64,000 bases of DNA, from assembly GCA_016214565.1 (NCBI GenBank), contig JACROE010000002.1, positions 119,654 through 183,653 on the forward strand, in the 5' to 3' direction. The position numbers were made by a program, and so were the translations under genes. Each line of letters opens with the position of its first letter. The first letter of the stretch is position 1. Shown here piece by piece: positions 1-64,000 of this stretch. The stretch comes from Candidatus Kerfeldbacteria bacterium (GTDB lineage: Bacteria; Patescibacteriota; Patescibacteriia; UBA10025; JAHIVO01). The notes beneath the pieces are model-generated. The model had not been told where the DNA came from, did no database searches, and saw nothing but the letters and a program-made list of their open reading frames with translations.

Positions 1-91
1 AACTAAGGTGTTCCACTCTTCCCGAGAAAGATCATATACTTTTGGCTTTCTTGCCATTTGGTCCATCGATGCTTCGCCGCGTTCCATATGA
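1..91 (-). CDS. partial ORF that runs off the window start (minus strand); N-terminal 30 aa MERGEASMDQMARKPKVYDLSREEWNTLV...
   Basis: Open frame from the palindromic catATG at 86-91 to position 1; no identifiable family. Confidence 0.2.
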
Positions 92-209
92 TTATATATT
101 AATAATTATCAATACAATAAGTATAGCGTAAAATTCAGAAAGTCAAAAGTAAAATCACCGCCATCCATATAGAATAGCGGTGATCAAGCGGCAACGATTG
201 ATATTGTGT

Positions 210-662
210 TTATCGAGGAATGGGGTCAGCAGAAAAGATGTGCGTGACCGGGCTGGTCTGAAACCAATAATTGGTCTTCCCCTGTGAGCCAGTGGCATGA
301 AAAAATGCTTGTTCGCCGACTCGTATTAACCCGGTGATAAGACTCTTGGGTCCGTCAACCACCTGAAGCACGCACTCGCCGGAAAAGGAGAAGTCAACCA
401 ACTGAATGATCAATTTTTCCTCACCGTTATGGGTCCAGCAGGCGGGCTCCCGAAGCACCATGGTGGCCAGCTGTAGCTCGCTCATGAACGGAACCGGCTC
501 GATATACCGATATGCCACGCAGCCAAGGGTGCTTGCCTGATGACGAGGGCTATCTCTGAATGTCTGGATCAGATACACGTGGGCACGCGTTGTCGTCCAG
601 ACGACATACCACTGATACGGATCATTGACCGGGTCAATCACCGTAATATTCGAATGTATCAT
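210..662 (-). CDS. hypothetical protein (150 aa)
   Basis: ORF with strong SD (ATAGGAGG, 5 nt before ATG); downstream hairpin plus T-run terminator at about 165-192. Confidence 0.55.
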   Translation of the reverse strand: MIHSNITVIDPVNDPYQWYVVWTTTRAHVYLIQTFRDSPRHQASTLGCVAYRYIEPVPFMSELQLATMVLREPACWTHNGEEKLIIQLVDFSFSGECVLQVVDGPKSLITGLIRVGEQAFFHATGSQGKTNYWFQTSPVTHIFSADPIPR

Positions 663-784
663 GACAATCCTCCTATGGAATATTGATGAAAGTTGCTGTT
701 TTTCTGTTTCGGAATAGCCTCAAAACCTACCACCATTTTCTCAGGCGGTCAAGGCTGTATGCGGCCGATACAAAAATTAAATAC

Positions 785-1885
785 CTACTCGCCCTGGGCT
801 AATTCTTCCAGCAGCTGCTTTTGTTTGCGCGACAATTTTGTCGGCGTCACGACCTGTACGGTCACCAACTGGTCACCACGACCCCGAGAACGCAGGTGCG
901 GCACGCCTTTGTCGCCTAAACGAAATACTTTACCTGACTGCGTGCCAGCAGGAATCTTCAAAATAACCTCGCCGTCTAAAGTTTCTACAGGAACCTTATC
1001 TCCCAGCGCCGCCTGACTGAAACTGATTTCGAGCGTGGAAAGAATATCGTCGTCCTTGCGCTCAAATACCGGATCCGGCTCTACCCGCATGGTGATATAG
1101 AGATCTCCGGGATGCGCTCCCCGACCACCCGCTTCGCCTTTGCCAGACACGCGGATTGATTCACCTTCCTGGATACCTGCTGGAATTTTCACCTTAATCT
1201 TTTCTGAAGCGCGCACCCGTCCATCGCCGCCGCACTGTTTGCACTGCTTACTCGCCTTCTTGCCCTCGCCCTGGCACGAGGAACAAACCGCCGCGGTGCG
1301 AAAAGCTCCCAGTATCGTTTGCTGTACTTGTTCGACTTGGCCACGGCCGCCACAGGTAGAGCAGGTTTCAATCTTTGCACCAGGCTCCGCGCCATTTCCC
1401 TGACAATGATCACACACGACCTGCTTGTATAATTCGACAACTTCTTCAGTGCCAAAAACCGCCTCACGGAATGTAAGTGTCAATGTCGTCTGAATATCTT
1501 GGCCGGCTGATCGGCGCGATCCCCGACCACCCCGACGGCCAAAACCGAAAATGTCCCCAAAGATATCTCCAAAATCGCCAAAGTCATATTCCACCCGCTG
1601 GCCGCCCTGAGCGCCACCTGCGGCTCGTGCAAAGTCTTCCCAGGAAAACCCTTGCCCGCGCGCACCGGCCGCCTGCTCGTACTGGCTGCCAAACTGGTCA
1701 TAGCGCTGCCGACGCTCTGGATCACTCAATACTTGATAGGCGCCATTAATCTCCTTAAACTTAGCTTCGTCACCGCCCTGCTTGTCCGGGTGATGCTGAT
1801 GCGCTAGTTTACGATAGGCTTTCTTTATCTCGTCTTGGGTGGCGCCTTTGGCAACGCCTAATATTTCGTATAAATCTTTTGACAT
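785..1885 (-). CDS. dnaJ: molecular chaperone DnaJ
   Basis: J-domain (DLYEILGV...HPDK), G/F-rich linker, four CxxCxGxG zinc-finger repeats, C-terminal substrate-binding domain. Confidence 0.95.
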   Translation of the reverse strand: MSKDLYEILGVAKGATQDEIKKAYRKLAHQHHPDKQGGDEAKFKEINGAYQVLSDPERRQRYDQFGSQYEQAAGARGQGFSWEDFARAAGGAQGGQRVEYDFGDFGDIFGDIFGFGRRGGRGSRRSAGQDIQTTLTLTFREAVFGTEEVVELYKQVVCDHCQGNGAEPGAKIETCSTCGGRGQVEQVQQTILGAFRTAAVCSSCQGEGKKASKQCKQCGGDGRVRASEKIKVKIPAGIQEGESIRVSGKGEAGGRGAHPGDLYITMRVEPDPVFERKDDDILSTLEISFSQAALGDKVPVETLDGEVILKIPAGTQSGKVFRLGDKGVPHLRSRGRGDQLVTVQVVTPTKLSRKQKQLLEELAQGE

Positions 1886-1944
1886 AGCGTGAATACTCCC
1901 TCTGAACCATGCAGTCTACGGGAAAAAGGACGTATGGTCAAGGC

Positions 1945-3003
1945 TTACAATGATACTTTTTCTACCTCGGTTTGCACCTTCGTCACCTTGAAAAAATGAA
2001 GCCACTTCAGGACATGGTAGAGTATAGCCGCAAATATTTTTATGAGCTCGCGGCAAAAGAGGGCAAACACGTTGAGCAAAAAGAACATGCTCAAGGCAAG
2101 CAAAGCGGGAATAAATTTCTCATACGGACCCACATACCGTGTAATATTTTTCGCCACCACTTTTCGCACTACTGAATCCATCCGTTCATCACCGGTCGCT
2201 TCGATCTCGAATGATTTGAGAAATTCATCGCGCGCTTTGGCAATCACTTCCTGTTCAGCGATGGCAATGCCGGCCTTGATCTGCCGATCGAGCTCCTCAA
2301 TATCTGGCGTCAATTCCTCGATCTCAGACAGTCCCTGCTTCTCGAGATCGCCGATGCGAATAATATTTGCAATAAAGGCGTCTAAACTCATGTCCGGATT
2401 ATACCCCTCTCCGTAGAATTGATTGAGACCCAGATTGACTGCCTCCATACTCGCATCGACCAGGCCATTGATCACATCTGATTCGGACTGCGCTCGATCA
2501 GTGATAAAGCCGAAGTACATAACTGACAGAGCCAAAAGGATTATAGAAACCGTGCTGCGCAAACCCGTGTCCAACGTCTGCCGCGGTTTAAACATGGTGC
2601 GGGTTTTCATGTCATTTGAAATACTGCGACGCCAGATGTACCACCCCGCCGCCATGATCGCCGCCGCCAGCAGACTCCAGATACTCACGCCGAAGAACAG
2701 CAAACCAGTCGCAGCGGCAACTACGCATACGAGCAAAAAATACCAACGCATGGTGACGAAAATTTCTGTGAGGGCAACTACAGAAAACATGAGGCAGAAA
2801 GCTAAAAGAGTCGAGGCGATCGTTACTAAATTACTCAGATGAAATGAAAATTCAACCGAGGTCAAGGCATTGTGCCACGCCAACCAAAACAATGCCGTGG
2901 CCGCAATCACCAAGCCAAACAGCACCATCAATTTCTGCATGGGCTGGGCTGGTTTAAAATCTTTAAGCTTAGGCAATTCTGCTTTCGGTTGTTCGACGCG
3001 CAT
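1945..3003 (-). CDS. hypothetical polytopic membrane protein (352 aa)
   Basis: Several predicted TM helices at both ends and a coiled-coil/acidic middle; no recognised family. Confidence 0.55.
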   Translation of the reverse strand: MRVEQPKAELPKLKDFKPAQPMQKLMVLFGLVIAATALFWLAWHNALTSVEFSFHLSNLVTIASTLLAFCLMFSVVALTEIFVTMRWYFLLVCVVAAATGLLFFGVSIWSLLAAAIMAAGWYIWRRSISNDMKTRTMFKPRQTLDTGLRSTVSIILLALSVMYFGFITDRAQSESDVINGLVDASMEAVNLGLNQFYGEGYNPDMSLDAFIANIIRIGDLEKQGLSEIEELTPDIEELDRQIKAGIAIAEQEVIAKARDEFLKSFEIEATGDERMDSVVRKVVAKNITRYVGPYEKFIPALLALSMFFLLNVFALFCRELIKIFAAILYHVLKWLHFFKVTKVQTEVEKVSL

Positions 3004-3022
3004 AGTAGATCTATTTCAGCGC

Positions 3023-3337
3023 TTAGACGGTCTTGAACCCGACTTCCCCACTACCTGGCGCTTGCGCTTCCTCGATGCTGCCAAACCGATCCTCATATTT
3101 CTTGATATTCTCCTCCAAGGCTTTGTAAATCCGCTTCATGTGTCCAGGACTGGTGATGACTCGCGCAGCCACGATACCGGCGCGCTGATGAGGATACAAA
3201 TTCATGAAGTCAAGCACAAATTCTTCCTTGGTGTGCGAGACACCCATAGCATTTGAATACGCGCCTTTAAGAGTCGTGTCATCAATTTTGATATTAATCT
3301 GCTGCTGGTTTGGTTGGGCTTGCGGTTGTCCATTCAT
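3023..3337 (-). CDS. DUF3467-family small protein
   Basis: About 100 aa; GAYSN...EEFVLDF...P....R...TSPGHMKRIYKALEENIKKYEDRFG pattern matches what I recall for DUF3467. Confidence 0.55.
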   Translation of the reverse strand: MNGQPQAQPNQQQINIKIDDTTLKGAYSNAMGVSHTKEEFVLDFMNLYPHQRAGIVAARVITSPGHMKRIYKALEENIKKYEDRFGSIEEAQAPGSGEVGFKTV

Positions 3338-3512
3338 ATTATTACTTCTTACTATTTACTTATTACTAGTTACTTATCACTACCTACTCAATACTACTAA
3401 CTAATCACTCTGTATATCATATCAGCTCTCGCCGAATTGACAAATCATCCGCTCCCAGGCTAGGGTACAATTAGAACAGAAACCGCTCACCATTAACAAT
3501 CGGAGGCGATAG

Positions 3513-3743
3513 ATGCGATCATTTCGCCGTTCCATCCAGCGCCTGGTTTTGCGCAATAAGCAGTGCATCCTGCACTGTGCCGGTGGCCGTATCGTGCGCA
3601 TTCCAGCTGGCAGCGTGGCAAAAGTCCGCGTCTGCTCCCAGGAGCAAAAGCCCTTTGTCAGATTTGACCAGGGAAAACGCGTGCCCTACATCCATGCGTC
3701 AGAACGCCACGTCCTCTCCTGTTGGGCAACTCATCACCAATGA
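3513..3743 (+). CDS. possible small basic protein (76 aa); coding status uncertain
   Basis: GGAGG 6 nt upstream of ATG; overlaps an alternative 90-aa frame; no homology recognised. Confidence 0.2.
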   Translation: MRSFRRSIQRLVLRNKQCILHCAGGRIVRIPAGSVAKVRVCSQEQKPFVRFDQGKRVPYIHASERHVLSCWATHHQ

Positions 3744-3845
3744 CCACGAGTTGTTGGTTCCTCCACCCCCAGGCGGTTACACTACCCTTTCCGCCTGGGT
3801 TTTCTTTACCCCTGAGGCTCGCTCATGGCCGTGCCTCAACCGGGC

Positions 3846-3874
3846 TTGACAAGGCACGCTCCCTGTGGTAGTAT
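3846..3874 (+). promoter_or_regulatory. σ70-type promoter (TTGACA-17-TAGTAT)
   Basis: Consensus -35 and near-consensus -10 about 40 bp upstream of the 3913 start. Confidence 0.5.
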
Positions 3875-3912
3875 GGTTCGTTCACCACAAAACCAAGAAA
3901 GGAGGTTTCGTT

Positions 3913-4161
3913 ATGAAACCAGTGGTGTGGCTCTTTTTCCTCATCTTGTGCATCATTCCGTTTGCCTTCTTTGGTTGGACTGTCACCGGTCCGTACCAGG
4001 GAATGCTGGCAAACCTCCTGCACCATGGAGCTTTGACCGCTAATTCGCTCTCCCACCTCGGCAACGAGGATGGCCGGCATGCAGCGGTACTGCTCTTCGC
4101 CATTTGGTTCGGTTCTGTCTGCATCATGCAGATCGGCATCGCGCTTAAAAAGGCGCATTAA
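3913..4161 (+). CDS. small membrane protein (82 aa, 2-3 TM helices)
   Basis: AAAGGAGG SD plus ATG at 3913 (the ORF-track start 3865 is upstream of the SD); hydrophobic helices. Confidence 0.55.
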   Translation: MKPVVWLFFLILCIIPFAFFGWTVTGPYQGMLANLLHHGALTANSLSHLGNEDGRHAAVLLFAIWFGSVCIMQIGIALKKAH

Positions 4162-4189
4162 TCATAGGATGATTGCACATCTCTCGTAC

Positions 4190-4219
4190 GGGCTTTCATA
4201 GGATTGAAAGCCCTTTTTT
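4190..4219 (+). terminator. rho-independent terminator
   Basis: GGGCTTTCA-taggat-TGAAAGCCC followed by TTTTTTCTTT. Confidence 0.6.
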
Positions 4220-4486
4220 CTTTACTTTTTTCCCGGGAGTGCTACGCTAATTGTGTCACGCGAATTCCATGAGGGGGAGATCGTGTTGACATTTCACTCA
4301 CTGTGACTTGGGCTGCAGCATTTAACCACATTAGTGGACATTATAGAGAGGACATCACAATCGCTGCAGCCCTCTTTTTTTATTGACAAAATACCCTCGT
4401 TTGCCTAGGATAACGTACTTACCGTTACTATAGAAAATACAAAAAGAACCTACTAATAATAACCTGCGAAATGGTTTGGAGGAATC

Positions 4487-5002
4487 ATGACTACGCTCAA
4501 CAGATCCGCGCATTGGTACGGATTGGATCGATTGTGGATCGACCACGATCGCGACGTACTGATAGTTCAGTCACCTGATGGTCTCGGACAGATGACCGTG
4601 TACATCAACAAGACAGATATCTTGGACGGTACCGCTCGACTCGAAACAGTCAAAGATGGTGATCACCCGCATTTCTTCCACGGTAATACGAATGACGTCC
4701 GTTGTGCGACCATCGTCACAACCGCACAGCGGATTGCTGAAATCGATGAATGGGTCGGCTATGGCGCCGCCTTCCCCTATGAAGAGGTGTGCTACCGCCA
4801 CGGCCGGTATCGCATCAAGATGCCAACATCGAAGATGCCCGATATTCATTTTGAGCCGATTCAGGTCGGCGTCCGCATTCATCTCATTGCCTCAGATGCG
4901 ACGACGGTCACGGTCAACAAAAATGGCACTATCGAACTACGGGGATCGGACGAGCTCCTCCGCAAAATCCGCGAAGGCATGCTGCCCGAAACAACGAGCT
5001 AG
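4487..5002 (+). CDS. hypothetical protein (171 aa, soluble)
   Basis: TTGACA-17-TAGGAT promoter at 4383-4411, SD TGGAGGAA, and hairpin plus T-run at about 5083-5120. Confidence 0.55.
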   Translation: MTTLNRSAHWYGLDRLWIDHDRDVLIVQSPDGLGQMTVYINKTDILDGTARLETVKDGDHPHFFHGNTNDVRCATIVTTAQRIAEIDEWVGYGAAFPYEEVCYRHGRYRIKMPTSKMPDIHFEPIQVGVRIHLIASDATTVTVNKNGTIELRGSDELLRKIREGMLPETTS

Positions 5003-5192
5003 CCAGCCTGCGCTTGGCACCCGCCGCCGATCATTGGCGAACGTCCGTCTCCGCTTGAGACGACACTCGCCTGATTGCACCAAAACCCCGTACACTGACA
5101 TTCGTCGTGTGCGGGGTGATTTATTATTGACAATGACATCAGCAACACGCTACACTGAGATCAGTAAATGTATTAAACATGTTTGGAGGAAC

Positions 5193-5357
5193 ATGGAACA
5201 CGGTCCCCCGTCCTTTTGGCACATTGTTGTCACGATTATCGGAATATTCGCTTGTCTGATACTGCCCTTCTTCAAGATACGCTTGATCCGATGGGCATAT
5301 CTCCATGCCGAACAAACACGGCGAGCCAAACGCGCTCGTCACAAAGCAGTCGGATAG
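5193..5357 (+). CDS. small single-TM protein (54 aa)
   Basis: TTGACA-18-TACACT promoter at 5127-5156, SD GGAGGAA 5 nt before ATG, and a terminator hairpin plus TTTTTT at 5380-5421; it is the 3' part of the long ORF-track frame 4656..5357. Confidence 0.4.
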   Translation: MEHGPPSFWHIVVTIIGIFACLILPFFKIRLIRWAYLHAEQTRRAKRARHKAVG

Positions 5358-5514
5358 CCGCCCCAGGCTATTCCCCAGAAAGCCCGCGCACTTCTCCAAT
5401 TCTTGCGCGGGCTGATTTTTTCTGTCCACGGACTACTTGACGAATCCCGTACCCGACACTAGGATGGGGACAGACAAAAAAACAGTTCTTTTCACATACA
5501 GACTGGAGTGTATT

Positions 5515-6033
5515 ATGATAACGACGTATTTCTTCGATGATGACGAGCCCGTGACCTTTGGTGTCATACTGGGCTTACTGCTCCTGACCGGTATACTGGG
5601 AATTATTGCCATCGTGGTAATCCCCTGTGCCATACTCTGGAGCTGGGTGACTCACCAACCCGAAACTCATTTCAAGCGCAATGCCCCCTACACCGGCGTA
5701 CTCATTTATGGATTGGGGTTATTTCTCTTATTATTCCCCAACCCTCCCATTGCCCTGAATTGGATACGATTGACACTCTTTGGTACTGGCGTCGCTCTCA
5801 CCCTATCCACCGTCTATGCCTGCCGGAACATTAAACTTCGAGTTGCTACGCTGGTGATTATAGTTGGGCTAGAGATTGAAATTGGTCTCAATTTCCTTCA
5901 TCAGTATCATCTCATCGCTGACGAAACAGCCTATCTCCTCGGTGCGCTAACCTACTTCTACCTGATCTACGCCCCCTGGGCACTTATGTTTTTCGGCAAC
6001 CAGTCGAAACAAGAACTGATTACGATACCGTAA
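5515..6033 (+). CDS. hypothetical polytopic membrane protein
   Basis: Very hydrophobic, with more than 5 TM helices; start chosen at the internal ATG after GGAG (the ORF-track start 5437 is also possible); terminator hairpin at 6059-6095. Confidence 0.5.
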   Translation: MITTYFFDDDEPVTFGVILGLLLLTGILGIIAIVVIPCAILWSWVTHQPETHFKRNAPYTGVLIYGLGLFLLLFPNPPIALNWIRLTLFGTGVALTLSTVYACRNIKLRVATLVIIVGLEIEIGLNFLHQYHLIADETAYLLGALTYFYLIYAPWALMFFGNQSKQELITIP

Positions 6034-6106
6034 TCTACCATTTCGTTCACGTCTAACCATCGGCCATTGCACTATTGTAATGGCCGATTATTTATGAATA
6101 ATAAAA

Positions 6107-6134
6107 CCCCATGTCTTGCAGTCGAGACATGGGG
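6107..6134 (-). terminator. rho-independent terminator for the 6162..6686 gene
   Basis: Perfect 10-bp stem CCCCATGTCT/AGACATGGGG followed by TTTTATTATT on the minus strand. Confidence 0.6.
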
Positions 6135-6161
6135 TCGCGCATGATTGGTAGTCATGCGCAA

Positions 6162-6686
6162 TTACAGGAGCAACGAGAGAAAGCAGAAAGCGCCAAGCGG
6201 AAAGTCATTAGCCGCATCAATAGCAGCAGCTGCTATCATCGCGAAATCGGGATTGTCGATAAGCATGACGCCAGTTACGGTGACCGATTGCCCGATCATA
6301 TAGTACAGCCTGCCGGTATCAGTATCCTGACACGTGACAGAGCCATACACGCTGATCACGGAACCAATCTTCACCTTGGCATACTGTTCGTTATCGACGA
6401 CTACAGCGATGACATCCTCTTCAGAAAGCTTGCCCGCTTCAAGTTCCGGCAGCGGCAGGTGCGCAACCACCAGCACGGATCGATTATCCCGCTGGTACAC
6501 ATAGACAACCACCCCATCTGAAAAATTCCTTGTGGAATAATACAGAGATGTCGGACGATCGTCCATGATCTGGCCGAACGTCACGGGCTTTATCGGAGCA
6601 CCGAAGTCATTGCTCAGGCCAACGAAATACAGAATAGTTAGCGCCGCCCACACCCCAATACCCAGGATCAAACATAATCGTTTCAT
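6162..6686 (-). CDS. hypothetical secreted protein with signal peptide or N-terminal anchor
   Basis: Start MKRLCLILGIGVWAALTILYFVG preceded by AAAGAGG; the longer ORF-track start at 6746 is less likely. Confidence 0.5.
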   Translation of the reverse strand: MKRLCLILGIGVWAALTILYFVGLSNDFGAPIKPVTFGQIMDDRPTSLYYSTRNFSDGVVVYVYQRDNRSVLVVAHLPLPELEAGKLSEEDVIAVVVDNEQYAKVKIGSVISVYGSVTCQDTDTGRLYYMIGQSVTVTGVMLIDNPDFAMIAAAAIDAANDFPLGAFCFLSLLL

Positions 6687-6878
6687 ACACAACCTCTTTC
6701 GTTTAACATGTATCAGAATTCGGAATATTCTATTTCTATAGCTCAATTGTAATGTGCGAAAAGAAACAATCCATTATACTCCAAATGGCCGATTTGTCAA
6801 GGCCTCAAGCGTGCATAAAGAAAGCCCGCGTCCTGATACAGGAAGCGCGGGCCGATACAATGTCGTCAGGGTGACGAG

Positions 6879-7382
6879 CTAATTACGATGAAGAAAGTGC
6901 TCTGCTAAGGCTCGAGGATCCGCAAAACGCGGCTCGATATCCTTTCCGGCAAACATGGCACGGAATTTACGACGGACAATACGGTCGGTGACCCCTGCTT
7001 CAGCGGCATAATTGGTAAAGCAGATATCGGTCGACCAGTACGAATCCAGGTACATCACGGGAACGATCATGCGCATACGTTCGCGTGTTGGATGAATGGT
7101 GGTACCCAAATGATGAATCGGGGTAAGAATAAACCCCTCACTCATTTGCTTCAGAGCTCTAGCTAACGTGGCGGGTGATTCCATCTGTGTGGCGACATGA
7201 ATCACCACGTCCAGCTTGTGGCTCATGGGGTAGAGCGCCGCCTTGCCTATGATAGCTGAAAATTCAGCGGTTGCGGGCACGGCGGCCAATTCGGCAAAAA
7301 AGATAGTCAAGTCAGGCGATGCAGCAGTAAAGCTCTGCCGGTATAGGTCAATAGCCTCCTGCATATAATAGTGAAAGTACAT
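6879..7382 (-). CDS. hypothetical protein (167 aa)
   Basis: ORF with a near-perfect 12-bp hairpin terminator downstream at about 6822-6853. Confidence 0.5.
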   Translation of the reverse strand: MYFHYYMQEAIDLYRQSFTAASPDLTIFFAELAAVPATAEFSAIIGKAALYPMSHKLDVVIHVATQMESPATLARALKQMSEGFILTPIHHLGTTIHPTRERMRMIVPVMYLDSYWSTDICFTNYAAEAGVTDRIVRRKFRAMFAGKDIEPRFADPRALAEHFLHRN

Positions 7383-7505
7383 GGGATCCTATCCTCTCTG
7401 TATGTGTGTTTGTGTTTTTATGAGTTGGTCTACCTTAGCAAAAAGGTGTGCCCAAGTCAATCAGCCACCGCTACACTTGACAAGAGAGGTGCAGTGGTGT
7501 ATTCT

Positions 7506-7976
7506 ATGATGTTTAATCAGTTCTTTCATATACAATTTCCGTTCAGCAGTGAAATGCTCAGTAGCTCCGTTACTGGCCGCTTCTCTGCTGAGACGGCAGA
7601 CATTTCTGGAATGACCCAGAAACGTATCCTCAAGACAGGAGATGTCATGGAAAAGATTAATGTAACGCATAGCTTGATGGCGAGCGTCGAATTGACACGC
7701 GCTGCACTGGTGGAGCTCAAGGCTCCGATCACCTTCACACGGATGGACATAATATCCGCCCGGTATAATGATGGTGATACTAATCGATCAGTGTCACTCT
7801 GCATCCATCTCGCGTCTGGAAAAAAAGTCCGGGCGCACTGCATTGTCAACGACAATGATCAACGCTGGGACAACGGAACCTGCGAACTAACCATCAGCAA
7901 TGGCGGTTCGCACACACCAACAGCACGATTCAGTGGTCGAATATTTCATAACGTCTGGGTAGTCGTGGCGCAGTAA
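7506..7976 (+). CDS. hypothetical protein; possibly leaderless
   Basis: TTGACA(7473)-17-TATTCT lies immediately before ATGATG at 7506-7511; the ORF-track start 7371 would include the promoter; terminator at 8003-8042. Confidence 0.4.
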   Translation: MMFNQFFHIQFPFSSEMLSSSVTGRFSAETADISGMTQKRILKTGDVMEKINVTHSLMASVELTRAALVELKAPITFTRMDIISARYNDGDTNRSVSLCIHLASGKKVRAHCIVNDNDQRWDNGTCELTISNGGSHTPTARFSGRIFHNVWVVVAQ

Positions 7977-8002
7977 TTCTGCGACCACGCCCCACCACTG
8001 AT

Positions 8003-8042
8003 AACGCCGGACAGTAGTATCTACTCAATCCGGCGTTTTTTA
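8003..8042 (+). terminator. rho-independent terminator
   Basis: CGCCGGA...TCCGGCG stem followed by TTTTTT. Confidence 0.55.
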
Positions 8043-8191
8043 TTACTCAATTGAATGTACCGAGGCTTGACGAATATCGATTTTTTGTGATACTATCGGT
8101 AATTCCGGCAAACAATAGCTGTCGGAAATTTCACATAAGACCGTTCCTTCGACAACCCATCAACCCCAATAACCACACGGAGGTATTTTTC

Positions 8192-9187
8192 GTGAAACGA
8201 TTTATCATGGCAGTAATCCTGCTTATCATTCCGATTGTGCCGTCACTGAGCACCGCCGGAACCGATGATTCCCTCAAAATCACGTTTGGTCGTGATGAAG
8301 GCCGTGACGCCTTTGAACGCATCATTCGTGAACAGGGATCGTCAATCGCTGCACTTGTCGAGCGCCAACTGGCTGATTCGCTCAGCTGGATCACCGTCAT
8401 CAGCAATTCAGACGGCGTCCGCTATCAGGCGAATCACCGCAAACGCAACACCCTCATGACCGAGGAGCGATCCGTCACCGGCGCGACGCTGCTGGACTAC
8501 TACTGCGCCGACCTGACACGCATTAATGTCGTTCCCCTCAATCATGAAGCCGATACCGGCAATGCAGATCGTTACATCATCTTTATCTTTTCCCGATCCC
8601 ACCCTCGGACCTCTCCGCGTGCCGGCCTGATCGCGCTCAACGGCGCTCGCCTGGAGCCTCCTCGCTTCGATGCGACCTGCCACCCGCCGGCAAAACCGCC
8701 GATGGATCTATCGGACACCTGCTGTCAGGGCACCCAGCTCTGGCTCGGCATCGGCGCATCCTACACGCCACACGAACGCTTAGTTCCCCATGCCCAAGTC
8801 CTCTGGGGCACTGAGGCGGTCCGTATCATCGGTGAAGTTGGTTATTCATTCTATAAGAATGAACGCGTCTTCGCAGATGAGGAATTGGATGTCACCTACC
8901 GGTATGTCTTCGTCGGAATTGCCTGGCGCGCCATCCGCTACAGCCAATTCGACCTGCTCGCTGCCTGGCAGCGCAGCGAAGTCTATTCGACGCATTACGG
9001 ACACTATGCCCGTAAGCTCGAGGGACCCGCAGTCGGCATACGACTGCTGCTCAATGAGCATCTGACGCTGACCGGTCTCTGGACCCCCAGCGAAGAGCAG
9101 CTCCGCGGACGCGACCAAGTCAAGTGGGACAACAACCGATTTTACGTCGGCCTTAACTTCTTCACCGTCATCGCTGGAGGTAAGTGA
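8192..9187 (+). CDS. hypothetical secreted protein (signal peptide; C-terminal half rich in β-strand-like alternating residues)
   Basis: TTGACG-18-TACTAT promoter at 8069-8098; GGAGG 8 nt before GTG 8192; N-terminal hydrophobic signal VKRFIMAVILLIIPIVPSLSTA. Confidence 0.5.
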   Translation: MKRFIMAVILLIIPIVPSLSTAGTDDSLKITFGRDEGRDAFERIIREQGSSIAALVERQLADSLSWITVISNSDGVRYQANHRKRNTLMTEERSVTGATLLDYYCADLTRINVVPLNHEADTGNADRYIIFIFSRSHPRTSPRAGLIALNGARLEPPRFDATCHPPAKPPMDLSDTCCQGTQLWLGIGASYTPHERLVPHAQVLWGTEAVRIIGEVGYSFYKNERVFADEELDVTYRYVFVGIAWRAIRYSQFDLLAAWQRSEVYSTHYGHYARKLEGPAVGIRLLLNEHLTLTGLWTPSEEQLRGRDQVKWDNNRFYVGLNFFTVIAGGK

Positions 9188-9720
9188 TGCATAGAATCAT
9201 GTTTCTTGCCATCATCGGCCTGCTAGCGATACTGGCCAGTTGCGCCGAGAAACTCCCGGCGCCCACGTCGCCTGTCGTAGCCGATACTATCACGGTACAT
9301 GATACGATTCATGACACAACCGCGATACACGATACGACGGAAGTACACGACACCACCACGGTACATGACACTATTTATGACACCACGGTGATTATCGACA
9401 CGATACTGGTTGACTCCTGTACCCTGAAGCCCTCCTGCGGCACACTCGACTGCAAAACCAAGCAGATCAAGTGGTTTATTCCGCTCCAGCCGGGGCAGTA
9501 CACCTTTGACTTTTTCGGCACCACCGAGAAAGACAAGCCCGAGCAGCAGCTCACCGTGCAGATCGGCGCACTGACCTACGATTGGCCGATTGGCACGCAG
9601 AAAGAGCTCTCGCTCGATTACACGACGTCCTCAAGTGGTATCTGGGTGGTGATTACCTCTGATCCGCCGCCCGCTCGCGGGCACGAAATCCAGATCTGTC
9701 TCCAGATCCGGAAAGAATGA
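9184..9720 (+). CDS. lipoprotein with tandem [VI]HDT[TI] repeats
   Basis: Start overlaps the previous stop (ATGA); lipobox LASC; seven or more tandem 5-6-aa HDTT/HDTI units (15-18-nt DNA repeats at 9286-9415). Confidence 0.6.
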   Translation: MMHRIMFLAIIGLLAILASCAEKLPAPTSPVVADTITVHDTIHDTTAIHDTTEVHDTTTVHDTIYDTTVIIDTILVDSCTLKPSCGTLDCKTKQIKWFIPLQPGQYTFDFFGTTEKDKPEQQLTVQIGALTYDWPIGTQKELSLDYTTSSSGIWVVITSDPPPARGHEIQICLQIRKE

Positions 9721-9792
9721 CCAACATCGCTATTTGACTTCAACAAACCTATAACCTACAGGGAAAGCGCCGCCGCTTTCCCTGTTTTTTTA

Positions 9793-9821
9793 TTGACAAA
9801 AAACCGCCGCTCCCATACAAT
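9793..9821 (+). promoter_or_regulatory. consensus σ70 promoter TTGACA-17-TACAAT with an upstream T-tract
   Basis: Exact -35, 17-bp spacer, near-consensus -10; 60 bp upstream of ATG 9886. Confidence 0.6.
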
Positions 9822-9885
9822 GACGCGAAACGAAAACTGCTTTTTGAATTTCGAACTATACACCATATATTGTGGAGGAGGTATC

Positions 9886-10290
9886 ATGACCACGCATACC
9901 AAACTGGGATTGACGGCTCAAGATAAGCCATCAATCTCACTGCAAGACCTGACCAGCGACCAGCGAATCATCGCGGTCACCGGCTGCGACAGTGAAGCGT
10001 GCCTGGTGCACTGCATCGATCGTGCCGACACGCCCGATCAGTACCACTACCGCCAGATTCCCTGCGGCCAGCTCCCGCTGGCACTGGCCGGCGACAAAGC
10101 GAACTGGGCAGGACATATCGGCTGGGATGCTATCCCAAGTCATATGTTCATTATCTCAGCGTCTGATGTGGGTGACATGTTCAATCAGGCGACCAATACC
10201 ATCGTCCTCGGTAAACCGCTGATCGTATTTCCGATGGCCGGCGACCCGGTGACCTTTCCCACGGTCTGCAAACTGGTTCTCCTGTCCTAA
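9886..10290 (+). CDS. hypothetical protein (134 aa)
   Basis: SD GGAGGAGG before ATG 9886 (the ORF-track start 9793 overlaps the promoter); terminator hairpin at 10323-10359. Confidence 0.5.
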   Translation: MTTHTKLGLTAQDKPSISLQDLTSDQRIIAVTGCDSEACLVHCIDRADTPDQYHYRQIPCGQLPLALAGDKANWAGHIGWDAIPSHMFIISASDVGDMFNQATNTIVLGKPLIVFPMAGDPVTFPTVCKLVLLS

Positions 10291-10356
10291 TCGCCTCACT
10301 TCGCGTGATGCACATCAGCTTCCCCCGGTGTTCTCATCAGAACATCGGGGTGATTT

Positions 10357-10376
10357 TTATTGACGCGCGTCAATAA
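10357..10376. promoter_or_regulatory. perfect 20-bp palindrome TTATTGACGCGCGTCAATAA (candidate operator, or divergent -35 elements)
   Basis: Exact reverse-complement symmetry, immediately after the terminator T-run. Confidence 0.4.
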
Positions 10377-10660
10377 TACGCGTATCCTTTTGATACTTGT
10401 TCTTTCCCACCCGTGCCTACGCCGCACACCCCATCGGACCCCCAGGCGGTTGTCCAGGCGCACCAGCACGCTCACGTGCCGGATACTTGTACTCGAGACC
10501 TCGGGTACAACACTATTGGCGGGGATTCGTTAGGATTTCCTATTGCGACCTGTCTTTTCTTCGGAGAAGGCAGGTCAATTTTTATCTATGAGATCCTGAA
10601 CCAAGTTCAGGATGAGGGGTGTTGTTATTGTCCTCATGCTGAATTTATTTCAGCATCTCC

Positions 10661-10748
10661 TGTCATCGCGAGCCTCGAGTAACTACGAGAGGCGTGGCGA
10701 TCCGCCGGATTGCCGCGTCACTCACTCCGTTCGCTCCTCGCAATGACA
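10661..10748 (-). repeat. dispersed palindromic repeat, copy A (inverted relative to copies B and C)
   Basis: Reverse complement is TGTCATTGCGAGGAGCGAACGGAGTGAGTGACG...GATCGCCACGCCTCTCGTAGTTACTCGAGGCTCGCGATGACA; 3'-terminal ~42 nt nearly identical to copy C. Confidence 0.7.
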
Positions 10749-10750
10749 GA

Positions 10751-11230
10751 CTAGAGTCCCAAGACTTTACTCAGTATCGGATACGAAAAATACGCCAACA
10801 CCTTGAACTCGGGGTCAGCTAATTCAATCATCTCCATGTCCGACTTCTCAATCAGTTTGAATCCCGACTGGCCTAAATACTTCTCCTTAAACGCTGGGTA
10901 ATCACGTATAGTAAAATCTGCATCCCCACGCTCTTTTCGTGCCGGGTCTGGTTTGCGTACCTTCACTATTCGCAGCGGCCCAGCCACCGTCTCAATCGCC
11001 TGCTCCAATAGATATACATGACCCATCTTGGTTCCTTTAACCACTCTGCCCATCCCCGCAGCTACTTTGTCCATTTCCTGATATTCCACCTCCGACTGCG
11101 CAAAAATACACGCGTAATTCACTGGCACGCCATTCTCTGCCGTGTGCTTATCTTTTAGCGCTACGGCATCCTTAACAATAGAAAAAATTGTGCTAATGAA
11201 AGACACGCTACTCTGTTTTATCATTATCAC
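10751..11230 (-). CDS. hypothetical protein (159 aa)
   Basis: ORF; its start overlaps the stop of the upstream gene; normal GC content. Confidence 0.45.
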   Translation of the reverse strand: MIMIKQSSVSFISTIFSIVKDAVALKDKHTAENGVPVNYACIFAQSEVEYQEMDKVAAGMGRVVKGTKMGHVYLLEQAIETVAGPLRIVKVRKPDPARKERGDADFTIRDYPAFKEKYLGQSGFKLIEKSDMEMIELADPEFKVLAYFSYPILSKVLGL

Positions 11231-11903
11231 TCTTAAGGTTACTTATAAATCTCCTGGTATTTGACTCTAAATCGTTGTCATTATTTCTAAATGTCATTTG
11301 ATGCACACCACAATTTGAACAGGCTCCAGTCAATGGCGAGATATACCCCTTCCCACAACTGGTACAAAATTCATAGTCACCCATAAGCACCCCAGCATTC
11401 GACATACGGTTATTTGCACTAAACGTTGTCCCGAGTCCGCTGACCGTAGGACTTATTGTAGCGGCACTATACATGCTATGCACTAATTCATTCCTCAATT
11501 TCTTAACCTCCTCCAGAGATCTCGCAAGCTCATCTTCCTTCCTTGCCTTTTTCTTACCCTTTTTTGTCAATTCTTTCTCCCGTTCTTCGAGCTTATGGAT
11601 TAAATCATTTACTCGATCAAAGGCTGAATAAACTTCCTGAAAATATTTATCACTTTTTTGTTTAGTTTCACCATATAGTTTGCTGTATTCAGCTTTCGCT
11701 TTTTTAATTTCTTCAGCGGCCAGTAGATATTGTCTCTCGGCTTCCTTCTTTATCTCGCGTAACTCTTTCAATTCATCTACTGCTTCCTTGCGCAACTTAA
11801 AAGTAATAAAGCCAATAAACGCTAGCACCACGGCTAATAAAATACCATAAATTGTAGCCACAGCACTTATCCAGCTAATTAAATTCCCTACTAAATCTTC
11901 CAT
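11208..11903 (-). CDS. membrane-anchored coiled-coil protein with C-terminal zinc ribbon
   Basis: N-terminal TM segment (ISAVATIYGILLAVVLAFIGFITF), a long K/E-rich coiled coil, and C-terminal CTSCG...CSNCG; AT-rich codon usage. Confidence 0.5.
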   Translation of the reverse strand: MEDLVGNLISWISAVATIYGILLAVVLAFIGFITFKLRKEAVDELKELREIKKEAERQYLLAAEEIKKAKAEYSKLYGETKQKSDKYFQEVYSAFDRVNDLIHKLEEREKELTKKGKKKARKEDELARSLEEVKKLRNELVHSMYSAATISPTVSGLGTTFSANNRMSNAGVLMGDYEFCTSCGKGYISPLTGACSNCGVHQMTFRNNDNDLESNTRRFISNLKSDNDKTE

Positions 11904-12018
11904 ATTATTAACATTAGCAATTATCTAATATTTTCAGTATACCAAAAATTCCCCACTCCCGCCTCTTGAAGATAGTTTGAGGCATATTTATTAAACTTAT
12001 AGAGATCGCTGAAAATTA

Positions 12019-12540
12019 CTAAGCTTCTCTCCACTCAATGCTGGGATCGTTAAAACTCCCGTCCCAATTGACTGATACCATAAATTTTTTTTGGTGCCCT
12101 TGCTTTACATTAAAGTGTATTTCTAACTGAGTCACACCTGGGCTCACTTTTGTCGACTCATCATTGGATCTAAAAACGGCATTGCTTAAACGAAGTTGGT
12201 AGCCATTTGCAATCTGGAAAAGATTGCCTATATCTAACCATCGCGCTTGGTGCATTGGAATATCATTCAACCTTTGATCGCCCTGCCGAAATTGATTATC
12301 CATCCACCAAAGCGGAGATATAATTACTGTTCTTAATTTATCGCCCGGATCAATAATCTTTACCAAATCTGCTTCAATATCATTCGCGTTATTACTCCCT
12401 TCATTTTTTACTTCCACTCTAAGAACTTTTAATTCTCCATTGCCTTGAACATCAACTGATTTGTTGATTATTTTGATATCAGGCTTAAAAATATTTTTCT
12501 TAGCTGAATCCCCAAAAATATTTCCTAGTATACTCCACAT
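12019..12540 (-). CDS. hypothetical protein (173 aa), AT-rich
   Basis: ORF 56 bp downstream of dnaK; no signal peptide and no recognised family. Confidence 0.45.
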   Translation of the reverse strand: MWSILGNIFGDSAKKNIFKPDIKIINKSVDVQGNGELKVLRVEVKNEGSNNANDIEADLVKIIDPGDKLRTVIISPLWWMDNQFRQGDQRLNDIPMHQARWLDIGNLFQIANGYQLRLSNAVFRSNDESTKVSPGVTQLEIHFNVKQGHQKKFMVSVNWDGSFNDPSIEWREA

Positions 12541-12596
12541 ATTTTTCCTATATCAACCAAGAAGCGGGTCCTGAATAGAACCCGCTCTTGTTTTAA

Positions 12597-14525
12597 TTAC
12601 TTTTTAACATCCTCGTACTCGGCGTCGACTGGTCCTTTGTCATTCTTCGGACCGTCTTTCGGCGCTTCGCCTTGTGGATTGGCTCCTGGCTGCCCCTGGG
12701 CGCCCGGTTGTCCCTGTGGCGGCTTCTTATCAGCGTACATGGCTTGGCCAATCTTTTGTACGGTCTGATTCAGATCTTCCACGGCTTTCTTGATGGCCGC
12801 GTCATCATCTTTGTCCTTCACGTCTTTGACCGCTTTGATCTTTTCTTCCACTTCTTTCTTCACGTCGTCTTTGATCTTATCGCCTGCGTCTTTGATAGCT
12901 TTCTCCGCGGTGTAGATAAGGGTCTCGGCCATATTGCGCGTGTCGATGAGGTCTTTCTTCTTCTTATCCTCTGCCGCGTGGGCCTGGGCATCCTGTTTCA
13001 TTTTCTCCACGTCTTCCTTGGAGAGCCCCGATGACGCAGTGATAGTAATGGATTGCTCCTGGCCGGAGGCCTTGTCTTTTGCTTTCACATTCAGGATACC
13101 ATTGGCATCAATGTCGAATGACACTTCCACCTGCGGGACGCCGCGCGGTGATGGCGGAATGCCGGAGAGGATGAAGCGACCCAGTGTTTTATTGTCCGAG
13201 GCCATGGGGCGTTCGCCCTGGAGCACGTGGACTTCCACGGACGTTTGATTGTCAGCGGCTGTGGAGAATACTTGTGATTTGGTTGTCGGGATGGTGGTAT
13301 TGCGTTCGATCAATGGAGTGGAGACACCGCCGAGGGTTTCAATGCCGAGCGTCAACGGAGTGACGTCGAGTAACAATACATCTTTCACATCGCCCTGGAG
13401 GACACCGGCCTGCACCGCAGCACCAACGGCGACCACTTCGTCAGGATTCACACCGATGTGGGGTTTCTTGCCAAAGAATTGCTCCACAGTCTCGAGTACT
13501 TTCGGCATACGGGTCATACCACCAACCATGATCACCTCTTGGATATCTTTGGTTTCTACTTTCGCATCCGCTAATGCTTTCTTGACTGGTTCAATGGTTT
13601 TCTCGATCAAGTCTGCAACGAGTGACTCAAGTTTTGCGCGAGTCAGTTTGAGATTCATGTGTTTCGGGCCACTGGCGTCAGTGGTGATGAAGGGCAGATT
13701 GATTTCCGTTTCATTGGTCGTGGACAATTCAATCTTCGCCTTTTCCGCAGCTTCCTTGAGGCGCTGGAGTGCCATCTGGTCATTACCCAGGTTGATACCT
13801 TGGTCTTTATTGAATTCATCAACCAACCAGTCGATAATGCGCTTGTCAAAATCGTCACCACCCAGGTGGGTGTCGCCATTGGTTGATTTCACTTCCACGG
13901 TGTCCTCTGAGATGTCCAGGATGGAAATATCAAACGTACCACCGCCCAGATCGTAGACTGCTACTTGCTGGTTCTTTTTCTTATCAAATCCGTAAGCGAG
14001 CGCAGCGGCAGTTGGTTCATTGATGATACGGCGCACTTTCAGTCCAGCGATTTCACCCGCGTCCTTGGTGGCTTGGCGCTGTGAGTCATCGAAATAGGCA
14101 GGCACGGTAATCACCGCTTCTTCGATTTTCTCGCCCAGTTTCGCTTCAGCGTCAGCTTTCATTTTCTGGAGAATCATGGCCGAGGCTTCCTGCGGAGTGT
14201 AGAGCTTGTCCACCATTTTCACTTTGACGCCCTCGCCTGCCTGCTCGATGATGTAGGGCATGGTTTTCACGTCATGCTGCACTTCGTCATCGTTCCAGTG
14301 ACGGCCAATCAGGCGCTTCACCGAGAAGACGGTATTCTGGTGATTGGTGACGGCTTGGCGCTTGGCCACTTGGCCGACCAGGCGTTCGCCAGTCTTGGAA
14401 ATAGCCACCACTGATGGCGTGGTGCGATTGCCTTCTTTATTTTCGAGGACCTTCGGCTCACCGCCTTCGATGATGGCCATGCAGGAGTTGGTGGTGCCGA
14501 GATCGATTCCGAGTATTTTTGACAT
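12597..14525 (-). CDS. dnaK: molecular chaperone DnaK (Hsp70)
   Basis: [16 protein letters not shown] and [11 protein letters not shown]-type motifs; 642 aa. Confidence 0.97.
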
Positions 14526-14571
14526 AGTTGTTTGGTTAATTGCTTTCTAAAAATTGTTAGTTATTTTTGTT

Positions 14572-14654
14572 AGTCATTGCGAGGAACGAACGTAGTGAGT
14601 GACGAAGCAATCTCTTCAGATCGCCACACCCCGCAGACGGGGCTCGCGATGACA
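14572..14654 (+). repeat. dispersed palindromic repeat, copy B
   Basis: AGTCATTGCGAGGAACGAACGTAGTGAGTGACGAAGCAATC...GATCGCCAC...GGCTCGCGATGACA, immediately upstream of dnaK. Confidence 0.7.
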
Positions 14655-14662
14655 GGCTATTT

Positions 14663-15031
14663 TTACTTAATAAAATTATCCATCGGGCCTTCAAGTAATT
14701 GATGTAGTGCCAACACATCCTCGCTCTTCACCGGACGATTTCCCTGGAACCGCAGTACTTCATTCTGCTTCAGATCGGTCAGGGCACTGGCGACTTTCAG
14801 TCCAAATGACCCCAGCGCGATCAAGGACATCGCGCCGCTCTGGCACACTGCGCATTTGATATACATCAGCGTAGCGCCGTCCAGCTCTTGGAGCACCTCG
14901 ATGCGATTGAAATCATACATCGTCTGACAGACGGGGCAGCGTGCGTCGATGCGGATGCGTTCCGATCGCCCATTGCCCGGCGTGCCGGCACCAGAGAAGT
15001 GATTGTTTGAAAAATGATTATTAATTGCCAT
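14663..15031 (-). CDS. small zinc-ribbon protein (CPVC...CAVC)
   Basis: 122 aa with two CxxC pairs about 24 aa apart; directly upstream of copy B and dnaK. Confidence 0.45.
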   Translation of the reverse strand: MAINNHFSNNHFSGAGTPGNGRSERIRIDARCPVCQTMYDFNRIEVLQELDGATLMYIKCAVCQSGAMSLIALGSFGLKVASALTDLKQNEVLRFQGNRPVKSEDVLALHQLLEGPMDNFIK

Positions 15032-15115
15032 GTACTTGTCAAAACGTATTATTTACTCTAGAGTGATGAACATTGAACATTCGTTTGGGTTTTTTGTACA
15101 TTCCAGAGGAGGACC

Positions 15116-15410
15116 TATGTGCACCATATCCATGGTTACCGATGAATTCTGGCGGACTCAAGTGAAGGGCGTGGAAGTCTTGATCTCCCGTGTGTTTACG
15201 GAGGGGGAGGCGAAAATTATCGCCGAATACCTTGCCGCTGACGGTGAGAAGATGCATTGCGGCAAACCAGTCGCTGAGCGAATCTCGATACCACGTATCG
15301 TATCGTCTGCGCAGCCTGTCTGCGTTTTCATCAATTTCCCCGCGACCAGCGAGCATGGTCGCCAGATCCAGATCCGGAAGAATTCAGCAGAAGCTGAATA
15401 CGTCGTCTGA
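15116..15410 (+). CDS. hypothetical protein (98 aa)
   Basis: SD GAGGAGG before ATG 15116; stem-loop plus ATTTATTTT at about 15438-15478. Confidence 0.4.
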
Positions 15411-15592
15411 CTCCAGTCGACCCCGACCGTTGTCCCCGAGAGCCCTAAGGTTTACCCTTTGCGGCTCTCATTTATTTTCCATGAAATGTTCAATGGGTTT
15501 CCCCGGTCCGGATATGAAGTGTGCGCTTCCCTATCCGCACCGCGGTGTACCAGCCCCGCACTCAGCGAAAACTGATACTGCCGCTCAAAATA

Positions 15593-16015
15593 CTATTTGA
15601 CGTTAACTTTGATTGATTTCGGTTTGACTTCTTCTGCTTTCGGGATGACAATTTTCAGCATGCCATTCTCGAAGTCGGCCTTGGCATCGCCGCCTTTGAC
15701 ATGGGTCGGCAGTGCCACCGCGCGATAGAAACTACCGGCGCGCACTTCTTTGCGATAATAATTTTTGTCATCCACTTCGCTCTTGTGCTCCATAGAGCCC
15801 TCAATCTTCAAGACGTCATTTTCAATAGTGATTTCGACGTTCTTGGGATCGACGCCGGCTAACGGTGTTTCCACGATGACATTATCTTTGTCCTGGTAGA
15901 TGTCCACTGCTGGAGTGAACGAGTGAATATTTGATGCGACCATTGGCATGTCGTTGAAAAATTTATCGAATTCAGACATGTCCATGAATGGACGCCATTG
16001 CATTAAACCTCTCAT
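15593..16015 (-). CDS. Hsp20/α-crystallin family small heat-shock protein
   Basis: α-crystallin domain with a C-terminal GMLKIVIPKAEE-type strand. Confidence 0.85.
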   Translation of the reverse strand: MRGLMQWRPFMDMSEFDKFFNDMPMVASNIHSFTPAVDIYQDKDNVIVETPLAGVDPKNVEITIENDVLKIEGSMEHKSEVDDKNYYRKEVRAGSFYRAVALPTHVKGGDAKADFENGMLKIVIPKAEEVKPKSIKVNVK

Positions 16016-16067
16016 AATGTTGTCCTTTCATGCCCGTGTTGGGCTTAATGATTAGTGATTCAATAGT

Positions 16068-16157
16068 TGTCATTGCGAGGAAGAGCAGTATGCGATGACG
16101 AAGCAATCCCTAGGAGATCGCCACGCCTCTCATAGTTACTCGAGGCTCGCGATGACA
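16068..16157 (+). repeat. dispersed palindromic repeat, copy C
   Basis: TGTCATTGCGAGGAAGAGCAGTATGCGATGACGAAGCAATCC...GATCGCCACGCCTCTCATAGTTACTCGAGGCTCGCGATGACA. Confidence 0.7.
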
Positions 16158-16173
16158 ATAGTATTGTTAATGT

Positions 16174-16222
16174 TGTCATTCTGAAGGAGCGCACGCGACT
16201 GAAGAATCTCTATGACGTCAGC
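16174..16222 (+). repeat. degenerate partial copy of the same repeat
   Basis: TGTCATTCTGAAGGAGCG...GAAGAATCTCTATGACG resembles the element termini. Confidence 0.35.
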
Positions 16223-16260
16223 TATACGGAACCGAGATGCTTCGGCAGGCTCAGCATCGC

Positions 16261-16776
16261 CTAGGCGGCGACTTTTACCTTCGCCGGTTCCAATACTTTC
16301 CCGTACAAGGTATAGCCTGACTTCACTTCTTCAAAAACGACATCAGCTTTGAAACCGTCTTTCTTTTCCTTGGCCACTGCTTCGTGCATCTCAGGGTTAA
16401 ATACTTCACCGACGGTTTTGATTTCTTCAATGCCCAACTCTTTCAGAAAATCCGTGAATTGCTTTTTAATATGTGCAAGGCCGGTGATCCAATCTGACTT
16501 TTCATATTCAGTCGGGATATGGTTCCAGGCCAGTTTGAAATTATCGAAAATCGGCAATATCTGGAGTATCAGGCCGGCGTTGGCGTATTGAACCATCTCT
16601 TGTTCTTTCTTTTCCGATTCGCGCTTGAGATTGAGATAATCTGCTTTCGCCCGTTTCCAGCCGTTCATGTATTCTTCCATTTTTTCATGCGCGAGTTTGA
16701 GCTCGGCAGAAATCTTTTCCAAATCATGATGGATCGGTGTTGGCTGCTGCTCTTCTGTTTTTTTATGATCGTGCAT
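16261..16776 (-). CDS. grpE: nucleotide exchange factor GrpE
   Basis: GrpE coiled-coil plus β-domain, with conserved DNF, HEAV and YTL.G.VLRPA motifs. Confidence 0.85.
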   Translation of the reverse strand: MHDHKKTEEQQPTPIHHDLEKISAELKLAHEKMEEYMNGWKRAKADYLNLKRESEKKEQEMVQYANAGLILQILPIFDNFKLAWNHIPTEYEKSDWITGLAHIKKQFTDFLKELGIEEIKTVGEVFNPEMHEAVAKEKKDGFKADVVFEEVKSGYTLYGKVLEPAKVKVAA

Positions 16777-16782
16777 AGTATG

Positions 16783-17490
16783 TTACGCGGTTGAAAATAA
16801 TTTCTTTGTATAATTAACCAGGGCAAAGGCGTCTTCATAATCCATCCGCATCGGTCCGAGTACGCCGATCAAGCCGGGCTCGGTGCCTTTCAGCTGATAC
16901 GGACTAAATATCGTACTGCATTCTTTGCCAAATGGATTTTCTGATCCCACGAGAATGCGCGGGGTGTCAGTCACTTTCACGAAGAGCTCCGCAATCACGT
17001 CATCCAAATGATCCACAATCGCTGACAAATGCCGCACCATATCAATGTCCGCAAATTCCGGGTGGCTGAATAAATTTGATAAACCAGTATAGTAGACGTT
17101 GTCGCGAGAAAAGCCGACAAAAACCGCGTTCTGTGATATTTCGGCAAGCGTGCGTGCGACATTCTTAACGCAAACCTGTGTATTTGCTTGGTTTTGTTTG
17201 TTAAGCGCCTTCTCCAGCAGCGTCATCTGTGGCGCAGCAGGCTGCTTTTCTACGAGGAAATTCTCAATGTAGTACTGCCAGCCCTTTTCCGTGGGGATGC
17301 GGCCAGCAGAGGTGTGAGGCTGAAAAATCAGGCCTTCTGACTCTAGGTCAGCCATTTCATTCCGAACGGTAGCCGATGATAATTCGAGTTGATACTTATC
17401 CACAAGAGCCTGAGAAGCAACGGGTTTTCCATTTCCATGGACGTGCTCCTTGATAATTGCGCTAAGTATAGCTCTTTTTCGTTCCTTCAT
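16783..17490 (-). CDS. hrcA: heat-inducible transcription repressor HrcA (short form)
   Basis: N-terminal winged helix (ERKRAILSAIIKEHV...) and a CIRCE element immediately upstream. Confidence 0.8.
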   Translation of the reverse strand: MKERKRAILSAIIKEHVHGNGKPVASQALVDKYQLELSSATVRNEMADLESEGLIFQPHTSAGRIPTEKGWQYYIENFLVEKQPAAPQMTLLEKALNKQNQANTQVCVKNVARTLAEISQNAVFVGFSRDNVYYTGLSNLFSHPEFADIDMVRHLSAIVDHLDDVIAELFVKVTDTPRILVGSENPFGKECSTIFSPYQLKGTEPGLIGVLGPMRMDYEDAFALVNYTKKLFSTA

Positions 17491-17505
17491 ATGCTACGCA
17501 GAGGT

Positions 17506-17544
17506 ATTATAAATCATTTAGCACTCTCACGTCAAGAGTGCTAA
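17506..17544 (-). promoter_or_regulatory. CIRCE operator TTAGCACTC-N9-GAGTGCTAA (17518-17544) overlapping a TTGACG-17-TTATAAT promoter
   Basis: Perfect 9-9 inverted repeat with a 9-nt spacer, 28 bp upstream of the hrcA ATG; the -35 lies inside the spacer. Confidence 0.8.
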
Positions 17545-17567
17545 AGTCGTTCTTTATTACTTCTAGA

Positions 17568-18431
17568 CTAAAGAAAACGGAATGTCTCAATAATTTTATC
17601 CATTCCCTGAAGCAATGCTGACTCTTCCTCAGTAAGGTTATTTCTGTTTATCAACCTTCGCAATTCAGAATCGGTTACACTATCCCAAGCTTGGGTGTCA
17701 TTACTCGTGCAGTCCCATCCCCCATCGGTAAATAATATTGAACTGATAATAAGTCCTTTATAAATCGAATGATCAATGTTCAGCCAACTCTCTCTGATAA
17801 ACATGGGTGAACACTCAGGAGCATCAAAACGTAGTCTATCAAAGGTATTCTGACCTGCCACAGTCTTATTGACGCAGTACGAATAATCCTCAATAACACC
17901 GGGAGTCGAACATTCTTGAGCTAAATTCGCCCCACCATTATATGAGGTAAGTGCAACAAAATCTCGATAATCACTTGAGGATAATCGTATGTTTGGTTTT
18001 GTTGAGTTCTCAAATGTAATATTAACCCCCTGCCCCTCATAATAACTCCGTTCGTCATTTCTATAATCATTATTTGTCACCTTAACGACACCCCAGTTAT
18101 TCGGATATTGAAAACTAATCCCATACTCCTCATTCTCATACGTCAGCCAATCCGACGTATCTACTGTGGTAATATCGGCATTCGTATTGATATTCGAATT
18201 TGCGTTGAGATTTAGATTGACGTTCACATTCTCTATGAATGTCTTGCCATTGATGGTGCACTGCCCAGGATAAATAGCTAAAACCTGACCGACAGCTTTC
18301 GCGCATTCCTCAAAACTATCAACGGAATCGTATTGATGCTGATTAAAATACCATGCAGTGCTAACCATCAAAACCGCCACCAGGGAAATGGCGATAACGA
18401 CGACGATGGCGATAAAACCGCGATTGAGCAT
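17568..18431 (-). CDS. secreted or anchored protein with conserved RGF N-terminus (287 aa)
   Basis: N-terminus MLNRGFIAIVVVIAISLVAVLMV; N-rich linker; Cys-containing C-terminal domain. Confidence 0.55.
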   Translation of the reverse strand: MLNRGFIAIVVVIAISLVAVLMVSTAWYFNQHQYDSVDSFEECAKAVGQVLAIYPGQCTINGKTFIENVNVNLNLNANSNINTNADITTVDTSDWLTYENEEYGISFQYPNNWGVVKVTNNDYRNDERSYYEGQGVNITFENSTKPNIRLSSSDYRDFVALTSYNGGANLAQECSTPGVIEDYSYCVNKTVAGQNTFDRLRFDAPECSPMFIRESWLNIDHSIYKGLIISSILFTDGGWDCTSNDTQAWDSVTDSELRRLINRNNLTEEESALLQGMDKIIETFRFL

Positions 18432-18439
18432 TGTAAGCC

Positions 18440-20065
18440 TTACTTAAGAAATGGGAACTGAATGGTATCCCTTATTTCCAAATAAACACCCAGCAAATCA
18501 TCATAGAACTCAAAATTTGTATAATAAACTATCATTTGATCATCAAAAATTGGAAAACATGTATAAGCAGCAACATCTGTTGTGCCATTATTTCCAATCA
18601 AATATTCCGCTTCAATCCCCGACACACTAATAGTTTCAGTGGTTGACAGACTTTTTACTGATACATTTGCCCAAGCAATTGCTTTGCATTGGTCAAAAAG
18701 TGGCGATGATAAATCATAAGGCTTTACAATGAACTCAATTTGGCGCGCATGATTCTTCTTCAAATTTTCAGTATCGCCTAAGAAAATTCGCGTATCTCTC
18801 CCTATTTGCCAGCTTGCTGGATGATAGAAATTAATGATTACTGACCTGAAATCAGAATAATATTGATCCCAATCCTTATATTGGGGGATAGATGCCGCAT
18901 ACCCAGGTGTCATAACGGTAATGCTCTCGGCTATGCGTAAAAATATTTGCTCGAGTTGTTGATGATTTTCAACATTTGCCCAGCCATCCAACATAAACCA
19001 CCTTCCATCTTTTATAAATCCAATTTGCGTATGATAGGATTCCCGCTTCGCAATACTCCACTTATCTAACGCTACATAACCATTAACGCCGGAAATGACG
19101 CCCTGACTTTGAAATGTCTCTGGATCCCACCACGTTGAAGGTGGTTCAAACTCCCAAGCTTCAATACCAACTGACATTCCTTGCTTGGTAATATGACTAC
19201 TCCACGGACTGGTACCATCGTCTCCAACAACTAAATCAGAACTTTGCGCTACCTTTCTATCATATGAATAGATGTGAGTTGACCCGGCTTCGAGGGTCCA
19301 ATTGCCAGGATATTCGTATGAATATTCACCTCCGGCGGAAATATATTTCTGCCAGGTGCCATTCAATGCTTCATCAATTAGTTCTTGACTCTCACGGTAG
19401 CTGGTTGATCCAGCGGCGGTATTTATTTTTTCATTCGTGTTGAGTGGCTGAGTTGCTTCGTTAACCAGTACCGAAGGCTTAATTTCTGAATAAACTTCAA
19501 ACCGATAAATAACATCCTCTTCCTCTTGTAGCGAAGTATTTGCCGTAACCACGGTAAAAATGTTACCACGGGGTATCAGATAATAATGCCTCATTGTCGT
19601 CCCCACTTCGACACTCGCATGTCGGCCGATAATATGGCCAACCTGGAACTCCTCCCAGGAGGAAATATCAATACTTTCAGACTCATACAAATAGTCTTTC
19701 AATTCACTCTCGCTCAGATTTGCTTGATCAACGATGATATACATAAATCCATCCGCCTGCTTGACCCCAATACTATTAATCACGTTACCAAGAAACATAC
19801 TACTACGATTATCAGAATAATCTTTGATAGCTAACTCTTTGGGATAATAAAACCGATATCCAAATGTATCATTCTGATATATGGCATAATCAACTTTTTC
19901 TGCCTCTGGTATCACTATAGTTGAGTCCTTGATGTTCGGCTGGACTGCCACAACTTCGATATCCCTACTCCCCCGCTCAGTGACCACTGCCACGGTCAGC
20001 ATTAAGATGGAAATCAAAGAAATGGCGATAACAGCCACGATGTGAACAAAGCCTCGCTGATTCAT
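18440..20065 (-). CDS. secreted or anchored protein with conserved RGF N-terminus (541 aa)
   Basis: N-terminus MNQRGFVHIVAVIAISLISILML, paralogous to the N-termini at 17568 and 20948. Confidence 0.55.
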   Translation of the reverse strand: MNQRGFVHIVAVIAISLISILMLTVAVVTERGSRDIEVVAVQPNIKDSTIVIPEAEKVDYAIYQNDTFGYRFYYPKELAIKDYSDNRSSMFLGNVINSIGVKQADGFMYIIVDQANLSESELKDYLYESESIDISSWEEFQVGHIIGRHASVEVGTTMRHYYLIPRGNIFTVVTANTSLQEEEDVIYRFEVYSEIKPSVLVNEATQPLNTNEKINTAAGSTSYRESQELIDEALNGTWQKYISAGGEYSYEYPGNWTLEAGSTHIYSYDRKVAQSSDLVVGDDGTSPWSSHITKQGMSVGIEAWEFEPPSTWWDPETFQSQGVISGVNGYVALDKWSIAKRESYHTQIGFIKDGRWFMLDGWANVENHQQLEQIFLRIAESITVMTPGYAASIPQYKDWDQYYSDFRSVIINFYHPASWQIGRDTRIFLGDTENLKKNHARQIEFIVKPYDLSSPLFDQCKAIAWANVSVKSLSTTETISVSGIEAEYLIGNNGTTDVAAYTCFPIFDDQMIVYYTNFEFYDDLLGVYLEIRDTIQFPFLK

Positions 20066-20094
20066 ATATTTGTATTAGTGATTACCCTCTTATG

Positions 20095-20988
20095 TTACCA
20101 AAAATATGCCGTGATGTAACTAGTGACGGCCGGGATTGAGGTATCACCGGTCACGTCCACCGTATCCAGGGAATCCAATATTTGTACGTGGCCAACTCGG
20201 CGCTCATGGAGGTAATGGAAAAGTACCGACAAACTGGCCGGCGAATCAACATAGATACCTTTGGTCGTCTCCGGATCCATAGTTTTCAGCAGTTCAATGC
20301 TGGCCGCGTTCTGCAGCATAGCCTGCCGATGATTTACATTGTGCGCGAAATCCACGCTGACTAGCACCAGACTATTTTCCGGCAACCGCTGCGCCAGCCA
20401 ATCCCCCAGCTGTGTCAGCTCCTCCGCTGACGTATGCTGCTGGATAGTAATCGGTACGATACTGGCTCGAGGGAAACTGCGACGGATAAAAGCCACTTCA
20501 GAAGTGATGGAATGCTCCACGTCAAAGAGCGACTCATCAATCGTAACCACGCCATCGGCTGCCATCGATTCTATGATGGGCGTGTGCGGATATAATATCC
20601 CGTAAGGCGTGTACCAACTGCCCACCGAGGTGGCGATATGGTAATCACTGCGATTTAAATGGTCAGGTCCGATGAGCACAATGACTTCCGGGGATTGGAC
20701 TGATTCAATCCCCTGAAAAAATTCCGCGATCACATGTGAGGCGATCAAATGATGCGGGATAATGCCGCCGCGAACCATCCCCTCTGGCGCAGGTGGCGTA
20801 TTACGCGTATACGCCAGATCAAAGAATTCTTGCTCCACGAAGAATGACCGGTGCACCACGGTGGATGCTGGCCGGCCATTCACTGCATTACTAAAATATA
20901 TGGCGCTGCCGATCAGGAATAGACTGATACTAAGAATGATAACAACCTTAGCGTAACGCACCGCCCCATTCGACAACAGTAAATCCAT
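20095..20988 (-). CDS. MEMO1/AmmeMemoRadiSam-B family protein with N-terminal TM anchor
   Basis: GGIIPHH...GPDH...SVDFAHN motifs match the Memo/LigB-like fold; start taken at ATG 20988 (the ORF-track start 21021 overlaps the upstream gene by more); hydrophobic N-terminus AKVVIILSISLFLIGSAIYF. Confidence 0.55.
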   Translation of the reverse strand: MDLLLSNGAVRYAKVVIILSISLFLIGSAIYFSNAVNGRPASTVVHRSFFVEQEFFDLAYTRNTPPAPEGMVRGGIIPHHLIASHVIAEFFQGIESVQSPEVIVLIGPDHLNRSDYHIATSVGSWYTPYGILYPHTPIIESMAADGVVTIDESLFDVEHSITSEVAFIRRSFPRASIVPITIQQHTSAEELTQLGDWLAQRLPENSLVLVSVDFAHNVNHRQAMLQNAASIELLKTMDPETTKGIYVDSPASLSVLFHYLHERRVGHVQILDSLDTVDVTGDTSIPAVTSYITAYFW

Positions 20989-23191
20989 CGCGTGCTGGCG
21001 TCCGTATTTCCAGCGGCTCAACGGTAATCGGTTTGTCCAGGCCCTGATAATCCATGAAGACGCGGATAACGCTGTCTGGCCGCGGTGACACAGTCAGTGG
21101 CGCCAGGGTGTCGAAGACCGCCTGGTCAACGAAGGTCACGAAGTAGTACGGCTGCTGCTGCATGCGGGGCACCCAGAACTTTATGAAGTCAGCTGATTCT
21201 TTTTCATTCAATCCGAGCAAGGCTAATTTCTCCTCAAGGAATGACCCAACATCCGCTCGCGCTACCACGAAGCCTTTTTCTGGCGTGACGTAATTAATCC
21301 CCTTTCCTTCCCAGAAGAGATAGGGATAAGTGAGGCCGTCAGCGTAATCTAACGTGCCATCAGGATGCGCAATCACGTTCCATCCACCCACGGGATATAA
21401 TGGATCAGTGATGGAGAACCCGCCATTGGGATCAACTTGCACATTCACCTCCATCGTGGACTGCGGGTACAGGTAAATCACGGGTTTGCCACACTCGACG
21501 GCTGGTAAATAAGTTACCCGAGTAAACCGCACCCAGTGATCCAACGGGTCTTTCCAGAAGAACATCGGACGGTCGGCCACGAAATCATCATAGTCCATCT
21601 TTTCTTCCTGGTAGGGGGCGTAATACATATCATACGCGGACTTCAGTATTTGAGCATCGGTATCCTTAAACGTATATACCTTGTCCCCTGATGACGTCGT
21701 GCCCATCACTTTCAGCGCGCTGATGCCGCCTAATTCTTCCTCGGTATACATGGCGTGGCACGAGGTGGAGCCGCACCCGCCGGCTGGCTCACTGAAAGTG
21801 TACTCATCGTCATTGGTCGTGCCGTCGCTCCAGGTAATCGCGGGGACGGACTGATTTGTTCCAACAGAATATTCGCGTTCCGTAAAATCACGGATGAAAT
21901 CAAGTTTGAGATGATACAGCTTCACCGTGCCATCATCGCGCACGATCAGGTAGCAATCGTCCGCCGGGTCAAAGAATACCGAACCCAAATCGTCATCTTT
22001 AAACGCTTCGCGGGCCTCGGCATGATCAGTATAAAATTCGTTAGTATCAAAAGCTTCAGCTACCAAATCAACATCGCTATTGGGGATATCGATCTCTTCT
22101 GGCGTCACCAGATCGGGAATGGTCGAGCCAATATCATAAGTGAATTTTGAACCGAGATATGACAGATTGTCTGAATATTTCTCGAGGTAGACAAACGTCT
22201 TAGCCGTCTCGTCAAATACCACTCGATACAGATTTGGATAGAATGCCGGACCCTCAGGCCACTCGAGAATAACGACGAGCGCGTCTCCCTCGTACCGGCC
22301 ATTAGTGATTTGCCCCACGTCATAGTAGAATCGCCGGGTATACAGTGACCCGCTGCTGGTTATAACTGGATCAATCAGATTTAATTCTAGTGGTGACTCG
22401 CGCCAAATCACTTCGAGCTCATATCCTTGGCTAGCGGCAATGGCGGTGGTCTTGGTTTCAGCAGGTATGGTAATCAAGGGTAGTGGATCGATGAACCGGA
22501 AACTTTTCCAAATAGTATTGATTGTTCCGCTAACCAGCGCTAGATCGGGCGCATAACCATGAAAAGCAAATTCATACACCCGCTCATCGCCGGCGATAAA
22601 CGCCCAGACCGTCGTGTAGTCGCTGGTATTTTGGGATACGTCCAGCACGATAATCTCGCCTTCAGTACCCTCTATCGTTTTTGGTTCATTGAAGACATAT
22701 TCATCCGCGAATGTCTCTTGATATTTGCTCACCCACGTTGCCAGACTGTCATTGCTCGCATTCTTATGATAGATGACATCTCCGCTGACCCTACTCTCAC
22801 CCTGCGCAATACCATTGACCCATAATAAATAATCATTGTCATTGACGCCCATACTGGAGGAGCCATCATCCCAATCGCTGGGAATATCGATGGCGATTCC
22901 GTGATCAGCCTTCTGATAGGTAATCGTCTGCCAACCGTCAGCCGCCGCAGTGGTGGTCGTATCATGAGGCGCAATATTCACCGGCTCAAGATCAACCACA
23001 TAATTTGCATTATCCGCTAAATACGGATCCTGTGACTGGGGGCCATTGGTTATCGTTATGTTCTGCGATCCACCGTCATTATCCTCAGTATCATTGTACT
23101 CTACGTACCAGGCCGCACCCACCATGACGATTGCTACCAGGACAATGGCAATAACCGGAACAAAATAGACAAAGCCCCGTTGATCTTTCAT
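20948..23191 (-). CDS. large secreted or anchored protein with conserved RGF N-terminus (747 aa)
   Basis: N-terminus MKDQRGFVYFVPVIAIVLVAIVMV; no recognised catalytic motifs. Confidence 0.55.
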   Translation of the reverse strand: MKDQRGFVYFVPVIAIVLVAIVMVGAAWYVEYNDTEDNDGGSQNITITNGPQSQDPYLADNANYVVDLEPVNIAPHDTTTTAAADGWQTITYQKADHGIAIDIPSDWDDGSSSMGVNDNDYLLWVNGIAQGESRVSGDVIYHKNASNDSLATWVSKYQETFADEYVFNEPKTIEGTEGEIIVLDVSQNTSDYTTVWAFIAGDERVYEFAFHGYAPDLALVSGTINTIWKSFRFIDPLPLITIPAETKTTAIAASQGYELEVIWRESPLELNLIDPVITSSGSLYTRRFYYDVGQITNGRYEGDALVVILEWPEGPAFYPNLYRVVFDETAKTFVYLEKYSDNLSYLGSKFTYDIGSTIPDLVTPEEIDIPNSDVDLVAEAFDTNEFYTDHAEAREAFKDDDLGSVFFDPADDCYLIVRDDGTVKLYHLKLDFIRDFTEREYSVGTNQSVPAITWSDGTTNDDEYTFSEPAGGCGSTSCHAMYTEEELGGISALKVMGTTSSGDKVYTFKDTDAQILKSAYDMYYAPYQEEKMDYDDFVADRPMFFWKDPLDHWVRFTRVTYLPAVECGKPVIYLYPQSTMEVNVQVDPNGGFSITDPLYPVGGWNVIAHPDGTLDYADGLTYPYLFWEGKGINYVTPEKGFVVARADVGSFLEEKLALLGLNEKESADFIKFWVPRMQQQPYYFVTFVDQAVFDTLAPLTVSPRPDSVIRVFMDYQGLDKPITVEPLEIRTPARDGFTVVEWGGALR

Positions 23192-23209
23192 ATAATAATT
23201 ATTCAGTAA

Positions 23210-23815
23210 TTAAATATCACTAAAAACTTTTTGGCAAAAACCACTGACACAGGCTGCGGTGTAATCCTCATTGTCATTGTCAGGGCATTGCGGTGGCGAA
23301 TATTGCGGGCAGAGCACGGCCGCGCATGCCCCGGTGGCTATCTCAGCGAGCGCTTCATAGGCCGCGCCGCTGACCGCCATATAATCATCACTTGAGTAAT
23401 CAGTGCACGTCGGCGCAGCACAGCAGTCGCTTGAATCATGCGTCACATCCACCAAACGGCAACCCGTATCGCTGGTACACTGAGTCGAGGCCTCACCGTT
23501 TGCAGTCGTGACCATAGTCGCGCTATTGGTATTCGCATTAGTATTTGACAATGTCGGATACTCGCAGTCCGCCGGGCAATAATGCGTTATACACGGCTGG
23601 CACAGAGCTTCGTCAGTGCACTCGCTCGGTACGCATGTCTGCTCTGTTACCGAACAAATGTCATCACCACAAACAACCGTACTGACCACCTCGGATCCGT
23701 CACCCGGCTCAAAAAGATAACTGAACAGTACGGCATTTAACGCTACCAGCGTGATGAATACCAAGGCAAGCCACGTGATGACGTGCCGTTTATGATGCTG
23801 ATCCCCCGTCGTCAT
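23210..23815 (-). CDS. cysteine-rich secreted protein (201 aa, about 22 Cys)
   Basis: N-terminal TM anchor; N/T-rich linker; many CxxC and CC pairs. Confidence 0.5.
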   Translation of the reverse strand: MTTGDQHHKRHVITWLALVFITLVALNAVLFSYLFEPGDGSEVVSTVVCGDDICSVTEQTCVPSECTDEALCQPCITHYCPADCEYPTLSNTNANTNSATMVTTANGEASTQCTSDTGCRLVDVTHDSSDCCAAPTCTDYSSDDYMAVSGAAYEALAEIATGACAAVLCPQYSPPQCPDNDNEDYTAACVSGFCQKVFSDI

Positions 23816-23830
23816 ACAAAAATTATAATA

Positions 23831-24400
23831 TTAATCGCCGACGTACGTTTCGGCAGCCACATACACGTTCCAAGTGGCTTTCCCACCAGGTACGTAGACT
23901 GATGCCCCAGCTGCTCCCGTCATCTGCGCGGTTTCAATGACCACGGTGTACGCCTGGACTGTGTCACCATCTATGGTTCTAGCCTCAGCAAACGTGTACG
24001 TCGCAGTTTTCGCGTCTTCACTGAAGGAAATGGTGGCCGGCACCTTCTCCTCAACCCCCTGTAGTACATAGAAATTTTCCTGGCTGATCGTCGTCGAATC
24101 AATCGGTTCGCTAAACGTAATCGTAACCGCCGATAACTCGTCCACCGTGCTACCTGCCTGCGGCGTCGCATCCACCAGGGCAATATCAGACCGGCGATTA
24201 GCATTCACCGTATTGGCGTTACCATTGACCGTCGGTGCTTCTGCCGGACTGACAAACACCACATAAAAAGCAATGATAAAACCAATAACCACAATGGTAC
24301 CGACGCCAAGCCATAATTTGAGTTTAGCCTGACGGACTGGATCCGGTGCTGGTTTCGTATTCATAGCCATGCTCATAGTATACCAAAAACCGCGCGGCAA
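23831..24400 (-). CDS. membrane-anchored protein with an Ig-like (Big/SbsA-like) extracellular domain
   Basis: TM segment LGVGTIVVIGFIIAFYVVFV, then a β-rich domain with a TITFSEPID-type motif; the start may be the internal Met at 24376. Confidence 0.45.
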   Translation of the reverse strand: MPRGFWYTMSMAMNTKPAPDPVRQAKLKLWLGVGTIVVIGFIIAFYVVFVSPAEAPTVNGNANTVNANRRSDIALVDATPQAGSTVDELSAVTITFSEPIDSTTISQENFYVLQGVEEKVPATISFSEDAKTATYTFAEARTIDGDTVQAYTVVIETAQMTGAAGASVYVPGGKATWNVYVAAETYVGD

Positions 24401-24432
24401 CGCACCACGCGATTTCCTGCAATATAAAAACC

Positions 24433-25248
24433 CTACTCAGCTCGATTGAAGCTCCAGAATGCCAAAATGAACATAACCATACCAAAAGCAATAATAATAC
24501 CCATATCCATGCTAGCACTGTGGTTGATGATGCTATCCCGCAGCTGCTGCGGTGCGTCGCTAAAGACGATATTGCGCAAACCGTCCACGGCATAGGTCAA
24601 TGGATTCACCGTAGACAAAATCTCCATCCATTTCGGCACATTGGTCAGTGAAAAAAATGCGCCGGACAGAAACATCATGGGGAAAAAAAGAAACTGGAAA
24701 ACGAATTGGAAACCTTCGGCATTGCGCATGCGCGAAGCGATGAAGAGCCCCAATGCCGTCACGGCAAACGATAAGAGGAAGGAAAAGAAAAGAATGCCGG
24801 GAATGGTTGACCAAACGATTTCTAGCCCGAAGATCGGCGACAACACAATCAAGAGAATTGCTTGAAATAAACCAATCACAATGCCGGACAAAATCTTTCC
24901 AAACATTATTGATGCGCGCGAGACCGGTGCCACCAATATTTCTTTGAGGAATCCAAATTCTCGGTCAGTCACGATGGAGATGGAGGTATTGAGAGCCACG
25001 CCAAGCGTCGTCGTAGCAATAATCCCAGGAAACATAAATTGAACAAAATTAAAGCCAACCCCCGGCCCCCCACTCATATTGAGAGTTGCCTCAAGCCCAA
25101 CGCCAAAAATGCCAAGAAAGATTACCGGCTGCATCACCGAGCCAATGATACGCGCCTTATCTCGAAAAAAGCGCAGGATGTCACGGATAAAAATATTTCT
25201 CACCGAGCGGAGTTCAAGCGCAAAACCGGTTGTATAGTTTGTATGCAT
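24433..25248 (-). CDS. ABC-2 type transporter permease
   Basis: Six TM helices, ABC-2 family signature, directly downstream of the ATPase gene. Confidence 0.85.
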   Translation of the reverse strand: MHTNYTTGFALELRSVRNIFIRDILRFFRDKARIIGSVMQPVIFLGIFGVGLEATLNMSGGPGVGFNFVQFMFPGIIATTTLGVALNTSISIVTDREFGFLKEILVAPVSRASIMFGKILSGIVIGLFQAILLIVLSPIFGLEIVWSTIPGILFFSFLLSFAVTALGLFIASRMRNAEGFQFVFQFLFFPMMFLSGAFFSLTNVPKWMEILSTVNPLTYAVDGLRNIVFSDAPQQLRDSIINHSASMDMGIIIAFGMVMFILAFWSFNRAE

Positions 25249-25252
25249 AGTA

Positions 25253-26242
25253 TTAACGTCTAAATCCTCTGGTTCTTAAAAATCGTTTCGATTTTTCAGC
25301 AGCACTCGGCGCTTCATCCCGAATTTTTGAACCAGTGAGTTTGATAAACACATCATCCAAGGTCGGCTGTTGAAGCGCAATGCTCAATACTTTCTGCGGC
25401 AACTCACGCACCAATTTTGGCAATACCTCATTGCCATCTTTAACCACCGCAACTACCTGGTCATCTTCGATCCGCACATTTTCTGAAAAATGCGCCTTAG
25501 TATAATCCAATGCCGCAGCGTTATCATCTGTTTTCAAACTAATGATATCTCCGCCTACGCCTTCTTTCAGCTGAGTGGGGGTATCCAACGCTACGATCGT
25601 ACCATGGTCAATCACGGCGATCCGATCGCAATACTCCGCCTCATTGAGATAATGGGTGGTCATAAAGAGGGTAATTCGCTCCTGTTTGGCAATTTTCAAT
25701 ATGTACTGCCACATAGTGGCACGGGTTTGGGGATCGAGGCCGATCGTCGGCTCATCGAGGAATAATATTTTCGGATAATGCAGCATGCCACGCACGATTT
25801 CTAAGCGACGTTTCATCCCGCCCGAAAAATCGCGCACCGGTTTCTTTGCCCGATCTTTCAAATCAACTAATTCGAGTAGCTCATCCACTCGGGGTTTATA
25901 AATACTGGAGGGTACTCCATAAAATTCCGCATGGAACCGTAGATTTTCATACGCGCTTAATTCTTCGTCCAAAGTAGGCTCCTGGAACACCATGCCGATG
26001 GATTTCCTGACAGCGATCCGATCAGTCTTGACCGAGTACCCGGCAATGCGGGCCTCACCGCTGGTTGGTTTCAGTAACGTAGAGAGCATCTTTATCGTCG
26101 TCGTCTTCCCTGCGCCATTGGGGCCAAGAAAACCAAATACCTCCCCCTCTTTCACCGTGAAACTAACCCCCTTCACTGCTTGGAAATCCCCAAAAAATCG
26201 AACCAAGTCGCTTACTTCAATAATTGTATTCGCTTCATTCAT
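25253..26242 (-). CDS. ABC transporter ATP-binding protein (DrrA-like)
   Basis: Walker A GPNGAGKTT, signature FSGGMKRRLEI, Walker B LFLDEPT. Confidence 0.9.
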   Translation of the reverse strand: MNEANTIIEVSDLVRFFGDFQAVKGVSFTVKEGEVFGFLGPNGAGKTTTIKMLSTLLKPTSGEARIAGYSVKTDRIAVRKSIGMVFQEPTLDEELSAYENLRFHAEFYGVPSSIYKPRVDELLELVDLKDRAKKPVRDFSGGMKRRLEIVRGMLHYPKILFLDEPTIGLDPQTRATMWQYILKIAKQERITLFMTTHYLNEAEYCDRIAVIDHGTIVALDTPTQLKEGVGGDIISLKTDDNAAALDYTKAHFSENVRIEDDQVVAVVKDGNEVLPKLVRELPQKVLSIALQQPTLDDVFIKLTGSKIRDEAPSAAEKSKRFLRTRGFRR

Positions 26243-26514
26243 GATTTCTTTTTAGTAATTTTCTTTAATTGTTTAACTGACGCTTGCGCCTGCTTCAAAT
26301 GTGATTCGAATAGGGTAATCATTGAACCGGCGTCCTGCTCGCGGATGAGACCAATGATTGAATTATGTTTCGTGAAAACAATCAATGAATCCCCTGGCTT
26401 AATTCCCAATTGTTTGCGCAGTTTCGCTGGTATAACAATCTGCCCCTGGCTGGCAACGGTGACCGAACCGTGGATTTCAGGGCTGATGTGATGAGTAAGT
26501 GGATGGGTAACCAT
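26239..26514 (-). CDS. AbrB/MazE/SpoVT-family DNA-binding protein
   Basis: Looped-hinge helix motif GQIVIPAKLRKQLGIKPGDSL; 4-bp overlap (ATGA) with the ABC ATPase gene. Confidence 0.7.
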   Translation of the reverse strand: MVTHPLTHHISPEIHGSVTVASQGQIVIPAKLRKQLGIKPGDSLIVFTKHNSIIGLIREQDAGSMITLFESHLKQAQASVKQLKKITKKKS

Positions 26515-26518
26515 CGGT

Positions 26519-26547
26519 ATCTATAGAATTATATATATTCTATAGAT
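26519..26547. promoter_or_regulatory. 10-bp-arm inverted repeat ATCTATAGAA-N9-TTCTATAGAT at the abrB-like promoter (candidate operator)
   Basis: Perfect inverted repeat 5 bp upstream of the start codon; the spacer TTATATATA is -10-like. Confidence 0.45.
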
Positions 26548-26721
26548 AGGATACTCCCCGACTGCCTGCCTGTCAAGTACGACAAAATCAGCGCTGTAGA
26601 AAAGCGCCTGATGAATACGTTTGCTACCACATACAATCGTTACTCCCCGCAGCCACAGCTACCGCCGCACGGGCAGTCACCGCCGCAGCACTGAAGTCCA
26701 CGGATATGCATCAAAATAATA

Positions 26722-27801
26722 CTATTCATGGTTATCTGATTCATGGATGGATGTGACCGCTGCCGGTGTCTCTTGGCCATTGCCATTCACCGGGATAGCG
26801 TCTACCTTTTTTGCAAACATGGTTTCCCCGAGAGTCAAACCAAATCGGGATAAGTAGAACAACCCGATGCCGACCTTAACGAGATCAACAGAACGAAATA
26901 TTAGACTAAAAACAACACCTTGCTCAGCTGGATACCCAATCAAAGTAAAAATCAACGCCAGTCCAGTTTCAGTAGAGCCGATTGAGCCCGGGATTGGCAA
27001 AAGGAAAGTGATGACCGTTAACGTTGAAATCAAAATGATGTCCAGAAATGACGTACTCATGCCGATAAACCGGGTAATCAGCCACATGGCGGTCAGGGTA
27101 GACAAACCGCCCGCGATTGATAACCCAATTCCCTGCCAAAATACCCGAGTATGATTTTTGAAAAACTCAACAATAATCTGCTCAAAGTTCGCAATTTTCT
27201 GCATGGCTTTTGCCATGAAAGAAAAACGATGCAACTGTACAAATCGAATGATGCCACCAAAAAAATGTCGACGAGTCAGTGTACGATAATAAAAGAGTCC
27301 AAGTAAAAAGATAAAAGTGCCACTCACCGCAATCAGACCTAATACGATCTTTGCAGACAAATCAAAATAGATGAGGGCATAAAAAATGCTAAAAACCAAA
27401 AAAGGCAACGCATAAGAAAAATCCATCACTTTGTCCAAAATGATCGAAGCAAGCCCCTGCGCCATAGGCACACCGGTCCCCTTTTTCAAAACAAGGGCGC
27501 GAATCGCTTCACCGCCAATATTCGGTGACGGAGTAAGATAGTCACCGGCAAAACCGACGAGCCGAGAAGCGAACAGCTTCTGGGTAGGAATATCATACCC
27601 CTGACTTTTCAAAATCAAATGCCAGCGATACAGCGTAACGTAGAGTGCCAGGGAATAAAAAAAGACGATGACAAGCCATTTCCAGAGCGTGAATGATTGG
27701 ACGGCAATGAATATCGAATCCCAGCCTAACCGCCAAAAAACGCCGACAAATAATGCGATGCCGACCAGTAAGGAAATACCAAAGAATATTATTTTCTTCA
27801 T
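26722..27801 (-). CDS. flippase-like/LPG-synthase-TM (UPF0104) family membrane protein
   Basis: About 8 TM helices; resembles the TIGR00374 flippase-like domain from memory. Confidence 0.5.
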   Translation of the reverse strand: MKKIIFFGISLLVGIALFVGVFWRLGWDSIFIAVQSFTLWKWLVIVFFYSLALYVTLYRWHLILKSQGYDIPTQKLFASRLVGFAGDYLTPSPNIGGEAIRALVLKKGTGVPMAQGLASIILDKVMDFSYALPFLVFSIFYALIYFDLSAKIVLGLIAVSGTFIFLLGLFYYRTLTRRHFFGGIIRFVQLHRFSFMAKAMQKIANFEQIIVEFFKNHTRVFWQGIGLSIAGGLSTLTAMWLITRFIGMSTSFLDIILISTLTVITFLLPIPGSIGSTETGLALIFTLIGYPAEQGVVFSLIFRSVDLVKVGIGLFYLSRFGLTLGETMFAKKVDAIPVNGNGQETPAAVTSIHESDNHE

Positions 27802-27878
27802 CGATGCCTAAAAAAACGAGTGAACTACCTCACCCCCCTAGTATACTCCGAAATGAACTGGTTAATCAATCCTATGAC

Positions 27879-28688
27879 CTAGTCATTCGGATAGACGACC
27901 ACAATTGCCTTCCTGCCGTTATCCACGTCTCCCCCGTTCCAATCATGCATGGCGCTCATCACCACGTCGATATCATATATGTAGTTTTCGCCCTTACGGG
28001 TGCCGACGTCATTGGTAACAAACGTATCAGCCGTATATCCTCGTACCACAAACATATGATACAGCGGTCCGCCATTGCGAAAATTTGGATTGCCCAGTTG
28101 CTTGCCTGCTGCCGGAATAATAACGGGGCGCCCAGCGGCCACGTGGCGCTTAATCTGATCTATCGTCGGATCATATTCTACATCTACTCGCTGATATCCC
28201 CAATACTCCTTAATCACCCGAGCGGTTTCCTCGGCAGTAGTATCTTTATAGTATCCAAGGATGTCTTCCTCCCAGGCAACCAAGTCCAAAATTTCGCGGT
28301 CAGCAATTTCCGCGGAGAATGTTTTTTGTGCGTAGTAATAATGCACGGTTAATGCCGAGGCTTCCTCGCAGGCTTCCTGATACGGATAATCCCAATTCGC
28401 AAACGGTGCCTGAGTAGTAAAGGGTAAAGCCAGATTAAATTCATTTGGGATAGTGGTAGGTTCAGTGACGACTGAGGCAGTATTAATATTCTGATTTGCC
28501 TCCGAACCCGCATTGGCATTGAGGGCGCGTTGCTCATTGACAATCTCAGAAAATGAAACCGGCTCAGGCGCTGGCTCTGACATCCAATTATCCCAGACTT
28601 CAACAACCCGGTGCCGACCTAAATAAGCCAGACCGGCAACGATAAAAACAATCAGCAGTAAATTAAAGGTAAATAGGCCTTTTCGCAT
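27879..28688 (-). CDS. secreted protein with C39-like (peptidase_C39_2/YvpB-like) domain
   Basis: Signal anchor; Cys in QEACEEASALTVHYYY and His in HMFVVRGY, consistent with a papain-like C39-like fold. Confidence 0.5.
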   Translation of the reverse strand: MRKGLFTFNLLLIVFIVAGLAYLGRHRVVEVWDNWMSEPAPEPVSFSEIVNEQRALNANAGSEANQNINTASVVTEPTTIPNEFNLALPFTTQAPFANWDYPYQEACEEASALTVHYYYAQKTFSAEIADREILDLVAWEEDILGYYKDTTAEETARVIKEYWGYQRVDVEYDPTIDQIKRHVAAGRPVIIPAAGKQLGNPNFRNGGPLYHMFVVRGYTADTFVTNDVGTRKGENYIYDIDVVMSAMHDWNGGDVDNGRKAIVVVYPND

Positions 28689-28748
28689 ACGATAAAAATG
28701 GCGCTTATTAACTTCGCACTATACGCCTCTCTCAAATTTTAGTCAATA

Positions 28749-29705
28749 TTAAAACCAATCCTTGCGCTTAAAATACAACGCTAAGACATACACTGACACG
28801 ACCATTGAACCGATCGCCAACCAAAAACCAAAATGGGAATTCAGCATCGGGATATCCTGAAAATTCATTCCGAAAATGCCCGCGATCAAGCTCGGCACGA
28901 GAATAATAGCGCCCCAGGAAGTGACGCGCTTCATGGTCACATTCAGGCTATTTGATATCGTGGTCAAATGAATCTCAATGGCTGACGTCAAAATATCACG
29001 GTAAGTCGTCACCATTTCAATCATTTGGACAATATCGGAATTGAGTTCGCGAAAACCGGCCAGCTGATTTTGATCAAGGAAGGTGGCATACTCTTTTTCA
29101 ATGCCGGCAATCACGTCGCGATTCGCCACTAACGCCTTATGAATATAAATCATGCTTTTTTTAGTAATGAACGTTCGCTGCATCACCTCTTTACTACGGG
29201 TATAATCGAACATTTCTTCCTCAATTCGCTCAATCCGGTCGCTCAATTCGTCAATGCTCAGAAAATACGTATCCATAATCTCATCTAAAATTGCAGATAC
29301 TAAATGCGTAATTCCTTGCTTAAATATCCCATGCAGCCGTTGAGCTGAATAGGCGTAAATCCGATTAATACCTATACTTTCACGTTTGTGTACCGAAATA
29401 ATATCATGTCGACTTTTTGAGACAAATAAAATAAGCGGTGTGGTTCGCCAGGTATGCTCCACTGATTCTACGATATGTACAATAATTAATGAGTAGTGCT
29501 CCAGATTGCGCACTAGCGGCCGTTGTTTACGTTGTAACATCTGCCCAATCTCATCCTTCGATAATCCAACAAGTGCTCCAATCCGCGTCAATTCTTCATC
29601 CGTCGGAGCCACCACATCAACCCAAGCTGGAACATGCCCTTTGAGTGCGTCAAAATCAGCGGCTGCTACCGCCCCATCGCGTAATACTTTTGCCGTAATT
29701 GCCAT
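28749..29705 (-). CDS. corA: Mg2+/Co2+ transporter CorA
   Basis: C-terminal two TM helices with the YGMNF signature. Confidence 0.85.
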   Translation of the reverse strand: MAITAKVLRDGAVAAADFDALKGHVPAWVDVVAPTDEELTRIGALVGLSKDEIGQMLQRKQRPLVRNLEHYSLIIVHIVESVEHTWRTTPLILFVSKSRHDIISVHKRESIGINRIYAYSAQRLHGIFKQGITHLVSAILDEIMDTYFLSIDELSDRIERIEEEMFDYTRSKEVMQRTFITKKSMIYIHKALVANRDVIAGIEKEYATFLDQNQLAGFRELNSDIVQMIEMVTTYRDILTSAIEIHLTTISNSLNVTMKRVTSWGAIILVPSLIAGIFGMNFQDIPMLNSHFGFWLAIGSMVVSVYVLALYFKRKDWF

Positions 29706-29715
29706 AATGGTAATG

Positions 29716-31614
29716 TTATTCTACCACAACTCCGCTATTTCCGAGGAGTCCCCACATCCAGAGGAAATGACTCAGCGACAAATAACGCTCACCCGCTAAT
29801 GGATCCATAACAATGATTTTCGTCGGCGCGGCGGCAGAGCCGACAAATCCCGTCACCACAAACGTGTGCTCGCCATTCACCGCGATAATATCTTTTCCTT
29901 CCGGCGTTTTCCAGTCAATTCGTGTTCCACTCCCGGCTGTTCCCCAGATAACGATGGGATGACCCTTCTGTATTTCACCTATTAAGTGGCCAAGCTCTCC
30001 GCCGGTAAAAGCGCGCGTGGTGCGATACGCCGATCCGGCTGCCGCAATCGGATCCCAATACACTCCATATCCCGTTGATGGCTGGTGGCCGTCGATATCG
30101 CCGACAAATGCTTCATAGGGATCACCCCAAATACCATTTGATTTTGGTGTAGGATCAAAACCAATTGCGTCAATCAATTCCTGTTCACCGACGTTGGCTC
30201 CGAAATAATTGAGCGCCATTTTCAGGGTGGCTACTTCACAGCTTAAATTATGGTCTTGGTGATCATAAACCACGCCTAATTTAGTAACGGAAAGTTCAGT
30301 AGAAAATGAAGATGAATAATCTGATTCGAGCGTCAAGCCGCCGGTTCCCTTCACCCCAGCGGCAATGGTGGCCGTATAGGTAGTATTGAAATCAAATGGT
30401 TCGCCAGGGGTGAATATCATCGTATTCTCATCCCAGCTCACGGTTCCGTCTACGGATGGGCTAAGCGACAATTTGGCTTCGGCCGATGCATGATCCACTG
30501 CCTGATTGAACCCAAACTGCAATCGGGCATTGACGCTGACACCGGTACTATCCGAGGTTGGTGTAGAGATAGCCACGCGCACCGGTCCGATCGTGGTGAA
30601 ACTATGCGTAGCGCTTTCCGTCAGGTAACCGCCGGTGAAGGTAGGCAGCCCTTCTGTAAGCGTCACCGTATACGTCATATCACGCTCTAATTTTTTTGGA
30701 GTAAAGGTTACGGTTCGATAATCAGTCGTTGCCCACGCTCCATCAATGCTGGGATCAAACGTCACATATGCAGGCAGCGATTCCATATCAATATTTTCTG
30801 AAAACGTGATCGTGATCGGCGTATTCAGCGGTACACCAGTGCCCTGCGGTGCAAATGAATCAATGCCCGGCGCTTCGCGTACCGTCCACGATTGTTTGCG
30901 AGCTACCACCGGTTCAGTTCGTGCGGCAATCTCATTGGTGCCAAACAAATATCGCAGTGTTTGCTGGCTGACGATCATCGTATACTGCGCACCCTGGGAT
31001 AATTTGCTTTTTGGCGTTACCACATAGGACTCCTGATCGCTGCCGGCTACCATATCAAATTCAATAGCCGGTTCGAATCGAACCGACCAGCTGCTCGTTG
31101 TTTCGATTGGTTGGTCAAAAGCGATGGTCCAGGAACCGTCAGCACGAAAAGGCTCATCGCTATTCGGCATAATGCTCGTGACAGCCTGGGCTGGAGGAGT
31201 TTTGAACGTCAACACATAGTCAGTCGGTTCAGTAAAAGACGGGGTAGCGCCGTGGACCGCGTGCAACGTAATTTCATAGGTTGTATCCGGCAGCCAGGTT
31301 AATTCCGGGGTGAACACCAGTGTGCGAACCAATTGATCGCGAATCACCGCTTCATCGTAACTGACGGTGCCAAATACCTGCGGGGTAATCGATACTTCCA
31401 CATCACGCGCAATCGGCCAATCAAAATTAATAACCAATGATTGATCAAGCGGCTGTATATCATCGACAATACTGATGATAGTTGGTTGCGGCGATTTACC
31501 CCCCATGACCACGGCGATTAACCCAACAAAGAGCATCGCGCTGACGATGCTGATAATAATGTAATGGGTATGGGTAAGTATAATTTTTTTTGTTTTTGTT
31601 TGGAAAACTTCCAT
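29716..31614 (-). CDS. large surface protein: N-terminal anchor, tandem Ig-like (Big/SbsA-like) domains, C-terminal C39-like peptidase domain
   Basis: Repeated β-rich TITFSE/LQFGF-type segments; C-terminal LSCEVATLKMALNYFG...EHTFVVTG (Cys/His); extended -10 promoter TGTTATAAT at 31632-31642 (minus strand). Confidence 0.55.
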   Translation of the reverse strand: MEVFQTKTKKIILTHTHYIIISIVSAMLFVGLIAVVMGGKSPQPTIISIVDDIQPLDQSLVINFDWPIARDVEVSITPQVFGTVSYDEAVIRDQLVRTLVFTPELTWLPDTTYEITLHAVHGATPSFTEPTDYVLTFKTPPAQAVTSIMPNSDEPFRADGSWTIAFDQPIETTSSWSVRFEPAIEFDMVAGSDQESYVVTPKSKLSQGAQYTMIVSQQTLRYLFGTNEIAARTEPVVARKQSWTVREAPGIDSFAPQGTGVPLNTPITITFSENIDMESLPAYVTFDPSIDGAWATTDYRTVTFTPKKLERDMTYTVTLTEGLPTFTGGYLTESATHSFTTIGPVRVAISTPTSDSTGVSVNARLQFGFNQAVDHASAEAKLSLSPSVDGTVSWDENTMIFTPGEPFDFNTTYTATIAAGVKGTGGLTLESDYSSSFSTELSVTKLGVVYDHQDHNLSCEVATLKMALNYFGANVGEQELIDAIGFDPTPKSNGIWGDPYEAFVGDIDGHQPSTGYGVYWDPIAAAGSAYRTTRAFTGGELGHLIGEIQKGHPIVIWGTAGSGTRIDWKTPEGKDIIAVNGEHTFVVTGFVGSAAAPTKIIVMDPLAGERYLSLSHFLWMWGLLGNSGVVVE

Positions 31615-31717
31615 ACTGATGTGAATTATAACACGTTTTTATACAAAAGTAAAGAGAAACCCCGCCATCAAGAAATGATAACGGGGTTAAAGGCTAACAA
31701 ACGATTTTAGAAAATGT

Positions 31718-33109
31718 TTAGGAAATAGGCACGCGCGGCCGACGGTTAGAATCAAGCAACCGATACGGTAAATGTTCGCTCGGATATGATCCAAGCGTCC
31801 AACGAACCATAAAGGTCACCGCAGTCATGCCACCGCCAAATGCCACGAACTCAACCAGGTCGCCCTCTTCCAATTCGCCGCACTGCCAGGCTTCATCCAG
31901 ACAAAGTCCACCAGACGCTGAGGTAGTATTACCAAAGCGTTCGATATTATTATGAACTTGACCGGCAAACCCAAACTCACGCATCAATTGAATTGGCGGA
32001 TTAATAATCCGCAAATTCGCCTGATGCATGGCGACAAAATCAATATCCGGAAATAACAGGCCAGCACGCTCTGCGGCCTCTGCCATGAGTCCGACCAGCC
32101 GGGGGAGTTCCCCATCGGTCTTCTTCTGCAGCAGCATGCGCTCGGCGCGTTTACGGACGGTATGTCCATCCATAAACATTAAATGTCGTTGATCAAAGGG
32201 ATCGATTATCATTTCCGGAGAAACCGGCAAAGCTGATCCGCCAGCTGGAACGACTATGAGGTCCCCCAGTGATGGGTCAGATCGAGCGAAGAACCCGCCC
32301 GGGATAAATGCGTTCTGCGCAATTGGGCATGCCTCAAGCACGGCACAAAATGCGCCATCCCCGAGGACGATGCGAAGATTCCGATTGTACGGACTGGCCG
32401 TGCCCGACATGACGTCAGCGCCGATCACCAGGCCTGATTTGTACTGGCCTGACGCAATCAACCCATAGGCCACCTGCATCGCCGAAGCATAACTGGTGCA
32501 TGCGGCAGTTACGTCAATGCAGAAAACATCCGGATTCTGAATACCGAGCTTCCCCTTGATCCGCGTGGCGGTCAAGGGAGTCTGTGGATGATCCGGCGTC
32601 GTTGTCGCGACCATGATGAAGCCGACGGATTCGGGATTAAGTCCAGAAACTGCAAGTGCCTGCTCCGCCGCCTGCTTTCCTAAATCGCTAGTTGCTACTC
32701 CAGGCAGTGCCCAGTACCGAGAACGGATGCCGGTCAAATCAAAAATCTTGTCCGGCAAAGCATCAAACTGAATCCATCGAGGATCTGCGTCCGTGGGAAT
32801 ATTCCCCCGATACTTCTGCCACAGCACCAGTGCCGTGATCTGATCGTCGGGGTTCAGCTGTCGCCAGTCAGCACTATCGTAGAGCGGCGCCTGATCGACG
32901 ACTGACGAAGGCGAAGCCTCCCAATTTCGTAAAAGCTGAAAGAGCCCTCGAAAGTACCGTTCATGACCAGCTAACGATTCGCTGATAGCTGGATTTGATA
33001 CAGCCCGGACCTTACACTGTTCATGTTCTGGATCAATAATATGCGACCCAACACCAGTGATCTCCACGCCCTGAATGACGAGCATGGATTCTTTCTGAAT
33101 GTGTGCCAT
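31718..33109 (-). CDS. FabH-like 3-oxoacyl-ACP synthase III family protein with about 60-aa N-proximal insertion
   Basis: Thiolase fold: active-site Cys in DVTAACTSYASAM, HQAN motif, GNTTSAS; 463 aa versus about 320 for a canonical FabH. Confidence 0.65.
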   Translation of the reverse strand: MAHIQKESMLVIQGVEITGVGSHIIDPEHEQCKVRAVSNPAISESLAGHERYFRGLFQLLRNWEASPSSVVDQAPLYDSADWRQLNPDDQITALVLWQKYRGNIPTDADPRWIQFDALPDKIFDLTGIRSRYWALPGVATSDLGKQAAEQALAVSGLNPESVGFIMVATTTPDHPQTPLTATRIKGKLGIQNPDVFCIDVTAACTSYASAMQVAYGLIASGQYKSGLVIGADVMSGTASPYNRNLRIVLGDGAFCAVLEACPIAQNAFIPGGFFARSDPSLGDLIVVPAGGSALPVSPEMIIDPFDQRHLMFMDGHTVRKRAERMLLQKKTDGELPRLVGLMAEAAERAGLLFPDIDFVAMHQANLRIINPPIQLMREFGFAGQVHNNIERFGNTTSASGGLCLDEAWQCGELEEGDLVEFVAFGGGMTAVTFMVRWTLGSYPSEHLPYRLLDSNRRPRVPIS

Positions 33110-33267
33110 TCGCTACTCCTCTCAAAAAAAGTTTTCAAAAGTTCCTTATTTCTATTGTATTCTCCAAAAAATGGAGTTTCATCATCTTAACCCTGCTGGA
33201 TTAATTGGTCAAATAAAAATAGCCGCCGGGATGACCCCGCCGCTCACACTCAATGATTGAACAATAA

Positions 33268-33606
33268 CTACTTTTTCGTGATCGCGTTCGTAAACCACGA
33301 CATCACCCACATCGCCAGACCGCCCAACAGTGCGGCAATAAATCCTTCGACCTCAAACCCTGGCAAAAATGATGCTACCACCCAGATCAATAATGCATTA
33401 ATTACGAAAGTGAATAGCCCAAGCGTCAGGATAGTGATGGGTAAGGTAAAGATGATCAGAATTGGTTTAATAATAGCATTCACCAGCCCCAGCACTACAG
33501 CGGCAATCAGTGCATACCAGAAACTATCTACCTCAAATCCCGGCACCACATAGGTGACGGCAATGAGTGCGGCGGCATTGAGAATTAATCGAATGATGAG
33601 ATTCAT
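33268..33606 (-). CDS. four-TM membrane protein, phage-holin-4_2/DUF360-like
   Basis: Repeated GFEV(D/E)(S/G)F motif and four TM helices; ATG at 33606 preferred over the TTG start at 33645 shown in the ORF track. Confidence 0.45.
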   Translation of the reverse strand: MNLIIRLILNAAALIAVTYVVPGFEVDSFWYALIAAVVLGLVNAIIKPILIIFTLPITILTLGLFTFVINALLIWVVASFLPGFEVEGFIAALLGGLAMWVMSWFTNAITKK

Positions 33607-33738
33607 AGAAACAAACTTGAATGCCGAGCTTCGGATTTCCGCCAAAGGCGGATCTGCCTATGGCACGATATTCCGGGCGAGGCATACTATTGAAGGGAAA
33701 AGATGCAATGAAGGAAAACCGCAGGTGTTCCTTCATAC

Positions 33739-33816
33739 TGGTACCGCTATGGGGATTCGAACCCCAGTTTCATCCGTGAGAGGGATGCGTCCTGGACCGG
33801 GCTAGACGATAGCGGC
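33739..33816 (-). tRNA. tRNA-Glu (anticodon CUC)
   Basis: Folds into a cloverleaf: acceptor GCCGCTA/TAGCGGT, 11-nt D-loop, anticodon loop CU-CUC-AC, T-arm TGGGG-TTCGAAT-CCCCA, encoded CCA; closely resembles bacterial tRNA-Glu. Confidence 0.85.
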
Positions 33817-33907
33817 CTAATCGGTGTGCTGCAGTATAAATAACTTTTCCCTATTAATCAAGCGCCCGCCTATGGTGCCCGCATCCCCTTGTGCATGACC
33901 AATATAC

Positions 33908-34087
33908 TTACATCTTATTGTTCGCCTTTTCGAAGTACAAGCCGGCTAACATCGAAAGGATACCCATCTGCAGATAGAACGATGACGGAATGATAATAAC
34001 CGTATTATTGACCTCAGTAAAGAACGCAAAAACACCACACATCAAACCAAACACAGCGAATGACATGGAAAAATATTTCGATTTCAT
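33908..34087 (-). CDS. small membrane protein (59 aa)
   Basis: AAGGGGGTG SD before ATG 34087; two hydrophobic helices. Confidence 0.4.
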   Translation of the reverse strand: MKSKYFSMSFAVFGLMCGVFAFFTEVNNTVIIIPSSFYLQMGILSMLAGLYFEKANNKM

Positions 34088-34122
34088 GGTATCACCCCCT
34101 TTCGTTGATATAGATAAGTATA

Positions 34123-35127
34123 CTACGCAGAACCCATTATTTCCAGGGCTAATTGCACTAATGTATGCGAGTACCCCCATTCATTATCATACCAGGCAAT
34201 CACTTTCACCAGATTTCCATCCACCACCTTGGTCAAACTCAAATCAATGATCGAAGCATGTGGATTGCCCACTATATCTGACGAAACGATCGGATCTTCA
34301 GTCACCGTCATCACACCAGCAAATCGCGATTCGGCAGCGGCTTTCCGAAATGCCTCATTGACCTCATCGACAGTAACCGTGCGATTCAGCAATACGGTCA
34401 TGTCTGACAGCGAACCAACCAGCGTCGGTACCCGCACCGCCAAGCCATCAAATTTACCCTTAAGTGCCGGAATGGTCTCTGCCGTGGCAATTGCCGCACC
34501 GGTCGTTGTCGGCACAATATTCACCGCCGCCGCTCGCGCCCGCCGCAAATCCTTATGCGGTCCATCCACTAAATTTTGATCAGCGGTGTACGAATGGATC
34601 GTAGTCATCATAGCCTTCTTGATGCCAAAAGCTTCCTGCAGCACCTGCGCCGCCGGCGCAATGCAATTAGTCGTACATGACGCATTTGAGACGATCGTTT
34701 GATTGCCCAACGCGTCACTATTCACGCCCATCACGAACGTCTGCACTTCACCGCCTTTGGGTGGCGCGGAAATAACAACCCGCTTGGCGCCCGCGTCGAT
34801 ATGGAGCTGGGCTTTTTCCTGGCTCAAGAAATGTCCGGTTGATTCAATCACCACGTCTACCTTTAGTTTCTTCCAGGGTAGGTTGGCTGGTTCCTTTTCA
34901 GAAAAAACGGGATAGGTTTTTCCCTCAACGACGATCGCCGAATCGGTATGCGTTACCTTCTTCGGAAACACGCCATAGGCAGTGTCGTACTGCAATAAAT
35001 GCGCCAGCGTCTTGGTATCAGTCAAATCATTTAGGGCTACAACCTCAACGCCTTTTTTTTCAAGTGCCACCTTAAACGCCGCACGTCCGATGCGGCCAAA
35101 TCCATTGATTGCTATACGAATGCCCAT
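34123..35127 (-). CDS. gap: glyceraldehyde-3-phosphate dehydrogenase
   Basis: NGFGRIGR NAD-binding site and active site ASCTTNC. Confidence 0.95.
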   Translation of the reverse strand: MGIRIAINGFGRIGRAAFKVALEKKGVEVVALNDLTDTKTLAHLLQYDTAYGVFPKKVTHTDSAIVVEGKTYPVFSEKEPANLPWKKLKVDVVIESTGHFLSQEKAQLHIDAGAKRVVISAPPKGGEVQTFVMGVNSDALGNQTIVSNASCTTNCIAPAAQVLQEAFGIKKAMMTTIHSYTADQNLVDGPHKDLRRARAAAVNIVPTTTGAAIATAETIPALKGKFDGLAVRVPTLVGSLSDMTVLLNRTVTVDEVNEAFRKAAAESRFAGVMTVTEDPIVSSDIVGNPHASIIDLSLTKVVDGNLVKVIAWYDNEWGYSHTLVQLALEIMGSA

Positions 35128-35168
35128 ACACGTGTATTAGAAATTAGTAATTAATAATTGGAACTTCA

Positions 35169-36047
35169 TTACACTATTTCATCCGCCATACCGACGCTGC
35201 CAAACATGGTCATTTTTTGTTCAACCACATTTCGCATAGCTTCGATAGACGGGGTCAAAATTGACCGCGGATCAAATTCGTCAGGATCATTGATAAGCGT
35301 TTCTCGCAGGGTATTGGTAAACGCCAGCCGCAAATCAGTATCAATATTAATAATCGCGATCCCCCGCTGCACGCCTGCCAACACTTGCTTTTTAGGCACG
35401 CCAGAGGCGCCGTGTAAAACAAGCGGTGTATGAGGAATCAATTTATGAATAGCTGCCAGCCGTTCGAGATCCAGTCCAGGATTGCCCTTTTGCATTTTAA
35501 TAATGCCATGCACATTGCCCACGGCCACGGCTAGCGTATCGATCCCCGTTTTTTCCACGAATTCCGCTGCCTCTTCCGGTTTTGTCATCAGTGCCCGGCG
35601 GTCTTCTTCGCTCATTTCTTCCAGGCCCTTCACCACCCCCAGCTCTCCCTGAGCATAGACGCCTTTGCGGTGAGCGAAATCAACTGCTTGCTTGGTGAGA
35701 ATAATATTTTCAATCAAGGGCATGTCAGAAGCATCCATCATAATCGAGGAAAAGCCCGCCTGCACGCATTCAGCCACCGAGCGGAATGATCGGCCGTGAT
35801 CTAAATGCAGCGCAACAGGAATGTTCCCTGCTTGAATGGTCGCAACCGTATGCACGATATTCGTGATCGAACGCAAACCAGCATACTCAATGCTCCGCTC
35901 TGACACTTGGAGAATCACGGGGGATTTTTTCCGCACCGCCGCCTGAACCACCGCCAGCGTGGTTTCTAAATTTTCTACGTTAAACGCGCCGAGTGCATAG
36001 CCATTCTCGTGCGCATGCTGAACTAATTTGGAAAGATGGACGAGCAT
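35169..36047 (-). CDS. fba: class II fructose-bisphosphate aldolase
   Basis: Class II aldolase motifs (LHLDHG, GELG), 292 aa. Confidence 0.9.
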   Translation of the reverse strand: MLVHLSKLVQHAHENGYALGAFNVENLETTLAVVQAAVRKKSPVILQVSERSIEYAGLRSITNIVHTVATIQAGNIPVALHLDHGRSFRSVAECVQAGFSSIMMDASDMPLIENIILTKQAVDFAHRKGVYAQGELGVVKGLEEMSEEDRRALMTKPEEAAEFVEKTGIDTLAVAVGNVHGIIKMQKGNPGLDLERLAAIHKLIPHTPLVLHGASGVPKKQVLAGVQRGIAIINIDTDLRLAFTNTLRETLINDPDEFDPRSILTPSIEAMRNVVEQKMTMFGSVGMADEIV

Positions 36048-36050
36048 AAC

Positions 36051-36839
36051 TTAACGGGGTGATGAATGATAAGCCTGTATCACGCGGAAAAAAGATTGTG
36101 GATCAACACTGGCTCCTCCGACGAGCACGCCGTCAATGTCATCCATCGCGGCAAAACCAGCAACATTTTTTTCATCGACAGAGCCGCCGTAGATAATTCG
36201 CATCTCAGTCGCTACATGCGCATCGTACAAATCAGCGATGGTTCGACGAATTAATTTATGAATGACTTGCGCTGATTCGGGAGTATCGGAGACTGGCTGA
36301 GCGAGTTCTGTGCTGGTGCTAATCGCCCAGAGCGGTTCATAGGCCAGAAGGATTCGACGCGCGTCCGCGGAACGAACATCCTGCAGCGCCGCAACAATAC
36401 GCTCATAAATCACCCGCTTCGTCTCCCCAGCTTCCTTCTCGGCATAACTTTCACCGAAACAAATAATCGGGCGCAGTCTTCGGGAGAGCGCAGCATGCAC
36501 TTTCCGATTCACCGCTTCATCAGTTTCTCCAAAAAATGCTCGCCGTTCTGAATGGCCAATGATGACATATGAGCATCCAGCATCAGCTAACTGTCGCGCG
36601 GAAACCGCTCCCGTAAAAGCGCCGCGATCTTCCCAGTAAAGATCTTGCCCAGCAACGGCAATTTCCTTTTCCGGCACGGCCGCGCGCACCGCAGGAATAA
36701 ATACATACGAGGGAGCAATCAGCACGTGAGACGCCGCCACCAGCGGATCAGCCACAGGAAACATGTTCATGAATCGTTCCACAGCACTGCCATCGAGATT
36801 CATTTTCCAATTTGCGATAATATAGGGCTTTTCCGGCAT
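36051..36839 (-). CDS. tpiA: triosephosphate isomerase
   Basis: IIANWKMN, AYEPLWAI, IIYGGSV. Confidence 0.92.
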   Translation of the reverse strand: MPEKPYIIANWKMNLDGSAVERFMNMFPVADPLVAASHVLIAPSYVFIPAVRAAVPEKEIAVAGQDLYWEDRGAFTGAVSARQLADAGCSYVIIGHSERRAFFGETDEAVNRKVHAALSRRLRPIICFGESYAEKEAGETKRVIYERIVAALQDVRSADARRILLAYEPLWAISTSTELAQPVSDTPESAQVIHKLIRRTIADLYDAHVATEMRIIYGGSVDEKNVAGFAAMDDIDGVLVGGASVDPQSFFRVIQAYHSSPR

Positions 36840-36848
36840 AGCGAGTCT

Positions 36849-37760
36849 CTATTCTTCCCTTAGTCTAGCGTATTTTTCTTGTTCTGTAAAAATTGATTTG
36901 ATAAATGGAAGTTCAGCCCATTGAATCAGGGCTCCGGCTTGGCTAAAACGCTCATCGCTCGACCACTGGCGGAGCAGGACGACCAACGTCCCGGCCGGAG
37001 ACAAACTGGCGTAGGTATACCCCGCTTCATCGAGATAGCCCGTTTTGGCGATGACGCCAGCATCCAATAGCGCGTTAGTGCTTTTAATACGGTGAAACTT
37101 TCCCTTATCAATCGTTACTAAATCGTGGACGGGCGTTTGAAGCGCGGCATGGATGCGGGGCTCGGCAAACGCCGCCTGGGCAAGCCGTGCGACATCTGCT
37201 GCACTGGCCTGATTGCGTGGATCGAGTCCGGTCACTTCATAAAAAATGCTGTCCGTCATACCAAGCGCCGCGGCTTTCTTGTTCATTCGCCGGACAAATG
37301 CATCAGTCGATAAGCCAGTGGCGCGAGCCATAGCCCGTGTCGCGTTATTGGCCGAACCGACCAAACTGGTGTAAAACAAATCCTGAAGTGAAACTATCTC
37401 ACCTTCACCAACATATAATCTACTCCCCTCAATCGAATCATTATCATCCGGCAAAATAGTGACTGGCATATTCCAGTCAGGATTGAGATCTACCAGAACA
37501 AGCGCGGTCATCAGTTTTGAAAGACTCGCAATGGGCATCGGCTCATTGGGCAATCGCGACCAGCGCACACCATTCGTGATGGTATCAATCACAATACCCG
37601 CATGCGCACTTATGGCGACATCCGGAAAAACGAGTGCGGGCGCCTCGCGGTTAAGCCCGGTGATTATCTCTACCTGGGCTGCACTCGAAAAAGAATGCAA
37701 TAAATCCGGCCGATCAATATCCTGCAGGGCAAATAAAAAACCCAGCAACAATGTGAACAT
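36849..37760 (-). CDS. D-alanyl-D-alanine carboxypeptidase (S11, PBP5/6-like)
   Basis: SxxK (SLSKLMT), SxN (SAN) and KTG (KTGYL) motifs. Confidence 0.85.
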   Translation of the reverse strand: MFTLLLGFLFALQDIDRPDLLHSFSSAAQVEIITGLNREAPALVFPDVAISAHAGIVIDTITNGVRWSRLPNEPMPIASLSKLMTALVLVDLNPDWNMPVTILPDDNDSIEGSRLYVGEGEIVSLQDLFYTSLVGSANNATRAMARATGLSTDAFVRRMNKKAAALGMTDSIFYEVTGLDPRNQASAADVARLAQAAFAEPRIHAALQTPVHDLVTIDKGKFHRIKSTNALLDAGVIAKTGYLDEAGYTYASLSPAGTLVVLLRQWSSDERFSQAGALIQWAELPFIKSIFTEQEKYARLREE

Positions 37761-37762
37761 AC

Positions 37763-38329
37763 TTATTCACTGACTGCTTCAGTCTGATTCGTCATTTTTT
37801 CCTGGAGCAACTTGCGTAAATTTTCATCGCTATTCAGTTTGCCGTAGTCGGGTAATTGAGAAACACGATCAATTCCGAGGAATTGCAGGAAGTCAAACGT
37901 TATGGTGTACACGGTCGCCATTTTTTCTTTGTCATCATGCGCCTCGATCAATCCTCGAATCATCAGGTTACGTAAAATCAAGCTGCAATTAACGCCGCGA
38001 ATTTGCTCTAATTCCGCTTTGGTAATCGGCCCCCGATACGCAATAATGGTGAGCGACTCGAGCGCCGGCTTGGTTAACTCGCCGGTTTGCTCAGATTTAA
38101 TAAATTCTTTAATCACCGTCGAATACTTTGGACTGGTTGCCATTTGATATGATTGGCCGACTTTTTGCACATGAATACCTCGATCGGCAGTGTTATATTC
38201 CGCCATGAGGGCTTCCGCAGCTACGGTAATATCTTCCGTTTTTTCTTTCAAAATCTCCCCTAATTTCTGAGCGGATAATGGTTTGCCTGAAATGAAGAGC
38301 AGGCTTTCGATAAGGTAGCGAAGTTCCAT
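37763..38329 (-). CDS. scpB: segregation and condensation protein B
   Basis: Tandem winged-helix ScpB pattern (LESLLFISGKPLS...). Confidence 0.85.
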   Translation of the reverse strand: MELRYLIESLLFISGKPLSAQKLGEILKEKTEDITVAAEALMAEYNTADRGIHVQKVGQSYQMATSPKYSTVIKEFIKSEQTGELTKPALESLTIIAYRGPITKAELEQIRGVNCSLILRNLMIRGLIEAHDDKEKMATVYTITFDFLQFLGIDRVSQLPDYGKLNSDENLRKLLQEKMTNQTEAVSE

Positions 38330-38335
38330 GGTTGA

Positions 38336-39061
38336 TTATTCGATTACGTCAGTCGGTGGCTCTTCTGCCCGCTGGACGACGATCTCGTCGAAAATGCCGT
38401 CTTGGACGACCGCAACGGCGCGCTGTTTAACCAGCTCAAGCAGGGCTAAAAAGGTTACGATGACTTCTACTTTGTTATTAGATGATTTAAGTAATTCTGA
38501 AAAATGTATTTGCGCCCGATTGGAAATCAATTGCTGGATGCTGTCGATCCGCTCACGGATCGAAGCGGTCCGGGCAATCTGTTCTTGCGGCAGCGATACC
38601 CAGACGGATAGTTCCTGAAGTACTCCCACGAATAATTGGCGCATGACGTCCTGATTCAGCGTTGTGGGTGGATTAAATATCTTATCAATCTTAATGATCA
38701 TTTTCTGCCGGGGGAAAAGGAACTTCTTGCGATTCAACATTTTTTGCAGCACCTTCGATGCTTCGTAAAATTCACGATACATTTTTAGCTGAAATTCTAG
38801 ATCAACACCTTCATCTCCGGTTTCCTCGGCTAATTGTGGCAGGAGCTGTCGGGATTTAATCAGTAATAACTTAGCGGCCACCACTAAAAAGTCAGCTAAC
38901 TCCTCAGTGGCAATATCGTCCGTGTTTTGTAAATGTTTTATGTACTGGTCCGTAACATGAGCTAAGGCCACCTGGGTAATATCAAGCTCCTCCTGCTCAA
39001 TCAGTTGGAGCAAGAGGTCAAGCGGTCCTTCAAATTTTTCTGTTTTAAATTGGTAGGCCAT
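38336..39061 (-). CDS. scpA: segregation and condensation protein A
   Basis: ScpA kleisin N- and C-terminal domains; adjacent to scpB. Confidence 0.85.
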   Translation of the reverse strand: MAYQFKTEKFEGPLDLLLQLIEQEELDITQVALAHVTDQYIKHLQNTDDIATEELADFLVVAAKLLLIKSRQLLPQLAEETGDEGVDLEFQLKMYREFYEASKVLQKMLNRKKFLFPRQKMIIKIDKIFNPPTTLNQDVMRQLFVGVLQELSVWVSLPQEQIARTASIRERIDSIQQLISNRAQIHFSELLKSSNNKVEVIVTFLALLELVKQRAVAVVQDGIFDEIVVQRAEEPPTDVIE

Positions 39062-39063
39062 GC

Positions 39064-39549
39064 TTATTTTTTTGTGGCGTCGCGCTTGGCAATCACCGCA
39101 GTCTGCAAATTATCCCCCTCAAGCTTCATGTAATCTTTGACTTTCATGCGCACGCTCTCGGTAAAGCTGCCTGCGCCAAATAACGCGCGCTGTGCCTTCA
39201 ATAATGCTTTGTCCATAACCACGCCGACCTTATGCACTGTGCCAAACGCAGTAATCGCGCCTGGTTTTACATTGAACTTCTTCTTCATTTCTCCTTCGCG
39301 AGCAATCTGCACTTTTTTTGCCTTGAATAATTTTTTTACTTTGGGTAAATCAAGTTTGTAATGCGCGGGTATAACCACCAGATAATAGGCAGAATCAACT
39401 TTAACCAAGAGGGTCTTGGCAATTTCCTGCATTTTCATCTTCAGCGTCTGCGCCAGATCGTACGCGGTATATACCGTCCGATGCTCGACGACCTCAAATG
39501 CCGCTTTGCCTTTTTCAAGCATGGTGATTACTTTCTTTGATAGTGCCAT
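39064..39549 (-). CDS. YbaK/ProX-type aminoacyl-tRNA deacylase domain protein
   Basis: 161 aa; YbaK-like fold pattern (…VKPGAITAFG…). Confidence 0.6.
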   Translation of the reverse strand: MALSKKVITMLEKGKAAFEVVEHRTVYTAYDLAQTLKMKMQEIAKTLLVKVDSAYYLVVIPAHYKLDLPKVKKLFKAKKVQIAREGEMKKKFNVKPGAITAFGTVHKVGVVMDKALLKAQRALFGAGSFTESVRMKVKDYMKLEGDNLQTAVIAKRDATKK

Positions 39550-39561
39550 ACAAGTATATGG

Positions 39562-39861
39562 TTAAGGTTTAAAGGGTAATTGCTGCTGGGTATTAAACAT
39601 TTTTTTTGCGTATCGGCGTCCCGGTACGGTCATGCGCACTTCGTCAATAAACCATTTCTCCGGCGTGCGGCGGCCGTAACCGATGAGAAGTCCCCGCTCA
39701 ATCAAACGCTCGATGCTCCGACTGATAATGCGCTGTTGGTCATCCGCCGAGGGTTTCTTCTTTTGGCTCGAATAAAACTGTTTCAACCTTGTACGCTGCA
39801 GCCTCCCCTTGGCGTCATAGGCGCTCGTTAGGATGAATCGCTGGAGCGGAGAAATGATCAT
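39562..39861 (-). CDS. hypothetical basic protein (99 aa)
   Basis: 4-bp overlap with aspS; lysine- and arginine-rich; no recognised family. Confidence 0.4.
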   Translation of the reverse strand: MIISPLQRFILTSAYDAKGRLQRTRLKQFYSSQKKKPSADDQQRIISRSIERLIERGLLIGYGRRTPEKWFIDEVRMTVPGRRYAKKMFNTQQQLPFKP

Positions 39862-41264
39862 GCTTTTTTCTTGTCAGTTATGGAGATATGGAGATCCTTC
39901 AGCTGTTTTGCCGACACGTTACTTGGCGAGCCGGTCATTGGTTCTCGATTATCACCGGTCTTGGGGAACGCCACCACTTCTCTGATGCTCGATTCATTGA
40001 AGAGAATCATCAATAACCGATCAATCCCCGGGGCAATGCCGCCATGAGGTGGAACGCCATAGGTAAACGCTTCTAACATATGCCCAAATTGCTCTCGCGC
40101 CTCATCCTTCGTAATGCCCACCAATTCAAATATTTTTTCCTGAATCTTCGGATCAGTGATCCGCAGGCTGCCACCGGCCACCTCATATCCATTGAGGGCG
40201 ATATCGTGCTGCCAGGAGCGAACCTTTTGCGGTTCTGTAGCGAGCAGTGGAATATCCTCAGTTTTTGGTGCGGTAAACATATGGTGTGCTGGAGCATAAT
40301 GACCATCTTCTTTTTCTGGTTCGAAGAGCGGCCAGTCAACTACAAAACAAAAAGCAAGTTCATGCGGATCATTTTTATTTTTTCGCAAATCAGGCTTGTC
40401 ATTGCCGTATTTCTGCATCGCCTCATCATACGTCAAACGCGGCCAGGGGGAATAAGTTATGTGCTTTTCGGGAAATAGCGTCTTCACCAGATTGGTATAC
40501 AGCGTCTCAATCAATTGCAAAATATCCTCCTGCGTGACGAATGACATTTCGATATCCAACTGATAAAACTGATCCGGCGACCGATCACCGCGGGAATCCT
40601 CATCACGGAAACAAGGCGCTATTTGGAAATACTTATCCAGCCCCGCAACCATGAGCATCTGCTTATACTGCTGAGGAGACTGGGGTAGTGCATAAAACTT
40701 GCCCGGATAAACTCGGGATGGAACGAGATAATCTCGCGCACCTTCAGGAGTTGATTTGGCTAGGATAGGCGTCTCTACCTCGATGAAGCCAAGCTTGTGC
40801 AATTCAGCGCGAATAAATTGAATGACTTTGGACCTCATGATCAATTGCCGCTGCTTACGCGGACGACGCAAATCAAGGTAGCGATATTTATAGCGCAACT
40901 CTTCCCCCACTTCCGCCTTATCAGTATCCACGATTTCAAACGGAGGAGTTTGGGATTCTGAAATGATTTCAAGTCCGGTAGCCTGAATCTCGACTGTGCC
41001 GGTTGGATAATCATGATTCACTAATTTCTCTGGACGGGCTTTGACAATACCGGTGACGGCCACCACAAATTCGGGACGAAGTTTCTTGGCTGTTTCGAGA
41101 ACTGCTGCATCGTCCGGAGTAAACACAATTTGCACAATCCCCGTTACGTCGCGCAATTCAACAAAAACCATCTTGCCTAAACGACGCGTGACATGTATCC
41201 AGCCTTTAAGTTCGACGGTATCGCCGATCTGGTTTATTGTATTTCGAATGTATGAACGTGACAT
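39858..41264 (-). CDS. aspS: aspartyl-tRNA synthetase (compact archaeal/eukaryal-like type lacking the GAD insertion)
   Basis: N-terminal OB fold, class II motifs, FRDEDSRGDRSP signature; 468 aa. Confidence 0.88.
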   Translation of the reverse strand: MSRSYIRNTINQIGDTVELKGWIHVTRRLGKMVFVELRDVTGIVQIVFTPDDAAVLETAKKLRPEFVVAVTGIVKARPEKLVNHDYPTGTVEIQATGLEIISESQTPPFEIVDTDKAEVGEELRYKYRYLDLRRPRKQRQLIMRSKVIQFIRAELHKLGFIEVETPILAKSTPEGARDYLVPSRVYPGKFYALPQSPQQYKQMLMVAGLDKYFQIAPCFRDEDSRGDRSPDQFYQLDIEMSFVTQEDILQLIETLYTNLVKTLFPEKHITYSPWPRLTYDEAMQKYGNDKPDLRKNKNDPHELAFCFVVDWPLFEPEKEDGHYAPAHHMFTAPKTEDIPLLATEPQKVRSWQHDIALNGYEVAGGSLRITDPKIQEKIFELVGITKDEAREQFGHMLEAFTYGVPPHGGIAPGIDRLLMILFNESSIREVVAFPKTGDNREPMTGSPSNVSAKQLKDLHISITDKKKA

Positions 41265-41271
41265 AAGCGTA

Positions 41272-41886
41272 TTACAGTGTTACCGTCGCCAGTATCTGCG
41301 CGCTGGCTTCATTAAATTCTATTTCAAATAAGTTATTGGCATTGATGAAAAAAAGATTGTCTTCATTTGGATCACCGGAGGTCTGCCGATACACCGTTGC
41401 GATTTCATCAGCGACCTTTTCGGTGTACGATTGATAAATATTTGGAGAAACGCCAGTCAAACGCTGATAAATTTTCCCCACTGGCGTTTCATCCTCGATT
41501 TCACCCGGCGTCAATGGAAAAGCTTTAAAGCTCAAAGAATCCGCCGCATCAGCAGCGCGCAATTCAATGAGTGTCCCCTCATACACGCCGTAGGCAATTG
41601 AATCCTCAAAAAGCGTGTAATCATCAGGGTATTTGAATGCTATGCTCAGTTCGTCCGATGTATACTGCTGCCAGCCGGACGTATCGACAGATTCAGGAAT
41701 GCGGACAACGTTCGAGCGAAATGTTTTAATAATTAAAATATTTGAAGTTGGTGTAGGATTCTCAATCCAGAAGAAATACAAAATGTAAAACACAAATAAG
41801 ACGATGGTCACCTCCATCAGAATGATAGAGATCCCCCAAAATGTCGAAATGCCTCGCTGTGCGAAAAAATTCATACTTAAATGCAA
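41272..41886 (-). CDS. hypothetical TM-anchored protein (204 aa)
   Basis: Single N-terminal TM helix; no recognised family. Confidence 0.45.
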   Translation of the reverse strand: MHLSMNFFAQRGISTFWGISIILMEVTIVLFVFYILYFFWIENPTPTSNILIIKTFRSNVVRIPESVDTSGWQQYTSDELSIAFKYPDDYTLFEDSIAYGVYEGTLIELRAADAADSLSFKAFPLTPGEIEDETPVGKIYQRLTGVSPNIYQSYTEKVADEIATVYRQTSGDPNEDNLFFINANNLFEIEFNEASAQILATVTL

Positions 41887-42248
41887 AGGTTATGAGTCAA
41901 GCATGTTTGGCCTGCCGCGATACGTTCATACGCATCGCAACTCGGTGATTCAGCCCCACCAAACGTAGTATAGCCGCACCAGAGAATCGTTTCGCCAGAT
42001 GCCTTCACCACGACATCACCGACGCCAACGCAGGTGCTGCGCAATACATAATGATCGGCACAGCCAAATACCTGATCTACCTGGCATTCGATGGGATATT
42101 GCGCATGCCGCTGCCCACAAAATCGTTCAGCTATTTCCTTATCAGGGTTGGCCTGATTAACGTTAATAGCGATGCCATTCAGTAGCACTAATGACAAAGC
42201 TAAAAGACCGAATAAAATAATCCATCGTGCTGATATTCCACCATGCAT
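41877..42248 (-). CDS. hypothetical secreted Cys-rich protein (123 aa)
   Basis: Signal peptide and 8 Cys. Confidence 0.45.
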   Translation of the reverse strand: MHGGISARWIILFGLLALSLVLLNGIAINVNQANPDKEIAERFCGQRHAQYPIECQVDQVFGCADHYVLRSTCVGVGDVVVKASGETILWCGYTTFGGAESPSCDAYERIAAGQTCLTHNLCI

Positions 42249-42252
42249 ATGT

Positions 42253-43554
42253 TTAGGGTCGCAAACGATTTAATAATCGAGGAAAAGGTATAGTTTCGCG
42301 CACATGATCCAGGCCGCACAGCCACGCCACTGTCCGCTCAAGCCCGATACCAAATCCTGAGTGCGGCACGGATCCGTATTTCCGTAAATCTAAATACCAA
42401 CCAAAATCAGATTCTGACAGTTTGTGCTCTTTCAGCCGTGAACGCAATAATTCATAATCCCAAATGCGCTCCGACCCACCAATGACTTCCCCATAGCCCT
42501 CGGGGGCAAGCAAATCAGCGCACAAAGCAAATTTTTGATTCTCCGGGTCTGGCTGCATGTAAAAGGCCTTTATCGCAACTGGGTAATGGGTCACAAACAC
42601 GGGCTTGTCGTATTGCTTCATTAACATCGTTTCATCGTCAGCCCCGAAATCATCACCGTGCTTAATATCTGAACCTAACTTTTGTAGTGCCACGATGGCA
42701 TCGTCATAGCGCAGGCGAACAAATGACCCCTGTACTTTTTGTAACGCCGCTACATCACGCTCGAGAATTTGTAATTCTGCCGCACGATTGGCTAATACTG
42801 ATTGCACAATATGCGTCACCAAGCGCTCTTGGATTTGTAAATTTTCTTCATGCTGGACAAAGGCCGCCTCAGCATCCAGCATCCAAAATTCCATCAGATG
42901 GCGCCTCGTTTTTGACTTCTCTGCTCGGAAGGTCGGTCCGAAATCATAGACTTTCCCAAGCGCCATGGCGAGCGCCTCAAGGTATAATTGCCCCGACTGG
43001 GATAAATACGCCTTTTCTTCAAAATAGTCAGTGGCAAAAAGCGTGGTCGTCCCTTCACAGGCAGTTGGCGTCAAAATGGGCGTATCAGTCAGCGTGTACT
43101 GTTCTTGACGGAAAAACTCACGCATGGACCAGATAATCTCATCTCGGACACGCATAATCGCCCGCTGCCGTTCAGCACGTAGCCACAAATGCCGATGGTC
43201 GAGCAAAAAATCAACGCCATGCTCTTTCTTGCCAATCGGGTATTCCTCAGCCCGATGAACTAATACGACTGACGAAACGTGCAATTCATAGCCAAATGGC
43301 GAGCGAGTATCAGCTCTGACCGTACCCGAAACTTCCACGCTTGATTCAAGTGTCAGCTGCTCGCAAGCAACCCAGCTCTGCTCGTCAACGGTTTCACGGC
43401 TAACCACCCCTTGAATTCGGCCAAATCCATCTCGAATTTGTAGAAAATATATCTTGCCTGAACTTCGAAAATTAAAAACCCATCCACGGATGGTTACTTG
43501 CTCCCCTTCATGCGACTTGAGCTGCGAAAGATGGATAGGTTTCATAGAGTGCAA
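42253..43554 (-). CDS. asnS: asparaginyl-tRNA synthetase
   Basis: [21 protein letters not shown] motif 2 and class IIb architecture. Confidence 0.92.
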
Positions 43555-43612
43555 AAATTATACCACTTTTTTCCCATAATGGCAAATGACACACGTTCAG
43601 TATTTCTCAATT

Positions 43613-46318
43613 TTATGCCTGCTGAACTCGCCGAATCCTGGTCTGAAACACCGTTTTAAGCAATTCAATAATTGCAATTGCACCAAAACCAGTAGGCATG
43701 GCAATCAGCCAATCGGTAAGATTAAGCGGCACAGTTTGAAATATTTCCTGCAAAGCCGGCATATAGATCACGGGCAACTGAAGTAAAATGCCTACTAGAA
43801 CTCCGAGCAATAAATAGCGGTTGCTAAACGGATTTCGTTCCCATACATGATGACGTATGCTCCGGTATGCAAAAGAATACATCAAAGTGCCGATTGCCCC
43901 CGCTACAAATGTGGTCGAACGGGCTCGTTCCAAATCACCGGTTATTTTCCACTGCAGATAAAATACACCCAATAGCAAAAATCCAGTCAGTACGCTGACT
44001 GAAGCGATTAATAATTTTGTTTTTCGATCCACGATGGGTTGCGTACGGGGCACGGGAGGCTGTTGCATTGCATCTGGCTCACCAGGCTCCATTGTCAAAC
44101 CTATGCTGGGAAAGGAATCAGTTACTAAATTAATCCAAAGAATCTGTGCGGCCAACAGCGGCAGTGGCCAACCAAAAAATAATGACAAGACCACCAAGAT
44201 CATCAACGTAAAGCTATCTGAGAGTAAAAACAATACTGACTTTTTAATATTGTCGTATAAGATTCTCCCCTGCTCCACAGCATGAACAATGGTACTGAAA
44301 TTATTTTTCAGTAGCACCATGTCAGCCGTTTCTTTCGCGACATCGGTTCCGGAACCAAGCGCCACACCAATGTCAGCCGATTTTAATGCGGGAGCATCAT
44401 TTACACCATCACCAGTCATCGCCACGACCTCACCACGTTCTTGCCACGCATCAATTATGCGCAGCTTATCAGCAGGCGTGACGCGTGCATACACCGAAAT
44501 AGAGCTAATCCGAGCCATAAGCTCTTCGCGCGACAATTGAGCAAAGGCCGCGCCTTCAATAATATTTTCATCCGCATGCGGCAGGCCAATTTCTGCAGCA
44601 ATCGCTCGAGCCGTCAACCGATGATCGCCGGTAAGCATAATCGGTCGAATGCCCGCCGCCTGACACCGTCGAATGGTTTCACTGGCGTCACTCCGCAGCG
44701 GATCTTTGATAACCGCAAATCCCACAAAGATCAAATCGGCTAACGCCGCTTCGCCCTCAGGAATTTTCTTCAGTTTAGAATCAGCGGGAGTATACGCCAA
44801 TGCTAACAATCGCAAACCTTGACTGCTCAAATCTTGATACTGATGTTGTAGAGTGTCGCGCATCCGCTTGTCCAATGCGCGCTTCTTACCATCTAAATCA
44901 ACAAATTTCGCATGACGTAAAATAATTTCCGGTGCGCCCTTGATATTAAGCATGGCGCCATCGGTTGCGTGCGCATTCAGGCTCACCATGAATTTTGTAC
45001 TGGAATTAAACGGCGCAACATCCAGACGAGGATGCTGTCGTCTGAGTGCCACCAAATCAATTCCCGCCTGAGAAGCAACTAAAATCAAAGCTTTTTCAGT
45101 CGGGGTGCCGATGACGCTCCGATGCTCAATCGCCTCATCGGGATTCTCAATCGATGCATCAGAGGCCAGCACACCGACCTGCAATGCCGTAAAAAAACTC
45201 TTAGCCGGTGCTTCGTCCGCTTCACTGATCGCGTGAGTGGCGACATCATTATCAAAAGTAATAATCCGAACGACTCGCATTTCCCCTTCAGTTAAGGTAC
45301 CAGTCTTATCAGTACAAATGACGGTTATGGAGCCAAGCGTTTCGGCTGCTACTAATTTACGCACTAAAGCGCGCTTTTTTAGTATCTGCTGCATGCCAAT
45401 CGCCAGCGTCACCGTGACCACCACTGCCAAGCCTTCGGGAATAGCCGCGACGGCGAGAGCCACTGCCGTGGCGAATGTTTCTCTCAGCTCATACCCGAAG
45501 AGCAATCCAATCAAAAAAATGAGCAACGCTGCTCCCAATACAATATATCCAATCAATCTACCTAAACCAATCAGCTTCTTTTGCAATGGCGTTTGCTCCT
45601 CTGGCGCTGCAGCAATCATGGCCGCTATTTTGCCGAGTTCGGTTTGCATGCCGGTGTGCACTACCACTCCCGCACCCGATCCCTGCACCACCGTCGTACC
45701 CATAAATGCCATGTTGCGTTGTTCAGCGAGGAGAACAGAAGATGGCAATGCTTCGGTTATTTTCTTAATGGGTGCGGATTCACCGGTCAGGCTTGACTCA
45801 TTAATCGCTAGATCCTCGGCAGTTAACAAACGGATGTCAGCTGGCACCGTGTCGCCACTACTCACATAGACAATATCTCCGATAACAACCTCAATGGCAT
45901 TGATACGAATGCGTGTGCCATTACGGCGAACAACTGCGTACTGAGTGACAACACTGCGCAATCGTTCCAGTGAACGCTGCGCCCGATACTCCTGAATAAA
46001 CCCCACGAGAACATTAACGCCAACTGCAGCTAAAATAACAAACGTATCAATATGATCATTCAGAAGATACGTGATACCTGCTGCAACGAGCAAGATGACT
46101 ATGAGCAAACTTTTGAATTGCTCGGCTAAAATCCGGGGTGCGGCAATTCGATCGCGGCTGGCGATTTGATTGGCCCCATGAGTGGCTAAGCGACGTGTCG
46201 CTTCTGGCACCGTCAATCCCTCAGCCGTGGTTGCGACTGAACTGAGTACATGCGCAATTGATTGAGTAGAATATGATTCGCTCATAGGCACTTCTATACT
46301 ACCATACCTGAAAAACAA
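43613..46318 (-). CDS. P-type cation-transporting ATPase (P2/P3-type)
   Basis: DKTGTLT phosphorylation site, MLTGD, GDGVNDAPAL, ten TM helices; 901 aa. Confidence 0.93.
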   Translation of the reverse strand: MFFRYGSIEVPMSESYSTQSIAHVLSSVATTAEGLTVPEATRRLATHGANQIASRDRIAAPRILAEQFKSLLIVILLVAAGITYLLNDHIDTFVILAAVGVNVLVGFIQEYRAQRSLERLRSVVTQYAVVRRNGTRIRINAIEVVIGDIVYVSSGDTVPADIRLLTAEDLAINESSLTGESAPIKKITEALPSSVLLAEQRNMAFMGTTVVQGSGAGVVVHTGMQTELGKIAAMIAAAPEEQTPLQKKLIGLGRLIGYIVLGAALLIFLIGLLFGYELRETFATAVALAVAAIPEGLAVVVTVTLAIGMQQILKKRALVRKLVAAETLGSITVICTDKTGTLTEGEMRVVRIITFDNDVATHAISEADEAPAKSFFTALQVGVLASDASIENPDEAIEHRSVIGTPTEKALILVASQAGIDLVALRRQHPRLDVAPFNSSTKFMVSLNAHATDGAMLNIKGAPEIILRHAKFVDLDGKKRALDKRMRDTLQHQYQDLSSQGLRLLALAYTPADSKLKKIPEGEAALADLIFVGFAVIKDPLRSDASETIRRCQAAGIRPIMLTGDHRLTARAIAAEIGLPHADENIIEGAAFAQLSREELMARISSISVYARVTPADKLRIIDAWQERGEVVAMTGDGVNDAPALKSADIGVALGSGTDVAKETADMVLLKNNFSTIVHAVEQGRILYDNIKKSVLFLLSDSFTLMILVVLSLFFGWPLPLLAAQILWINLVTDSFPSIGLTMEPGEPDAMQQPPVPRTQPIVDRKTKLLIASVSVLTGFLLLGVFYLQWKITGDLERARSTTFVAGAIGTLMYSFAYRSIRHHVWERNPFSNRYLLLGVLVGILLQLPVIYMPALQEIFQTVPLNLTDWLIAMPTGFGAIAIIELLKTVFQTRIRRVQQA

Positions 46319-46345
46319 AAACGACTCAGATTGAGTCGTTTTTGA
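46313..46345 (-). terminator. rho-independent terminator
   Basis: AAAACGACTCA-gat-TGAGTCGTTTT plus T-run on the minus strand. Confidence 0.55.
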
Positions 46346-46366
46346 TGCGTTATAACGCGAATTGGT

Positions 46367-46729
46367 TTAGCTGGTCACGGTGTCTGCCGTATTGACGACA
46401 AAAGTCACAATTGCCCAAGCTAAGAGTACAACGATTAAACCGACAACTGCTGCGCTGATAATCTTTTTGGCGGTGCCTACTTTATCCTCATTGCCACCAG
46501 CCGTAATCCAAACGAAGCCTCCGTACAGAATCATGATAACCGCGATCAAACCGAGGAAGCCGAGTACCCATTGAACGATGTTAACAACGGTTGATTCGAG
46601 GTCAGCAGTTCCGAGACCGAAGGTGTTGCCATAGTTACCAATATTCACCTGAGCTGAGGCTACCACTGGCATTACCAAAACGACGGCCAGAGTAAGAGCG
46701 GTAATAATTTTTTTAGTCATTCCATTCAC
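46367..46729 (-). CDS. TrbC/VirB2-like (T4SS-type) pilin candidate
   Basis: Signal peptide, then two TM helices with ...LGFLGLIAVIMILYGGFVWITAGGNEDKVGTAKKII..., the pattern I recall for CPR T4SS pilins; SD AAGGGGGTG. Confidence 0.5.
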   Translation of the reverse strand: MNGMTKKIITALTLAVVLVMPVVASAQVNIGNYGNTFGLGTADLESTVVNIVQWVLGFLGLIAVIMILYGGFVWITAGGNEDKVGTAKKIISAAVVGLIVVLLAWAIVTFVVNTADTVTS

Positions 46730-47187
46730 CCCCTTTCATGTGTTCCATAACGTTTGCGCTATGAATAAATTACTTACTGAAGTTTTCCTTTTGTATAAAA
46801 ATAAAAAAATGCCCCAAAAATGAGAAGTAGTATAATAATGAAGATTTGACCGCCAGTTGAATCCATATTAAATCATCTCATTGTATACCCGGGGACTGAA
46901 CACGTCAATGTGTAACTATATAGTCAGAAGTCTCTACTAAAATCCCGGTTTCTATTGGCATTTCTCGTGAATTATAGCAAAATAGACGCAAAATGGCAAG
47001 TTGCTTGCTTTTTCCCTTACATTTGATAGTATTTGTTGCATACCTCCTATATTTATTGGGGAGAGTTCATAATATTCTTACACCGAGCCGCGTAGAATTT
47101 TTACGCGGCGAGGAAAAGGAAAAACGCGTGCGAAGGCGGAATGACCGATGATAATCGGACACGAAGCCGATAGCACCGTTTGGACGC

Positions 47188-47263
47188 GCGCGCATAGCTC
47201 AGTTGGTAGAGCAGTGGCCTTTTAAGCCAACGGTCGGGGGTTCGAATCCCTCTGCGCGCACCA
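47188..47263 (+). tRNA. tRNA-Lys (anticodon UUU)
   Basis: 76-nt cloverleaf: GCGCGCA acceptor, TAGCTCAGTTGGTAGAGC D-arm, CTTTTAA anticodon loop, GGGTTCGAATCCC T-arm, encoded CCA. Confidence 0.9.
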
Positions 47264-47422
47264 AACGAAGTGCAGGAGCAAGCAGAACGACACACCAATG
47301 TGTGTCGTGTAGGGATGAGAAAGCCGCAGCGATGCGCGAGTTCCCCGAGCCTGTCGAGGGGAGGCGAGCGCCGCGAGGCGGGGTCGACCGCAATTGCCGT
47401 CAGGCAATTGACGGGTGACCAA

Positions 47423-47441
47423 AATCCCTCTGCGCGCACCA
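47423..47441 (+). repeat. exact 19-nt duplicate of the tRNA-Lys 3' end (AATCCCTCTGCGCGCACCA)
   Basis: Identical to 47245-47263; about 30 nt of imperfect similarity including a T-arm-like hairpin. Confidence 0.8.
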
Positions 47442-47452
47442 CCTCAAGAGTG

Positions 47453-47477
47453 CCGCGGTAATACCGCGGTATTTTTG
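47453..47477 (+). terminator. rho-independent terminator after the tRNA-Lys/duplicate segment
   Basis: CCGCGG-taata-CCGCGG followed by TATTTTTGTTT. Confidence 0.6.
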
Positions 47478-47583
47478 TTTATTGCTAAACAGGTGGAAAA
47501 CATGTGTATGGCCCACGGCTTGATTTAGGGTAGCTTTCAGGATACACTGATAACCACCGAATAAACGCTTTATTCCCCTATCT

Positions 47584-48951
47584 ATGGCTAAAAAAGCCGC
47601 TGGTATTGAAAAATTACCACCACAAAACCTTGAGGCAGAACAGTCTGTTTTAGGGGCTTTATTGATTGATAAAGACGCAATTATCCGAGTAGCAGATATA
47701 GTTACCCCGGACGATTTTTACAAAGATGCCCATCGCGCTGTCTTTGAAGCTATGCTCACCCTCTACGAAAAGCGTGAACCAATTGATGTATTGTCACTTT
47801 CAAATCAACTCGAAAGCGAACACCGTCTCGAGGAAATTGGTGGCAGAAGTTACCTAGCATCACTGGCAAATGCCGTACCAACCGCCTCCCACGTCACTAA
47901 CTACGCACACATCGTTCAGAAGAAAGCAACCCTACGCCGGTTATTGACGGTCGCCTCTCGCATTACCGAGTACGGCTATGATGAATCAGAAAATATTGAA
48001 GAGCTGTTGGACAAGGCCGAACAGGCAATTTTCGGCGTTTCCCAAAAATACCTCAAGCAAAACTTTATTCCAATAAAATCAATTTTAACTGAAGCATTCG
48101 ATCGTATTGATGAATTGCATCGCGAAAGCGGCAAGCTCCGCGGTATTCCAACGGGCTATGCTGACCTCGACAACATATTGGCGGGCCTACAGAAATCAGA
48201 TCTGATTATTCTTGCAGCCCGGCCGTCAGTTGGTAAAACAACCCTGGCGCTGGACATTGTTCGACAAGTAGCGGTGAAATCAAAAGTTCCCGTTGGAATA
48301 TTCTCACTGGAAATGTCAAAAGAACAACTCATTGATCGTTTTCTTTGTGCCGAGGCGGGCGTTGATCTCTGGCGCATGCGGAGCGGAAAATTATCCTCTG
48401 ACGAGGACTTTACCAATATTGGCAATGCCATGGGTATCTTGTCCGAAGCGCCTATCTATATTGATGATTCGGCCTCAGCGAATATTATGGAAATCCGAAC
48501 TAAAGCACGTCGGCTACAATCGGAACACAATCTTGGCCTGATTGTCATTGATTATCTCCAACTTATGCAAGGTACGTCCGGTACTGATAACCGAGTACAG
48601 GAAATCAGTGAGATCACGCGTTCACTCAAAGCTATTGCCCGTGAACTGAACGTCCCCTTAATCGCCCTATCCCAGCTCTCGCGCGCTGTGGAGTCCCGCA
48701 CTCCCCCAATCCCGAAACTGGCTGACCTCCGTGAATCCGGATCAATCGAACAGGACGCCGACGTGGTACTTTTTATTTATCGCGAAGCGATCTACAAAAA
48801 AGATATTGACCCAGCGCGCAAACATGTGGCGGAAATCCACGTTGCGAAACATCGCAATGGTCCGACCGGTGAAATTCAACTATACTTCGACGAGAATCGA
48901 GTCAGCTTCCGCAATCTTGATCGCAAAACTAGCGATATCCCCGCCTTTTAA
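47584..48951 (+). CDS. dnaB: replicative DNA helicase DnaB
   Basis: N-terminal DnaB domain, Walker A ARPSVGKTTLAL, and RecA-like motifs; TTGATT-17-TACACT promoter upstream. Confidence 0.95.
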   Translation: MAKKAAGIEKLPPQNLEAEQSVLGALLIDKDAIIRVADIVTPDDFYKDAHRAVFEAMLTLYEKREPIDVLSLSNQLESEHRLEEIGGRSYLASLANAVPTASHVTNYAHIVQKKATLRRLLTVASRITEYGYDESENIEELLDKAEQAIFGVSQKYLKQNFIPIKSILTEAFDRIDELHRESGKLRGIPTGYADLDNILAGLQKSDLIILAARPSVGKTTLALDIVRQVAVKSKVPVGIFSLEMSKEQLIDRFLCAEAGVDLWRMRSGKLSSDEDFTNIGNAMGILSEAPIYIDDSASANIMEIRTKARRLQSEHNLGLIVIDYLQLMQGTSGTDNRVQEISEITRSLKAIARELNVPLIALSQLSRAVESRTPPIPKLADLRESGSIEQDADVVLFIYREAIYKKDIDPARKHVAEIHVAKHRNGPTGEIQLYFDENRVSFRNLDRKTSDIPAF

Positions 48952-49001
48952 ACCCCATCTAAAAACTACTCACTTATTAACTACCTACTACTTACTCCCC
49001 A

Positions 49002-49297
49002 TGTTCAATAAAATCAAAGAACTCAAACACTTACGCGACCAAGCGCATCAAATCAAAACAATGCTCAGCCAAGAAACGGTTCATACTGACGCCGCCCACG
49101 GCACTGTACAGCTCGTCATGGATGGTAATCAAGAAGTGCTCAGCATTGATATCAACCCCTCACTTCTCGCCCCTACTGAAAAAGAAAAACTGGAAACCGC
49201 GATACGTGAAGCAACGAATGACGCCATTAAAAAAGCGCAGCGTATTATGGCGGAAAAACTGAGGGGCATGGGTGGACTAAACATGCCTGGCATGTAA
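49002..49297 (+). CDS. ybaB: YbaB/EbfC nucleoid-associated protein
   Basis: 98 aa; YbaB pattern (...DAAHGTVQLVMDGNQEVLSIDINPSLL...AIREATNDA...). Confidence 0.8.
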
Positions 49298-49301
49298 TTG
49301 C

Positions 49302-49910
49302 ATGAACACATATCCTGATTCTATAAAAAATGCGATTGCTGCGCTCTGCCACCTTCCGGGCTTGGGGCCAAAATCGGCTGAGCGACTCGTTTTTTATCTC
49401 ATAAAAAATGGTAATGGCATGGCGGACGATTTGATAAAGCACCTAACTGCCATCAAACGCGACATACAAGTGTGTAACATCTGCGGCAATATAGCTACCA
49501 CCAATCCCTGCACCCTTTGTACCGATCCAAAACGCGACCAGAGCACACTCTGTATCGTCGCCGAGCCGCAGGATATTATTATCATCGAAAAAACCGGTGA
49601 TTTTCGGGGACGCTACCATGTTCTGGGAGGATTATTGAATCCCGTGGACCAAATCACTCCCGAAAAACTTCGCATTCAGCAATTAGTGGATCGCGTCAAA
49701 AACAATAATCCAGCCTTCAAAGAAATTATTATTGCCACGAATCCGGATCTCGAGGGCGAAACCACCGCGCTGTATATTAAACGCCAGCTCCAAGAACTGT
49801 CAGTCGTAGTGACCCGCCTTGCGACCGGCTTACCCATGGGAGCCACGATTGAGTACGCCGATGAAGTAACTCTCTCCAGCGCCTTCAAAGGACGCCAACG
49901 GATGAATTAA
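49302..49910 (+). CDS. recR: recombination protein RecR
   Basis: HhH motif, C4 zinc finger (CNICGN...CTLC), Toprim domain. Confidence 0.92.
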   Translation: MNTYPDSIKNAIAALCHLPGLGPKSAERLVFYLIKNGNGMADDLIKHLTAIKRDIQVCNICGNIATTNPCTLCTDPKRDQSTLCIVAEPQDIIIIEKTGDFRGRYHVLGGLLNPVDQITPEKLRIQQLVDRVKNNNPAFKEIIIATNPDLEGETTALYIKRQLQELSVVVTRLATGLPMGATIEYADEVTLSSAFKGRQRMN

Positions 49911-49930
49911 ACCATATTCAAAGATAAAAC

Positions 49931-49961
49931 AAAATGTCCCCGATATCGGGGACATTTTTTT
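49931..49961. terminator. bidirectional rho-independent terminator between recR and rplU
   Basis: Perfect palindrome AAAATGTCCCCGAT/ATCGGGGACATTTT with T-runs on both strands. Confidence 0.65.
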
Positions 49962-49970
49962 GTATTGAAA

Positions 49971-50285
49971 TTAAGCGATAATTTTTTGAATCATCACCTG
50001 GGTCTGGAATTGGCGATGACCACGGGTACGTAAATACCGAACTTTATTCTTGAATTTTACCACCAAAATCTTCTTCGATTTCTTCTGGACCATAACCCGA
50101 CCCTCTACTTTCACATTCGGTAAGGTTGGCTTGCCAAATGAGGTGGTTTTTCCATCAGCATACAGCAAAACGTCTGGAAAAATAACGCTTCCCCCGACCG
50201 CTTCGGGTAATTTTTCGATTGTCAGCACCTGTTTCTCGTGAACGGGGTACTGCTTTCCTCCAGTGCGGATAATTGCGAATTTCAT
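49971..50285 (-). CDS. rplU: 50S ribosomal protein L21
   Basis: MKFAIIRTGGKQYPV... L21 signature; no rpmA (L27) adjacent. Confidence 0.88.
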   Translation of the reverse strand: MKFAIIRTGGKQYPVHEKQVLTIEKLPEAVGGSVIFPDVLLYADGKTTSFGKPTLPNVKVEGRVMVQKKSKKILVVKFKNKVRYLRTRGHRQFQTQVMIQKIIA

Positions 50286-50362
50286 AGGTTACGTAATGAT
50301 ATAGATATAATGCCGCACTGATTTCGGGCTATCAGTGGGTATACCCCATACTAGCAAAGCGG

Positions 50363-50845
50363 CTAATCCCTGTCAAAGGTGATACTGACGGTATCCCCGA
50401 TCTTCCAACCACGTGCCGCTGCACCGCCACTCGTAATCTCGAGTACATCAGTAGCGATAACCTGCGGGTTGATCAATTCCACTCCCGGTTGTGCTCGATG
50501 TTCAATATGTACAATAGCCCCCTCATTAATCCAAATAATGTCCAAAGGAATCTTGGTATCCCGCATAGTGAAGATATATTGTCCGGCTACGGTAAAGGTA
50601 AAGAGCATCCCCTTCTCATATGGCAAATAGTTCCGGTGGGACAAGCCGGTCTGCTGAGTCTGAGACGTCCGCGCGATCTCTACCAATACCCGATCATCAC
50701 CAATTTGTACTACGCCAGTTTCATCGCGCAGCCGATGCCAATAATATGGCGCCATTGACAAAGCTCGATCGCCGCCGACTGACCACAGCGTGATACCAAG
50801 AACGATAGCTATTAATATAAAGATCCATAAACTTCGACGATTCAT
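50363..50845 (-). CDS. DUF192 (COG1430) family protein with N-terminal TM anchor
   Basis: GMLFTF...IPLDIIWI...VLEITSG motifs typical of DUF192. Confidence 0.65.
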   Translation of the reverse strand: MNRRSLWIFILIAIVLGITLWSVGGDRALSMAPYYWHRLRDETGVVQIGDDRVLVEIARTSQTQQTGLSHRNYLPYEKGMLFTFTVAGQYIFTMRDTKIPLDIIWINEGAIVHIEHRAQPGVELINPQVIATDVLEITSGGAAARGWKIGDTVSITFDRD

Positions 50846-52011
50846 ACGGTCTCCCCTTTCTCCCGGCGATGATACCGGGCGACGATTAATGCAATAAGCA
50901 AAAGCATGACCGCCGCGAGTACCAACAAAGCGGTTAATTTCTGCTCGCTGTTGCTGATAAACACAGCTGCTCCCCCAAAAACGATAGAGAGAGCGTACAG
51001 GCTTACTACTGCCAGCCGCGGTGACATACCGATATCCAGTAAACGAAAATGTAAATGCGAAAGATCAGCGGTGCGAAACGGCGATGCTCCGCGCCACAGG
51101 CGCCGGACGATTACCCACGCTACATCCAGGATAGGAATGCCCATGACGAGCATGGCGGTGGCAATTTTCGCTCCAGAAATTATCGCCAGCACGCCCAACA
51201 TAAAACCAGTCAAGACGCTCCCCCCCTCGCCCAGATAGATGCGGGCGGGATGAAAATTAAAAATGAGGAAGCCAGCACAGGCGCCAGCTAAAATAACGGC
51301 AAGGAGCGCAGTTTCCGGTTGCGCCACATCCTGATGAATACTGAGAAAGAAAAGCACACAGGCTCCGATCGTCGTAATACCAGAAACTAAACCATCCAAT
51401 CCATCTAAAAACTTCGTAGTGTACATCATGCCCATCAACCAAACGAAAGCAAAGAGGTCAGCGAGCACCACAAAATAATACGGGATATGACTAATAGAAA
51501 AGAGTTGCAACTTAATAGTATCGAGCGCGACAGTGCCGCCAAAGGGATTGGTAATATAGGTGACACCAATACCCGATCCAATTACAATTAAACACGCCAA
51601 AACCGGCCAAATAATTTGCTTACCGGGTGTCAGATGAAATCGATCATCGAGATAGCCACCGATCATAAGTAGTAACCCGGCCACCGCCATGCCGATCAAA
51701 TATTTTGGCAGCATATACCCACCCAAAACCCGATCGGTAAAAAACGCATAGCCGCCCACTACTAATAGTAACGTACAAAAAATAGCAACACCACCAAGCA
51801 AGGGGACGGGTTGCGATTGTCGCTTACGATCAGGTGCTTCCTCCGGACGATCAACGATGCCACGCCGTATCGCGAACCGCCGTACCACCACGGTGCAGAG
51901 CATCGAGACGGCACAGGCTACACCAAAAGGAATGATATATGCATTAATACTCAGCAGGTCCATAGGTTCGCTCAAGATATGTTTGTAATATTTCCTGGGC
52001 AGCAATTGCAT
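50842..52011 (-). CDS. MraY/WecA-family polyprenyl-phosphate N-acetylhexosamine-1-phosphate transferase
   Basis: Ten-TM protein with the DGLDGL motif; an alternative start at 51963 reduces the overlap with ruvX. Confidence 0.75.
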   Translation of the reverse strand: MQLLPRKYYKHILSEPMDLLSINAYIIPFGVACAVSMLCTVVVRRFAIRRGIVDRPEEAPDRKRQSQPVPLLGGVAIFCTLLLVVGGYAFFTDRVLGGYMLPKYLIGMAVAGLLLMIGGYLDDRFHLTPGKQIIWPVLACLIVIGSGIGVTYITNPFGGTVALDTIKLQLFSISHIPYYFVVLADLFAFVWLMGMMYTTKFLDGLDGLVSGITTIGACVLFFLSIHQDVAQPETALLAVILAGACAGFLIFNFHPARIYLGEGGSVLTGFMLGVLAIISGAKIATAMLVMGIPILDVAWVIVRRLWRGASPFRTADLSHLHFRLLDIGMSPRLAVVSLYALSIVFGGAAVFISNSEQKLTALLVLAAVMLLLIALIVARYHRREKGETV

Positions 52012-52369
52012 CCAATGCTCCCCGCGATGTACGCGTCGTGGTATGCGTCTGCATCCGCTGCTGCGATATACGTGAAGTCATCCGTTCATCTTGGTAAGCA
52101 ATAGAGTGGTGACTTACTTGCCCCAGCTGCTCGCCAAACTGACGCACACGACCGGCCATTAAACCTTCATCGCCGTTCTGATCAAGCGGTAAACCTATCA
52201 CCACCCCATCAATATCCTCGGAGTCAATCAATTGCTTGAGCTGGCGCACTGCATCCGCATCATGAGTCACCGACAGTATCGTATGGGGAAATGCCGAATG
52301 TTTTGCTTCATCAGACAGCGCCGTGCCGATTCGTTTGGTGCCATAATCAATACCTAATACTCGTCCCAT
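51944..52369 (-). CDS. ruvX: Holliday-junction resolvase-like YqgF/RuvX
   Basis: LGIDYGTKRIGTALSD RNase H-like N-terminal motif; 141 aa. Confidence 0.85.
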   Translation of the reverse strand: MGRVLGIDYGTKRIGTALSDEAKHSAFPHTILSVTHDADAVRQLKQLIDSEDIDGVVIGLPLDQNGDEGLMAGRVRQFGEQLGQVSHHSIAYQDERMTSRISQQRMQTHTTTRTSRGALDAIAAQEILQTYLERTYGPAEY

Positions 52370-52373
52370 AAGC

Positions 52374-53120
52374 TTAAGCGCGGGTTAAAATCTCTGGATC
52401 ACCATCAGTAATAGCGACGGTATGCTCAAAATGCGCTGACCAAGCTCCATCATGCGTAACAATTGTCCACCCATCAGGCATAGTCTCAACCGCTGCACTC
52501 CCGAGATTGAGCATGGGCTCAATGGCAATCACTAATCCAGGAATAAGCTGAACGCCCGTACCGGCTTTGCCGAAATTCGGCACCTGGGGAGGCTCGTGCA
52601 CCTGATATCCGACACCATGCCCCACCAGCTGTCGTACCACAGAAAAACCAAATCCCTCCGCATACTGCTGCACGGCATAACCAATATCTCCAGTTGTACT
52701 ACCTGCGCGAGCCGCACGGATACCTTCATACAACGAAGCACGGGTAACTTCTAATAATTTTGCAACCTCCGGATCAAGCGTACCTGCACCCACGGTCACG
52801 GCCATATCCGTAAATAATTTCTGATACACCAAACCAAGATCCACGCTCACGATATCGCCCGGCTGTATCACGGTCTGCTGGCGAGGAATGCCATGCACCA
52901 CTTGCTCATTTACCGAAATGCAAGCAACGTTTGGATACCCATTATAACCAAGAAAAGCTGGCGTCGCATCGTACCGTTTGATTTCTCGTGCCGCAATTGT
53001 ATCCAATTCCAGCGCCGTCACGCCCGGACGCACCGCATCCGCGACAATCTGAACCACCGCAGCCAGCCGCTTCCCACCCTCGCGCAAAACTGCAATTTCC
53101 TGCGGTGATTTTATCTTCAT
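52374..53120 (-). CDS. map: type I methionine aminopeptidase
   Basis: Pita-bread fold with conserved metal ligands (D, D, H, E, E). Confidence 0.92.
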   Translation of the reverse strand: MKIKSPQEIAVLREGGKRLAAVVQIVADAVRPGVTALELDTIAAREIKRYDATPAFLGYNGYPNVACISVNEQVVHGIPRQQTVIQPGDIVSVDLGLVYQKLFTDMAVTVGAGTLDPEVAKLLEVTRASLYEGIRAARAGSTTGDIGYAVQQYAEGFGFSVVRQLVGHGVGYQVHEPPQVPNFGKAGTGVQLIPGLVIAIEPMLNLGSAAVETMPDGWTIVTHDGAWSAHFEHTVAITDGDPEILTRA

Positions 53121-53124
53121 GAAT

Positions 53125-53691
53125 TTATTTGAAACGAGTTAAGATAGCTCGAGTTACCTCGGGGATTGTTGGTTCGCCGTTAACGGTCGCCAATACGCCT
53201 CGTCGGCGGTAGTGATCTATCACGGGCTTAGTTTTTTTACGATAGGTCGCCAGACGCTTGGTAATAGCCGCCGGCGTATCGTCTACCCGACCACGTCTCG
53301 CCAAACGAGCGATCGTAGTACGCGTAGAAATCGGAAGATAAAAAGCATGAGTAATTGTTCGACCCGAACTGCGTAAAATGCGATCAAGCGCAGTTGCCTG
53401 AACCTGATTGCGAGGAAAGCCATCGAAGAGAATCCCAGCTGATCGAGGAATTTGAGTTAGGGCTCGTTGCAAAATTGCCAATACAAGTGTCGTTGGCACT
53501 AATCCTTTCCCTTCGTTCATGATCTGTTGGACGCGTCGTGCCTGAGAATGACGCGATGCTGCAAATGAGCGCAAGAGTGCGCCCATATCAATATGGCGCA
53601 GCTTGAACCGACGAGCAAGCGCTTCGGCTTGAGTGCCTTTGCCGGAACCCTGGGGCCCGAGAATAATAATGATATACGGTTGTTTGTTCAT
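53125..53691 (-). CDS. adk: adenylate kinase (short form)
   Basis: P-loop GPQGSGKGTQA. Confidence 0.92.
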   Translation of the reverse strand: MNKQPYIIIILGPQGSGKGTQAEALARRFKLRHIDMGALLRSFAASRHSQARRVQQIMNEGKGLVPTTLVLAILQRALTQIPRSAGILFDGFPRNQVQATALDRILRSSGRTITHAFYLPISTRTTIARLARRGRVDDTPAAITKRLATYRKKTKPVIDHYRRRGVLATVNGEPTIPEVTRAILTRFK

Positions 53692-53720
53692 AGTAATGCC
53701 TCACTAGTATACTCAAATTC

Positions 53721-53745
53721 ACATAAAAAAACGAGCCAGGCTCGT
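53721..53745 (-). terminator. stem-loop plus T7 tract between secY and adk (internal attenuator or terminator)
   Basis: ACGAGCC-a-GGCTCGT followed by TTTTTTT on the minus strand. Confidence 0.45.
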
Positions 53746-53776
53746 CTCCGATTCATATCAGACTCCCCAGTAAGCA

Positions 53777-55051
53777 CTAAAAACCCTCGTAATTTCGCAT
53801 TACCAGCTGGGACTCAACCTGTTTAACAATCTCGATGACCACCGAAACGACGATGAGCAGCCCGGTGCCGCCAATAACCAACGATTTCACGGACGTCGTT
53901 GCCTGAATGATATTTGGTAAAATCGCAATGATACCGAGGAATAATGCACCGCCTAAAATAATACGATTACTCACGTAGCTCAGGAAATCAGCGGTTGGAT
54001 TTCCTGGTCGAATGCCCGGAATAAAGCCGCCCTGTTTCTGTAAATTTTCTGCGATTTGCTGCGGGTGAAAAATAACTGCAGTATAAAAATAAGAAAACGC
54101 CACCACCAACACAAAATACAATGCCGCATAGAGAACCTGATTAGCAAACAAATCAACGATAAAAGCGGCTCCGCTGGCAAGCCAGCCAATCGATGAATTG
54201 ATAAAAAACTGCGCTATCATGGGCGGAAATAAAACAATCGAAACAGCGAATATAATTGGAATAACGCCAGCTTGATTGACCCGTAATGGCAAGTGAGTAT
54301 CAACACCGCCATACATGCGCATGCCGCGGATACGCTTCGCATACGATACGGGGATGTTTCGTTTGCCTTCTGTCACAATAACCACGGCGGCAATCGTGAC
54401 TAGCCCGACAAGCAGAAATGCAATGTAAAGCGGTATTTGAGACGAATCAAATGTAGCAATAGTCTGCTGAAGTGACGTCGGAACGCGAGAAACGATGCCA
54501 GCAAAAATAATCAATGAAATGCCGTTACCAATTTGTTTTTCAGTAATCAGCTCACCTATCCACATCAAGAAGATAGTACCAGCGGTAATGGTAATCAAGG
54601 TGATTACTAATTGAAAACCACTGACGTCAGTTAAAATACCCTGACCCGATTGGCGCAAAAAAGTAATCATGCCATAGCCAGACATGGCTGCGAGCGGTAC
54701 AGTCAGCAATCGCTGATACTGATTCAGTTTGGCACGCCCAGCTTCGCCTTCCTTCTGCATCTCTTCCAGCTTTGGGATAACCATGGTTAAAAGCTGGAAA
54801 ATAATAGAAGCAGTGATGTATGGCGCGATGCCCAACATAACTACTGAAAAATTCTCCATGCCGCCACCCGAAAAAATATTTAATAAACCAAGTAGTTGAT
54901 TGCTAGAAAAAAGATTCTTCAGGTTCTCTATGTCCACACCGGGAATAGGGATATGGGCGACCACACGAAAAATAATCAACATTCCCAAAACAAAGAGAAT
55001 CTTATTGCGTAATTCCTTTATTTTCCAAATTTGTCTCAGTTTTTCCCACAT
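53777..55051 (-). CDS. secY: preprotein translocase subunit SecY
   Basis: Ten TM helices and the SecY signature. Confidence 0.95.
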   Translation of the reverse strand: MWEKLRQIWKIKELRNKILFVLGMLIIFRVVAHIPIPGVDIENLKNLFSSNQLLGLLNIFSGGGMENFSVVMLGIAPYITASIIFQLLTMVIPKLEEMQKEGEAGRAKLNQYQRLLTVPLAAMSGYGMITFLRQSGQGILTDVSGFQLVITLITITAGTIFLMWIGELITEKQIGNGISLIIFAGIVSRVPTSLQQTIATFDSSQIPLYIAFLLVGLVTIAAVVIVTEGKRNIPVSYAKRIRGMRMYGGVDTHLPLRVNQAGVIPIIFAVSIVLFPPMIAQFFINSSIGWLASGAAFIVDLFANQVLYAALYFVLVVAFSYFYTAVIFHPQQIAENLQKQGGFIPGIRPGNPTADFLSYVSNRIILGGALFLGIIAILPNIIQATTSVKSLVIGGTGLLIVVSVVIEIVKQVESQLVMRNYEGF

Positions 55052-55059
55052 AGCGATAA

Positions 55060-55560
55060 TCAGGCTTTTGCGGCGGCTGCCTTCCGTTTCGCTGCTTGTT
55101 TATAGGGAATTGATTTTTCTAATGAAATAATCGTGGCAGTGCCACCGGCAGCGGTAATAGCAGTACGGGCAGTTTCTGAAAAAGCATGCGCCCGTACAGT
55201 CAATTTCTTGTCGAGCTTACCGGCACCTAATATTTTAATCAATTTATTGGTTTTCGTCAGGTCCTGCTTATGCATCCGTTCTGGGGTTACTACGCTTCCA
55301 TCGGCAAATACGCGATTCAAATCAAGAATATTAACCGTGCTAAACACGGTGTGAGGACTGCGGAAACCACGAAGTTTAGGAATTTGCTGCAAAAATTGTT
55401 TCACGCCACGGCGCTGCAATCCTGAACGGCCACCGGAACGTGCACGCTGGCCTTTATTGCCACGACCGGCATAGGTCCCCTTACCCGACCCTGGACCGCG
55501 TCCCACCCGTTTGGCTGTGCGATAGGGTGCTGCTTGCAAATGTGATAACGATAATGCCAT
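55060..55560 (-). CDS. rplO: 50S ribosomal protein L15
   Basis: RVGRGPGSGKGTYAGRG motif. Confidence 0.9.
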   Translation of the reverse strand: MALSLSHLQAAPYRTAKRVGRGPGSGKGTYAGRGNKGQRARSGGRSGLQRRGVKQFLQQIPKLRGFRSPHTVFSTVNILDLNRVFADGSVVTPERMHKQDLTKTNKLIKILGAGKLDKKLTVRAHAFSETARTAITAAGGTATIISLEKSIPYKQAAKRKAAAAKA

Positions 55561-55569
55561 ACAAAAAAA

Positions 55570-56085
55570 TTATGAACGAAGTGCTTTAATAAATTTCATG
55601 TCTTTCAGTTTTTCCAGGGCAATCAAGGTTGCCTTAATATTATTAGCCTTATTCTTTGACCCAAGCATCTTTGAAACGACATTCTTGACACCGGCTAATT
55701 CGAGGACGGCGCGTACCGCGCCACCGGCTAAGATACCGGTGCCTTTCGGCGCTGGCTTCAACAAGACGTGCGCACCACCATAATACTCCTCGATGCGATG
55801 CGGAATGGTATCATTGATGATGGTAACTCGAATTAAATTTTTCTTTGCCGCGGCCACTGCTTTATTGATTGCAATGGATACATCGGCGCCTTTGCGAAGA
55901 CCCATGGCCACTCGGCCTTTACGGTCACCAATGACGACGCAAGCACGAAAATTCATGCGTTTGCCACCAGCCATCACGCGGGTCACCCGAGCGACTTCAA
56001 TCATCTTCTGATCAAATTCTTTTTCGACTCGCTCATTGCCACGAGTACGTGGTCGGCGTTCTTTGCGTTGTTCTTGTGGTGTCAT
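55570..56085 (-). CDS. rpsE: 30S ribosomal protein S5
   Basis: S5 dsRBD plus C-terminal domain; immediately followed by rplO with no L30 gene. Confidence 0.93.
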   Translation of the reverse strand: MTPQEQRKERRPRTRGNERVEKEFDQKMIEVARVTRVMAGGKRMNFRACVVIGDRKGRVAMGLRKGADVSIAINKAVAAAKKNLIRVTIINDTIPHRIEEYYGGAHVLLKPAPKGTGILAGGAVRAVLELAGVKNVVSKMLGSKNKANNIKATLIALEKLKDMKFIKALRS

Positions 56086-56091
56086 ATAGGG

Positions 56092-56454
56092 TTAAAACAT
56101 TAATCCTTTCGCGCGCATGCCGTCTGCCAGGGCTTTTACTCGACCATGGTAGGCATGTGAGCCTCGATCAAAAATAACGGTGGTAATGCCTGCTTTTTGC
56201 GCGGCGGCCGCAACTGCTTCACCGACGGCTCGGGCTACATCCGTTTTAGTCTGGCCTTTGCTGCGTTTGATTTTTACGTCTGAGGCGGCTGCCAGTGTCT
56301 TGCCGTTCTGGTCATCAATGAGCTGTACGCTGATATGTTTCAGGCTGCGCTTCACTGACGCCCGCGGCCGCTCTGCCGTGCCAGAGATCTTAGCCCGGAC
56401 CCGCAGTGCTCGGGCGGTGCGTTTAAAAAGATTTTTTTTGCGAATATCTACCAT
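56092..56454 (-). CDS. rplR: 50S ribosomal protein L18
   Basis: L18 signature. Confidence 0.9.
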   Translation of the reverse strand: MVDIRKKNLFKRTARALRVRAKISGTAERPRASVKRSLKHISVQLIDDQNGKTLAAASDVKIKRSKGQTKTDVARAVGEAVAAAAQKAGITTVIFDRGSHAYHGRVKALADGMRAKGLMF

Positions 56455-56468
56455 ACAATTATTATTGG

Positions 56469-57020
56469 TTATGCGGCACCAGCGCTCTTCACGACTTTAC
56501 CGGCTTTGCGGCGAATCGTTTCGGTGGAATACTTAATTCCTTTTCCTTTATACGGCTCTGGTTTGCGGTAATCACGTATTTGAGCGGCGATTTGTCCTAC
56601 CTGTTGTTTATCAGCGCCAGAAATAGTCAGTACATTTTTCTCTACCGCAACGGTAATGCTGCTGGGCACCTCAAATTCGATAGGATGAGAGTATCCAAGA
56701 TTGAGCGTTAATTTTTTACCAGCGGCCTGAGCGCGATATCCGACACCATTAATTTCTAACTGTTTTGTAAATCCGGTAGTAACGCCGGTCACCATGTTTG
56801 CCAACAGCATGCGTGAAGTACCCCAGAGGGAACGGGCTAATTTTTCCTCTACATGATCGACGGTTACCTCAAGCGTATCTCCGACTTGGGTAACATGCAC
56901 CCAGGGATGGAAATTTTGTTCGAGGGTACCTTTCGGTCCCTTAATAGTCACGTGGCTGCCCGCAATGGTAATGGTCACCCCCGCACTGATAACTACTGGT
57001 TTTTTTCCTACTCTCGGCAT
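56469..57020 (-). CDS. rplF: 50S ribosomal protein L6
   Basis: L6 two-domain signature. Confidence 0.92.
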   Translation of the reverse strand: MPRVGKKPVVISAGVTITIAGSHVTIKGPKGTLEQNFHPWVHVTQVGDTLEVTVDHVEEKLARSLWGTSRMLLANMVTGVTTGFTKQLEINGVGYRAQAAGKKLTLNLGYSHPIEFEVPSSITVAVEKNVLTISGADKQQVGQIAAQIRDYRKPEPYKGKGIKYSTETIRRKAGKVVKSAGAA

Positions 57021-57026
57021 ACGTAT

Positions 57027-57437
57027 TTAATAAATTTCACACAATACTTCACCACCGACTTTCTTTTCCTTGGCTTCACGATTTGTCAGAATGCCCTGAG
57101 GTGTTGATACGATCAATACACCAAGCGATGGTAATGTTTTAGGAATATCGCGGTAGCCATAATAAACACGGCGACCGGGGGTGCTCACGCGCTTTAATCC
57201 TGAAATAACTGAACGGCGCTCTTTGTATTTCAAGGCAATGCGCATAACGGGAGTTAATACACGGCCGTGATCATCAACGGGAGGCGTTACCTTATCCACG
57301 CTGGTAATAAAACCCTCGCGCGCAATTAACTGAGCGATTTCAAATTTTGTTCGAGAATACGGAACCACCGTTTCCTGCTGGCGAGCCATCAGGGCGTTGC
57401 GGATTCGAGTTAACATGTCTGCGATTGGGTCTGTCAT
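57027..57437 (-). CDS. rpsH: 30S ribosomal protein S8
   Basis: MTDPIADMLTRIRNA start. Confidence 0.92.
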   Translation of the reverse strand: MTDPIADMLTRIRNALMARQQETVVPYSRTKFEIAQLIAREGFITSVDKVTPPVDDHGRVLTPVMRIALKYKERRSVISGLKRVSTPGRRVYYGYRDIPKTLPSLGVLIVSTPQGILTNREAKEKKVGGEVLCEIY

Positions 57438-57476
57438 ACGATAGTGTTACGGGTCAGAAACATTCATTAAATATTA

Positions 57477-57662
57477 TTACCAGCTTGATTTCTTGATTCC
57501 AGGGATTTCGGCGTTATTTGCTAATTCCCGGAAACAGATGCGGCACATATTGAAATCACGCATATACCCACGGCGACGACCACAGCGCCAGCATCGTCTC
57601 ACGATGCGACTGGAAAATTTCGGCTTCTTCTTTGCGCGGGCGATTTGTGATTGTTTTGCCAT
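57477..57662 (-). CDS. rpsZ: 30S ribosomal protein S14 type Z (zinc-binding)
   Basis: 61 aa; CxxC...CxxC. Confidence 0.9.
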
Positions 57663-57680
57663 ACGTCGGTTAAGGTAAAC

Positions 57681-58229
57681 TTAAGCTTGATTCTTTTTAA
57701 AGGGTATTCCCATTGCTGTCAATAACGCCAGTCCTTCCGCTTTTGTTTTGGCGCTAGTAGTGATAATTACCTGCAAACCATGAATTGACTCTACCTCATC
57801 AGATCGAATTTCCGGAAAAACAGTGTGTTCCTTGAAGCCGATGGTGAGGTTACCACTGGGATCGACGCTCTTCGGATCAATCCCCTGGAAGTCACGAACA
57901 CGAGGCAGTGCAATATTAATTAATTTCTCAAGGAAATGATACATTCGTTTTCCGCGCAATGTGACTGCCACACCAACCACGAGTCCCTCGCGAATCTTAA
58001 ATGCAGAAATTGACTGGCGTGCCTTAGTGCGAATAGGGCGCTGGCCGGAAATGCGCGTTAAGGTATTCACCACTACTTCAAGTAATTTTTCGTTCACGAG
58101 CGCCTTACCAGTACCGCTATTGAGCGTAACCTTGGTCACTCGAGGTACTTGCAGATTATTGGTAAAACCAAATTGCTTCCGCAATTCCGGTACAATTTGA
58201 GTTCGATATTGTTCAAGTAGTGATTTCAT
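57681..58229 (-). CDS. rplE: 50S ribosomal protein L5
   Basis: Start MKSLLEQY...; the ORF-track N-terminal extension rejected. Confidence 0.92.
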   Translation of the reverse strand: MKSLLEQYRTQIVPELRKQFGFTNNLQVPRVTKVTLNSGTGKALVNEKLLEVVVNTLTRISGQRPIRTKARQSISAFKIREGLVVGVAVTLRGKRMYHFLEKLINIALPRVRDFQGIDPKSVDPSGNLTIGFKEHTVFPEIRSDEVESIHGLQVIITTSAKTKAEGLALLTAMGIPFKKNQA

Positions 58230-58239
58230 GATGTCGTTA

Positions 58240-58545
58240 TTAAGAGGCCTTAGTCGGTGATACTGGTTTTGCAGCCTTGGCTGACGGTTTCTTGGCAGTC
58301 GTGACCGCAGCCGCTTCAGTCGTAGTGCGCTGCACATTAGAAATATGGATCGGGGCGTTATAGCGAACCACTTGACCCTTCTGGCCTTGCTGTTTCGGCC
58401 GAACATTCTTCACGGTCATATTAACGCCTTCAACCACAACCTTGTTCAATAAAGGAAAAACTTGAAGCACTTTTGCTTTCTTACCGCGGTCTTTCCCAGT
58501 AAGAATGCGTACCATATCACCTTTTTTTACATGCATCTTCGCCAT
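58240..58545 (-). CDS. rplX: 50S ribosomal protein L24
   Basis: KOW motif. Confidence 0.9.
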   Translation of the reverse strand: MAKMHVKKGDMVRILTGKDRGKKAKVLQVFPLLNKVVVEGVNMTVKNVRPKQQGQKGQVVRYNAPIHISNVQRTTTEAAAVTTAKKPSAKAAKPVSPTKAS

Positions 58546-58549
58546 ATGT

Positions 58550-58921
58550 TTAGAGTACTTCAGGGGCTAATGAAATAATTTTCATAAATCCTTTGGTGCG
58601 CAACTCACGAGCGACTGGCCCAAAAATACGACTGCCTCGAGGCTCTTTAGTCTTCATGTCTATGATAACACCAGCATTTTCATCGAACCGGATGTAGGAA
58701 CCGTCCGGACGGCGTAATTCTTTGCGCTGCCGAACAATCACCATATGTACCACTTCGCCTTTTTTGACCATTGCGTGAGGCACTGCCTCCTTAATGCTAA
58801 CCGTAACAATATCGCCGATGCGGGCATAGCGCTTTTTATAGCCGCCCAACGCTCGAATAACGGCGACTCGCTTCGCACCTGTGTTATCGGCTACTTTTAA
58901 TATTGTTCGTAATTGAATCAT
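58550..58921 (-). CDS. rplN: 50S ribosomal protein L14
   Basis: [17 protein letters not shown]. Confidence 0.95.
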
Positions 58922-58935
58922 ACAAATACAACGGC

Positions 58936-59178
58936 CTAGTTCAATTTAGTTAAAACTTTCCAGCGCTTATCTCGGCTTAATGGGCGCGTTTCTACAAACT
59001 CAACCCGGTCCCCAACGTGAAATTCGTTTTTCGGATCGTGTACTTTGAAGGTGTTGCGGGTCATATACTGCTTGCGGTATTTCGGATCACGTTTGACTGT
59101 TTCAACTGAAACCACGATGGTTTTATCCATTTTGTCACTCATGACCACACCGATAAATGTTCGCTTTGTTCGTGCCAT
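58936..59178 (-). CDS. rpsQ: 30S ribosomal protein S17
   Basis: S17 OB fold. Confidence 0.9.
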
Positions 59179-59181
59179 ATA

Positions 59182-59418
59182 TTATTTCTTAGGAGTAGAC
59201 GTCTGCGAATGAACGCGCTGGTAATCGGCGATTACACGTTTTTCTTTCAATACCGAGAGGATGCGGGCAATCGACTTCTTGGCGTCTCGGATTTCGCGCA
59301 CATCTTTGTGCTGCTTATTAGCAATGCGGAATCGCAAATCGCGAACCAGCTCACGCTGCGTTTTCACGAGCAACTGCAATTCTGATTCTGATTTTTTGCG
59401 CAATTCTGCAATGTCCAT
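59182..59418 (-). CDS. rpmC: 50S ribosomal protein L29
   Basis: L29 helix pattern. Confidence 0.85.
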   Translation of the reverse strand: MDIAELRKKSESELQLLVKTQRELVRDLRFRIANKQHKDVREIRDAKKSIARILSVLKEKRVIADYQRVHSQTSTPKK

Positions 59419-59420
59419 AA

Positions 59421-59828
59421 TTATACTTTAGTAACGAGTTTAGTGCGCACTGGCAATTTATGAGCCGCCAAACGAAACGCTTCTTTGACAACTGATTCAT
59501 CAACGCCATCCATCTCAAAAAGAACGGTACCTGGTTTCACCACTGCAACATAATGGTCCACGCTCCCCTTGCCGCCACCCATACGCACTTCAGAACCGTG
59601 ATTGGTGATAGGCTTATCGGGAAAAATACGAATCCATACTTTGCCACCTTTTTGGATATAACGAGTCATGGCACGGCGAGCTGATTCGATTTGCCGGGAG
59701 GTCACCCAGCCGCGACCCATTGATTTGAGGCCATAGCTACCAAAAGCAACTGAATTGCCCGACATAGCCCGCCCGTACATGCGGCCTTTCTGCCATTTTC
59801 GATGTTTAACTTTTTTTGGAATTAACAT
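59421..59828 (-). CDS. rplP: 50S ribosomal protein L16
   Basis: [16 protein letters not shown]. Confidence 0.93.
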
Positions 59829-59834
59829 AATGGT

Positions 59835-60494
59835 TTAGCTGTTTGCCTGATTAACATCTTTCTCAAAAACTTCTCCTTTATAGATCCAGACTTTGACACC
59901 AATCATGCCATAGGTAGTATGAGCGGCGCCACGAGAGTAATCAATGTCAGCGCGAAGCGTGTGCAATGGCACTGATCCTTGGCCAAACTTTTCATCTCGA
60001 GCAATTTCTGCACCATTCAAACGGCCTTTGATAATTATTTTGACGCCCTTTGCGCCAGCCTGCATCACTTGCTCAATGGCGCGCTTGCCAGCACGGCGGA
60101 AAGGAATGCGCTTCTCCAGCTGTTCGATAATATTATAGGTGACTAACTGCGCATCAAGGAATGGGTGGGTAACTTCATGAATATTCAAAGTAACTTTAGT
60201 ATTCTTATTAAGAAATTTTTTCTGGATCTCTTTCTTTAATTCTTCTGCGCCAGTACCGCCACGACCAATCACCACTCCCGGTTTTGAGGTATGCACATTG
60301 ACCGTAATACCGCTAGCCGATCGCTCAATAGTGGTTTCGGCAATTCCTGCCTCACGCAACTTTTTGAGGAGGTATTTGCGAATCTTCACATCTTGCTCAA
60401 GCTGCATGCGATAATCCTTGCGGGAAAACCATTTTGATTTCCAGCCGTGTAAGATGCCGATTCGAAATGCTCGTGGATGTACTTTCTGTCCCAT
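59835..60494 (-). CDS. rpsC: 30S ribosomal protein S3
   Basis: Start [13 protein letters not shown] with SD GGAGA; the ORF-track 5' extension rejected. Confidence 0.93.
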
Positions 60495-60495
60495 A

Positions 60496-61050
60496 TTAGT
60501 TTTCTCCTGAACGTCGGTTAAATGTTTCTTTACCCGCCGGTGCCGCACGACGATGTTCCGGAGCAACTTCTGAAGCGCTATCATCGGCATGGTCAGTAGA
60601 GCGACCTTTGCTGGTATGTTTAATATCTTTATAATCAACCACTGGTCGGTCTGCCTTATTCACTTTTGCTGGTTTTTCTTTTTTTGTCGCCCCTTTTGGC
60701 TTGCGGGCTGTACTTGGGGTCACTTCATCCAGTACTAATGTGATATGCGCAGATCGCTTGCGAATTTCAGCCGCACGGCCGAAAGCTCGCGGACGGTAAC
60801 GCTTCAATACCGGACCCTGGTCAACAAAAACGCTTTTTACAAATAGATTCTCCTTTTTCAACTTATTATTATTTTCCGCATTAGCTATGGCTGACTTGAG
60901 CAATTTAAGAATCGGCAGAGCGGCGTCACGGGACATATACTGCAATTGATACTCGGCGTCCTCAACTTTCAAACGACGAATCAAATCCACAACACTGCGG
61001 ACTTTTCGAGGGGCCATGCGGAGAAATCGTAATCGTGCTCGAACTTCCAT
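60496..61050 (-). CDS. rplV: 50S ribosomal protein L22 with about 65-aa K/R-rich C-terminal extension
   Basis: L22 core ([16 protein letters not shown]...) plus a basic low-complexity tail. Confidence 0.85.
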
Positions 61051-61056
61051 AATTGA

Positions 61057-61386
61057 TTATTTAGCTGGCGTCGGAGCTGGGGCAGCTGGTTTCTGAGCTG
61101 CTGCAGCGGCCGCTTCTTGTTCTTTTTGCATTCGACCACCATGGGCGACAAATTTGCGCGTTGGAGCAAATTCGCCCAATCGATGACCTACCATATCTTC
61201 AACGACATTGACCGGAAGATGTGTTTTACCATTATGCACTCCAAAGGTAAAGCCTACCATCGCTGGTGTAATAACTGATGAGCGCGACCATGTCTTAATC
61301 ACGGTTTTATCACCAATACGAACTTTTTCTAATTTCTTGATGAGATTTGGATCGGTAAACGGTCCTTTTTTAAGGCTGCGTGACAT
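61057..61386 (-). CDS. rpsS: 30S ribosomal protein S19 with Ala/Pro-rich C-terminal tail
   Basis: S19 core plus [19 protein letters not shown] tail. Confidence 0.92.
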
Positions 61387-61395
61387 ATATGTTGA

Positions 61396-62229
61396 TTATC
61401 CGCGACGGCGCTTAATAATAAACTTATCTGATTGATGATGGCTGCGGCGGGTTTTGACGCCATGTGCCGGCTTGCCCCATTTTGTCTTTGGATGTTTCAA
61501 ACCAATTGGGCTATGACCTTCACCACCACCATGTGGGTGATCAACGGGGTTCATAGATTTACCGGTCACAGACGGTTTTACACCGCGCCAGCGGGTCTTA
61601 CCAGCTTTGCCGACACGAACATTAGCGTGATCAATATTTGAAACTTGGCCAATAGTTGCCATACATTCTTTAACAAACATGCGGATCTCACCAGAGGGTA
61701 ATTTAACCTGTGCAAACGGTCCCTCCACCGATTGGATCAAGGCGCTGGATCCAGCAGAACGGACAATAGTGGCTTTACTCTCAGGTTTAAATTGCAAATC
61801 ATGCACCATTACGCCAACCGGAATTTTATCCAACGGCAATCGATTGCCAGTTTTAATTTCCGCTTTAGTCTTAGAGGAGACGACGGTATCCCCTGCTTTC
61901 AATCCCGTCGGGGCGATGATGTACCGTTTTTCTCCATCACCATATTCAACTAGCGCAATCCAGGCAGTACGATTCGGATCGTATTCAATAGCACGTACGG
62001 TGGCAACCTGATCAAATCGCTCGCGCAGACTATCAATAATTCGATAAAATTTCTTATGGCCGCCCCCATGGTGACGTACGGTAATTTTACCCTGGGCATT
62101 TCGGCCTGCACGACGGCGCTTCGGTTCGATCAACGATTTTTCCGGACGCTTCTTGGACAGCTCAGAATAATCTACCACTGAGGCAAAGCGGCGACCGGGC
62201 GTTGTTGGTTTGTAAGAATGAATTCCCAT
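61396..62229 (-). CDS. rplB: 50S ribosomal protein L2
   Basis: HPHGGGEG motif. Confidence 0.95.
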   Translation of the reverse strand: MGIHSYKPTTPGRRFASVVDYSELSKKRPEKSLIEPKRRRAGRNAQGKITVRHHGGGHKKFYRIIDSLRERFDQVATVRAIEYDPNRTAWIALVEYGDGEKRYIIAPTGLKAGDTVVSSKTKAEIKTGNRLPLDKIPVGVMVHDLQFKPESKATIVRSAGSSALIQSVEGPFAQVKLPSGEIRMFVKECMATIGQVSNIDHANVRVGKAGKTRWRGVKPSVTGKSMNPVDHPHGGGEGHSPIGLKHPKTKWGKPAHGVKTRRSHHQSDKFIIKRRRG

Positions 62230-62238
62230 GGAAGTAGA

Positions 62239-62733
62239 TTATAGTCCTTCTTGAATTTCAATTTTCTGGCCTTCGGGCAAACTAACAATAGCTTTTTTCC
62301 AATTCTTTGTTCGTCCTTGGGTTTTGCCATAGCGCACTGATTTCCCCATTACCGTCACGATGCGTACCTTAACTGGATCAACGCCGTACACCGCTCGGAT
62401 CGCTTTCTTTACTTCAATTTTGTTGGTGCGAAGGGCGACAGCGAACATATATTGATTGTAGGCGCCAAGATACGAGCCTTTTTCAGTAATCAACGGATGA
62501 AGTAATACTCGGTATGCTTGTCCAGTATCCGATTTCTTTCCCTTGGCTTCAGTCGCTTTTTTTTCTTTGGTGCCCGTCGTTTTCTTCGCATCGCTCGCCT
62601 GAGCTACTGCCGAAGATGATTTCTCGGACAGCACAGCAGAACGACGGCTCGCCGTATCCTTTTTTTCAGACGAGACCGCTGTGTCAGCGGGCTTGTCGGA
62701 TTTCTTCCGTTTAAGTGAATCGAATAATCCCAT
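62239..62733 (-). CDS. rplW: 50S ribosomal protein L23 with about 80-aa Lys/Ser-rich N-terminal extension
   Basis: L23 core at the C-terminus (YRVLLHPLITEK...), N-terminal low-complexity extension. Confidence 0.8.
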   Translation of the reverse strand: MGLFDSLKRKKSDKPADTAVSSEKKDTASRRSAVLSEKSSSAVAQASDAKKTTGTKEKKATEAKGKKSDTGQAYRVLLHPLITEKGSYLGAYNQYMFAVALRTNKIEVKKAIRAVYGVDPVKVRIVTVMGKSVRYGKTQGRTKNWKKAIVSLPEGQKIEIQEGL

Positions 62734-62735
62734 AA

Positions 62736-63365
62736 TTATGCGAGTAACGTTTTGCTAATAACCTCGAGGCTTGCTTTCGGCATGACCAATGTCTCATGAC
62801 CAAGCACCGCTTCGGTGTTCAGACTGTTTGCTTGAATAGTCGTAATCTGAGGTATATTACGTGCTGATTTGATAACGGTAGTCTGAACCGAAGGGAGTGC
62901 GAGCAAAGTATGCTTCCCTACCGGCAACTTTTTCAGCAATGCAGCAATTGTCTTGGTCTTAATTTCTGATAATTCTAATGATTCCAATATAATAATTTTC
63001 TTTTCTTGTGCTTTATCAGAAAGCGTCATGCACAGTGCTTTGCGGCGGGCTTTCCGATTCATCTTCAATGTAAAGTTTCGTTCTTTTGTCGGACCAAAGG
63101 TTACGCCACCGCCCGACCATAACGGTGATCGGATTGAACCATGGCGAGCCCGGCCAGTGCCTTTCTGAGCCCACGGCTTTTTACCACCACCGCGTACATC
63201 TCCGCGGCCCTTGGTATGCGCAATCGCTATTCGGCGGTTTGCCTGCTGGGTACGAATCGCTTGCTGAACAACAATGGGATTAACGGCAATATCAAAAATC
63301 TTCTTTTCCAAATCAATATCACCCGTCTTTTTCCCTTCTAGATTGTATACTGGTGCTTGTGCCAT
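62736..63365 (-). CDS. rplD: 50S ribosomal protein L4
   Basis: L4 signature GGGKKPWAQKGTGRAR. Confidence 0.9.
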   Translation of the reverse strand: MAQAPVYNLEGKKTGDIDLEKKIFDIAVNPIVVQQAIRTQQANRRIAIAHTKGRGDVRGGGKKPWAQKGTGRARHGSIRSPLWSGGGVTFGPTKERNFTLKMNRKARRKALCMTLSDKAQEKKIIILESLELSEIKTKTIAALLKKLPVGKHTLLALPSVQTTVIKSARNIPQITTIQANSLNTEAVLGHETLVMPKASLEVISKTLLA

Positions 63366-63374
63366 GATTGTAAA

Positions 63375-64000
63375 TTATTTCTTTTCTTCAGCTACCGGAG
63401 CTGCGTCAGTCGGTGCGGCAGGAGTTGATGCTGGGGTCGCGGTGGTCTCGGCAACCGGTGTTGCCACTGGTTCAGCGGCCTTGGGTGCCTCAAGTTTCAT
63501 TTCGCCTTCTGCAGAAAGAAGCACTAAACCGTTACGAGCACCCGGAACTCCGCCTTTTACATACAAAAGATTATTTTCGAGATCAACGTCGACAACGGTC
63601 AGATTGTGAACAGTCACCTGCTCATCGCCCATGTGACCTCCCATACGACGCCCCTTCCAGACGCGCTGGGGTGCGGTAGAACCAATGGATCCCGGCATGC
63701 GTAATTGGTCTTTGTTACCATGCGTTGCGCGAGAACCTTTAAATCCATGTCGGCGAACCACGCCCTGAAACCCTTTACCTTTTGACACGCCGGTCACAGC
63801 GAGTTCATCGCCGGCGCTAAATGCAGCTACCGTAATTTCATCTCCCCGCTTAAGCGTGCCAGCGTCTTCCACCCTGAATTCTCGGAGAAACTGCGGCTGA
63901 ATCTTCAGATCCTTGACCTGGCCAGCCACTGGTTTGGCGAGGCGACGTCGGTGGCCATAAGCAATTTGCACAGCAGCATACCCGTCACGATCCGCAGTTT
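63375..64000 (-). CDS. rplC: 50S ribosomal protein L3 (partial; N-terminus beyond the window end), with Ala/Pro/Thr-rich C-terminal tail
   Basis: L3 core motifs (FKGSRATHG, GHMGDEQVTV) and an open frame continuing to 64000. Confidence 0.85.
   Translation of the reverse strand, partial: TADRDGYAAVQIAYGHRRRLAKPVAGQVKDLKIQPQFLREFRVEDAGTLKRGDEITVAAFSAGDELAVTGVSKGKGFQGVVRRHGFKGSRATHGNKDQLRMPGSIGSTAPQRVWKGRRMGGHMGDEQVTVHNLTVVDVDLENNLLYVKGGVPGARNGLVLLSAEGEMKLEAPKAAEPVATPVAETTATPASTPAAPTDAAPVAEEKK

Follow-up and report, generated by a model that had tools for sequence, protein, structure and literature searches.

Palindromic repeats of 83–90 bp lie among the heat-shock genes in a 64,000-nucleotide stretch of DNA (the window), and their position raises the question of whether they serve those genes. 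The host is a Patescibacteria (CPR) genome. A first-pass annotation had proposed that the repeats are structured RNA elements of a heat-shock transcript, such as RNA thermometers, processing sites or attenuators, rather than passive MITEs. We analysed the structure of the repeats, their relatives in other genomes, and their positions relative to genes.

Anatomy of the repeat copies

Copies A (10661..10748, minus strand), B (14572..14654, plus strand) and C (16068..16157, plus strand) are palindromes of 83–90 bp, each an inverted pair of hairpin units, and D (16174..16210, plus strand) is a shorter relative. In REP terms, each full copy is an inverted dimer and D a singleton. The first-pass annotation had reported four copies in these places, and its coordinates hold except for the end of D, which as a complete single unit stops at 16210 rather than 16222.

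Sequence, alignment, unit scan and folds resolve copy A into two TGTC-tagged REP-type units, unit 1 at 10706-10748 on the minus strand (stem ATTGC/GCAAT) and unit 2 at 10661-10704 on the plus strand (stem ATCGC/GCGAT). The 5' unit of copy B starts at 14572 and carries the tag AGTC, while the 3' unit (14617-14654, minus-strand reading) has the tag TGTC and an inner hairpin CCCCG/CGGGG. Copy C consists of two TGTC-tagged units, at 16068-16110 on the plus strand and 16114-16157 on the minus strand. Copy D, found by the unit scan, belongs to a sister family; it reads TGTC-ATTCTGAAG...CTGAAGAAT-CTC and its stem is ATTCT/AGAAT. The related genome L245 has a full dimer whose 3' unit is the orthologue of D (alignment columns 88-135 are nearly identical). 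In the unit scan, all units of the window follow the pattern tag-AT...AT-tail; five dimer units, together with D, are tagged TGTC and one is tagged AGTC, and the tails are CTC, CCC, CCG and CTG. Throughout A, B, C and D, the units have five perfect outer pairs, followed by 15–22 nt between the arms that include an extra hairpin.

Terminal inverted repeats and internal blocks had been attributed to all copies, and both were seen in A, B and C, which have in common the termini GTCATTGCGAGG...CTCGCGATGAC and the internal blocks GACGAAGCAATC (GACGCGGCAATC in A) and GATCGCCAC. A repeat search also confirmed the near identity of A and C over their last ~42 nt (98% over 42 nt), and matched A with B over 40 nt at 90%. 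These similarities show A to be a mosaic, with a B-like 5' unit and a C-like 3' unit. A search with the 12-mer terminus, allowing 2 mismatches, gave 8 matches against 6.2 expected, a count not above chance. The paired ends of A, B and C account for six of the 8, and a forward and a reverse terminus 30–130 nt apart occur solely at these three sites in the whole 64-kb window.

Other REP units accompany the copies. The unit scan found a CCTC-tagged single unit at 10590..10617 (minus strand), CCTC-ATCCTGAAC-TTG-GTTCAGGAT-CTC, with a 9-bp stem without mismatch; assigning the innermost C-G pair to the loop gives 8 bp and a 5-nt loop instead. A second, CCTC-ATGCTGAAT-TTA-TTTCAGCAT-CTC at 10632..10659 (plus strand), directly abuts copy A and has an identical counterpart in the relative L244 (13338-13365). 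Together with copy A, the two CCTC units form a four-unit cluster. With low confidence, a possible degenerate tagless unit, ATGCT-GAGCCTGCCGA-AGCAT-CTC, was placed at 16234..16260 (minus strand), abutting the grpE stop codon. It resembles the unit TGTCATGCTGAG...CGAAGCATCTC of L245, and L248 and L242 have a different unit at this spot. All REP units of the window fall within 10.6–16.2 kb; for three points, a span of at most 5.5 kb has p ~0.02 under uniform placement.

Membership in the CGTC-tagged REP superfamily

A superfamily of CGTC-tagged REPs has been described by Di Nocera, De Gregorio and Rocco (2013, BMC Genomics 14:522, PMC3733652). According to the sections of that paper drawn on here, it includes Neisseria dRS3 (= CGTC-1) and Rickettsia RPE-4 and RPE-6, and its members have an unpaired tag CGTC (variants TGTC and CCTC), a stem whose first pairs are A-T and T-A, a 3-nt tail that is mostly CCA, and occasional G-T pairs. 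The same sections describe mostly inverted dimers, often heterodimers, with several families per genome, that separate unidirectional or convergent ORFs and lie close to the 3' end of the upstream one, and state no dedicated transposase as known. The four published families have 8–9 bp stems and 4–5 nt loops (Table 1, PMC3733652), in hosts from 5 phyla, mostly alphaproteobacteria; by the authors' own statement, bulged or unusual classes escaped their catalogue.

Judged from sequence and predicted structure, A–D are members of this superfamily, with the comparison to CGTC-1 to CGTC-4 made by description only. Shared features are the tag variants, the AT-first stem, the short CCA/CTC-like tail, the dimers, stop-proximal placement in tandem or convergent spacers, the lack of a transposase and the coexistence of several families. 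In contrast to the published families, the AT stem of the A–D units is 5 bp long and is followed by an internal loop (GAG / CGAA-like) and an inserted hairpin of 5–7 bp, and the present family occurs in many more phyla, including CPR/Patescibacteria, to which the superfamily is hereby extended. The two CCTC units at 10590-10659, with a 9-bp stem and a 3-nt loop, are close to the published range.

The first-pass annotation had supposed the family to be widespread. Scans of viral contigs and GTDB species genomes bore this out, with matches in both and hosts in most bacterial phyla; 240 loci were fetched among the matches listed. Hosts among the matches listed include CPR, Pseudomonadota, Verrucomicrobiota, Nitrospinota, Gemmatimonadota and Firmicutes, isolates among them, with GC contents of 30 to 71%. 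Two megaplasmids of Novosphingobium resinovorum carry 32 and 2 copies. Family-wide, the tag is CGTC in 182 cases (65%), TGTC in 85 (31%) and something else in 11, the tail is CCA in 141 (58%) and CTC in 55 (23%) with fewer than 10 for each of the others, and the median element length is 84 bp.

The unit hairpin is strongly supported by covariation. Among viral copies sampled without bias, the outer pentamer's T/C variant changed along with the inner pentamer of its own half 12 times, and in no case with just the opposite half. When both triplets were left free in GTCATNNNGAGCGAAGCGANNNATC, they were Watson-Crick complementary in 96 of 105 distinct matches (chance rate 1/64, p ~1e-161). The complementary matches use 8 triplet pairs, and the sister pattern adds two, for 10 triplet types. 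For the simple relatives (GTCAT-NNN-GAG-CGAAG-CGA-N'N'N'-ATC), an 8+5 fit requires the tandem G.A/A.G to be counted as paired.

In REPIN-RAYT systems the tag is GTAG or GGTG and the REPs flank their cognate RAYT gene, which encodes a Y1 HUH transposase; GTAG REP classes are usually species- or clade-specific. The present elements resemble these systems, reportedly described by Bertels and Rainey in 2011 and by Nunvar et al. in 2010 and 2013, in forming a long palindrome from an inverted doublet of REP hairpins, in being intergenic and in having a conserved unpaired tetranucleotide beside the stem. They differ in their (C/T)GTC tag and in a family that spans many phyla, and neither the window nor the flanks of the fetched copies showed a RAYT gene. 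We rejected REPIN-RAYT membership on the tag and on the lack of any Y1_Tnp match in the window ORFs, though a RAYT gene may lie elsewhere in the genome.

Taking all observations together, we consider it likely that CGTC/TGTC REP units have colonised operon spacers in a generic way that is not specific to heat-shock genes. A unit consists of an unpaired (C/T)GTC tag, an AT-first stem, an inner part that is either conserved or expanded, and a short tail resembling CCA or CTC; the three stem pairs after the AT vary between families by compensatory change, and two opposed units, with the tags on the outside, make up the 83–90 bp palindrome. The elements are non-coding and non-autonomous, and they disperse without target-site duplication or a linked gene. 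Dispersal may act on single-stranded hairpin DNA, or gene conversion may replace existing units.

Position in the probable heat-shock operon and turnover in related genomes

The gene context given by the first-pass annotation was right, and all genes are on the minus strand. Pfam matches, and a gene order that is repeated in relatives, define a probable hrcA-grpE-hsp20-orf-dnaK operon (12597..17490, minus strand), with hrcA at 16783-17490, grpE at 16261-16776, hsp20 at 15593-16015, an ORF at 14663-15031 and dnaK at 12597-14525. Directly upstream of hrcA lies a CIRCE operator with a promoter-like site (17506..17545, minus strand). The operator, TTAGCACTC-N9-GAGTGCTAA at 17518-17544, has 0 mismatches and is the sole match in the window; a sigma-70-like promoter, TTGACG-18-TATAAT, overlaps it and matches at 11 of 12 promoter positions. 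Since this site precedes hrcA, and the search of the minus strand down to dnaK revealed no terminator-like site, B, C and D very probably lie within the heat-shock transcript, as had been claimed. By this reading of the sequence, they are probably transcribed with the CIRCE/HrcA-controlled operon.

Copy B lies between ORF 14663-15031 and dnaK, 8 nt past the stop of the former and 46 nt ahead of the ATG of the latter. Copies D and C both lie within the grpE-hsp20 spacer, C 52 nt before the hsp20 ATG, and copy A follows the stop of ORF 10751-11230 (minus strand) by 2 nt, in a cluster at a convergent junction within ~10.6 kb of ORFs without a Pfam match. In this genome, the few roomy spacers of the CIRCE/HrcA operon and the convergent junction downstream of it have been colonised. 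Across the family, elements end up mainly just past stop codons in co-directional or convergent spacers. With crude ORF calls, by which 54 of 247 copies overlap a called ORF, the 122 classifiable copies fell into 92 tandem, 24 convergent and 6 divergent spacers, compared to 419, 115 and 101 in the background, a depletion of divergent spacers (p = 1.6e-4). The median distance past the upstream stop codon is 38 nt family-wide.

E. coli REP/BIME sequences are mRNA stabilisers and intra-operon punctuation (e.g. the malE-malF REP). The present elements are likewise stable hairpins between cistrons of one operon, just past stop codons; they belong to an unrelated sequence family, and their RNA effects are suggested by analogy. 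B, C and D would be part of the operon transcript, in which their very stable hairpins may act as 3'-exonuclease barriers or RNase processing sites and so uncouple the stability of operon segments. A generic REP-like effect of this kind on mRNA processing or stability is possible, and it would be independent of temperature and not specific to heat-shock genes.

Four spacer positions could be compared with related CPR genomes: immediately past the grpE stop, midway through the grpE-hsp20 spacer, upstream of dnaK, and after the orthologue of ORF 10751-11230. At these positions, the relatives have different, unrelated REP families, or none of the present family. Copy C, for example, is missing from the corresponding spacer in L242 and L245, and L244 has the same subfamily at a different locus, with a compensatory change in the inner hairpin. 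The occurrence of different REP families at four spacer positions indicates turnover rather than a conserved regulatory RNA.

The clustering in the window, and the presence of some REP at all four orthologous sites, could also mean that a hairpin is needed there. A stable hairpin would be required after certain operon stops, as a 3'-end, processing or stability element or a partial transcription barrier, and any REP family could supply it, so that position is conserved while sequence turns over. The four orthologous positions with differing families in the window, L242-244, L245 and L248 are in line with this, as are the strong folds, the small distances past stops (2–8 nt in the window) and the failure to find an intrinsic terminator-like site on the operon strand. 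However, units occur in many other spacers of the relatives too, and the copies favour neither direction with respect to transcription (9 copies co-oriented, 6 opposed). Furthermore, reinsertion at hot spots or replacement at existing REPs would give the same pattern without function. We therefore regard an exapted, position-specific role as unlikely, and favour generic colonisation with family turnover at fixed spacer positions.

A rather improbable variant is that the units are not randomly scattered and that a tag-directed, duplication-free mechanism (such as homing or gene conversion) installs or replaces units at fixed post-stop positions through one ancient shared recognition protein, with the operon copies kept for a benefit to the mRNA. 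The enzyme would have to be encoded or supplied even in CPR genomes of ~1 Mb. Protein recognition would then account for freely covarying stems that keep the same tag and inner motif across >15 phyla. The presence of CGTC REPs in very small CPR genomes narrows the candidate host factors for their movement and makes a phylogenetic-profiling test practical.

Repeats of this type can also act at the DNA level: Neisseria dRS3 repeats are phage integration sites, and E. coli REPs are gyrase sites. The present elements might similarly be targets of site-specific insertion or recombination, or of DNA-binding proteins, that mark the borders of variable blocks. CGTC-1 repeats are dRS3, the relatives differ in which genes lie between dnaK and dnaJ and in those that follow dnaK, and the cluster around A sits amid Pfam-less ORFs. 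As the window yielded neither an integrase nor an IS110-like gene, we judge the idea quite improbable compared to generic colonisation.

Mobility

The first-pass annotation was correct that the repeat is not a passive classical MITE. We found no target-site duplications in 236 copies (boundary offsets 0–3, k = 3–9), and the rate of direct repeats equals the permutation level (for k = 5, 0.4% vs 0.1%). No recurrent neighbouring gene was found in the 8-kb flanks of 120 genome loci. No transposase Pfam was found in the scanned window ORFs of at least 150 aa, which cover all non-overlapping ones.

A classical MITE would be an internally deleted insertion sequence whose 11–13 bp terminal inverted repeats are recognised by a DDE transposase. 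The ends do resemble terminal inverted repeats, those of the TGTC subfamily run TG...CA, and a 5-bp direct repeat, ATAGT, flanks copy C. Against this stand the absence of target-site duplications, the lack of a transposase among neighbours or in the window, the ~65% of units that begin with CGTC rather than TG, and covariation within each half rather than between the two ends, which together make this origin very improbable. Bacterial MITEs such as Correia elements, Nezha and Chunjie are likewise short, non-coding and dispersed, with inverted ends that fold when transcribed. Unlike them, the present repeat lacks target-site duplications and a related autonomous insertion sequence, and is built from two independently covarying hairpin units.

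RNA folding and the proposed heat-shock role

The hairpins are self-contained, with folding energies of -32 to -48 kcal/mol (-42.8 and -47.5 kcal/mol for copy A on its two strands). In the dnaK leader, minimum-energy and centroid folds both predict a self-contained B and an unpaired start region, and the conserved part of this leader is the last ~40 nt, downstream of B. In the grpE-hsp20 spacer, part of D (CUCCUUC) weakly pairs with the hsp20 SD region in the minimum-energy fold; the pairing is reduced in the centroid. Searches against Rfam 15 gave no match on the copies at the gathering threshold or at E up to 10, nor on 12 loci with canonical copies. Among the matches listed, a homologue of dnaK, grpE, hsp20 or hrcA lies near 1 of 240 family loci (a dnaK). 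Orientation relative to the genes is mixed, with A inverted relative to B and C.

ROSE and fourU thermometers are likewise located in hsp20 and dnaK 5' leaders. The present elements are far more stable, are mostly beside unrelated genes, are absent or replaced in orthologous leaders, and show at most the weak D/SD pairing for hsp20; with no sequestering of the dnaK SD/AUG predicted, a thermometer of this type is not supported. More generally, despite the location of B and C upstream of dnaK and hsp20 in a CIRCE-controlled transcript and the partly retained D/SD pairing, a heat-shock-specific cis-regulatory RNA (thermometer or attenuator) is hardly credible, as there is no family-wide chaperone link, orthologous spacers carry other REP families, the hairpins are far too stable to melt over a few degrees, and they end 46–52 nt before start codons and leave ribosome-binding sites uncovered. 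Our data thus remove an attractive but unsupported riboregulator in favour of generic REP colonisation.

Consequences for annotation

The units should be masked as REP-type repeats in annotation, as they break the gene calls of short-read assemblies and seed spurious ORFs. Translations of the repeat had been suspected to be common "hypothetical proteins"; protein-database searches did not confirm this. The one clear case is in L244, where a called gene of 100 aa runs through a repeat copy.

Each repeat copy is a pair of opposed hairpin units

Sequence inspection confirmed the four copies located by the first-pass annotation. Copy A (10661-10748) lies 2 nt past the stop codon of the ORF at 10751-11230, in a convergent junction. 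Copy B (14572-14654) is 8 nt from the preceding stop codon and 46 nt from the dnaK ATG that follows, and copy C (16068-16157) is 52 nt upstream of the hsp20 ATG. By alignment and repeat finding, a 42-nt stretch of A is 98% identical to C, and a 40-nt stretch in its other half is 90% identical to B. A is thus a mosaic, with one half resembling B and the other C. Copy D, which starts at 16174, differs in sequence from A, B and C yet is related to them; it had been described as a degenerate copy and is in fact one intact unit, of the ATTCT/AGAAT family. Two single CCTC-tagged units (10590-10617 and 10632-10659) sit beside copy A, and what is probably a degenerate ATGCT/AGCAT unit (16234-16260) abuts the grpE stop codon.

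A unit scan resolved each full copy into two opposed hairpin units whose tags, unpaired tetranucleotides, point outward. A unit reads, in order, a TGTC tag (AGTC once), an AT-first stem (ATTGC or ATCGC), GAG, a variable inner hairpin, CG(A/T)(A/G), GCAAT or GCGAT, and a 3-nt tail. Within the 64-kb window, the terminus GTCA[TC]NNNGA[GAC] with its reverse complement 30-130 nt away occurs only at A, B and C.

Two covariation tests show that the conserved structure is the hairpin unit, not the long palindrome. The first used a sample of viral contigs chosen on outer ends alone. In this sample the T/C variant of an outer pentamer covaries with the inner one in its own half (four-pentamer states CGTA in 7 elements, TACG in 3 and CGCG in 2), and an outer pentamer changing jointly with the opposite end alone was never seen. 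A long single hairpin or a four-way junction was rejected as the selected structure because covariation is confined to the halves. The second test was a scan for GTCATNNNGAGCGAAGCGANNNATC with both triplets left free. Watson-Crick complementary triplets were present in 96 of 105 distinct matches, as eight different pairs (TCT/AGA 39, CCT/AGG 24, TCC/GGA 11, CCC/GGG 8, GTT/AAC 7, ACT/AGT 3, GCT/AGC 3 and TTC/GAA 1); with chance complementarity of 1/64, this gives p ~1e-161. A sister pattern contributes TGC/GCA (99) and CGC/GCG (3).

The units resemble CGTC-tagged REPs

As described by Di Nocera et al. 2013 (PMC3733652), CGTC-tagged REPs have a CGTC tag that may vary to TGTC or CCTC, a stem that starts AT and a 3-nt tail resembling CCA. 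They occur mostly as inverted dimers, often heterodimers, between unidirectional or convergent ORFs and close to 3' ends; G-T pairs appear now and then, and there is no dedicated transposase. All of these defining features (tag, stem start, tail, dimers, location, G-T pairs and lack of a transposase) are found in our elements. The four families published there have an 8-9 bp stem and a 4-5 nt loop, whereas the expanded units of the window do not; the two CCTC units approach these values, their stems being 9 bp and their loops 3 nt long. According to the authors, bulged or unusual classes escaped their catalogue. We therefore place the element in the CGTC-tagged REP superfamily, probably as a family or variant outside the published catalogue rather than as one of CGTC-1 to CGTC-4. 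Its tag differs from that of REPIN-RAYT systems, and no RAYT gene was found in the window or beside the fetched copies, so it does not qualify as such a system in the narrow sense. Rfam returned no family on the window or on canonical copies, at the gathering threshold or at permissive E-values, and a literature search with the literal GTCATTGCGAG, CTCGCAATGAC and inner blocks returned unrelated primers only.

The family is distributed across many phyla

As the first-pass annotation had supposed, the family is widespread: the pattern GTCATYGCGAG-N40-70-CTCGCRATGAC has matches in viral contigs and a heterodimer-specific pattern has matches in GTDB species genomes, across many phyla, with the counts in both collections being lower bounds. 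Hosts among the matches listed are alpha-, beta- and gamma-proteobacteria, Opitutae/Verrucomicrobiota, several CPR lineages, Nitrospinota, Nitrospirae, Gemmatimonadota, Omnitrophota, Elusimicrobia, Zixibacteria, Calditrichaceae, Melioribacteraceae, Syntrophomonas, Clostridiales and Spirochaetaceae; isolates include Thiobacillus denitrificans, Halomonas garicola and Hankyongella. The GC content of host loci spans 30-71% (that of the window is 47.9%). A PLSDB search, of low sensitivity with a 92-nt query, found a single organism, Novosphingobium resinovorum, whose megaplasmids hold 32 and 2 copies. Elements of the family have a median length of 84 bp; 65% of units carry a CGTC tag and 31% a TGTC tag, while 58% end in a CCA tail and 23% in CTC.

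The inner hairpin common to A and C had no match in a metagenome scan. Logan contigs encoding identical proteins matched the window at 100% identity and showed no polymorphism for presence or absence of the copies. In a MAG labelled uncultured Gammaproteobacteria (locus L123, 832-889), the 5' unit GTCATTGCGAGGAACGAACGCAGTGAGTGACGAAGCAATC is one base off the 5' unit of copy B. This near-match in a nominally different phylum reflects either horizontal spread of the unit lineage or a binning error.

Copies B, C and D probably lie within one HrcA-controlled operon

All genes neighbouring the copies are on the minus strand: hrcA (17490-16783), grpE (16776-16261), hsp20 (16015-15593), an ORF (15031-14663) and dnaK (14525-12597), past which three ORFs without a Pfam match reach 10751. 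A perfect CIRCE, TTAGCACTC-N9-GAGTGCTAA (17518-17544), overlaps a near-consensus sigma-70-type promoter-like site, TTGACG-18-TATAAT (17506-17545), just upstream of hrcA. No other CIRCE occurs in the 64-kb window, so dnaK and hsp20 lack a separate operator. From hrcA to dnaK the minus strand yielded no terminator-like site, so B, C and D are probably co-transcribed in a single HrcA-controlled operon, in keeping with the original suggestion that copies lie within a heat-shock transcript. The best named GrpE homologues (68-70% identity) belong to Candidatus Buchananbacteria and Patescibacteria, identifying the host as a CPR bacterium.

The gene dnaJ lies at 785-1885, separated from dnaK by ~10.6 kb of ORFs without a Pfam match (1945-12540, both strands). 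This region looks like a variable island within a classic hrcA-grpE-dnaK-dnaJ arrangement. Downstream of dnaK, the related loci L242, L244 and L245 also differ in gene content, with a HEPN gene in L244.

Related genomes hold different elements at the same positions

We compared the window with relatives of the same synteny, with GrpE identities of 95% (L248), 82-84% (L242-244) and 73% (L245-247). At four orthologous positions the relatives hold elements different from those of the window. Directly past the grpE stop codon, L248 and L242 have a ATCCTGAA/TTCAGGAT unit and the window has the ATGCT/AGCAT unit. The grpE-hsp20 spacer of L245 contains a full ATTCT-family dimer, the 3' unit of which is orthologous to D, and a CCTC-ATCCCGAA hairpin occupies the site of copy C in L242-244 and L245. 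Upstream of dnaK the element is TGTCGCCTCGAC...GTCGAGATGACA in L242-244 and TGTCATCCTGAG...CAGAGTGACA in L245, and conservation of the dnaK leader is limited to its final ~40 nt. Past the orthologue of ORF 10751-11230, a dimer built from two other families is present in L245, and other spacers in the relatives hold units too. L244 has an ATCGC/ATTGC dimer at a different locus, with a unit that departs from the 3' unit of B by only a compensatory inner-hairpin change (CTCCG/CGGAG vs CCCCG/CGGGG).

Judged by sequence comparison, this pattern is one of dispersal and turnover, not of a conserved leader RNA. We consider it likely that the copies are selfish or commensal REP-type doublets that colonised operon spacers. 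Their anatomy, distribution, lack of duplications and turnover are observed directly; dispersal could proceed via single-stranded hairpins or gene conversion, and the transcribed hairpins may have a REP-like, temperature-independent effect on mRNA decay or processing. The main alternative, to which we give a minor chance, is that these sites require a hairpin, which any family could supply. Such a need would account for the conserved positions; preferential reinsertion at existing REPs accounts for them equally well.

Copies lack target-site duplications and are depleted from divergent spacers

Except for two pyrimidines at the left edge and two purines at the right, flank composition is that of the background. 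Across 236 copies, no target-site duplication was detected at any boundary offset (k = 3-9); an ATAGT repeat around copy C was therefore treated as chance. None of the scanned ORFs of at least 150 aa, which comprise all non-overlapping ones in the window, encodes a transposase or integrase domain.

Clustering of neighbours revealed no recurrent gene in the genome loci. Only GTA/phage structural genes recur in the viral loci, an effect of how that collection is biased. Among 122 copies classifiable with crude ORF calls, 92 lie in tandem, 24 in convergent and 6 in divergent spacers, against a background of 419, 115 and 101 spacers, a depletion of divergent spacers (p = 1.6e-4). Copies sit a median of 38 nt past the upstream stop codon, and orientation relative to the upstream gene has no clear bias (9 against 6). 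The first-pass annotation had contrasted an RNA role with a MITE scattered at random with respect to gene function and orientation and flanked by duplications. In the genome loci no gene recurs and orientation is not clearly biased; the duplications are absent. We do not class the element as a DDE-type MITE, a classical MITE being very improbable. It is also improbable that the copies serve as target sites at the DNA level.

Predicted RNA folds do not support a thermometer or terminator

The copies have predicted folding energies of -31.6 to -47.5 kcal/mol (z-scores -1.9 to -5.7), with the transcribed strand being the more stable for C, not for B. In whole-leader folds the elements are self-contained and the dnaK start region is unpaired. 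At hsp20, the CUCCUUC of D pairs weakly with the SD region in the minimum-energy fold and less in the centroid. No copy is followed by a T-run, and reading the copies as intrinsic terminators was rejected on that ground. Taken together, these predictions support neither a thermometer nor an intrinsic terminator. The window DnaK, GrpE, Hsp20 and HrcA found a single dnaK among 240 fetched loci by tblastn, around chance level. With this count, turnover in relatives and no support for a thermometer, the proposed heat-shock-specific RNA is very improbable.

Repeat-derived ORFs and other features of the window

Translations of the repeat had been said to recur as hypothetical proteins in annotations. 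One concrete case is a spurious 100-aa gene called in L244 (12307-12609), which traverses a REP dimer (12476-12565) and whose product contains ...CLSSRAPSAERGDL...IAASPTAPRNDK. Protein-database searches added no further case: a 53-aa ORF over B gave no candidates, and a 54-aa ORF over a canonical copy gave nothing at E <= 0.001.

The 236-nt spacer downstream of hsp20 (15357-15592, minus strand) has a very strong predicted RNA fold (-95.7 kcal/mol, z = -5.0). It aligns poorly with its counterparts in relatives and has no Rfam match or REP unit; its coding assignment is ambiguous, as the Logan gene call is a 124-aa ORF on the opposite strand. Tandem strong intrinsic-terminator-like hairpins on the plus strand (10323-10350 and 10547-10576), with 12-13 bp stems followed by T-runs, close a block of plus-strand genes immediately ahead of the REP units clustered around copy A. 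ORF 9184-9720, which has no Pfam match, contains a 61-nt direct repeat in imperfect tandem (9277-9403; 75% identity, period 66). Finally, a 46-nt direct repeat (4370-4415 and 9780-9825; 76% identity) containing TTTTTTTATTGACAAAA lies upstream of the plus-strand ORFs 4487 and 9793 and may be a shared promoter region.

What the first reader, a model, noticed from the sequence alone, without database searches (positions are those of the whole stretch)
17568..23191. Conserved N-terminal 'RGF' anchor shared by three paralogous large proteins
The three N-termini are:
- MLNRGFIAIVVVIAISLVAVLMVSTAWYF
- MNQRGFVHIVAVIAISLISILMLTVAVV
- MKDQRGFVYFVPVIAIVLVAIVMVGAAWYV

They share a short polar head, an invariant RGF, and then a hydrophobic stretch of about 20 residues (V.VIAI.LV..LM). 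The rest of each protein is unrelated.

A conserved N-terminal module with G-F at the junction is formally similar to class III (prepilin-type) signal peptides, which are cleaved after Gly. However, it lacks the bacterial Glu+5 and the FTLIE core, so it is closer to archaeal-type prepilin signals. The alternative is a family-specific signal anchor recognised by a dedicated sorting machine. Either way it marks a sorting signal that is not the canonical Sec or lipoprotein type.
Basis: seen in the sequence. Interest (0 to 1): 0.62.

Follow-up and report, generated by a model that had tools for sequence, protein, structure and literature searches.

The report
Shared RGF membrane anchor, three surface proteins
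Three neighbouring genes of an uncultured Kerfeldbacteria (CPR) bacterium start with the same short "RGF + 21 hydrophobic residues" module, which is most likely an inherited membrane anchor for fast-evolving surface proteins that looks like a pilin leader without its glutamate, not a demonstrated new sorting signal.

Summary
Three minus-strand ORFs (287, 541 and 747 aa) start M-x(2-3)-RGF followed by about 21 hydrophobic residues, and they are the only strict matches in the window. Their similarity is far above that of unrelated anchors.

The source is a Candidatus Kerfeldbacteria MAG. The module meets three of four class III (prepilin) criteria: a 5-6 aa polar leader, Gly at -1, and 21 hydrophobic residues. 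It fails the rest:
- Position +5 is Val, not Glu.
- No N_methyl/TIGR02532 model match.
- The P0001 model is not a pilin lollipop: TM helix, Cys mini-domain, disordered Asn-rich linker, PsbP/Mog1-fold domain.
- No prepilin peptidase or pilus gene in the 64 kb.

Most telling, RGF is not kept in orthologues. None of six orthologues of the 747-aa protein has it. The closest relative of the 287-aa protein (77% identical domain) reads TNY. A syntenic relative has two neighbours sharing a different, RGF-less N-terminus.

[KR]G[FIL] anchors recur in a CPR family of PsbP-like surface proteins, and rare members carry a true GFxxxE signal. Only 5% of CPR/DPANN N-terminal anchors have Gly at the junction.

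Best reading: an inherited Sec/SRP signal-anchor module of tandem paralogues. Incidental or functional PilD clipping remains possible and untested.

The parts
18345..18431 (-). N-terminal module of P0001: leader MLNRG, then F + 20 hydrophobic residues, then the aromatic WYF
   Evidence: AF2 places a helix at residues 6-32 with pLDDT > 90.
17568..18431 (-). P0001 (287 aa, MBI5037213.1, HZC01_00680). Order of parts: TM helix, small Cys mini-domain (res. 40-66), disordered Asn-rich linker (72-87), PsbP/Mog1-fold domain (96-287).
   Evidence: Foldseek best hit is cyanobacterial PsbP 2xb3, E 6.8e-4, followed by Mog1p, LpqN and DcrB. Pfam PsbP_2 scores 26 bits against a cut-off of 27. 1342 relatives at E <= 1e-3.
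19982..20065 (-). N-terminal module of P0002: leader MNQRG, then F + 22 hydrophobic residues
   Evidence: A nearly identical module sits on a different ectodomain in a close relative (P0021/L002, 21 of 28 identical).
18440..20065 (-). P0002 (541 aa, HZC01_00685). Orphan ectodomain with up to three W.Y...G..F.YP..W domain starts.
   Evidence: No homologue at E <= 1e-3 apart from itself. Only the first ~82 aa resemble P0021. Weak PsbP-like start motif.
23102..23191 (-). N-terminal module of P0003: leader MKDQRG, then F + 20 hydrophobic residues, then WYV
   Evidence: The six orthologues have unrelated generic anchors.
20948..23191 (-). P0003 (747 aa, HZC01_00695). Order of parts: anchor, acidic/Asn-rich linker, PsbP-like domain start (~85-235), conserved C-terminal region of unknown fold.
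   Evidence: Orthologues at 47-55% identity. hhalign to the P0001 family E 7e-8. The AF2 model has low confidence, pLDDT 50.
20095..21021 (-). TM-anchored Memo / AmmeMemoRadiSam-B homologue between P0003 and P0002. It is a conserved partner gene of P0003-like genes and does not carry the RGF module.
   Evidence: Pfam Memo 6.6e-22, TIGR04336 1.7e-24. The same adjacency is seen in L001, L085 and L086.
41272..41886 (-). Looser candidate: a 204-aa protein starting (MHLS)MNFFAQRGISTFWGISIILMEVTIVLFVFYILYFF. This is a QRG-I junction of the 'QRGIST' subtype also seen in P0088 and P0155.
   Evidence: It occupies the syntenic position where L006 has two tandem MKPKGFIP... genes. No Pfam family.
27879..28688 (-). 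Looser candidate: a Peptidase_C39_2-like protein starting MRKGLFTFNLLLIVFIVAGLAYLG ([KR]G[L] junction).
   Evidence: Its orthologue in L001 (6893-7702) starts MKTRRALTEVIIFLIF, with no Gly.

Best explanation
The RGF module is an N-terminal signal-anchor. One Arg stays on the cytoplasmic face. A Gly-Phe sits at the inner interface. About 21 apolar residues span the membrane, and a Trp/Tyr belt marks the outer interface. Sec/SRP inserts it N-in/C-out, and it then tethers the ectodomain to the membrane of a wall-bearing, outer-membrane-less CPR cell.

The three genes share the module because they descend from one ancestral anchored gene, or reuse its first ~30 codons. They belong to a small tandem family of surface proteins built as anchor, flexible Asn-rich linker and PsbP-like domain. 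In this family the ectodomains diverge or are swapped very fast, while the anchor is kept at the protein level.

The module probably derives from, or has converged on, a type IVa prepilin leader that lost Glu5. Clipping after Gly by a prepilin peptidase is chemically plausible but is not required for function.

Shown: sequence, topology-compatible composition, fold, paralogy, synteny, non-conservation of RGF.
Inferred: Sec/SRP insertion, lack of cleavage, surface exposure.
For: (1) Architecture. AF2 of P0001 (pLDDT 90) gives helix 6-32, a mini-domain, a disordered linker at 72-87 and a PsbP/Mog1-fold domain. In bacteria this fold typically occurs on membrane-tethered or lipoprotein extracytoplasmic proteins (DcrB and LpqN are among the hits).

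(2) Interchangeable anchors.
- The six P0003 orthologues (47-55% identical) all have an N-terminal TM segment but never RGF, e.g. KRFLWVLVPVLAVVALGAWAYLF and SRAKWLIITGIIIIIVGGGL.
- P0011, 77% identical to P0001 in the PsbP domain, keeps the TM core (AIALVAVLM vs AISLVAVLM) but reads TNY instead of RGF.
- Proteins selected only on the Cys mini-domain carry generic anchors, lipoprotein signals, KGF anchors or a GFxxxE signal.

(3) Within-genome sharing is a repeated pattern, independent of RGF.
- In syntenic L001, the P0003 orthologue and the gene after Memo both start METPQK.S.K..PLLIIIVVVLAIGVGIYAA (33 of 40 aa identical; one search gives the count, another the DNA alignment).
- In L006, two adjacent genes both start MKPKGFIP.

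(4) The window trio is old and conserved at the protein level. About half of the codons for identical residues differ.

(5) Gly at the junction occurs in only 19 of 377 (5%) short-leader anchors across 1.29 Mb of CPR/DPANN loci plus the window. It is therefore a family trait, not a general signal.

(6) No pilus or peptidase genes in the 64 kb.
Against: - The leader (Q/N-R-G-F, 5-6 aa) and the 21-residue hydrophobic tract fit the class III definition too well to dismiss.
- Among relatives of P0001, about half of the short-leader anchors have G-[FILYV] at the junction, with a tight leader length of 3-6 aa. That set is biased, because the N-terminus contributed to the search score.
- Subfamilies keep the 28-residue module 65-82% identical while ectodomains are about 30% identical or unalignable. 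That is unusually high for a plain anchor.
- A small-x-Ala motif (STA|W, TVA|V, GAA|W) at the outer end could be a signal-peptidase I site.
- No experiment or dedicated predictor (SignalP, DeepTMHMM) could be run.
- Only 64 kb of a 1.116-Mb contig was visible.
Confidence: 0.5

Rival explanations
1. It is a degenerate class III (prepilin-type) signal. The genome's prepilin peptidase (PilD) cuts after Gly on the cytoplasmic face and removes MLNR-G / MNQR-G / MKDQR-G, leaving Phe1 (possibly N-methylated). The charge-free hydrophobic helix is then either a weaker tether or is handed to the type IV pilus machinery. The PsbP-like proteins would then be displayed on or near pili. This would be analogous to the class III signals on Sulfolobus sugar-binding proteins (bindosome), or to E5-less tip pseudopilins.
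For: - Three of four defining features are met: leader 5-6 aa, Gly-1, 21 hydrophobic residues. Gly-1 is the critical determinant and Glu5 is 'always dispensable for processing' (PMC4471445).
- Homologues with a genuine GFxxxE signal sit on the same ectodomain types (L019, P0076).
- Some relatives read like pilins with E5 changed to I/V (MQRGFSLIIVLIGLVVL, MQKGFSLVIVLIALLIL).
- PilD and type IV pili are widespread in CPR (PMC6744442).
- The TM7x adhesin-like minor pilins PilX1/PilX2 have non-canonical signal peptides (PMC12206443).
- The best, non-significant, NCBIfam hits of two N-termini are pseudopilin-type models: PRK10557 at 11.7 bits and HpsB at 13 bits, E about 0.1.
Against: - Val, not Glu, at +5 in all three proteins.
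- No N_methyl or TIGR02532 hit even at E <= 10.
- Not a lollipop fold: the helix ends at residue 32 and a disordered linker separates it from the globular domain.
- Gly is lost in close orthologues. Cleavage therefore cannot be essential.
- No pilus or peptidase gene within 64 kb, nor in about 6 kb beyond the left end.
- The genes sit beside hrcA-grpE-dnaK and Memo, not in a pil locus.
Confidence: 0.22
2. It is an ordinary Sec (class I) signal peptide of the long, Gram-positive type, cleaved by signal peptidase I after STA26 / TVA26 / GAA27. The PsbP-like proteins would be released into the wall space. The conserved RGF would simply be the n-region/h-region boundary.
For: - All three proteins, and many relatives (..LVGAA|WYYE..MVGAA|WWYSE), have small residues at -3 and -1 just before the aromatic residues.
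- Total length of 26-27 aa is typical for monoderm signal peptides (own knowledge).
- The same genome clearly uses Sec signals, e.g. window 46367-46729 ...VVASA|QV.
Against: - The hydrophobic tract is 18-21 residues with only a 3-residue, still apolar 'c-region' and no helix breaker in P0001.
- AF2 continues the helix confidently through the putative site to residue 32.
- A conserved Trp/Tyr/Tyr belt right after the site is typical of a membrane-interface anchor rather than a mature N-terminus.
- Orthologues with other anchors lack any small-x-small site (e.g. ...GLTYGYVTYF).
Confidence: 0.2
3. The anchors are kept alike within a genome because they interact in the membrane with a common, genome-specific partner. 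Candidates are a dedicated sorting or assembly factor, the neighbouring TM-anchored Memo-like protein, or each other. The module would then be a recognition helix rather than a passive tether.
For: - Anchors are similar within a genome but dissimilar between genomes in the window, L001 and L006.
- Protein-level conservation persists despite diverged codons.
- Some subfamilies have highly conserved modules.
- The P0003-Memo gene pair is conserved in four genomes.
Against: - Class-wide, KGF anchors are only 27-35% identical against 20% for generic anchors. About 8 points of that excess come from the definition of the class.
- Common descent of tandem paralogues explains the same pattern without a partner.
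- The Memo anchor is unrelated in sequence.
- No candidate machine was identified.
Confidence: 0.08

Closest known systems
Class III signal peptide of type IVa prepilins / pseudopilins (Pfam N_methyl PF07963, TIGR02532 'GFxxxE'; e.g. P. aeruginosa PilA MKAQKG|FTLIELMIVVAIIGILAAIAIPQY)
   Same: Short polar leader ending in [KR]-Gly, Phe at +1, about 21 hydrophobic residues, and aromatic residues around +22 to +26. Leader length is 5-6 aa against 6 aa in PilA. Gly-1 is the residue the peptidase needs.
   Different: Val instead of Glu at +5. No T/S-L-I at +2 to +4. No HMM match. The helix is 27 rather than about 50 residues and does not pack on the globular domain. A long disordered linker follows. 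The ectodomain has a PsbP/Mog1 fold. No pil genes are nearby. Gly is not conserved in orthologues.
Class III signals on non-pilin proteins: Sulfolobus bindosome sugar-binding proteins; Glu5-less archaeal pilins; TM7x PilX1/PilX2 'non-canonical signal peptide' adhesin-pilins
   Same: Large non-filament ectodomains behind a prepilin-like N-terminus that lacks Glu5. The organisms are CPR, where type IV pili dominate surface biology.
   Different: Those proteins are encoded with, or depend on, a dedicated Tff machinery, and the archaeal ones have shown processing. Here there is no genetic linkage and no processing data. The recalled FlaFind-type pattern is met only by P0001.
Uncleaved N-terminal signal-anchor (type II single-pass membrane protein) of monoderm surface proteins
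   Same: One basic residue, then at least 20 apolar residues, then an aromatic belt and a flexible linker to an extracytoplasmic domain. It is interchangeable with lipoprotein signals in homologues.
   Different: The specific, recurrent [KR]-G-[FIL] junction with a very tight 3-6 aa leader. The module is conserved well above the ectodomain in some subfamilies.
Multigene families of variable surface proteins with a conserved leader (e.g. Mycoplasma Vlp/Vsp lipoproteins; recalled from general knowledge)
   Same: Clustered paralogues share a conserved N-terminal export/anchor sequence. The exposed parts are hypervariable or shuffled.
   Different: Here there is no lipobox, no conserved 5' UTR or promoter cassette (upstream DNA is not conserved), no repeats, and no evidence of phase variation.

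Membership tests
Bacterial class III (type IV prepilin) signal peptide | Hydrophilic leader of about 6-26 aa | tested here: met
   The leaders MLNRG, MNQRG and MKDQRG are 5-6 aa, and the start codons are unambiguous. This lies at or just below the lower bound quoted in PMC4471445.
Bacterial class III (type IV prepilin) signal peptide | Leader ends in an invariant Gly (-1) followed by a hydrophobic +1 residue | tested here: met
   R-G-F in all three. It is not conserved in orthologues: TNY in P0011, and no Gly in P0005-P0010.
Bacterial class III (type IV prepilin) signal peptide | About 21 predominantly hydrophobic residues after Gly | tested here: met
   21, 23 and 21 residues before the first aromatic or charged residue. 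AF2 helix at 6-32.
Bacterial class III (type IV prepilin) signal peptide | Glu at +5 | tested here: not met
   +5 is Val in all three: FIAIV, FVHIV, FVYFV.
Bacterial class III (type IV prepilin) signal peptide | Match to the N_methyl (PF07963) or TIGR02532 profile | tested here: not met
   No hit on the full proteins at E <= 0.01, nor on the 40-aa N-termini at E <= 10. Only 11.7-13 bit hits to PRK10557 and HpsB at E about 0.1.
Bacterial class III (type IV prepilin) signal peptide | Pilin 'lollipop' fold: an alpha-1 helix of about 50 residues packed on a beta-meander | tested here: not met
   In P0001 the helix ends at residue 32, a disordered linker lies at 72-87, and the globular domain has a PsbP/Mog1 fold with no pilin among the Foldseek hits. 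The P0003 model is too poor to judge.
Bacterial class III (type IV prepilin) signal peptide | Dedicated prepilin peptidase (Peptidase_A24) and Tff machinery in the genome or neighbourhood | tested here: inconclusive
   None in the 64-kb window. No such family appears among the 25 of 52 Pfam families displayed for the ORF set, in the targeted scans, or in the TM census; the only unannotated polytopic ORF, 1945-3003, has no Pfam hit. None in about 6 kb beyond the left end. The remaining ~1.05 Mb of the contig could not be read.
Bacterial class III (type IV prepilin) signal peptide | Actual cleavage after Gly and N-methylation | not testable with these tools
   This needs N-terminal proteomics or a PilD co-expression assay.
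Archaeal-type class III signal (FlaFind-like pattern [KRDE][GA][ALIFQMVED][ILMVTAS]x3, recalled from memory) | Pattern match at the leader/hydrophobic junction | tested here: inconclusive
   By inspection, RGFIAI (P0001) fits, while RGFVHI and RGFVYF (P0002, P0003) do not. DPANN homologues of the mini-domain use lipoprotein or generic signals.
Sec class I signal peptide (signal peptidase I) | Basic n-region, h-region, c-region with small residues at -3 and -1 | tested here: inconclusive
   STA|W, TVA|V and GAA|W are present. But the h-region is 18-21 residues, the c-region is only 3 apolar residues, and the AF2 helix runs through the site. No SignalP was available.
Lipoprotein (class II) signal | Lipobox [LVI][ASTVI][GAS]C at the end of the h-region | tested here: not met
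   No Cys in the first 40 residues of any of the three. Homologues elsewhere do have lipoboxes.
N-terminal signal-anchor (single-pass, N-in) | Basic residue(s) followed by an uninterrupted apolar helix of at least 20 residues, with no cleavage | tested here: inconclusive
   Composition and the predicted helix fit. Absence of cleavage and the topology were not testable.
PsbP_2 / PsbP-Mog1 fold domain (ectodomain of P0001) | Pfam PF18933 match and PsbP-like fold | tested here: met
   PF18933 scores 26 bits against a cut-off of 27 (just below). Foldseek top hits are PsbP 2xb3 and 1v2b, then Mog1p.

The most novel reading that the evidence does not exclude
CPR bacteria such as this Kerfeldbacterium use Glu5-less, prepilin-like leaders (M-x2-5-[KR]-G|[FIL] plus 21 apolar residues) as a second substrate class of the prepilin peptidase. 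This class would sit on non-pilin surface proteins (PsbP-like, C39-like, Cys mini-domain proteins). Removing the only cytoplasmic charge would let the type IV pilus platform extract or display them, a bacterial counterpart of the archaeal bindosome. The family would have arisen from pilin N-termini, and members with true GFxxxE signals (L019, P0076) would be the intermediates.
Probability: 0.18. Interest if true: 0.65.

Novelty: new member of a known kind. Interest (0 to 1): 0.33.

Why it matters
CPR/Patescibacteria live attached to other cells, and almost nothing is known about how their many orphan surface proteins are sorted and held at the surface.

If the [KR]GF module were a prepilin-peptidase substrate, it would enlarge the substrate range of type IV filament systems in bacteria. 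It would also give a simple sequence handle for predicting pilus-associated adhesins in uncultured lineages.

If it is only an inherited anchor, which the evidence favours, its value is practical:
- It marks a fast-evolving, tandemly expanding family of PsbP-like surface proteins.
- It shows that anchor type (generic TM segment, lipobox, KGF, GFxxxE) is freely exchanged in these lineages.
- It warns that a motif invariant among paralogues of one genome can be misread as a sorting signal.

Tried and rejected
- **Profile search with the N-termini alone.** Rejected for the E-value limit and for length. With 43 aa, only 5 word-sharing candidates were found and nothing scored E <= 10.
- **P0002 homologue search.** It found only itself.
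- **DNA pattern for RGF[VI]x[x]VxVIAI in JGI metagenome contigs.** 0 matches. The exact module is therefore rare.
- **Walking the genome from the window's left end.** This gave about 6 kb of new sequence with no pilus genes. Proteins outside the window cannot be looked up, so the MAG's PilD and pilins could not be checked.
- **Canonical GFxxxE pilins.** None in the window or in L001. Only two in 1.29 Mb of CPR/DPANN loci, too few to compare leaders.
- **AF2 of P0003 with 7 sequences.** pLDDT 50, not usable for a fold search.
- **Recent gene conversion in the window.** Rejected, because about half of the synonymous codons differ and the upstream DNA is unrelated. It remains likely for the much more similar pair in L001.
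- **A general CPR-wide 'KGF' export signal** (my own prior). Rejected, because only 5% of short-leader anchors have Gly at the junction, and only about 6-8 of 80 proteins selected on the mini-domain are KGF-type.
- **Strong class-wide constraint on the KGF transmembrane helix.** Rejected after a fair comparison: 27-35% identity against a 20% baseline, partly by definition of the class.
- **Tat and lipoprotein signals.** Excluded by inspection: a single Arg and no lipobox.

Full report
**1. What is there**

The region holds four co-directional minus-strand genes:
- P0003, 20948-23191, 747 aa.
- A Memo/AmmeMemoRadiSam-B homologue with its own TM anchor, 20095-21021 (Pfam Memo 6.6e-22).
- P0002, 18440-20065, 541 aa.
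- P0001, 17568-18431, 287 aa.

They lie directly upstream of hrcA-grpE-hsp20-...-dnaK. Exact look-up identifies them as MBI5037216/14/13 (HZC01_00695/685/680) of a Candidatus Kerfeldbacteria MAG, on a 1,116,013-bp contig.

Each ATG is the first start after a stop at most 7 codons upstream, so the leaders are firmly MLNR-G, MNQR-G and MKDQR-G. A six-frame scan finds no further [KRQ]GF-plus-hydrophobic N-terminus in the 64 kb. Two looser [KR]G[IL] junctions exist: a C39-like protein at 27879-28688 (MRKGLFTF...) and a 204-aa protein at 41272-41886 (..AQRGISTFW...).

**2. Is it more than chance?**

Yes.
- The three anchors share 13-15 of 24 residues (BLOSUM62 58-74). Random pairs from 374 other N-terminal anchors of CPR/DPANN loci average 7.5 +/- 9.4, and at most 0.1% of them reach these scores.
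- BLASTP of the N-terminus alone gives E = 2e-5.
- The similarity is at the protein level. Nucleotide identity is 61-64%. About half of the codons for identical residues differ (6/13, 8/13, 6/12). Upstream DNA is unrelated. It is therefore an old, selected or slowly drifting module, not a fresh gene-conversion tract.

**3. What the proteins are**

AF2 of P0001 (45-sequence alignment, pLDDT 90) gives:
- a helix at residues 6-32;
- a small Cys-containing mini-domain at 40-66;
- a disordered Asn-rich linker at 72-87;
- a compact alpha/beta domain at 96-287.

The best PDB matches of that domain are cyanobacterial and plant PsbP, Mog1p, and further down LpqN and DcrB. This agrees with a near-threshold Pfam PsbP_2 hit.

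P0003 and P0002 open their first domain with the same W.TY.N..G..F.YP..W hairpin. The evidence is hhalign E = 7e-8 for the P0003 family against the P0001 family and 13.5 bits for P0002. Otherwise they are unalignable.

P0002 is an orphan. P0003 has six orthologues at 47-55% identity.

The trio is therefore a set of very distant paralogues built as anchor, flexible linker and PsbP-like domain(s), with extra domains in some. None looks like a pilin.

**4. Evidence from relatives: the key result**

(a) All six orthologues of P0003 have an N-terminal TM segment but none has RGF or any Gly-Phe, e.g. KRFLWVLVPVLAVVALGAWAYLF, SRAKWLIITGIIIIIVGGGL, HTPLIIIGAVVVLLVAGL.

(b) In the syntenic relative L001 (GCA_041665905.1; gene order: P0003-like, Memo, 392-aa gene, hrcA, grpE, hsp20, dnaK), the P0003 orthologue and the 392-aa gene share a different N-terminus, METPQK.S.K..PLLIIIVVVLAIGVGIYAA.VHDDST. 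It is 33 of 40 aa identical, with very similar DNA. Neighbours sharing an anchor is thus a recurring within-genome pattern that does not need RGF. L006 shows it again, with two adjacent MKPKGFIP... genes.

(c) The closest relative of P0001 (P0011, 77% identical in the PsbP domain) keeps the TM core (AIALVAVLM) but has TNY for RGF. The next relative, P0012, which is syntenic and sits before hrcA in L003, has NGF.

(d) A close relative (L002) has the P0002-type module (21 of 28 identical) on a different ectodomain.

Together these show that the module is inherited and reused. They also show that the RGF tripeptide is not under the strict constraint expected of an obligatory cleavage site.

**5. 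How widespread is the motif?**

phmmer of P0001 against 1.84 billion representatives gives 1342 hits at E <= 1e-3.

Among the best 150, about half of the 94 short-leader anchors have G-[FILYV] at the leader/hydrophobic junction. The leader is a tight 3-6 aa and the outer end often reads G[AG][AG][WY][WYF][YF], e.g. MNNKGFIALVIVILISVMAVGLVGAAWYYE and MQKGFSLVIVLIALLILAGLAYG. That set is biased, because the N-terminus contributes to the score.

Two unbiased samples correct it:
- Proteins selected only through the Cys mini-domain. At least 586 loci were found in GTDB representatives, from CPR lineages and DPANN archaea. They mostly use generic anchors or lipoprotein signals. Only about 6-8 of 80 are KGF-type.
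- All short-leader N-terminal anchors in 1.29 Mb of these loci plus the window. Only 19 of 377 (5%) have Gly at the junction.

The motif is therefore a trait of particular families and lineages, not a general CPR signal.

Class-wide, KGF anchors are 27-35% identical to each other against 20% for generic anchors, and part of the excess comes from how the class is defined. Some subfamilies are 65-82% identical over 28 residues while their ectodomains are about 30% identical.

**6. Comparison with class III signals**

By the definition in Berry & Pelicic 2015 (PMC4471445), a class III signal has a hydrophilic leader ending in Gly, 21 mainly hydrophobic residues, and Glu5 almost invariably present in bacteria. 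Gly-1 is critical and Glu5 is dispensable for processing.

The RGF module meets three features and fails Glu5 (Val at +5). Q/N-R-G-F also mimics the -3..+1 of type IVa prepilins. Rare homologues carry a real GFxxxE signal at the same place (L019, P0076). An evolutionary link to pilin N-termini, and cleavability by PilD, are therefore plausible.

Against membership:
- No N_methyl or TIGR02532 match, even at E <= 10.
- Not a lollipop fold.
- No peptidase or pilus genes in the window or just beyond it.
- A housekeeping neighbourhood.
- Loss of Gly in close orthologues.

PilD is widespread in CPR (PMC6744442). Adhesin-like minor pilins with non-canonical signal peptides exist in TM7x (PMC12206443). 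I could not read the other ~1.05 Mb of this MAG, so the peptidase partner remains untested. No paper in the searchable library describes this motif.

**7. Verdict**

- Most likely (about 0.5): an inherited Sec/SRP signal-anchor module of a small tandem family of rapidly diversifying PsbP-like surface proteins.
- Rivals: PilD-processed Glu5-less class III-like signal (about 0.22); long Sec signal peptide cleaved after STA/TVA/GAA (about 0.20); a partner-recognition helix (about 0.08).
- Novelty: a new member of a known kind, a signal anchor with pilin-leader flavour.
- Interest is modest unless PilD dependence is shown.

Noticed in passing
window 20095-23191 (-); L001 9947-13112; L085 4777-8002; L086 1913-5161: A P0003-like gene (750-790 aa, conserved C-terminal region with VECGKPVIYLYP...YPYLFWEG motifs, no Pfam family) lies directly next to, and often overlaps, a TM-anchored Memo/AmmeMemoRadiSam-B gene in four CPR genomes. 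This conserved pair has no known function. No AMMECR1 or radical-SAM partner was seen nearby.
   Followed up: partly
window 23831-24400 (-); L001 9230-9916; L003 8586-9944; P0152: A second conserved N-terminal anchor type, ..TPEQ.K..KKAK[IL].LW.G...IV.IG.I.A.YFVF.., sits at the same syntenic position on quite different ectodomains: Big_5 (189 aa), a Cys-rich 228-aa protein, and a 452-aa beta-propeller. This is another case of a conserved anchor with a swapped ectodomain.
   Followed up: no
P0001 residues 38-68 (window about 18228-18320, -); loci L005-L084: A small Cys mini-domain, consensus NFEECVAAGNPVMESYPRQC..NGQTF.E, follows the anchor in many relatives. It occurs in at least 586 places in GTDB representative genomes, in CPR bacteria and in DPANN archaea (Woese-, Pace-, Nanoarchaeia). 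It has no Pfam family in my scans. The shared distribution hints at transfer between the two groups of episymbionts.
   Followed up: partly
L019 9920-10552; P0076: Mini-domain and PsbP-like proteins with a genuine prepilin-type signal (MIKNNKGFAVVEMLLVLLVIGLIGG..., ..RRCGFTVIEVVIVLAIIALLGG..). These are non-pilin ectodomains behind canonical GFxxxE leaders in CPR.
   Followed up: partly
window 41272-41886 (-) and 41877-42248 (-); L006 8268-11590: Between the two class II aminoacyl-tRNA synthetase genes (tRNA-synt_2: 42253-43554 and 39858-41264), the window has a 204-aa ORF with a QRG-I junction. The syntenic relative L006 has two tandem MKPKGFIP... genes (413 and 537 aa) at the same place. The small upstream ORFs also read ..TRGISG.. 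(L006) and MHGGISARW.. (window).
   Followed up: no
window 46367-46729 (-); L003 2212-2571; L006 3710-4078: A conserved 120-aa protein with a classic Sec signal (..VVASA|QVNIGNYGNTFGLGTADLE). Its L003 counterpart carries a T4SS_pilin (PF18895) hit. It sits next to a P-type ATPase in three genomes.
   Followed up: no
window 27879-28688 (-) and 29716-31614 (-): Two membrane-anchored Peptidase_C39_2-like proteins, one with two Big_5 domains, flank a CorA gene. L001 and L086 have the same C39_2 genes near the P0003 locus.
   Followed up: no
window 1945-3003 (-); L003 19304-20347; L087 8883-9941: A conserved 352-aa protein with six TM segments and no Pfam hit lies immediately upstream of dnaJ in three genomes.
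   Followed up: no

Follow-up and report, generated by a model that had tools for sequence, protein, structure and literature searches.

The window analyzed here is a 64-kb stretch of DNA. On its minus strand, a gene for a MEMO-like protein was found directly downstream of a gene for a 747-residue protein, referred to as the partner. The features of the locus are as follows.

20095..20988, minus strand: gene for the predicted exported MEMO-like protein, with the stop codon at 20095-20097 (ORF listing and sequence)
20893..20952, minus strand: N-terminal signal-anchor or signal-peptide helix, residues 13-32, AKVVIILSISLFLIGSAIYF, Kyte-Doolittle 2.66
20098..20856, minus strand: MEMO/LigB-fold domain, putatively catalytic, residues 45-297 (AF2 and Foldseek)
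within residues 45-297: putative metal site of H79, H110, and D248, with a second shell of H80, E158, H159, D213, and H216
20948..20988, minus strand: overlap of the end of the partner gene with the start of the MEMO-like gene (read from the sequence)
20948..23191, minus strand: partner gene for a 747-aa N-terminally anchored surface protein, HZC01_00695, named 'hypothetical' (P0157)
23093..23164, minus strand: N-terminal membrane anchor of the partner, residues 10-33 (AF2 secondary structure and sequence)
22502..22933, minus strand: PsbP/Mog1-like domain of the partner, residues about 87-230
20951..22501, minus strand: family-defining region of the partner, residues about 231-747 (alignments of orthologues)
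17568..20065, minus strand: two downstream co-directional genes for anchored proteins of 541 and 287 aa (ORFs)
23210..26514, minus strand: upstream co-directional genes for a Cys-rich 201-aa anchored protein, a Big_5 protein, an ABC2 permease, an ABC ATPase, and a MazE/AbrB-like protein

When translation is started from the ATG at 20988, the MEMO-like ORF encodes 297 residues and overlaps the partner gene by 41 nt, in agreement with the overlap of about 40 bp proposed by an earlier sequence-only reading of this DNA. The NCBI record of a protein that is 100% identical (P0001, from a Candidatus Kerfeldbacteria MAG) starts instead at the GTG at 20961, giving 288 residues and an overlap of 14 nt. 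The TTG at 21021 is a further open start. The conserved N-terminal peptide 'LSNGAVRY' was considered as a marker of the true start and was rejected because it is the invariant C-terminus of the partner in another frame.

The MEMO-like protein matched the Pfam family PF01875 (Memo) with 78.6 bits (cut-off 27), over positions 29-260 of the 269 in the profile, and TIGR04336, a model of type 'hypoth_equivalog', with 86.7 bits (cut-off 26). No other family was assigned by the profile search. The AF2 model (pLDDT 90) was found by Foldseek to be most similar to human MEMO1 (TM 0.72, E 6e-15); the top entries 7l5c, 3bcz, and 7kq8 gave TM values of 0.69-0.72 with E of about 1e-14 and were followed by LigB-type dioxygenases (aminophenol, DOPA, and gallate dioxygenases). 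The MEMO1/LigB-like fold proposed from the sequence is thus supported by profile and by structure, and the motifs from which it was proposed, GGIIPHH, GPDH, and SVDFAHN, are located at residues 74-80, 107-110, and 211-217, respectively. The sequence identity to human MEMO1 is only about 14-16%. A phmmer search of the PDB with the single sequence returned noise only (LOV-histidine-kinase hits, E 0.3), and by sequence the relationship to MEMO1 was reached with a family profile rather than with a single-sequence search.

Residues 13-32 are hydrophobic and were modeled as a helix, as the sequence-only reading had predicted, with R11 and K14 at its front. The helix is retained with every possible start codon and was found in 147 of the 156 relatives. 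Taken alone, the protein shows a weak positive-inside signal (a visual count gives about +1 to +2 on either side), and the topology is therefore assigned mainly from the relatives. Across the family, the mean charge of the N-terminal flank is +3.2 and that of the C-terminal flank is +0.4, and the N-terminal flank is the more positive in 130 of 148 sequences. Lipobox matches were obtained for 17 relatives, of which about 14 look credible; orthologues with LAGC, LSGC, or LTGC include P0004, P0005, P0006, P0011, and P0012, and the orthologue lipobox (LAGC/LSGC) sits at the position that aligns with the end of the helix in the window's protein. The cysteine content of the family is 0.14%, compared with 2.36% in MEMO1. 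The long representatives carry a fused PGA_cap domain, and in 33 of 35 of these a second hydrophobic segment is absent; PgsA, which contains the PGA_cap domain, was located to the periplasm with PhoA and GFP fusions (PMC7490850). The charge bias, the orthologue lipoboxes, the cysteine depletion, and the single-anchor PGA_cap fusions together place the domain outside the membrane. It is highly likely, as had been suggested from the sequence, that the MEMO-fold protein is exported and extracytoplasmic. The lipobox pattern [LVI][ASTVI][GAS]C does not occur in the protein itself, which has no cysteine, so the helix would be either a signal-anchor or a type-I signal that is cleaved off. A possible signal-peptidase site, SNA|V, is located after the helix.

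The NCBI name of P0001, AmmeMemoRadiSam system protein B, implies a cytoplasmic protein that works with AMMECR1 and radical-SAM partners and whose N-terminal helix is incidental or an artifact. Both belong to PF01875, the TIGR04336 score is far above the cut-off, and Patescibacteria do encode canonical Memo-AMMECR1 fusions, such as the one at L055 (10372..12018). However, the canonical L055 fusion reaches about 185 bits with the Pfam Memo profile, compared with 78.6 for the MEMO-like protein, whose PHH and VDS motifs also differ from the canonical PHAGY and from the Cys motif of the MEMO1 type, which reads ICG in MEMO1 itself. The sequence-only reading had named a cytoplasmic placement with a nearby AMMECR1 or radical-SAM partner as a finding that would speak against it, and such a partner was looked for throughout the 64-kb window. 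The AMMECR1 motif LRGCIG was found in no frame of the window, CX3CX2C was found in none of its ORFs of at least 150 aa or its stop-to-stop segments longer than 38 aa, and neither PF01871 nor Radical_SAM had a match within 10 kb on either side. The anchor helix in nearly all relatives, some of them with lipoboxes, also argues against a cytoplasmic protein, as does the replacement of the metal-binding Cys. For this window, the lack of AMMECR1 and radical-SAM genes, the anchor, and the replaced Cys refute the cytoplasmic assignment, to which we give almost no credence. The AmmeMemoRadiSam system protein B is partnered and cytoplasmic, whereas the MEMO-like protein is divergent, predicted to be exported, and encoded in a window that has no such partner; the NCBI name is therefore probably wrong. 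The automatic name looks wrong for the whole branch, which takes in the 150 best-scoring clusters at 50% identity at the least, and perhaps hundreds.

Only 10 relatives were obtained when a word-index search was started from this one protein, and the size of the subfamily became apparent with an exhaustive profile search, which gave about 9800 matches. The MEMO-like protein is a member of a large subfamily, predicted from the sequences to be exported, whose hosts are Patescibacteria, Bacillota, and other phyla, including Clostridia, Peptococcia, and Syntrophothermus. Membrane-anchored Memo homologues are thus not the rarity that the sequence-only reading had implied.

The active-site constellation of H79, H80, H110, E158, H159, D213, H216, and D248 is invariant or nearly so. 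In 156 representatives H79, H110, D213, H216, and D248 are invariant, which bears out the expected conservation of the metal-binding His residues, and H80 is nearly invariant. In the profile alignment, H79, H110, H159, D213, and H216 fall on H49, H81, H131, D189, and H192 of MEMO1, respectively. The His49/His81/Cys244 site of MEMO1 is not reproduced in the protein: the Cys position is occupied by the invariant Asp248, which aligns with C244 in a global profile alignment of 157 sequences. The assignment of D248 to the third-ligand position rests on this profile alignment; local hhalign and MAFFT left the replacement of Cys244 unsettled, with MAFFT ambiguous by about 3 residues. The MEMO1 ligands H49, H81, and C244 correspond to H12, H61, and E242 of LigB (PMC11081632). 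Via MEMO1, residues H79, H110, D248, and H216 align with H12, H61, E242, and H195 of LigB, with Asp in place of Glu, and the placement of D248 on the C244 position would create a dioxygenase-like His-His-carboxylate site. We consider it moderately likely that the metal site is catalytically active. Relative to human MEMO1 (PDB 3BCZ, 7KQ8, and 7L5C), which is the closest structure and has the same His and Asp positions, the MEMO-like protein is anchored, Cys-free, and predicted to be exported and to use Asp248, whereas MEMO1 is cytosolic and Cys-rich, with Cys244 as the third ligand.

The putatively restored triad raises the question of whether the protein is a surface-displayed LigB-type extradiol dioxygenase whose substrates are catechol-like small molecules from outside the cell. 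The LigB-type (class III) enzymes (LigB, DesB, and the aminophenol and DOPA dioxygenases) share the fold and, as far as the alignment through MEMO1 indicates, would share the His-His-carboxylate site and two conserved His residues, the equivalents of both catalytic His residues being kept here. The aminophenol, DOPA, and gallate dioxygenases are the next structural matches past MEMO1, and two relatives gave weak, sub-threshold matches to PF02900 (LigB). However, the window's protein has no PF02900 match at E <= 0.01, and its carboxylate is Asp where these dioxygenases have Glu. The hosts also count against such an activity, since the Patescibacteria, Clostridia, Peptococcia, and Syntrophothermus are mostly anaerobic fermenters. 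Aromatic-catabolism genes were found in none of the neighborhoods examined. The MEMO-like protein also differs from these dioxygenases in its surface tether, and a dioxygenase of this kind would leave unexplained why its gene is so strictly paired with one for a large surface protein, as described below. We therefore regard it as very unlikely.

The 747-aa partner has no Pfam or NCBIfam match. Its family comprises at least 6921 clusters, and the source names listed are all 'hypothetical' or 'uncharacterized'. In the AF2 model (pLDDT 87), the anchor is followed by a disordered Asn/Thr-rich linker of low pLDDT (residues 35-84) and by the PsbP/Mog1-like domain, which is confined to this clade's long orthologues (~750 aa). 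The family-defining region consists of a beta-rich middle and a highly conserved C-terminal domain (residues 565-747), which is marked by ECGKPVIYLYP, YPYLFWEG, and GFTVVEWGG motifs. For this region no PDB match was obtained, either by sequence or by fold.

Orthologues of the partner are located directly upstream of the Memo-like gene in loci L001-L010. When 82 Memo-like genes were scored, 76 were adjacent to a partner of class A (the 747-aa type), class B (A2M-like), or class C (DUF3160), and a 77th, in L042, is paired with a truncated class A partner that lies downstream. The A2M-like protein is encoded upstream of the Memo-like gene in 17 loci. Starting from the partner, a Memo-like gene was adjacent, in either order, in 36 of the 41 loci with enough flanking sequence. 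The gaps within the pairs are mostly -4 to +20 nt. Read from the earliest possible starts, the two ORFs of an orthologous pair share about 17-92 nt, apart from one pair with 3 nt between them; in other pairs the overlap reaches about 40 nt, or 0-40 nt separate the genes. Two paralogous modules are present in a single locus, L005. For 72 of 73 Memo-like sequences, the nearest Memo-like neighbor has the same partner class. On this comparative evidence, the Memo-like gene and its upstream partner very probably constitute a functional pair. The pair is widespread, in CPR and in other single-membrane bacteria, and so far undescribed. In our literature searches, no relevant report was found on Memo with PGA_cap, on AmmeMemoRadiSam, or on bacterial A2M with Memo, nor on Memo-like proteins in Patescibacteria, on DUF3160, or on PF01875/COG1355. 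Using hhalign, the class A partner showed no homology to either the A2M-like or the DUF3160 class, and a DUF3160 sequence had no relative in the PDB. It is hard to see one protein substrate shared by three partner classes that have no detectable homology.

A C-terminal fusion to PGA_cap (PF09587, CapA/PgsA) is present in 44 of 85 related genes, or about half; in this domain the motifs GD, NLE, NNH, HWGxE, and GHHPH are conserved and resemble those of a metallophosphoesterase. The domain was not found in the window's protein, in its clade, or in any ORF of the 64-kb window. The fusions could indicate that the enzyme is a hydrolase or transferase of an envelope polymer (capsule-, teichoic-, or poly-gamma-glutamate-like), with the CapA-like domain as a co-worker and the partner as cargo or scaffold. 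PgsA is a part of a polymer-export complex (PMC7490850), and five CPR loci encode a Memo-PGA_cap fusion with no partner nearby, so the enzyme can work either on its own or with a partner whose gene lies elsewhere. Against an enzyme of this type, the partner is retained in the clade that has no PGA_cap, and the Memo-like sequences follow the partner class so closely. The neighborhoods that were clustered contain neither a separate PGA_cap gene nor a recurrent polymer-synthesis gene. In this the MEMO-like protein differs from PgsA/CapA of the poly-gamma-glutamate synthetase. An activity on an envelope polymer as the main role is quite unlikely in our estimation.

The protein might instead be noncatalytic, that is, an extracytoplasmic adaptor that binds metal or peptide and either hands the metal to the adjacent surface protein or scaffolds it. 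This function would liken it to the proposed roles of human MEMO1 in iron and copper binding and in phosphopeptide docking. In MEMO1, the homologous site was reported to bind Fe and Cu, and enzymatic activity was not detected (PMC11081632). The tight pairing with large surface proteins is also what an adaptor would show. However, the eight polar residues that are invariant or nearly so, which include the LigB-type catalytic His pair, E158, D213, and the three ligands, are more than metal binding alone needs, and the frequent fusion to a domain with metallophosphoesterase-like motifs suggests catalysis. A2M-like proteins are not known to require a metal, which also counts against an adaptor, and DUF3160 is uncharacterized. 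We judge an adaptor to be unlikely.

The explanation that we favor, with moderate confidence, is that the MEMO-like protein is a MEMO/LigB-fold metalloenzyme on the outer face of the cytoplasmic membrane, devoted to the large surface protein whose gene lies immediately upstream. The enzyme would be tethered by the N-terminal signal-anchor, perhaps cleaved after SNA, and by a lipid anchor in some orthologues. H79, H110, and D248 would bind a single divalent metal (Fe2+ or Zn2+), with H216 and H159 serving as acid and base. Translational coupling would supply the enzyme and its partner in a fixed proportion, and the two would form a complex at the surface, where the enzyme may covalently process or modify the partner, or else a ligand or envelope polymer that the partner holds. 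Since about half of the relatives also have the CapA/PgsA-like domain in one polypeptide with the enzyme, the extracytoplasmic reaction may proceed in two steps, and the version in this genome would have lost this metallophosphoesterase-fold domain. Whether the enzyme acts on the partner protein itself is doubtful, although we regard it as a real possibility. It is more speculative still that the exported Memo-like proteins, whether or not they have a CapA-like domain, are an unrecognized group of enzymes that mature proteins outside the cytoplasm. Each would serve a single large surface protein, either of the 747-aa type or an alpha-2-macroglobulin or a DUF3160 protein, in which it would install or process a covalent feature at the cell surface. 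Memo-like domains that are fused to RiPP recognition elements exist (PMC12710340), and these fusions hint at peptide-directed chemistry in the wider Memo family. If the exported proteins are maturation enzymes, this would be the first defined enzymatic role for the MEMO fold, and a core envelope system of the Patescibacteria would have been identified.

For the MEMO proteins, which are enigmatic in bacteria and humans alike, the fixed genetic partner of this subfamily provides a concrete candidate for a substrate or complex. The module is one of a small number of envelope gene pairs that are conserved in many classes of Patescibacteria as well as in monoderm anaerobes, and it links three families that are uncharacterized or poorly understood: the partner family (at least 6900 clusters), the Gram-positive-type A2M-like proteins, and DUF3160. 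A similar situation was reportedly described by Budd et al. in 2004 for the bacterial alpha-2-macroglobulins of Gram-negative bacteria, which are said to have a dedicated neighbor gene, as in yfhM-pbpC. There, too, a large envelope protein is strictly paired with one gene for an envelope enzyme. That enzyme is PBP1c, whereas the enzyme here is Memo-like and the partner in the window belongs to an unrelated family.

The conserved unit is the gene pair and not the surrounding operon. All same-strand neighbors from 17568 to 24400 bear N-terminal hydrophobic anchors, in agreement with the statement of the sequence-only reading that the gene sits between genes for secreted proteins. Its description of the locus as a surface-protein operon holds for these anchored neighbors, but only the pairing with the 747-aa protein is conserved. 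The downstream 541-aa and 287-aa genes, whose only family match is a weak one to PsbP_2, have not been kept together with the module: neither is present in the L001 or the L002 context. No terminator-like site was found in an intergenic gap before 17545. The upstream genes (23210..26514) are only partly syntenic in the relatives and probably share a transcript with the module. A terminator-like site at 24405..24392 touches a gap but spans the start codon of the Big_5 gene, and a promoter-like site is located at 26576..26548.

The Memo-like protein is encoded directly downstream of the gene for a 747-aa surface protein, and the following features were located in it (residue numbers refer to the ATG form).

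20988 (ATG) to 20095-20097 (stop), minus strand: Memo-like ORF, 297 aa
Residues 13-32: strongly hydrophobic segment AKVVIILSISLFLIGSAIYF, with R11 and K14 preceding
Residues 74-80: motif GGIIPHH
Residues 107-110: motif GPDH
Residues 211-217: motif SVDFAHN

The three motifs, an N-terminal transmembrane helix, and a 5′ overlap of about 40 bp with the preceding gene had been described in a sequence-only reading of this DNA, and all were recovered here. The upstream gene (20948..23191, minus strand) ends within the Memo-like ORF (...VVEWGGALR-TAA), and the overlap is 41 nt with the ATG start or 14 nt with a GTG start at 20961. The GTG, nine codons after the ATG, is the start of P0001, an NCBI record of identical sequence (288 aa; 1,116,013-bp contig) named 'MAG: AmmeMemoRadiSam system protein B [Candidatus Kerfeldbacteria bacterium]'. 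The invariant C-terminal codons of the partner also provide this GTG and the G-rich stretch immediately preceding it. The peptide LSNGAVRY, conserved N-terminally in the extended Memo-like ORFs of the window (20948..20988) and at the related loci L004, L005, and L006 (~6001), is a by-product of the gene overlap, since the partner's invariant C-terminus, VVEWGGAL(R/H), is read there in another frame.

The earlier assignment to the MEMO1 family was upheld by profile searches, with scores of 78.6 bits for Pfam Memo (PF01875; gathering threshold, 27) and 86.7 bits for TIGR04336 (cut-off, 26). Using a profile built from ten relatives, human MEMO1 was reached in the PDB at an E value of 1e-8. The AlphaFold2 model (mean pLDDT 90) matches MEMO1 structures best (TM 0.72, E 6e-15), with LigB-type extradiol dioxygenases next in rank. 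In the profile alignment with MEMO1, with which hhalign agrees, PH79 corresponds to PH49, GPDH110 to GPSH81, EH159 to EH131, and D213-F-A-H216 to D189-F-C-H192. Across 156 representatives of the exported Memo-like branch, five residues do not vary (H79, H110, D213, H216, and D248), position 158 is occupied by E or D throughout, and H80, S249, and H159 are kept in 154, 151, and 146, respectively. This polar constellation, which includes the histidines whose conservation the sequence-only reading had proposed to check, is strictly conserved.

The metal ligands of MEMO1 are H49, H81, and C244, with counterparts H12, H61, and E242 in LigB, and MEMO1 H131 and H192 lie near the metal without coordinating it (PMC11081632). 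In the global profile alignment V247-D248-S249 falls on MEMO1 I243-C244-G245, although a MAFFT alignment of this region is ambiguous by three residues; in the AlphaFold2 model D248 is at the N-terminal end of a predicted helix (250-262). Since D248 falls on C244 and H79 and H110 are invariant, we infer that the exported branch would have a His-His-carboxylate set together with both second-shell histidines. On this alignment D248 would take the place of C244 as third ligand, and the set would resemble that of MEMO1 less than that of a dioxygenase or mononuclear metallohydrolase. A ring-cleaving dioxygenase on the cell surface is disfavored by host physiology and gene context.

The charges flanking the helix of this protein are not decisive for its topology, and family-wide evidence was therefore used. 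An exhaustive profile search gave 9778 relatives at E <= 1e-3 (1744 at E <= 1e-30). An N-terminal hydrophobic helix is present in 147 of 156 proteins examined; its flanks carry average net charges of +3.2 (N-terminal) and +0.4 (C-terminal), and the N-terminal flank has the higher charge in 130 of 148 sequences, the pattern expected of an N-in/C-out protein. Lipobox patterns occur in 17 sequences, about 14 of which are credible-looking lipoproteins, and in the close orthologues P0004, P0005, and P0006 an LAGC or LSGC aligns with the helix position. Cysteine averages 0.14% of the Memo domain, versus 2.36% in MEMO1, and is absent from 109 of 148 sequences and from the protein studied here. C-terminal fusion to a PGA_cap domain (PF09587) is seen in approximately a quarter of the representatives and in 44 of the 85 Memo-like genes of the genomic loci. 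No second hydrophobic segment was found in 33 of 35 long representatives, and in the two exceptions it lies within the Memo core; the Memo and PGA_cap domains of the fusions must therefore be in the same compartment. PhoA and GFP fusions placed PgsA, itself a PGA_cap protein, in the periplasm (PMC7490850). The charge bias, lipoboxes, low cysteine content, and fusions agree with the extracytoplasmic location proposed earlier and establish an outward-facing, membrane-tethered MEMO-fold protein.

The canonical cytoplasmic AmmeMemoRadiSam system protein B implied by the NCBI name is effectively excluded for the window. Neither the radical-SAM CX3CX2C motif nor the AMMECR1 LRGCIG motif was found in any window ORF; a domain predicted to be cytoplasmic, with such a partner nearby, is one of the outcomes that the sequence-only reading had named as evidence against itself. 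The annotated order within ±10 kb is a thiolase/ACP-synthase-III-type gene, a Big_5/Peptidase_C39_2 protein, CorA, a Peptidase_C39_2 protein, LPG_synthase_TM, MazE, ABC_tran, ABC2_membrane, a Big_5 protein, the 201-aa protein, the 747-aa protein, Memo, the 541-aa and 287-aa proteins, HrcA, GrpE, and HSP20. In another Patescibacterium, a canonical Memo-AMMECR1 fusion (L055:10372-12018) scores 185 bits on Pfam Memo and 186 bits on AMMECR1, which shows the divergence of the exported branch. Judged by the gene content of the window, the protein is not a conventional AmmeMemoRadiSam component. The L055 genome also carries an exported Memo-PGA_cap gene with a partner; the longest ORF of its canonical fusion has a hydrophobic, lipobox-like start, which may be a start taken too far upstream.

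The anchored homologues proved to be widespread. A scan of species-representative genomes gave 321 relatives, and the best 80 are mostly from many Patescibacteria classes, with nine from Bacillota and a single one from each of Chloroflexi, WOR-1, Ignavibacteriota, and Bacteroidota. For 23 of the 80 loci (L005, L009, L014-L016, L018, L020, and others), TPA co-assembly bins titled 'uncultured Gammaproteobacteria' or 'Pseudomonadales', these labels look wrong; their CPR-type genes and the genes in Patescibacteria MAGs are almost identical (e.g., L009 versus L007).

The Memo-like protein is encoded together with a large surface protein, and the two are probably co-translated. At three orthologous loci, which come from different genomes, the gene immediately upstream encodes a 756-761-aa protein without a Pfam match, 44-52% identical to the 747-aa protein, and the pairing persists where every other neighbor differs, as at L002. 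When all locus ORFs were searched by HMM, a homologue covering at minimum the last ~460 residues of the 747-aa protein (class A) was found to adjoin the Memo-like gene, in the same orientation, at 43 non-redundant loci. Clustering of the remaining neighbors gave two alternative upstream proteins: a ~1650-1800-aa alpha-2-macroglobulin-like protein with MG2, bMG3, A2M_BRD, A2M, TED, and bMG10 domains (class B, 17 loci) and a ~820-860-aa DUF3160 protein (class C, 16 loci). The CVEQ thioester motif is found in four CPR members of class B and is absent from the Bacillota members. One of the three classes, among which no homology is detectable, was scored as adjacent in 76 of 82 non-redundant Memo-like genes, and L042 adds a pair with a truncated class A partner downstream. 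From the partner side, a metagenome scan limited to class A genes flanked by 1.5 kb or more in each direction found an adjacent Memo-like gene, in either order, for 36 of 41. Spacing at the junctions is very tight: class B genes overlap by 4 nt (ATGA type), class C genes are 1-3 nt apart, and class A spans roughly -40 to +20 nt.

The Memo-like sequence co-varies with partner class: with near-identical duplicates ignored, the nearest Memo-like sequence shares the class in 72 of 73 cases. At L005 (71-6924), an A2M-type and a class A module are neighbors, and each includes a separate Memo-like gene.

First module: A2M-like gene fragment and Memo-like gene 684..1586
Second module: class A partner 3774..6035 and Memo-like gene 5944..6924

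Taken together, these pairing data speak for a dedicated functional link, probably a physical one, over inherited synteny. A polymer-processing enzyme with the partner as bystander is disfavored, because the partner is kept where PGA_cap is lost and the Memo-like sequence tracks partner class. Five stand-alone Memo-PGA_cap fusions occur among housekeeping genes, between a CvpA-like gene and tatD (L013, L016, L018) or upstream of a YebC-like gene and ruvC (L014, L017); the former setting is the synteny around the L002 pair, which suggests that the partner was lost or relocated. In a Saccharibacteria MAG (L050:1020-5996), the A2M-like protein, which also has the CVEQ motif, carries a HINT/intein-like insertion (PF07591, residues 806-926) between its bait-region and A2M domains.

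The AF2 model of the 747-aa partner (pLDDT 87) has the following parts.

Residues 10-33: membrane anchor
Residues 35-84: disordered Asn/Thr-rich linker
Beta-rich region, then residues 565-747: C-terminal domain

The C-terminal domain contains the near-invariant motifs ECGKPVIYLYP, YPYLFWEG, and GFTVVEWGG, and no PDB counterpart was found for it or for the beta-rich region. The family is very large (at least 6921 clusters at E <= 1e-3 among 8000 candidates scored), and the matches listed are all named 'hypothetical' or 'uncharacterized'. Four conserved cysteines (C413, C473, C478, and C567) are consistent with disulfide bonding in an extracytoplasmic protein. C567 is not regarded as catalytic because it is replaced in at least one member.

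The exported Memo-like protein and its partner are a solid and general finding; the chemistry is presumptive. One divalent metal would be bound via H79, H110, and D248, and the enzyme would catalyze a reaction on the partner or on something held by it. All alternatives were ranked below this metalloenzyme working with its partner; a non-catalytic metal or peptide adaptor, which would resemble proposals for MEMO1, is possible. The CapA-like domain of relatives has conserved metallophosphoesterase-type motifs (GD, NLE, NNH, HWGxE, and GHHPH), which suggests a second catalytic step that may have been lost or moved elsewhere in this clade. Memo-like domains also occur fused to RiPP recognition elements (PMC12710340), which hints weakly that Memo domains of bacteria could act on peptides. 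The MEMO fold and family were already known. In full-text literature searches, neither exported Memo homologues nor Memo-PGA_cap fusions were found described, nor was any pairing of Memo with A2M-like or DUF3160 proteins, and the exported branch, its putative Cys-to-Asp ligand switch, and the partner system appear to be undescribed so far.

Genes from ~26514 to 17568 all run in one direction and are spaced 4-32 nt apart; a promoter-like site is located at 26576..26548, and no terminator-like site was found in the intergenic gaps of this cluster. The neighboring features are as follows.

23210..23815, minus strand: Cys-rich 201-aa N-terminally anchored protein, no Pfam family match
17568..20065, minus strand: two anchored proteins, 541 aa and 287 aa
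17517..17545 (with 17506..17535, minus strand): CIRCE-like inverted repeat TTTAGCACTC-N9-GAGTGCTAAA, just upstream of hrcA
16783..17490, minus strand: hrcA

The CIRCE-like repeat overlaps a near-consensus promoter (TTGACG-18-TATAAT), and hrcA-grpE-hsp20-dnaK is therefore an HrcA-regulated unit separate from the surface-protein cluster. Conservation of the flanking anchored proteins (541, 287, 201, and 189 aa) with the module was not found at the three orthologous loci. The many cysteines of the 201-aa protein have CxxC- and CP-like spacing (e.g., CGDDICSVTEQTCVPSECTDEALCQPCITHYCPADC). A 'Y..YGF.F.YP..W'-type segment, of the kind seen in PsbP-like domains, occurs at least once in both the 541-aa and the 287-aa protein; the latter gives a sub-threshold match to PF18933 (PsbP_2), and its N-terminus matches the partner HMM weakly. 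Upstream of the cluster (26722..31614, minus strand) are two Peptidase_C39_2 proteins (one Big_5-fused), CorA, and an LPG_synthase_TM protein, and the order C39_2, CorA, C39_2 is common to the window and the close relative L001.
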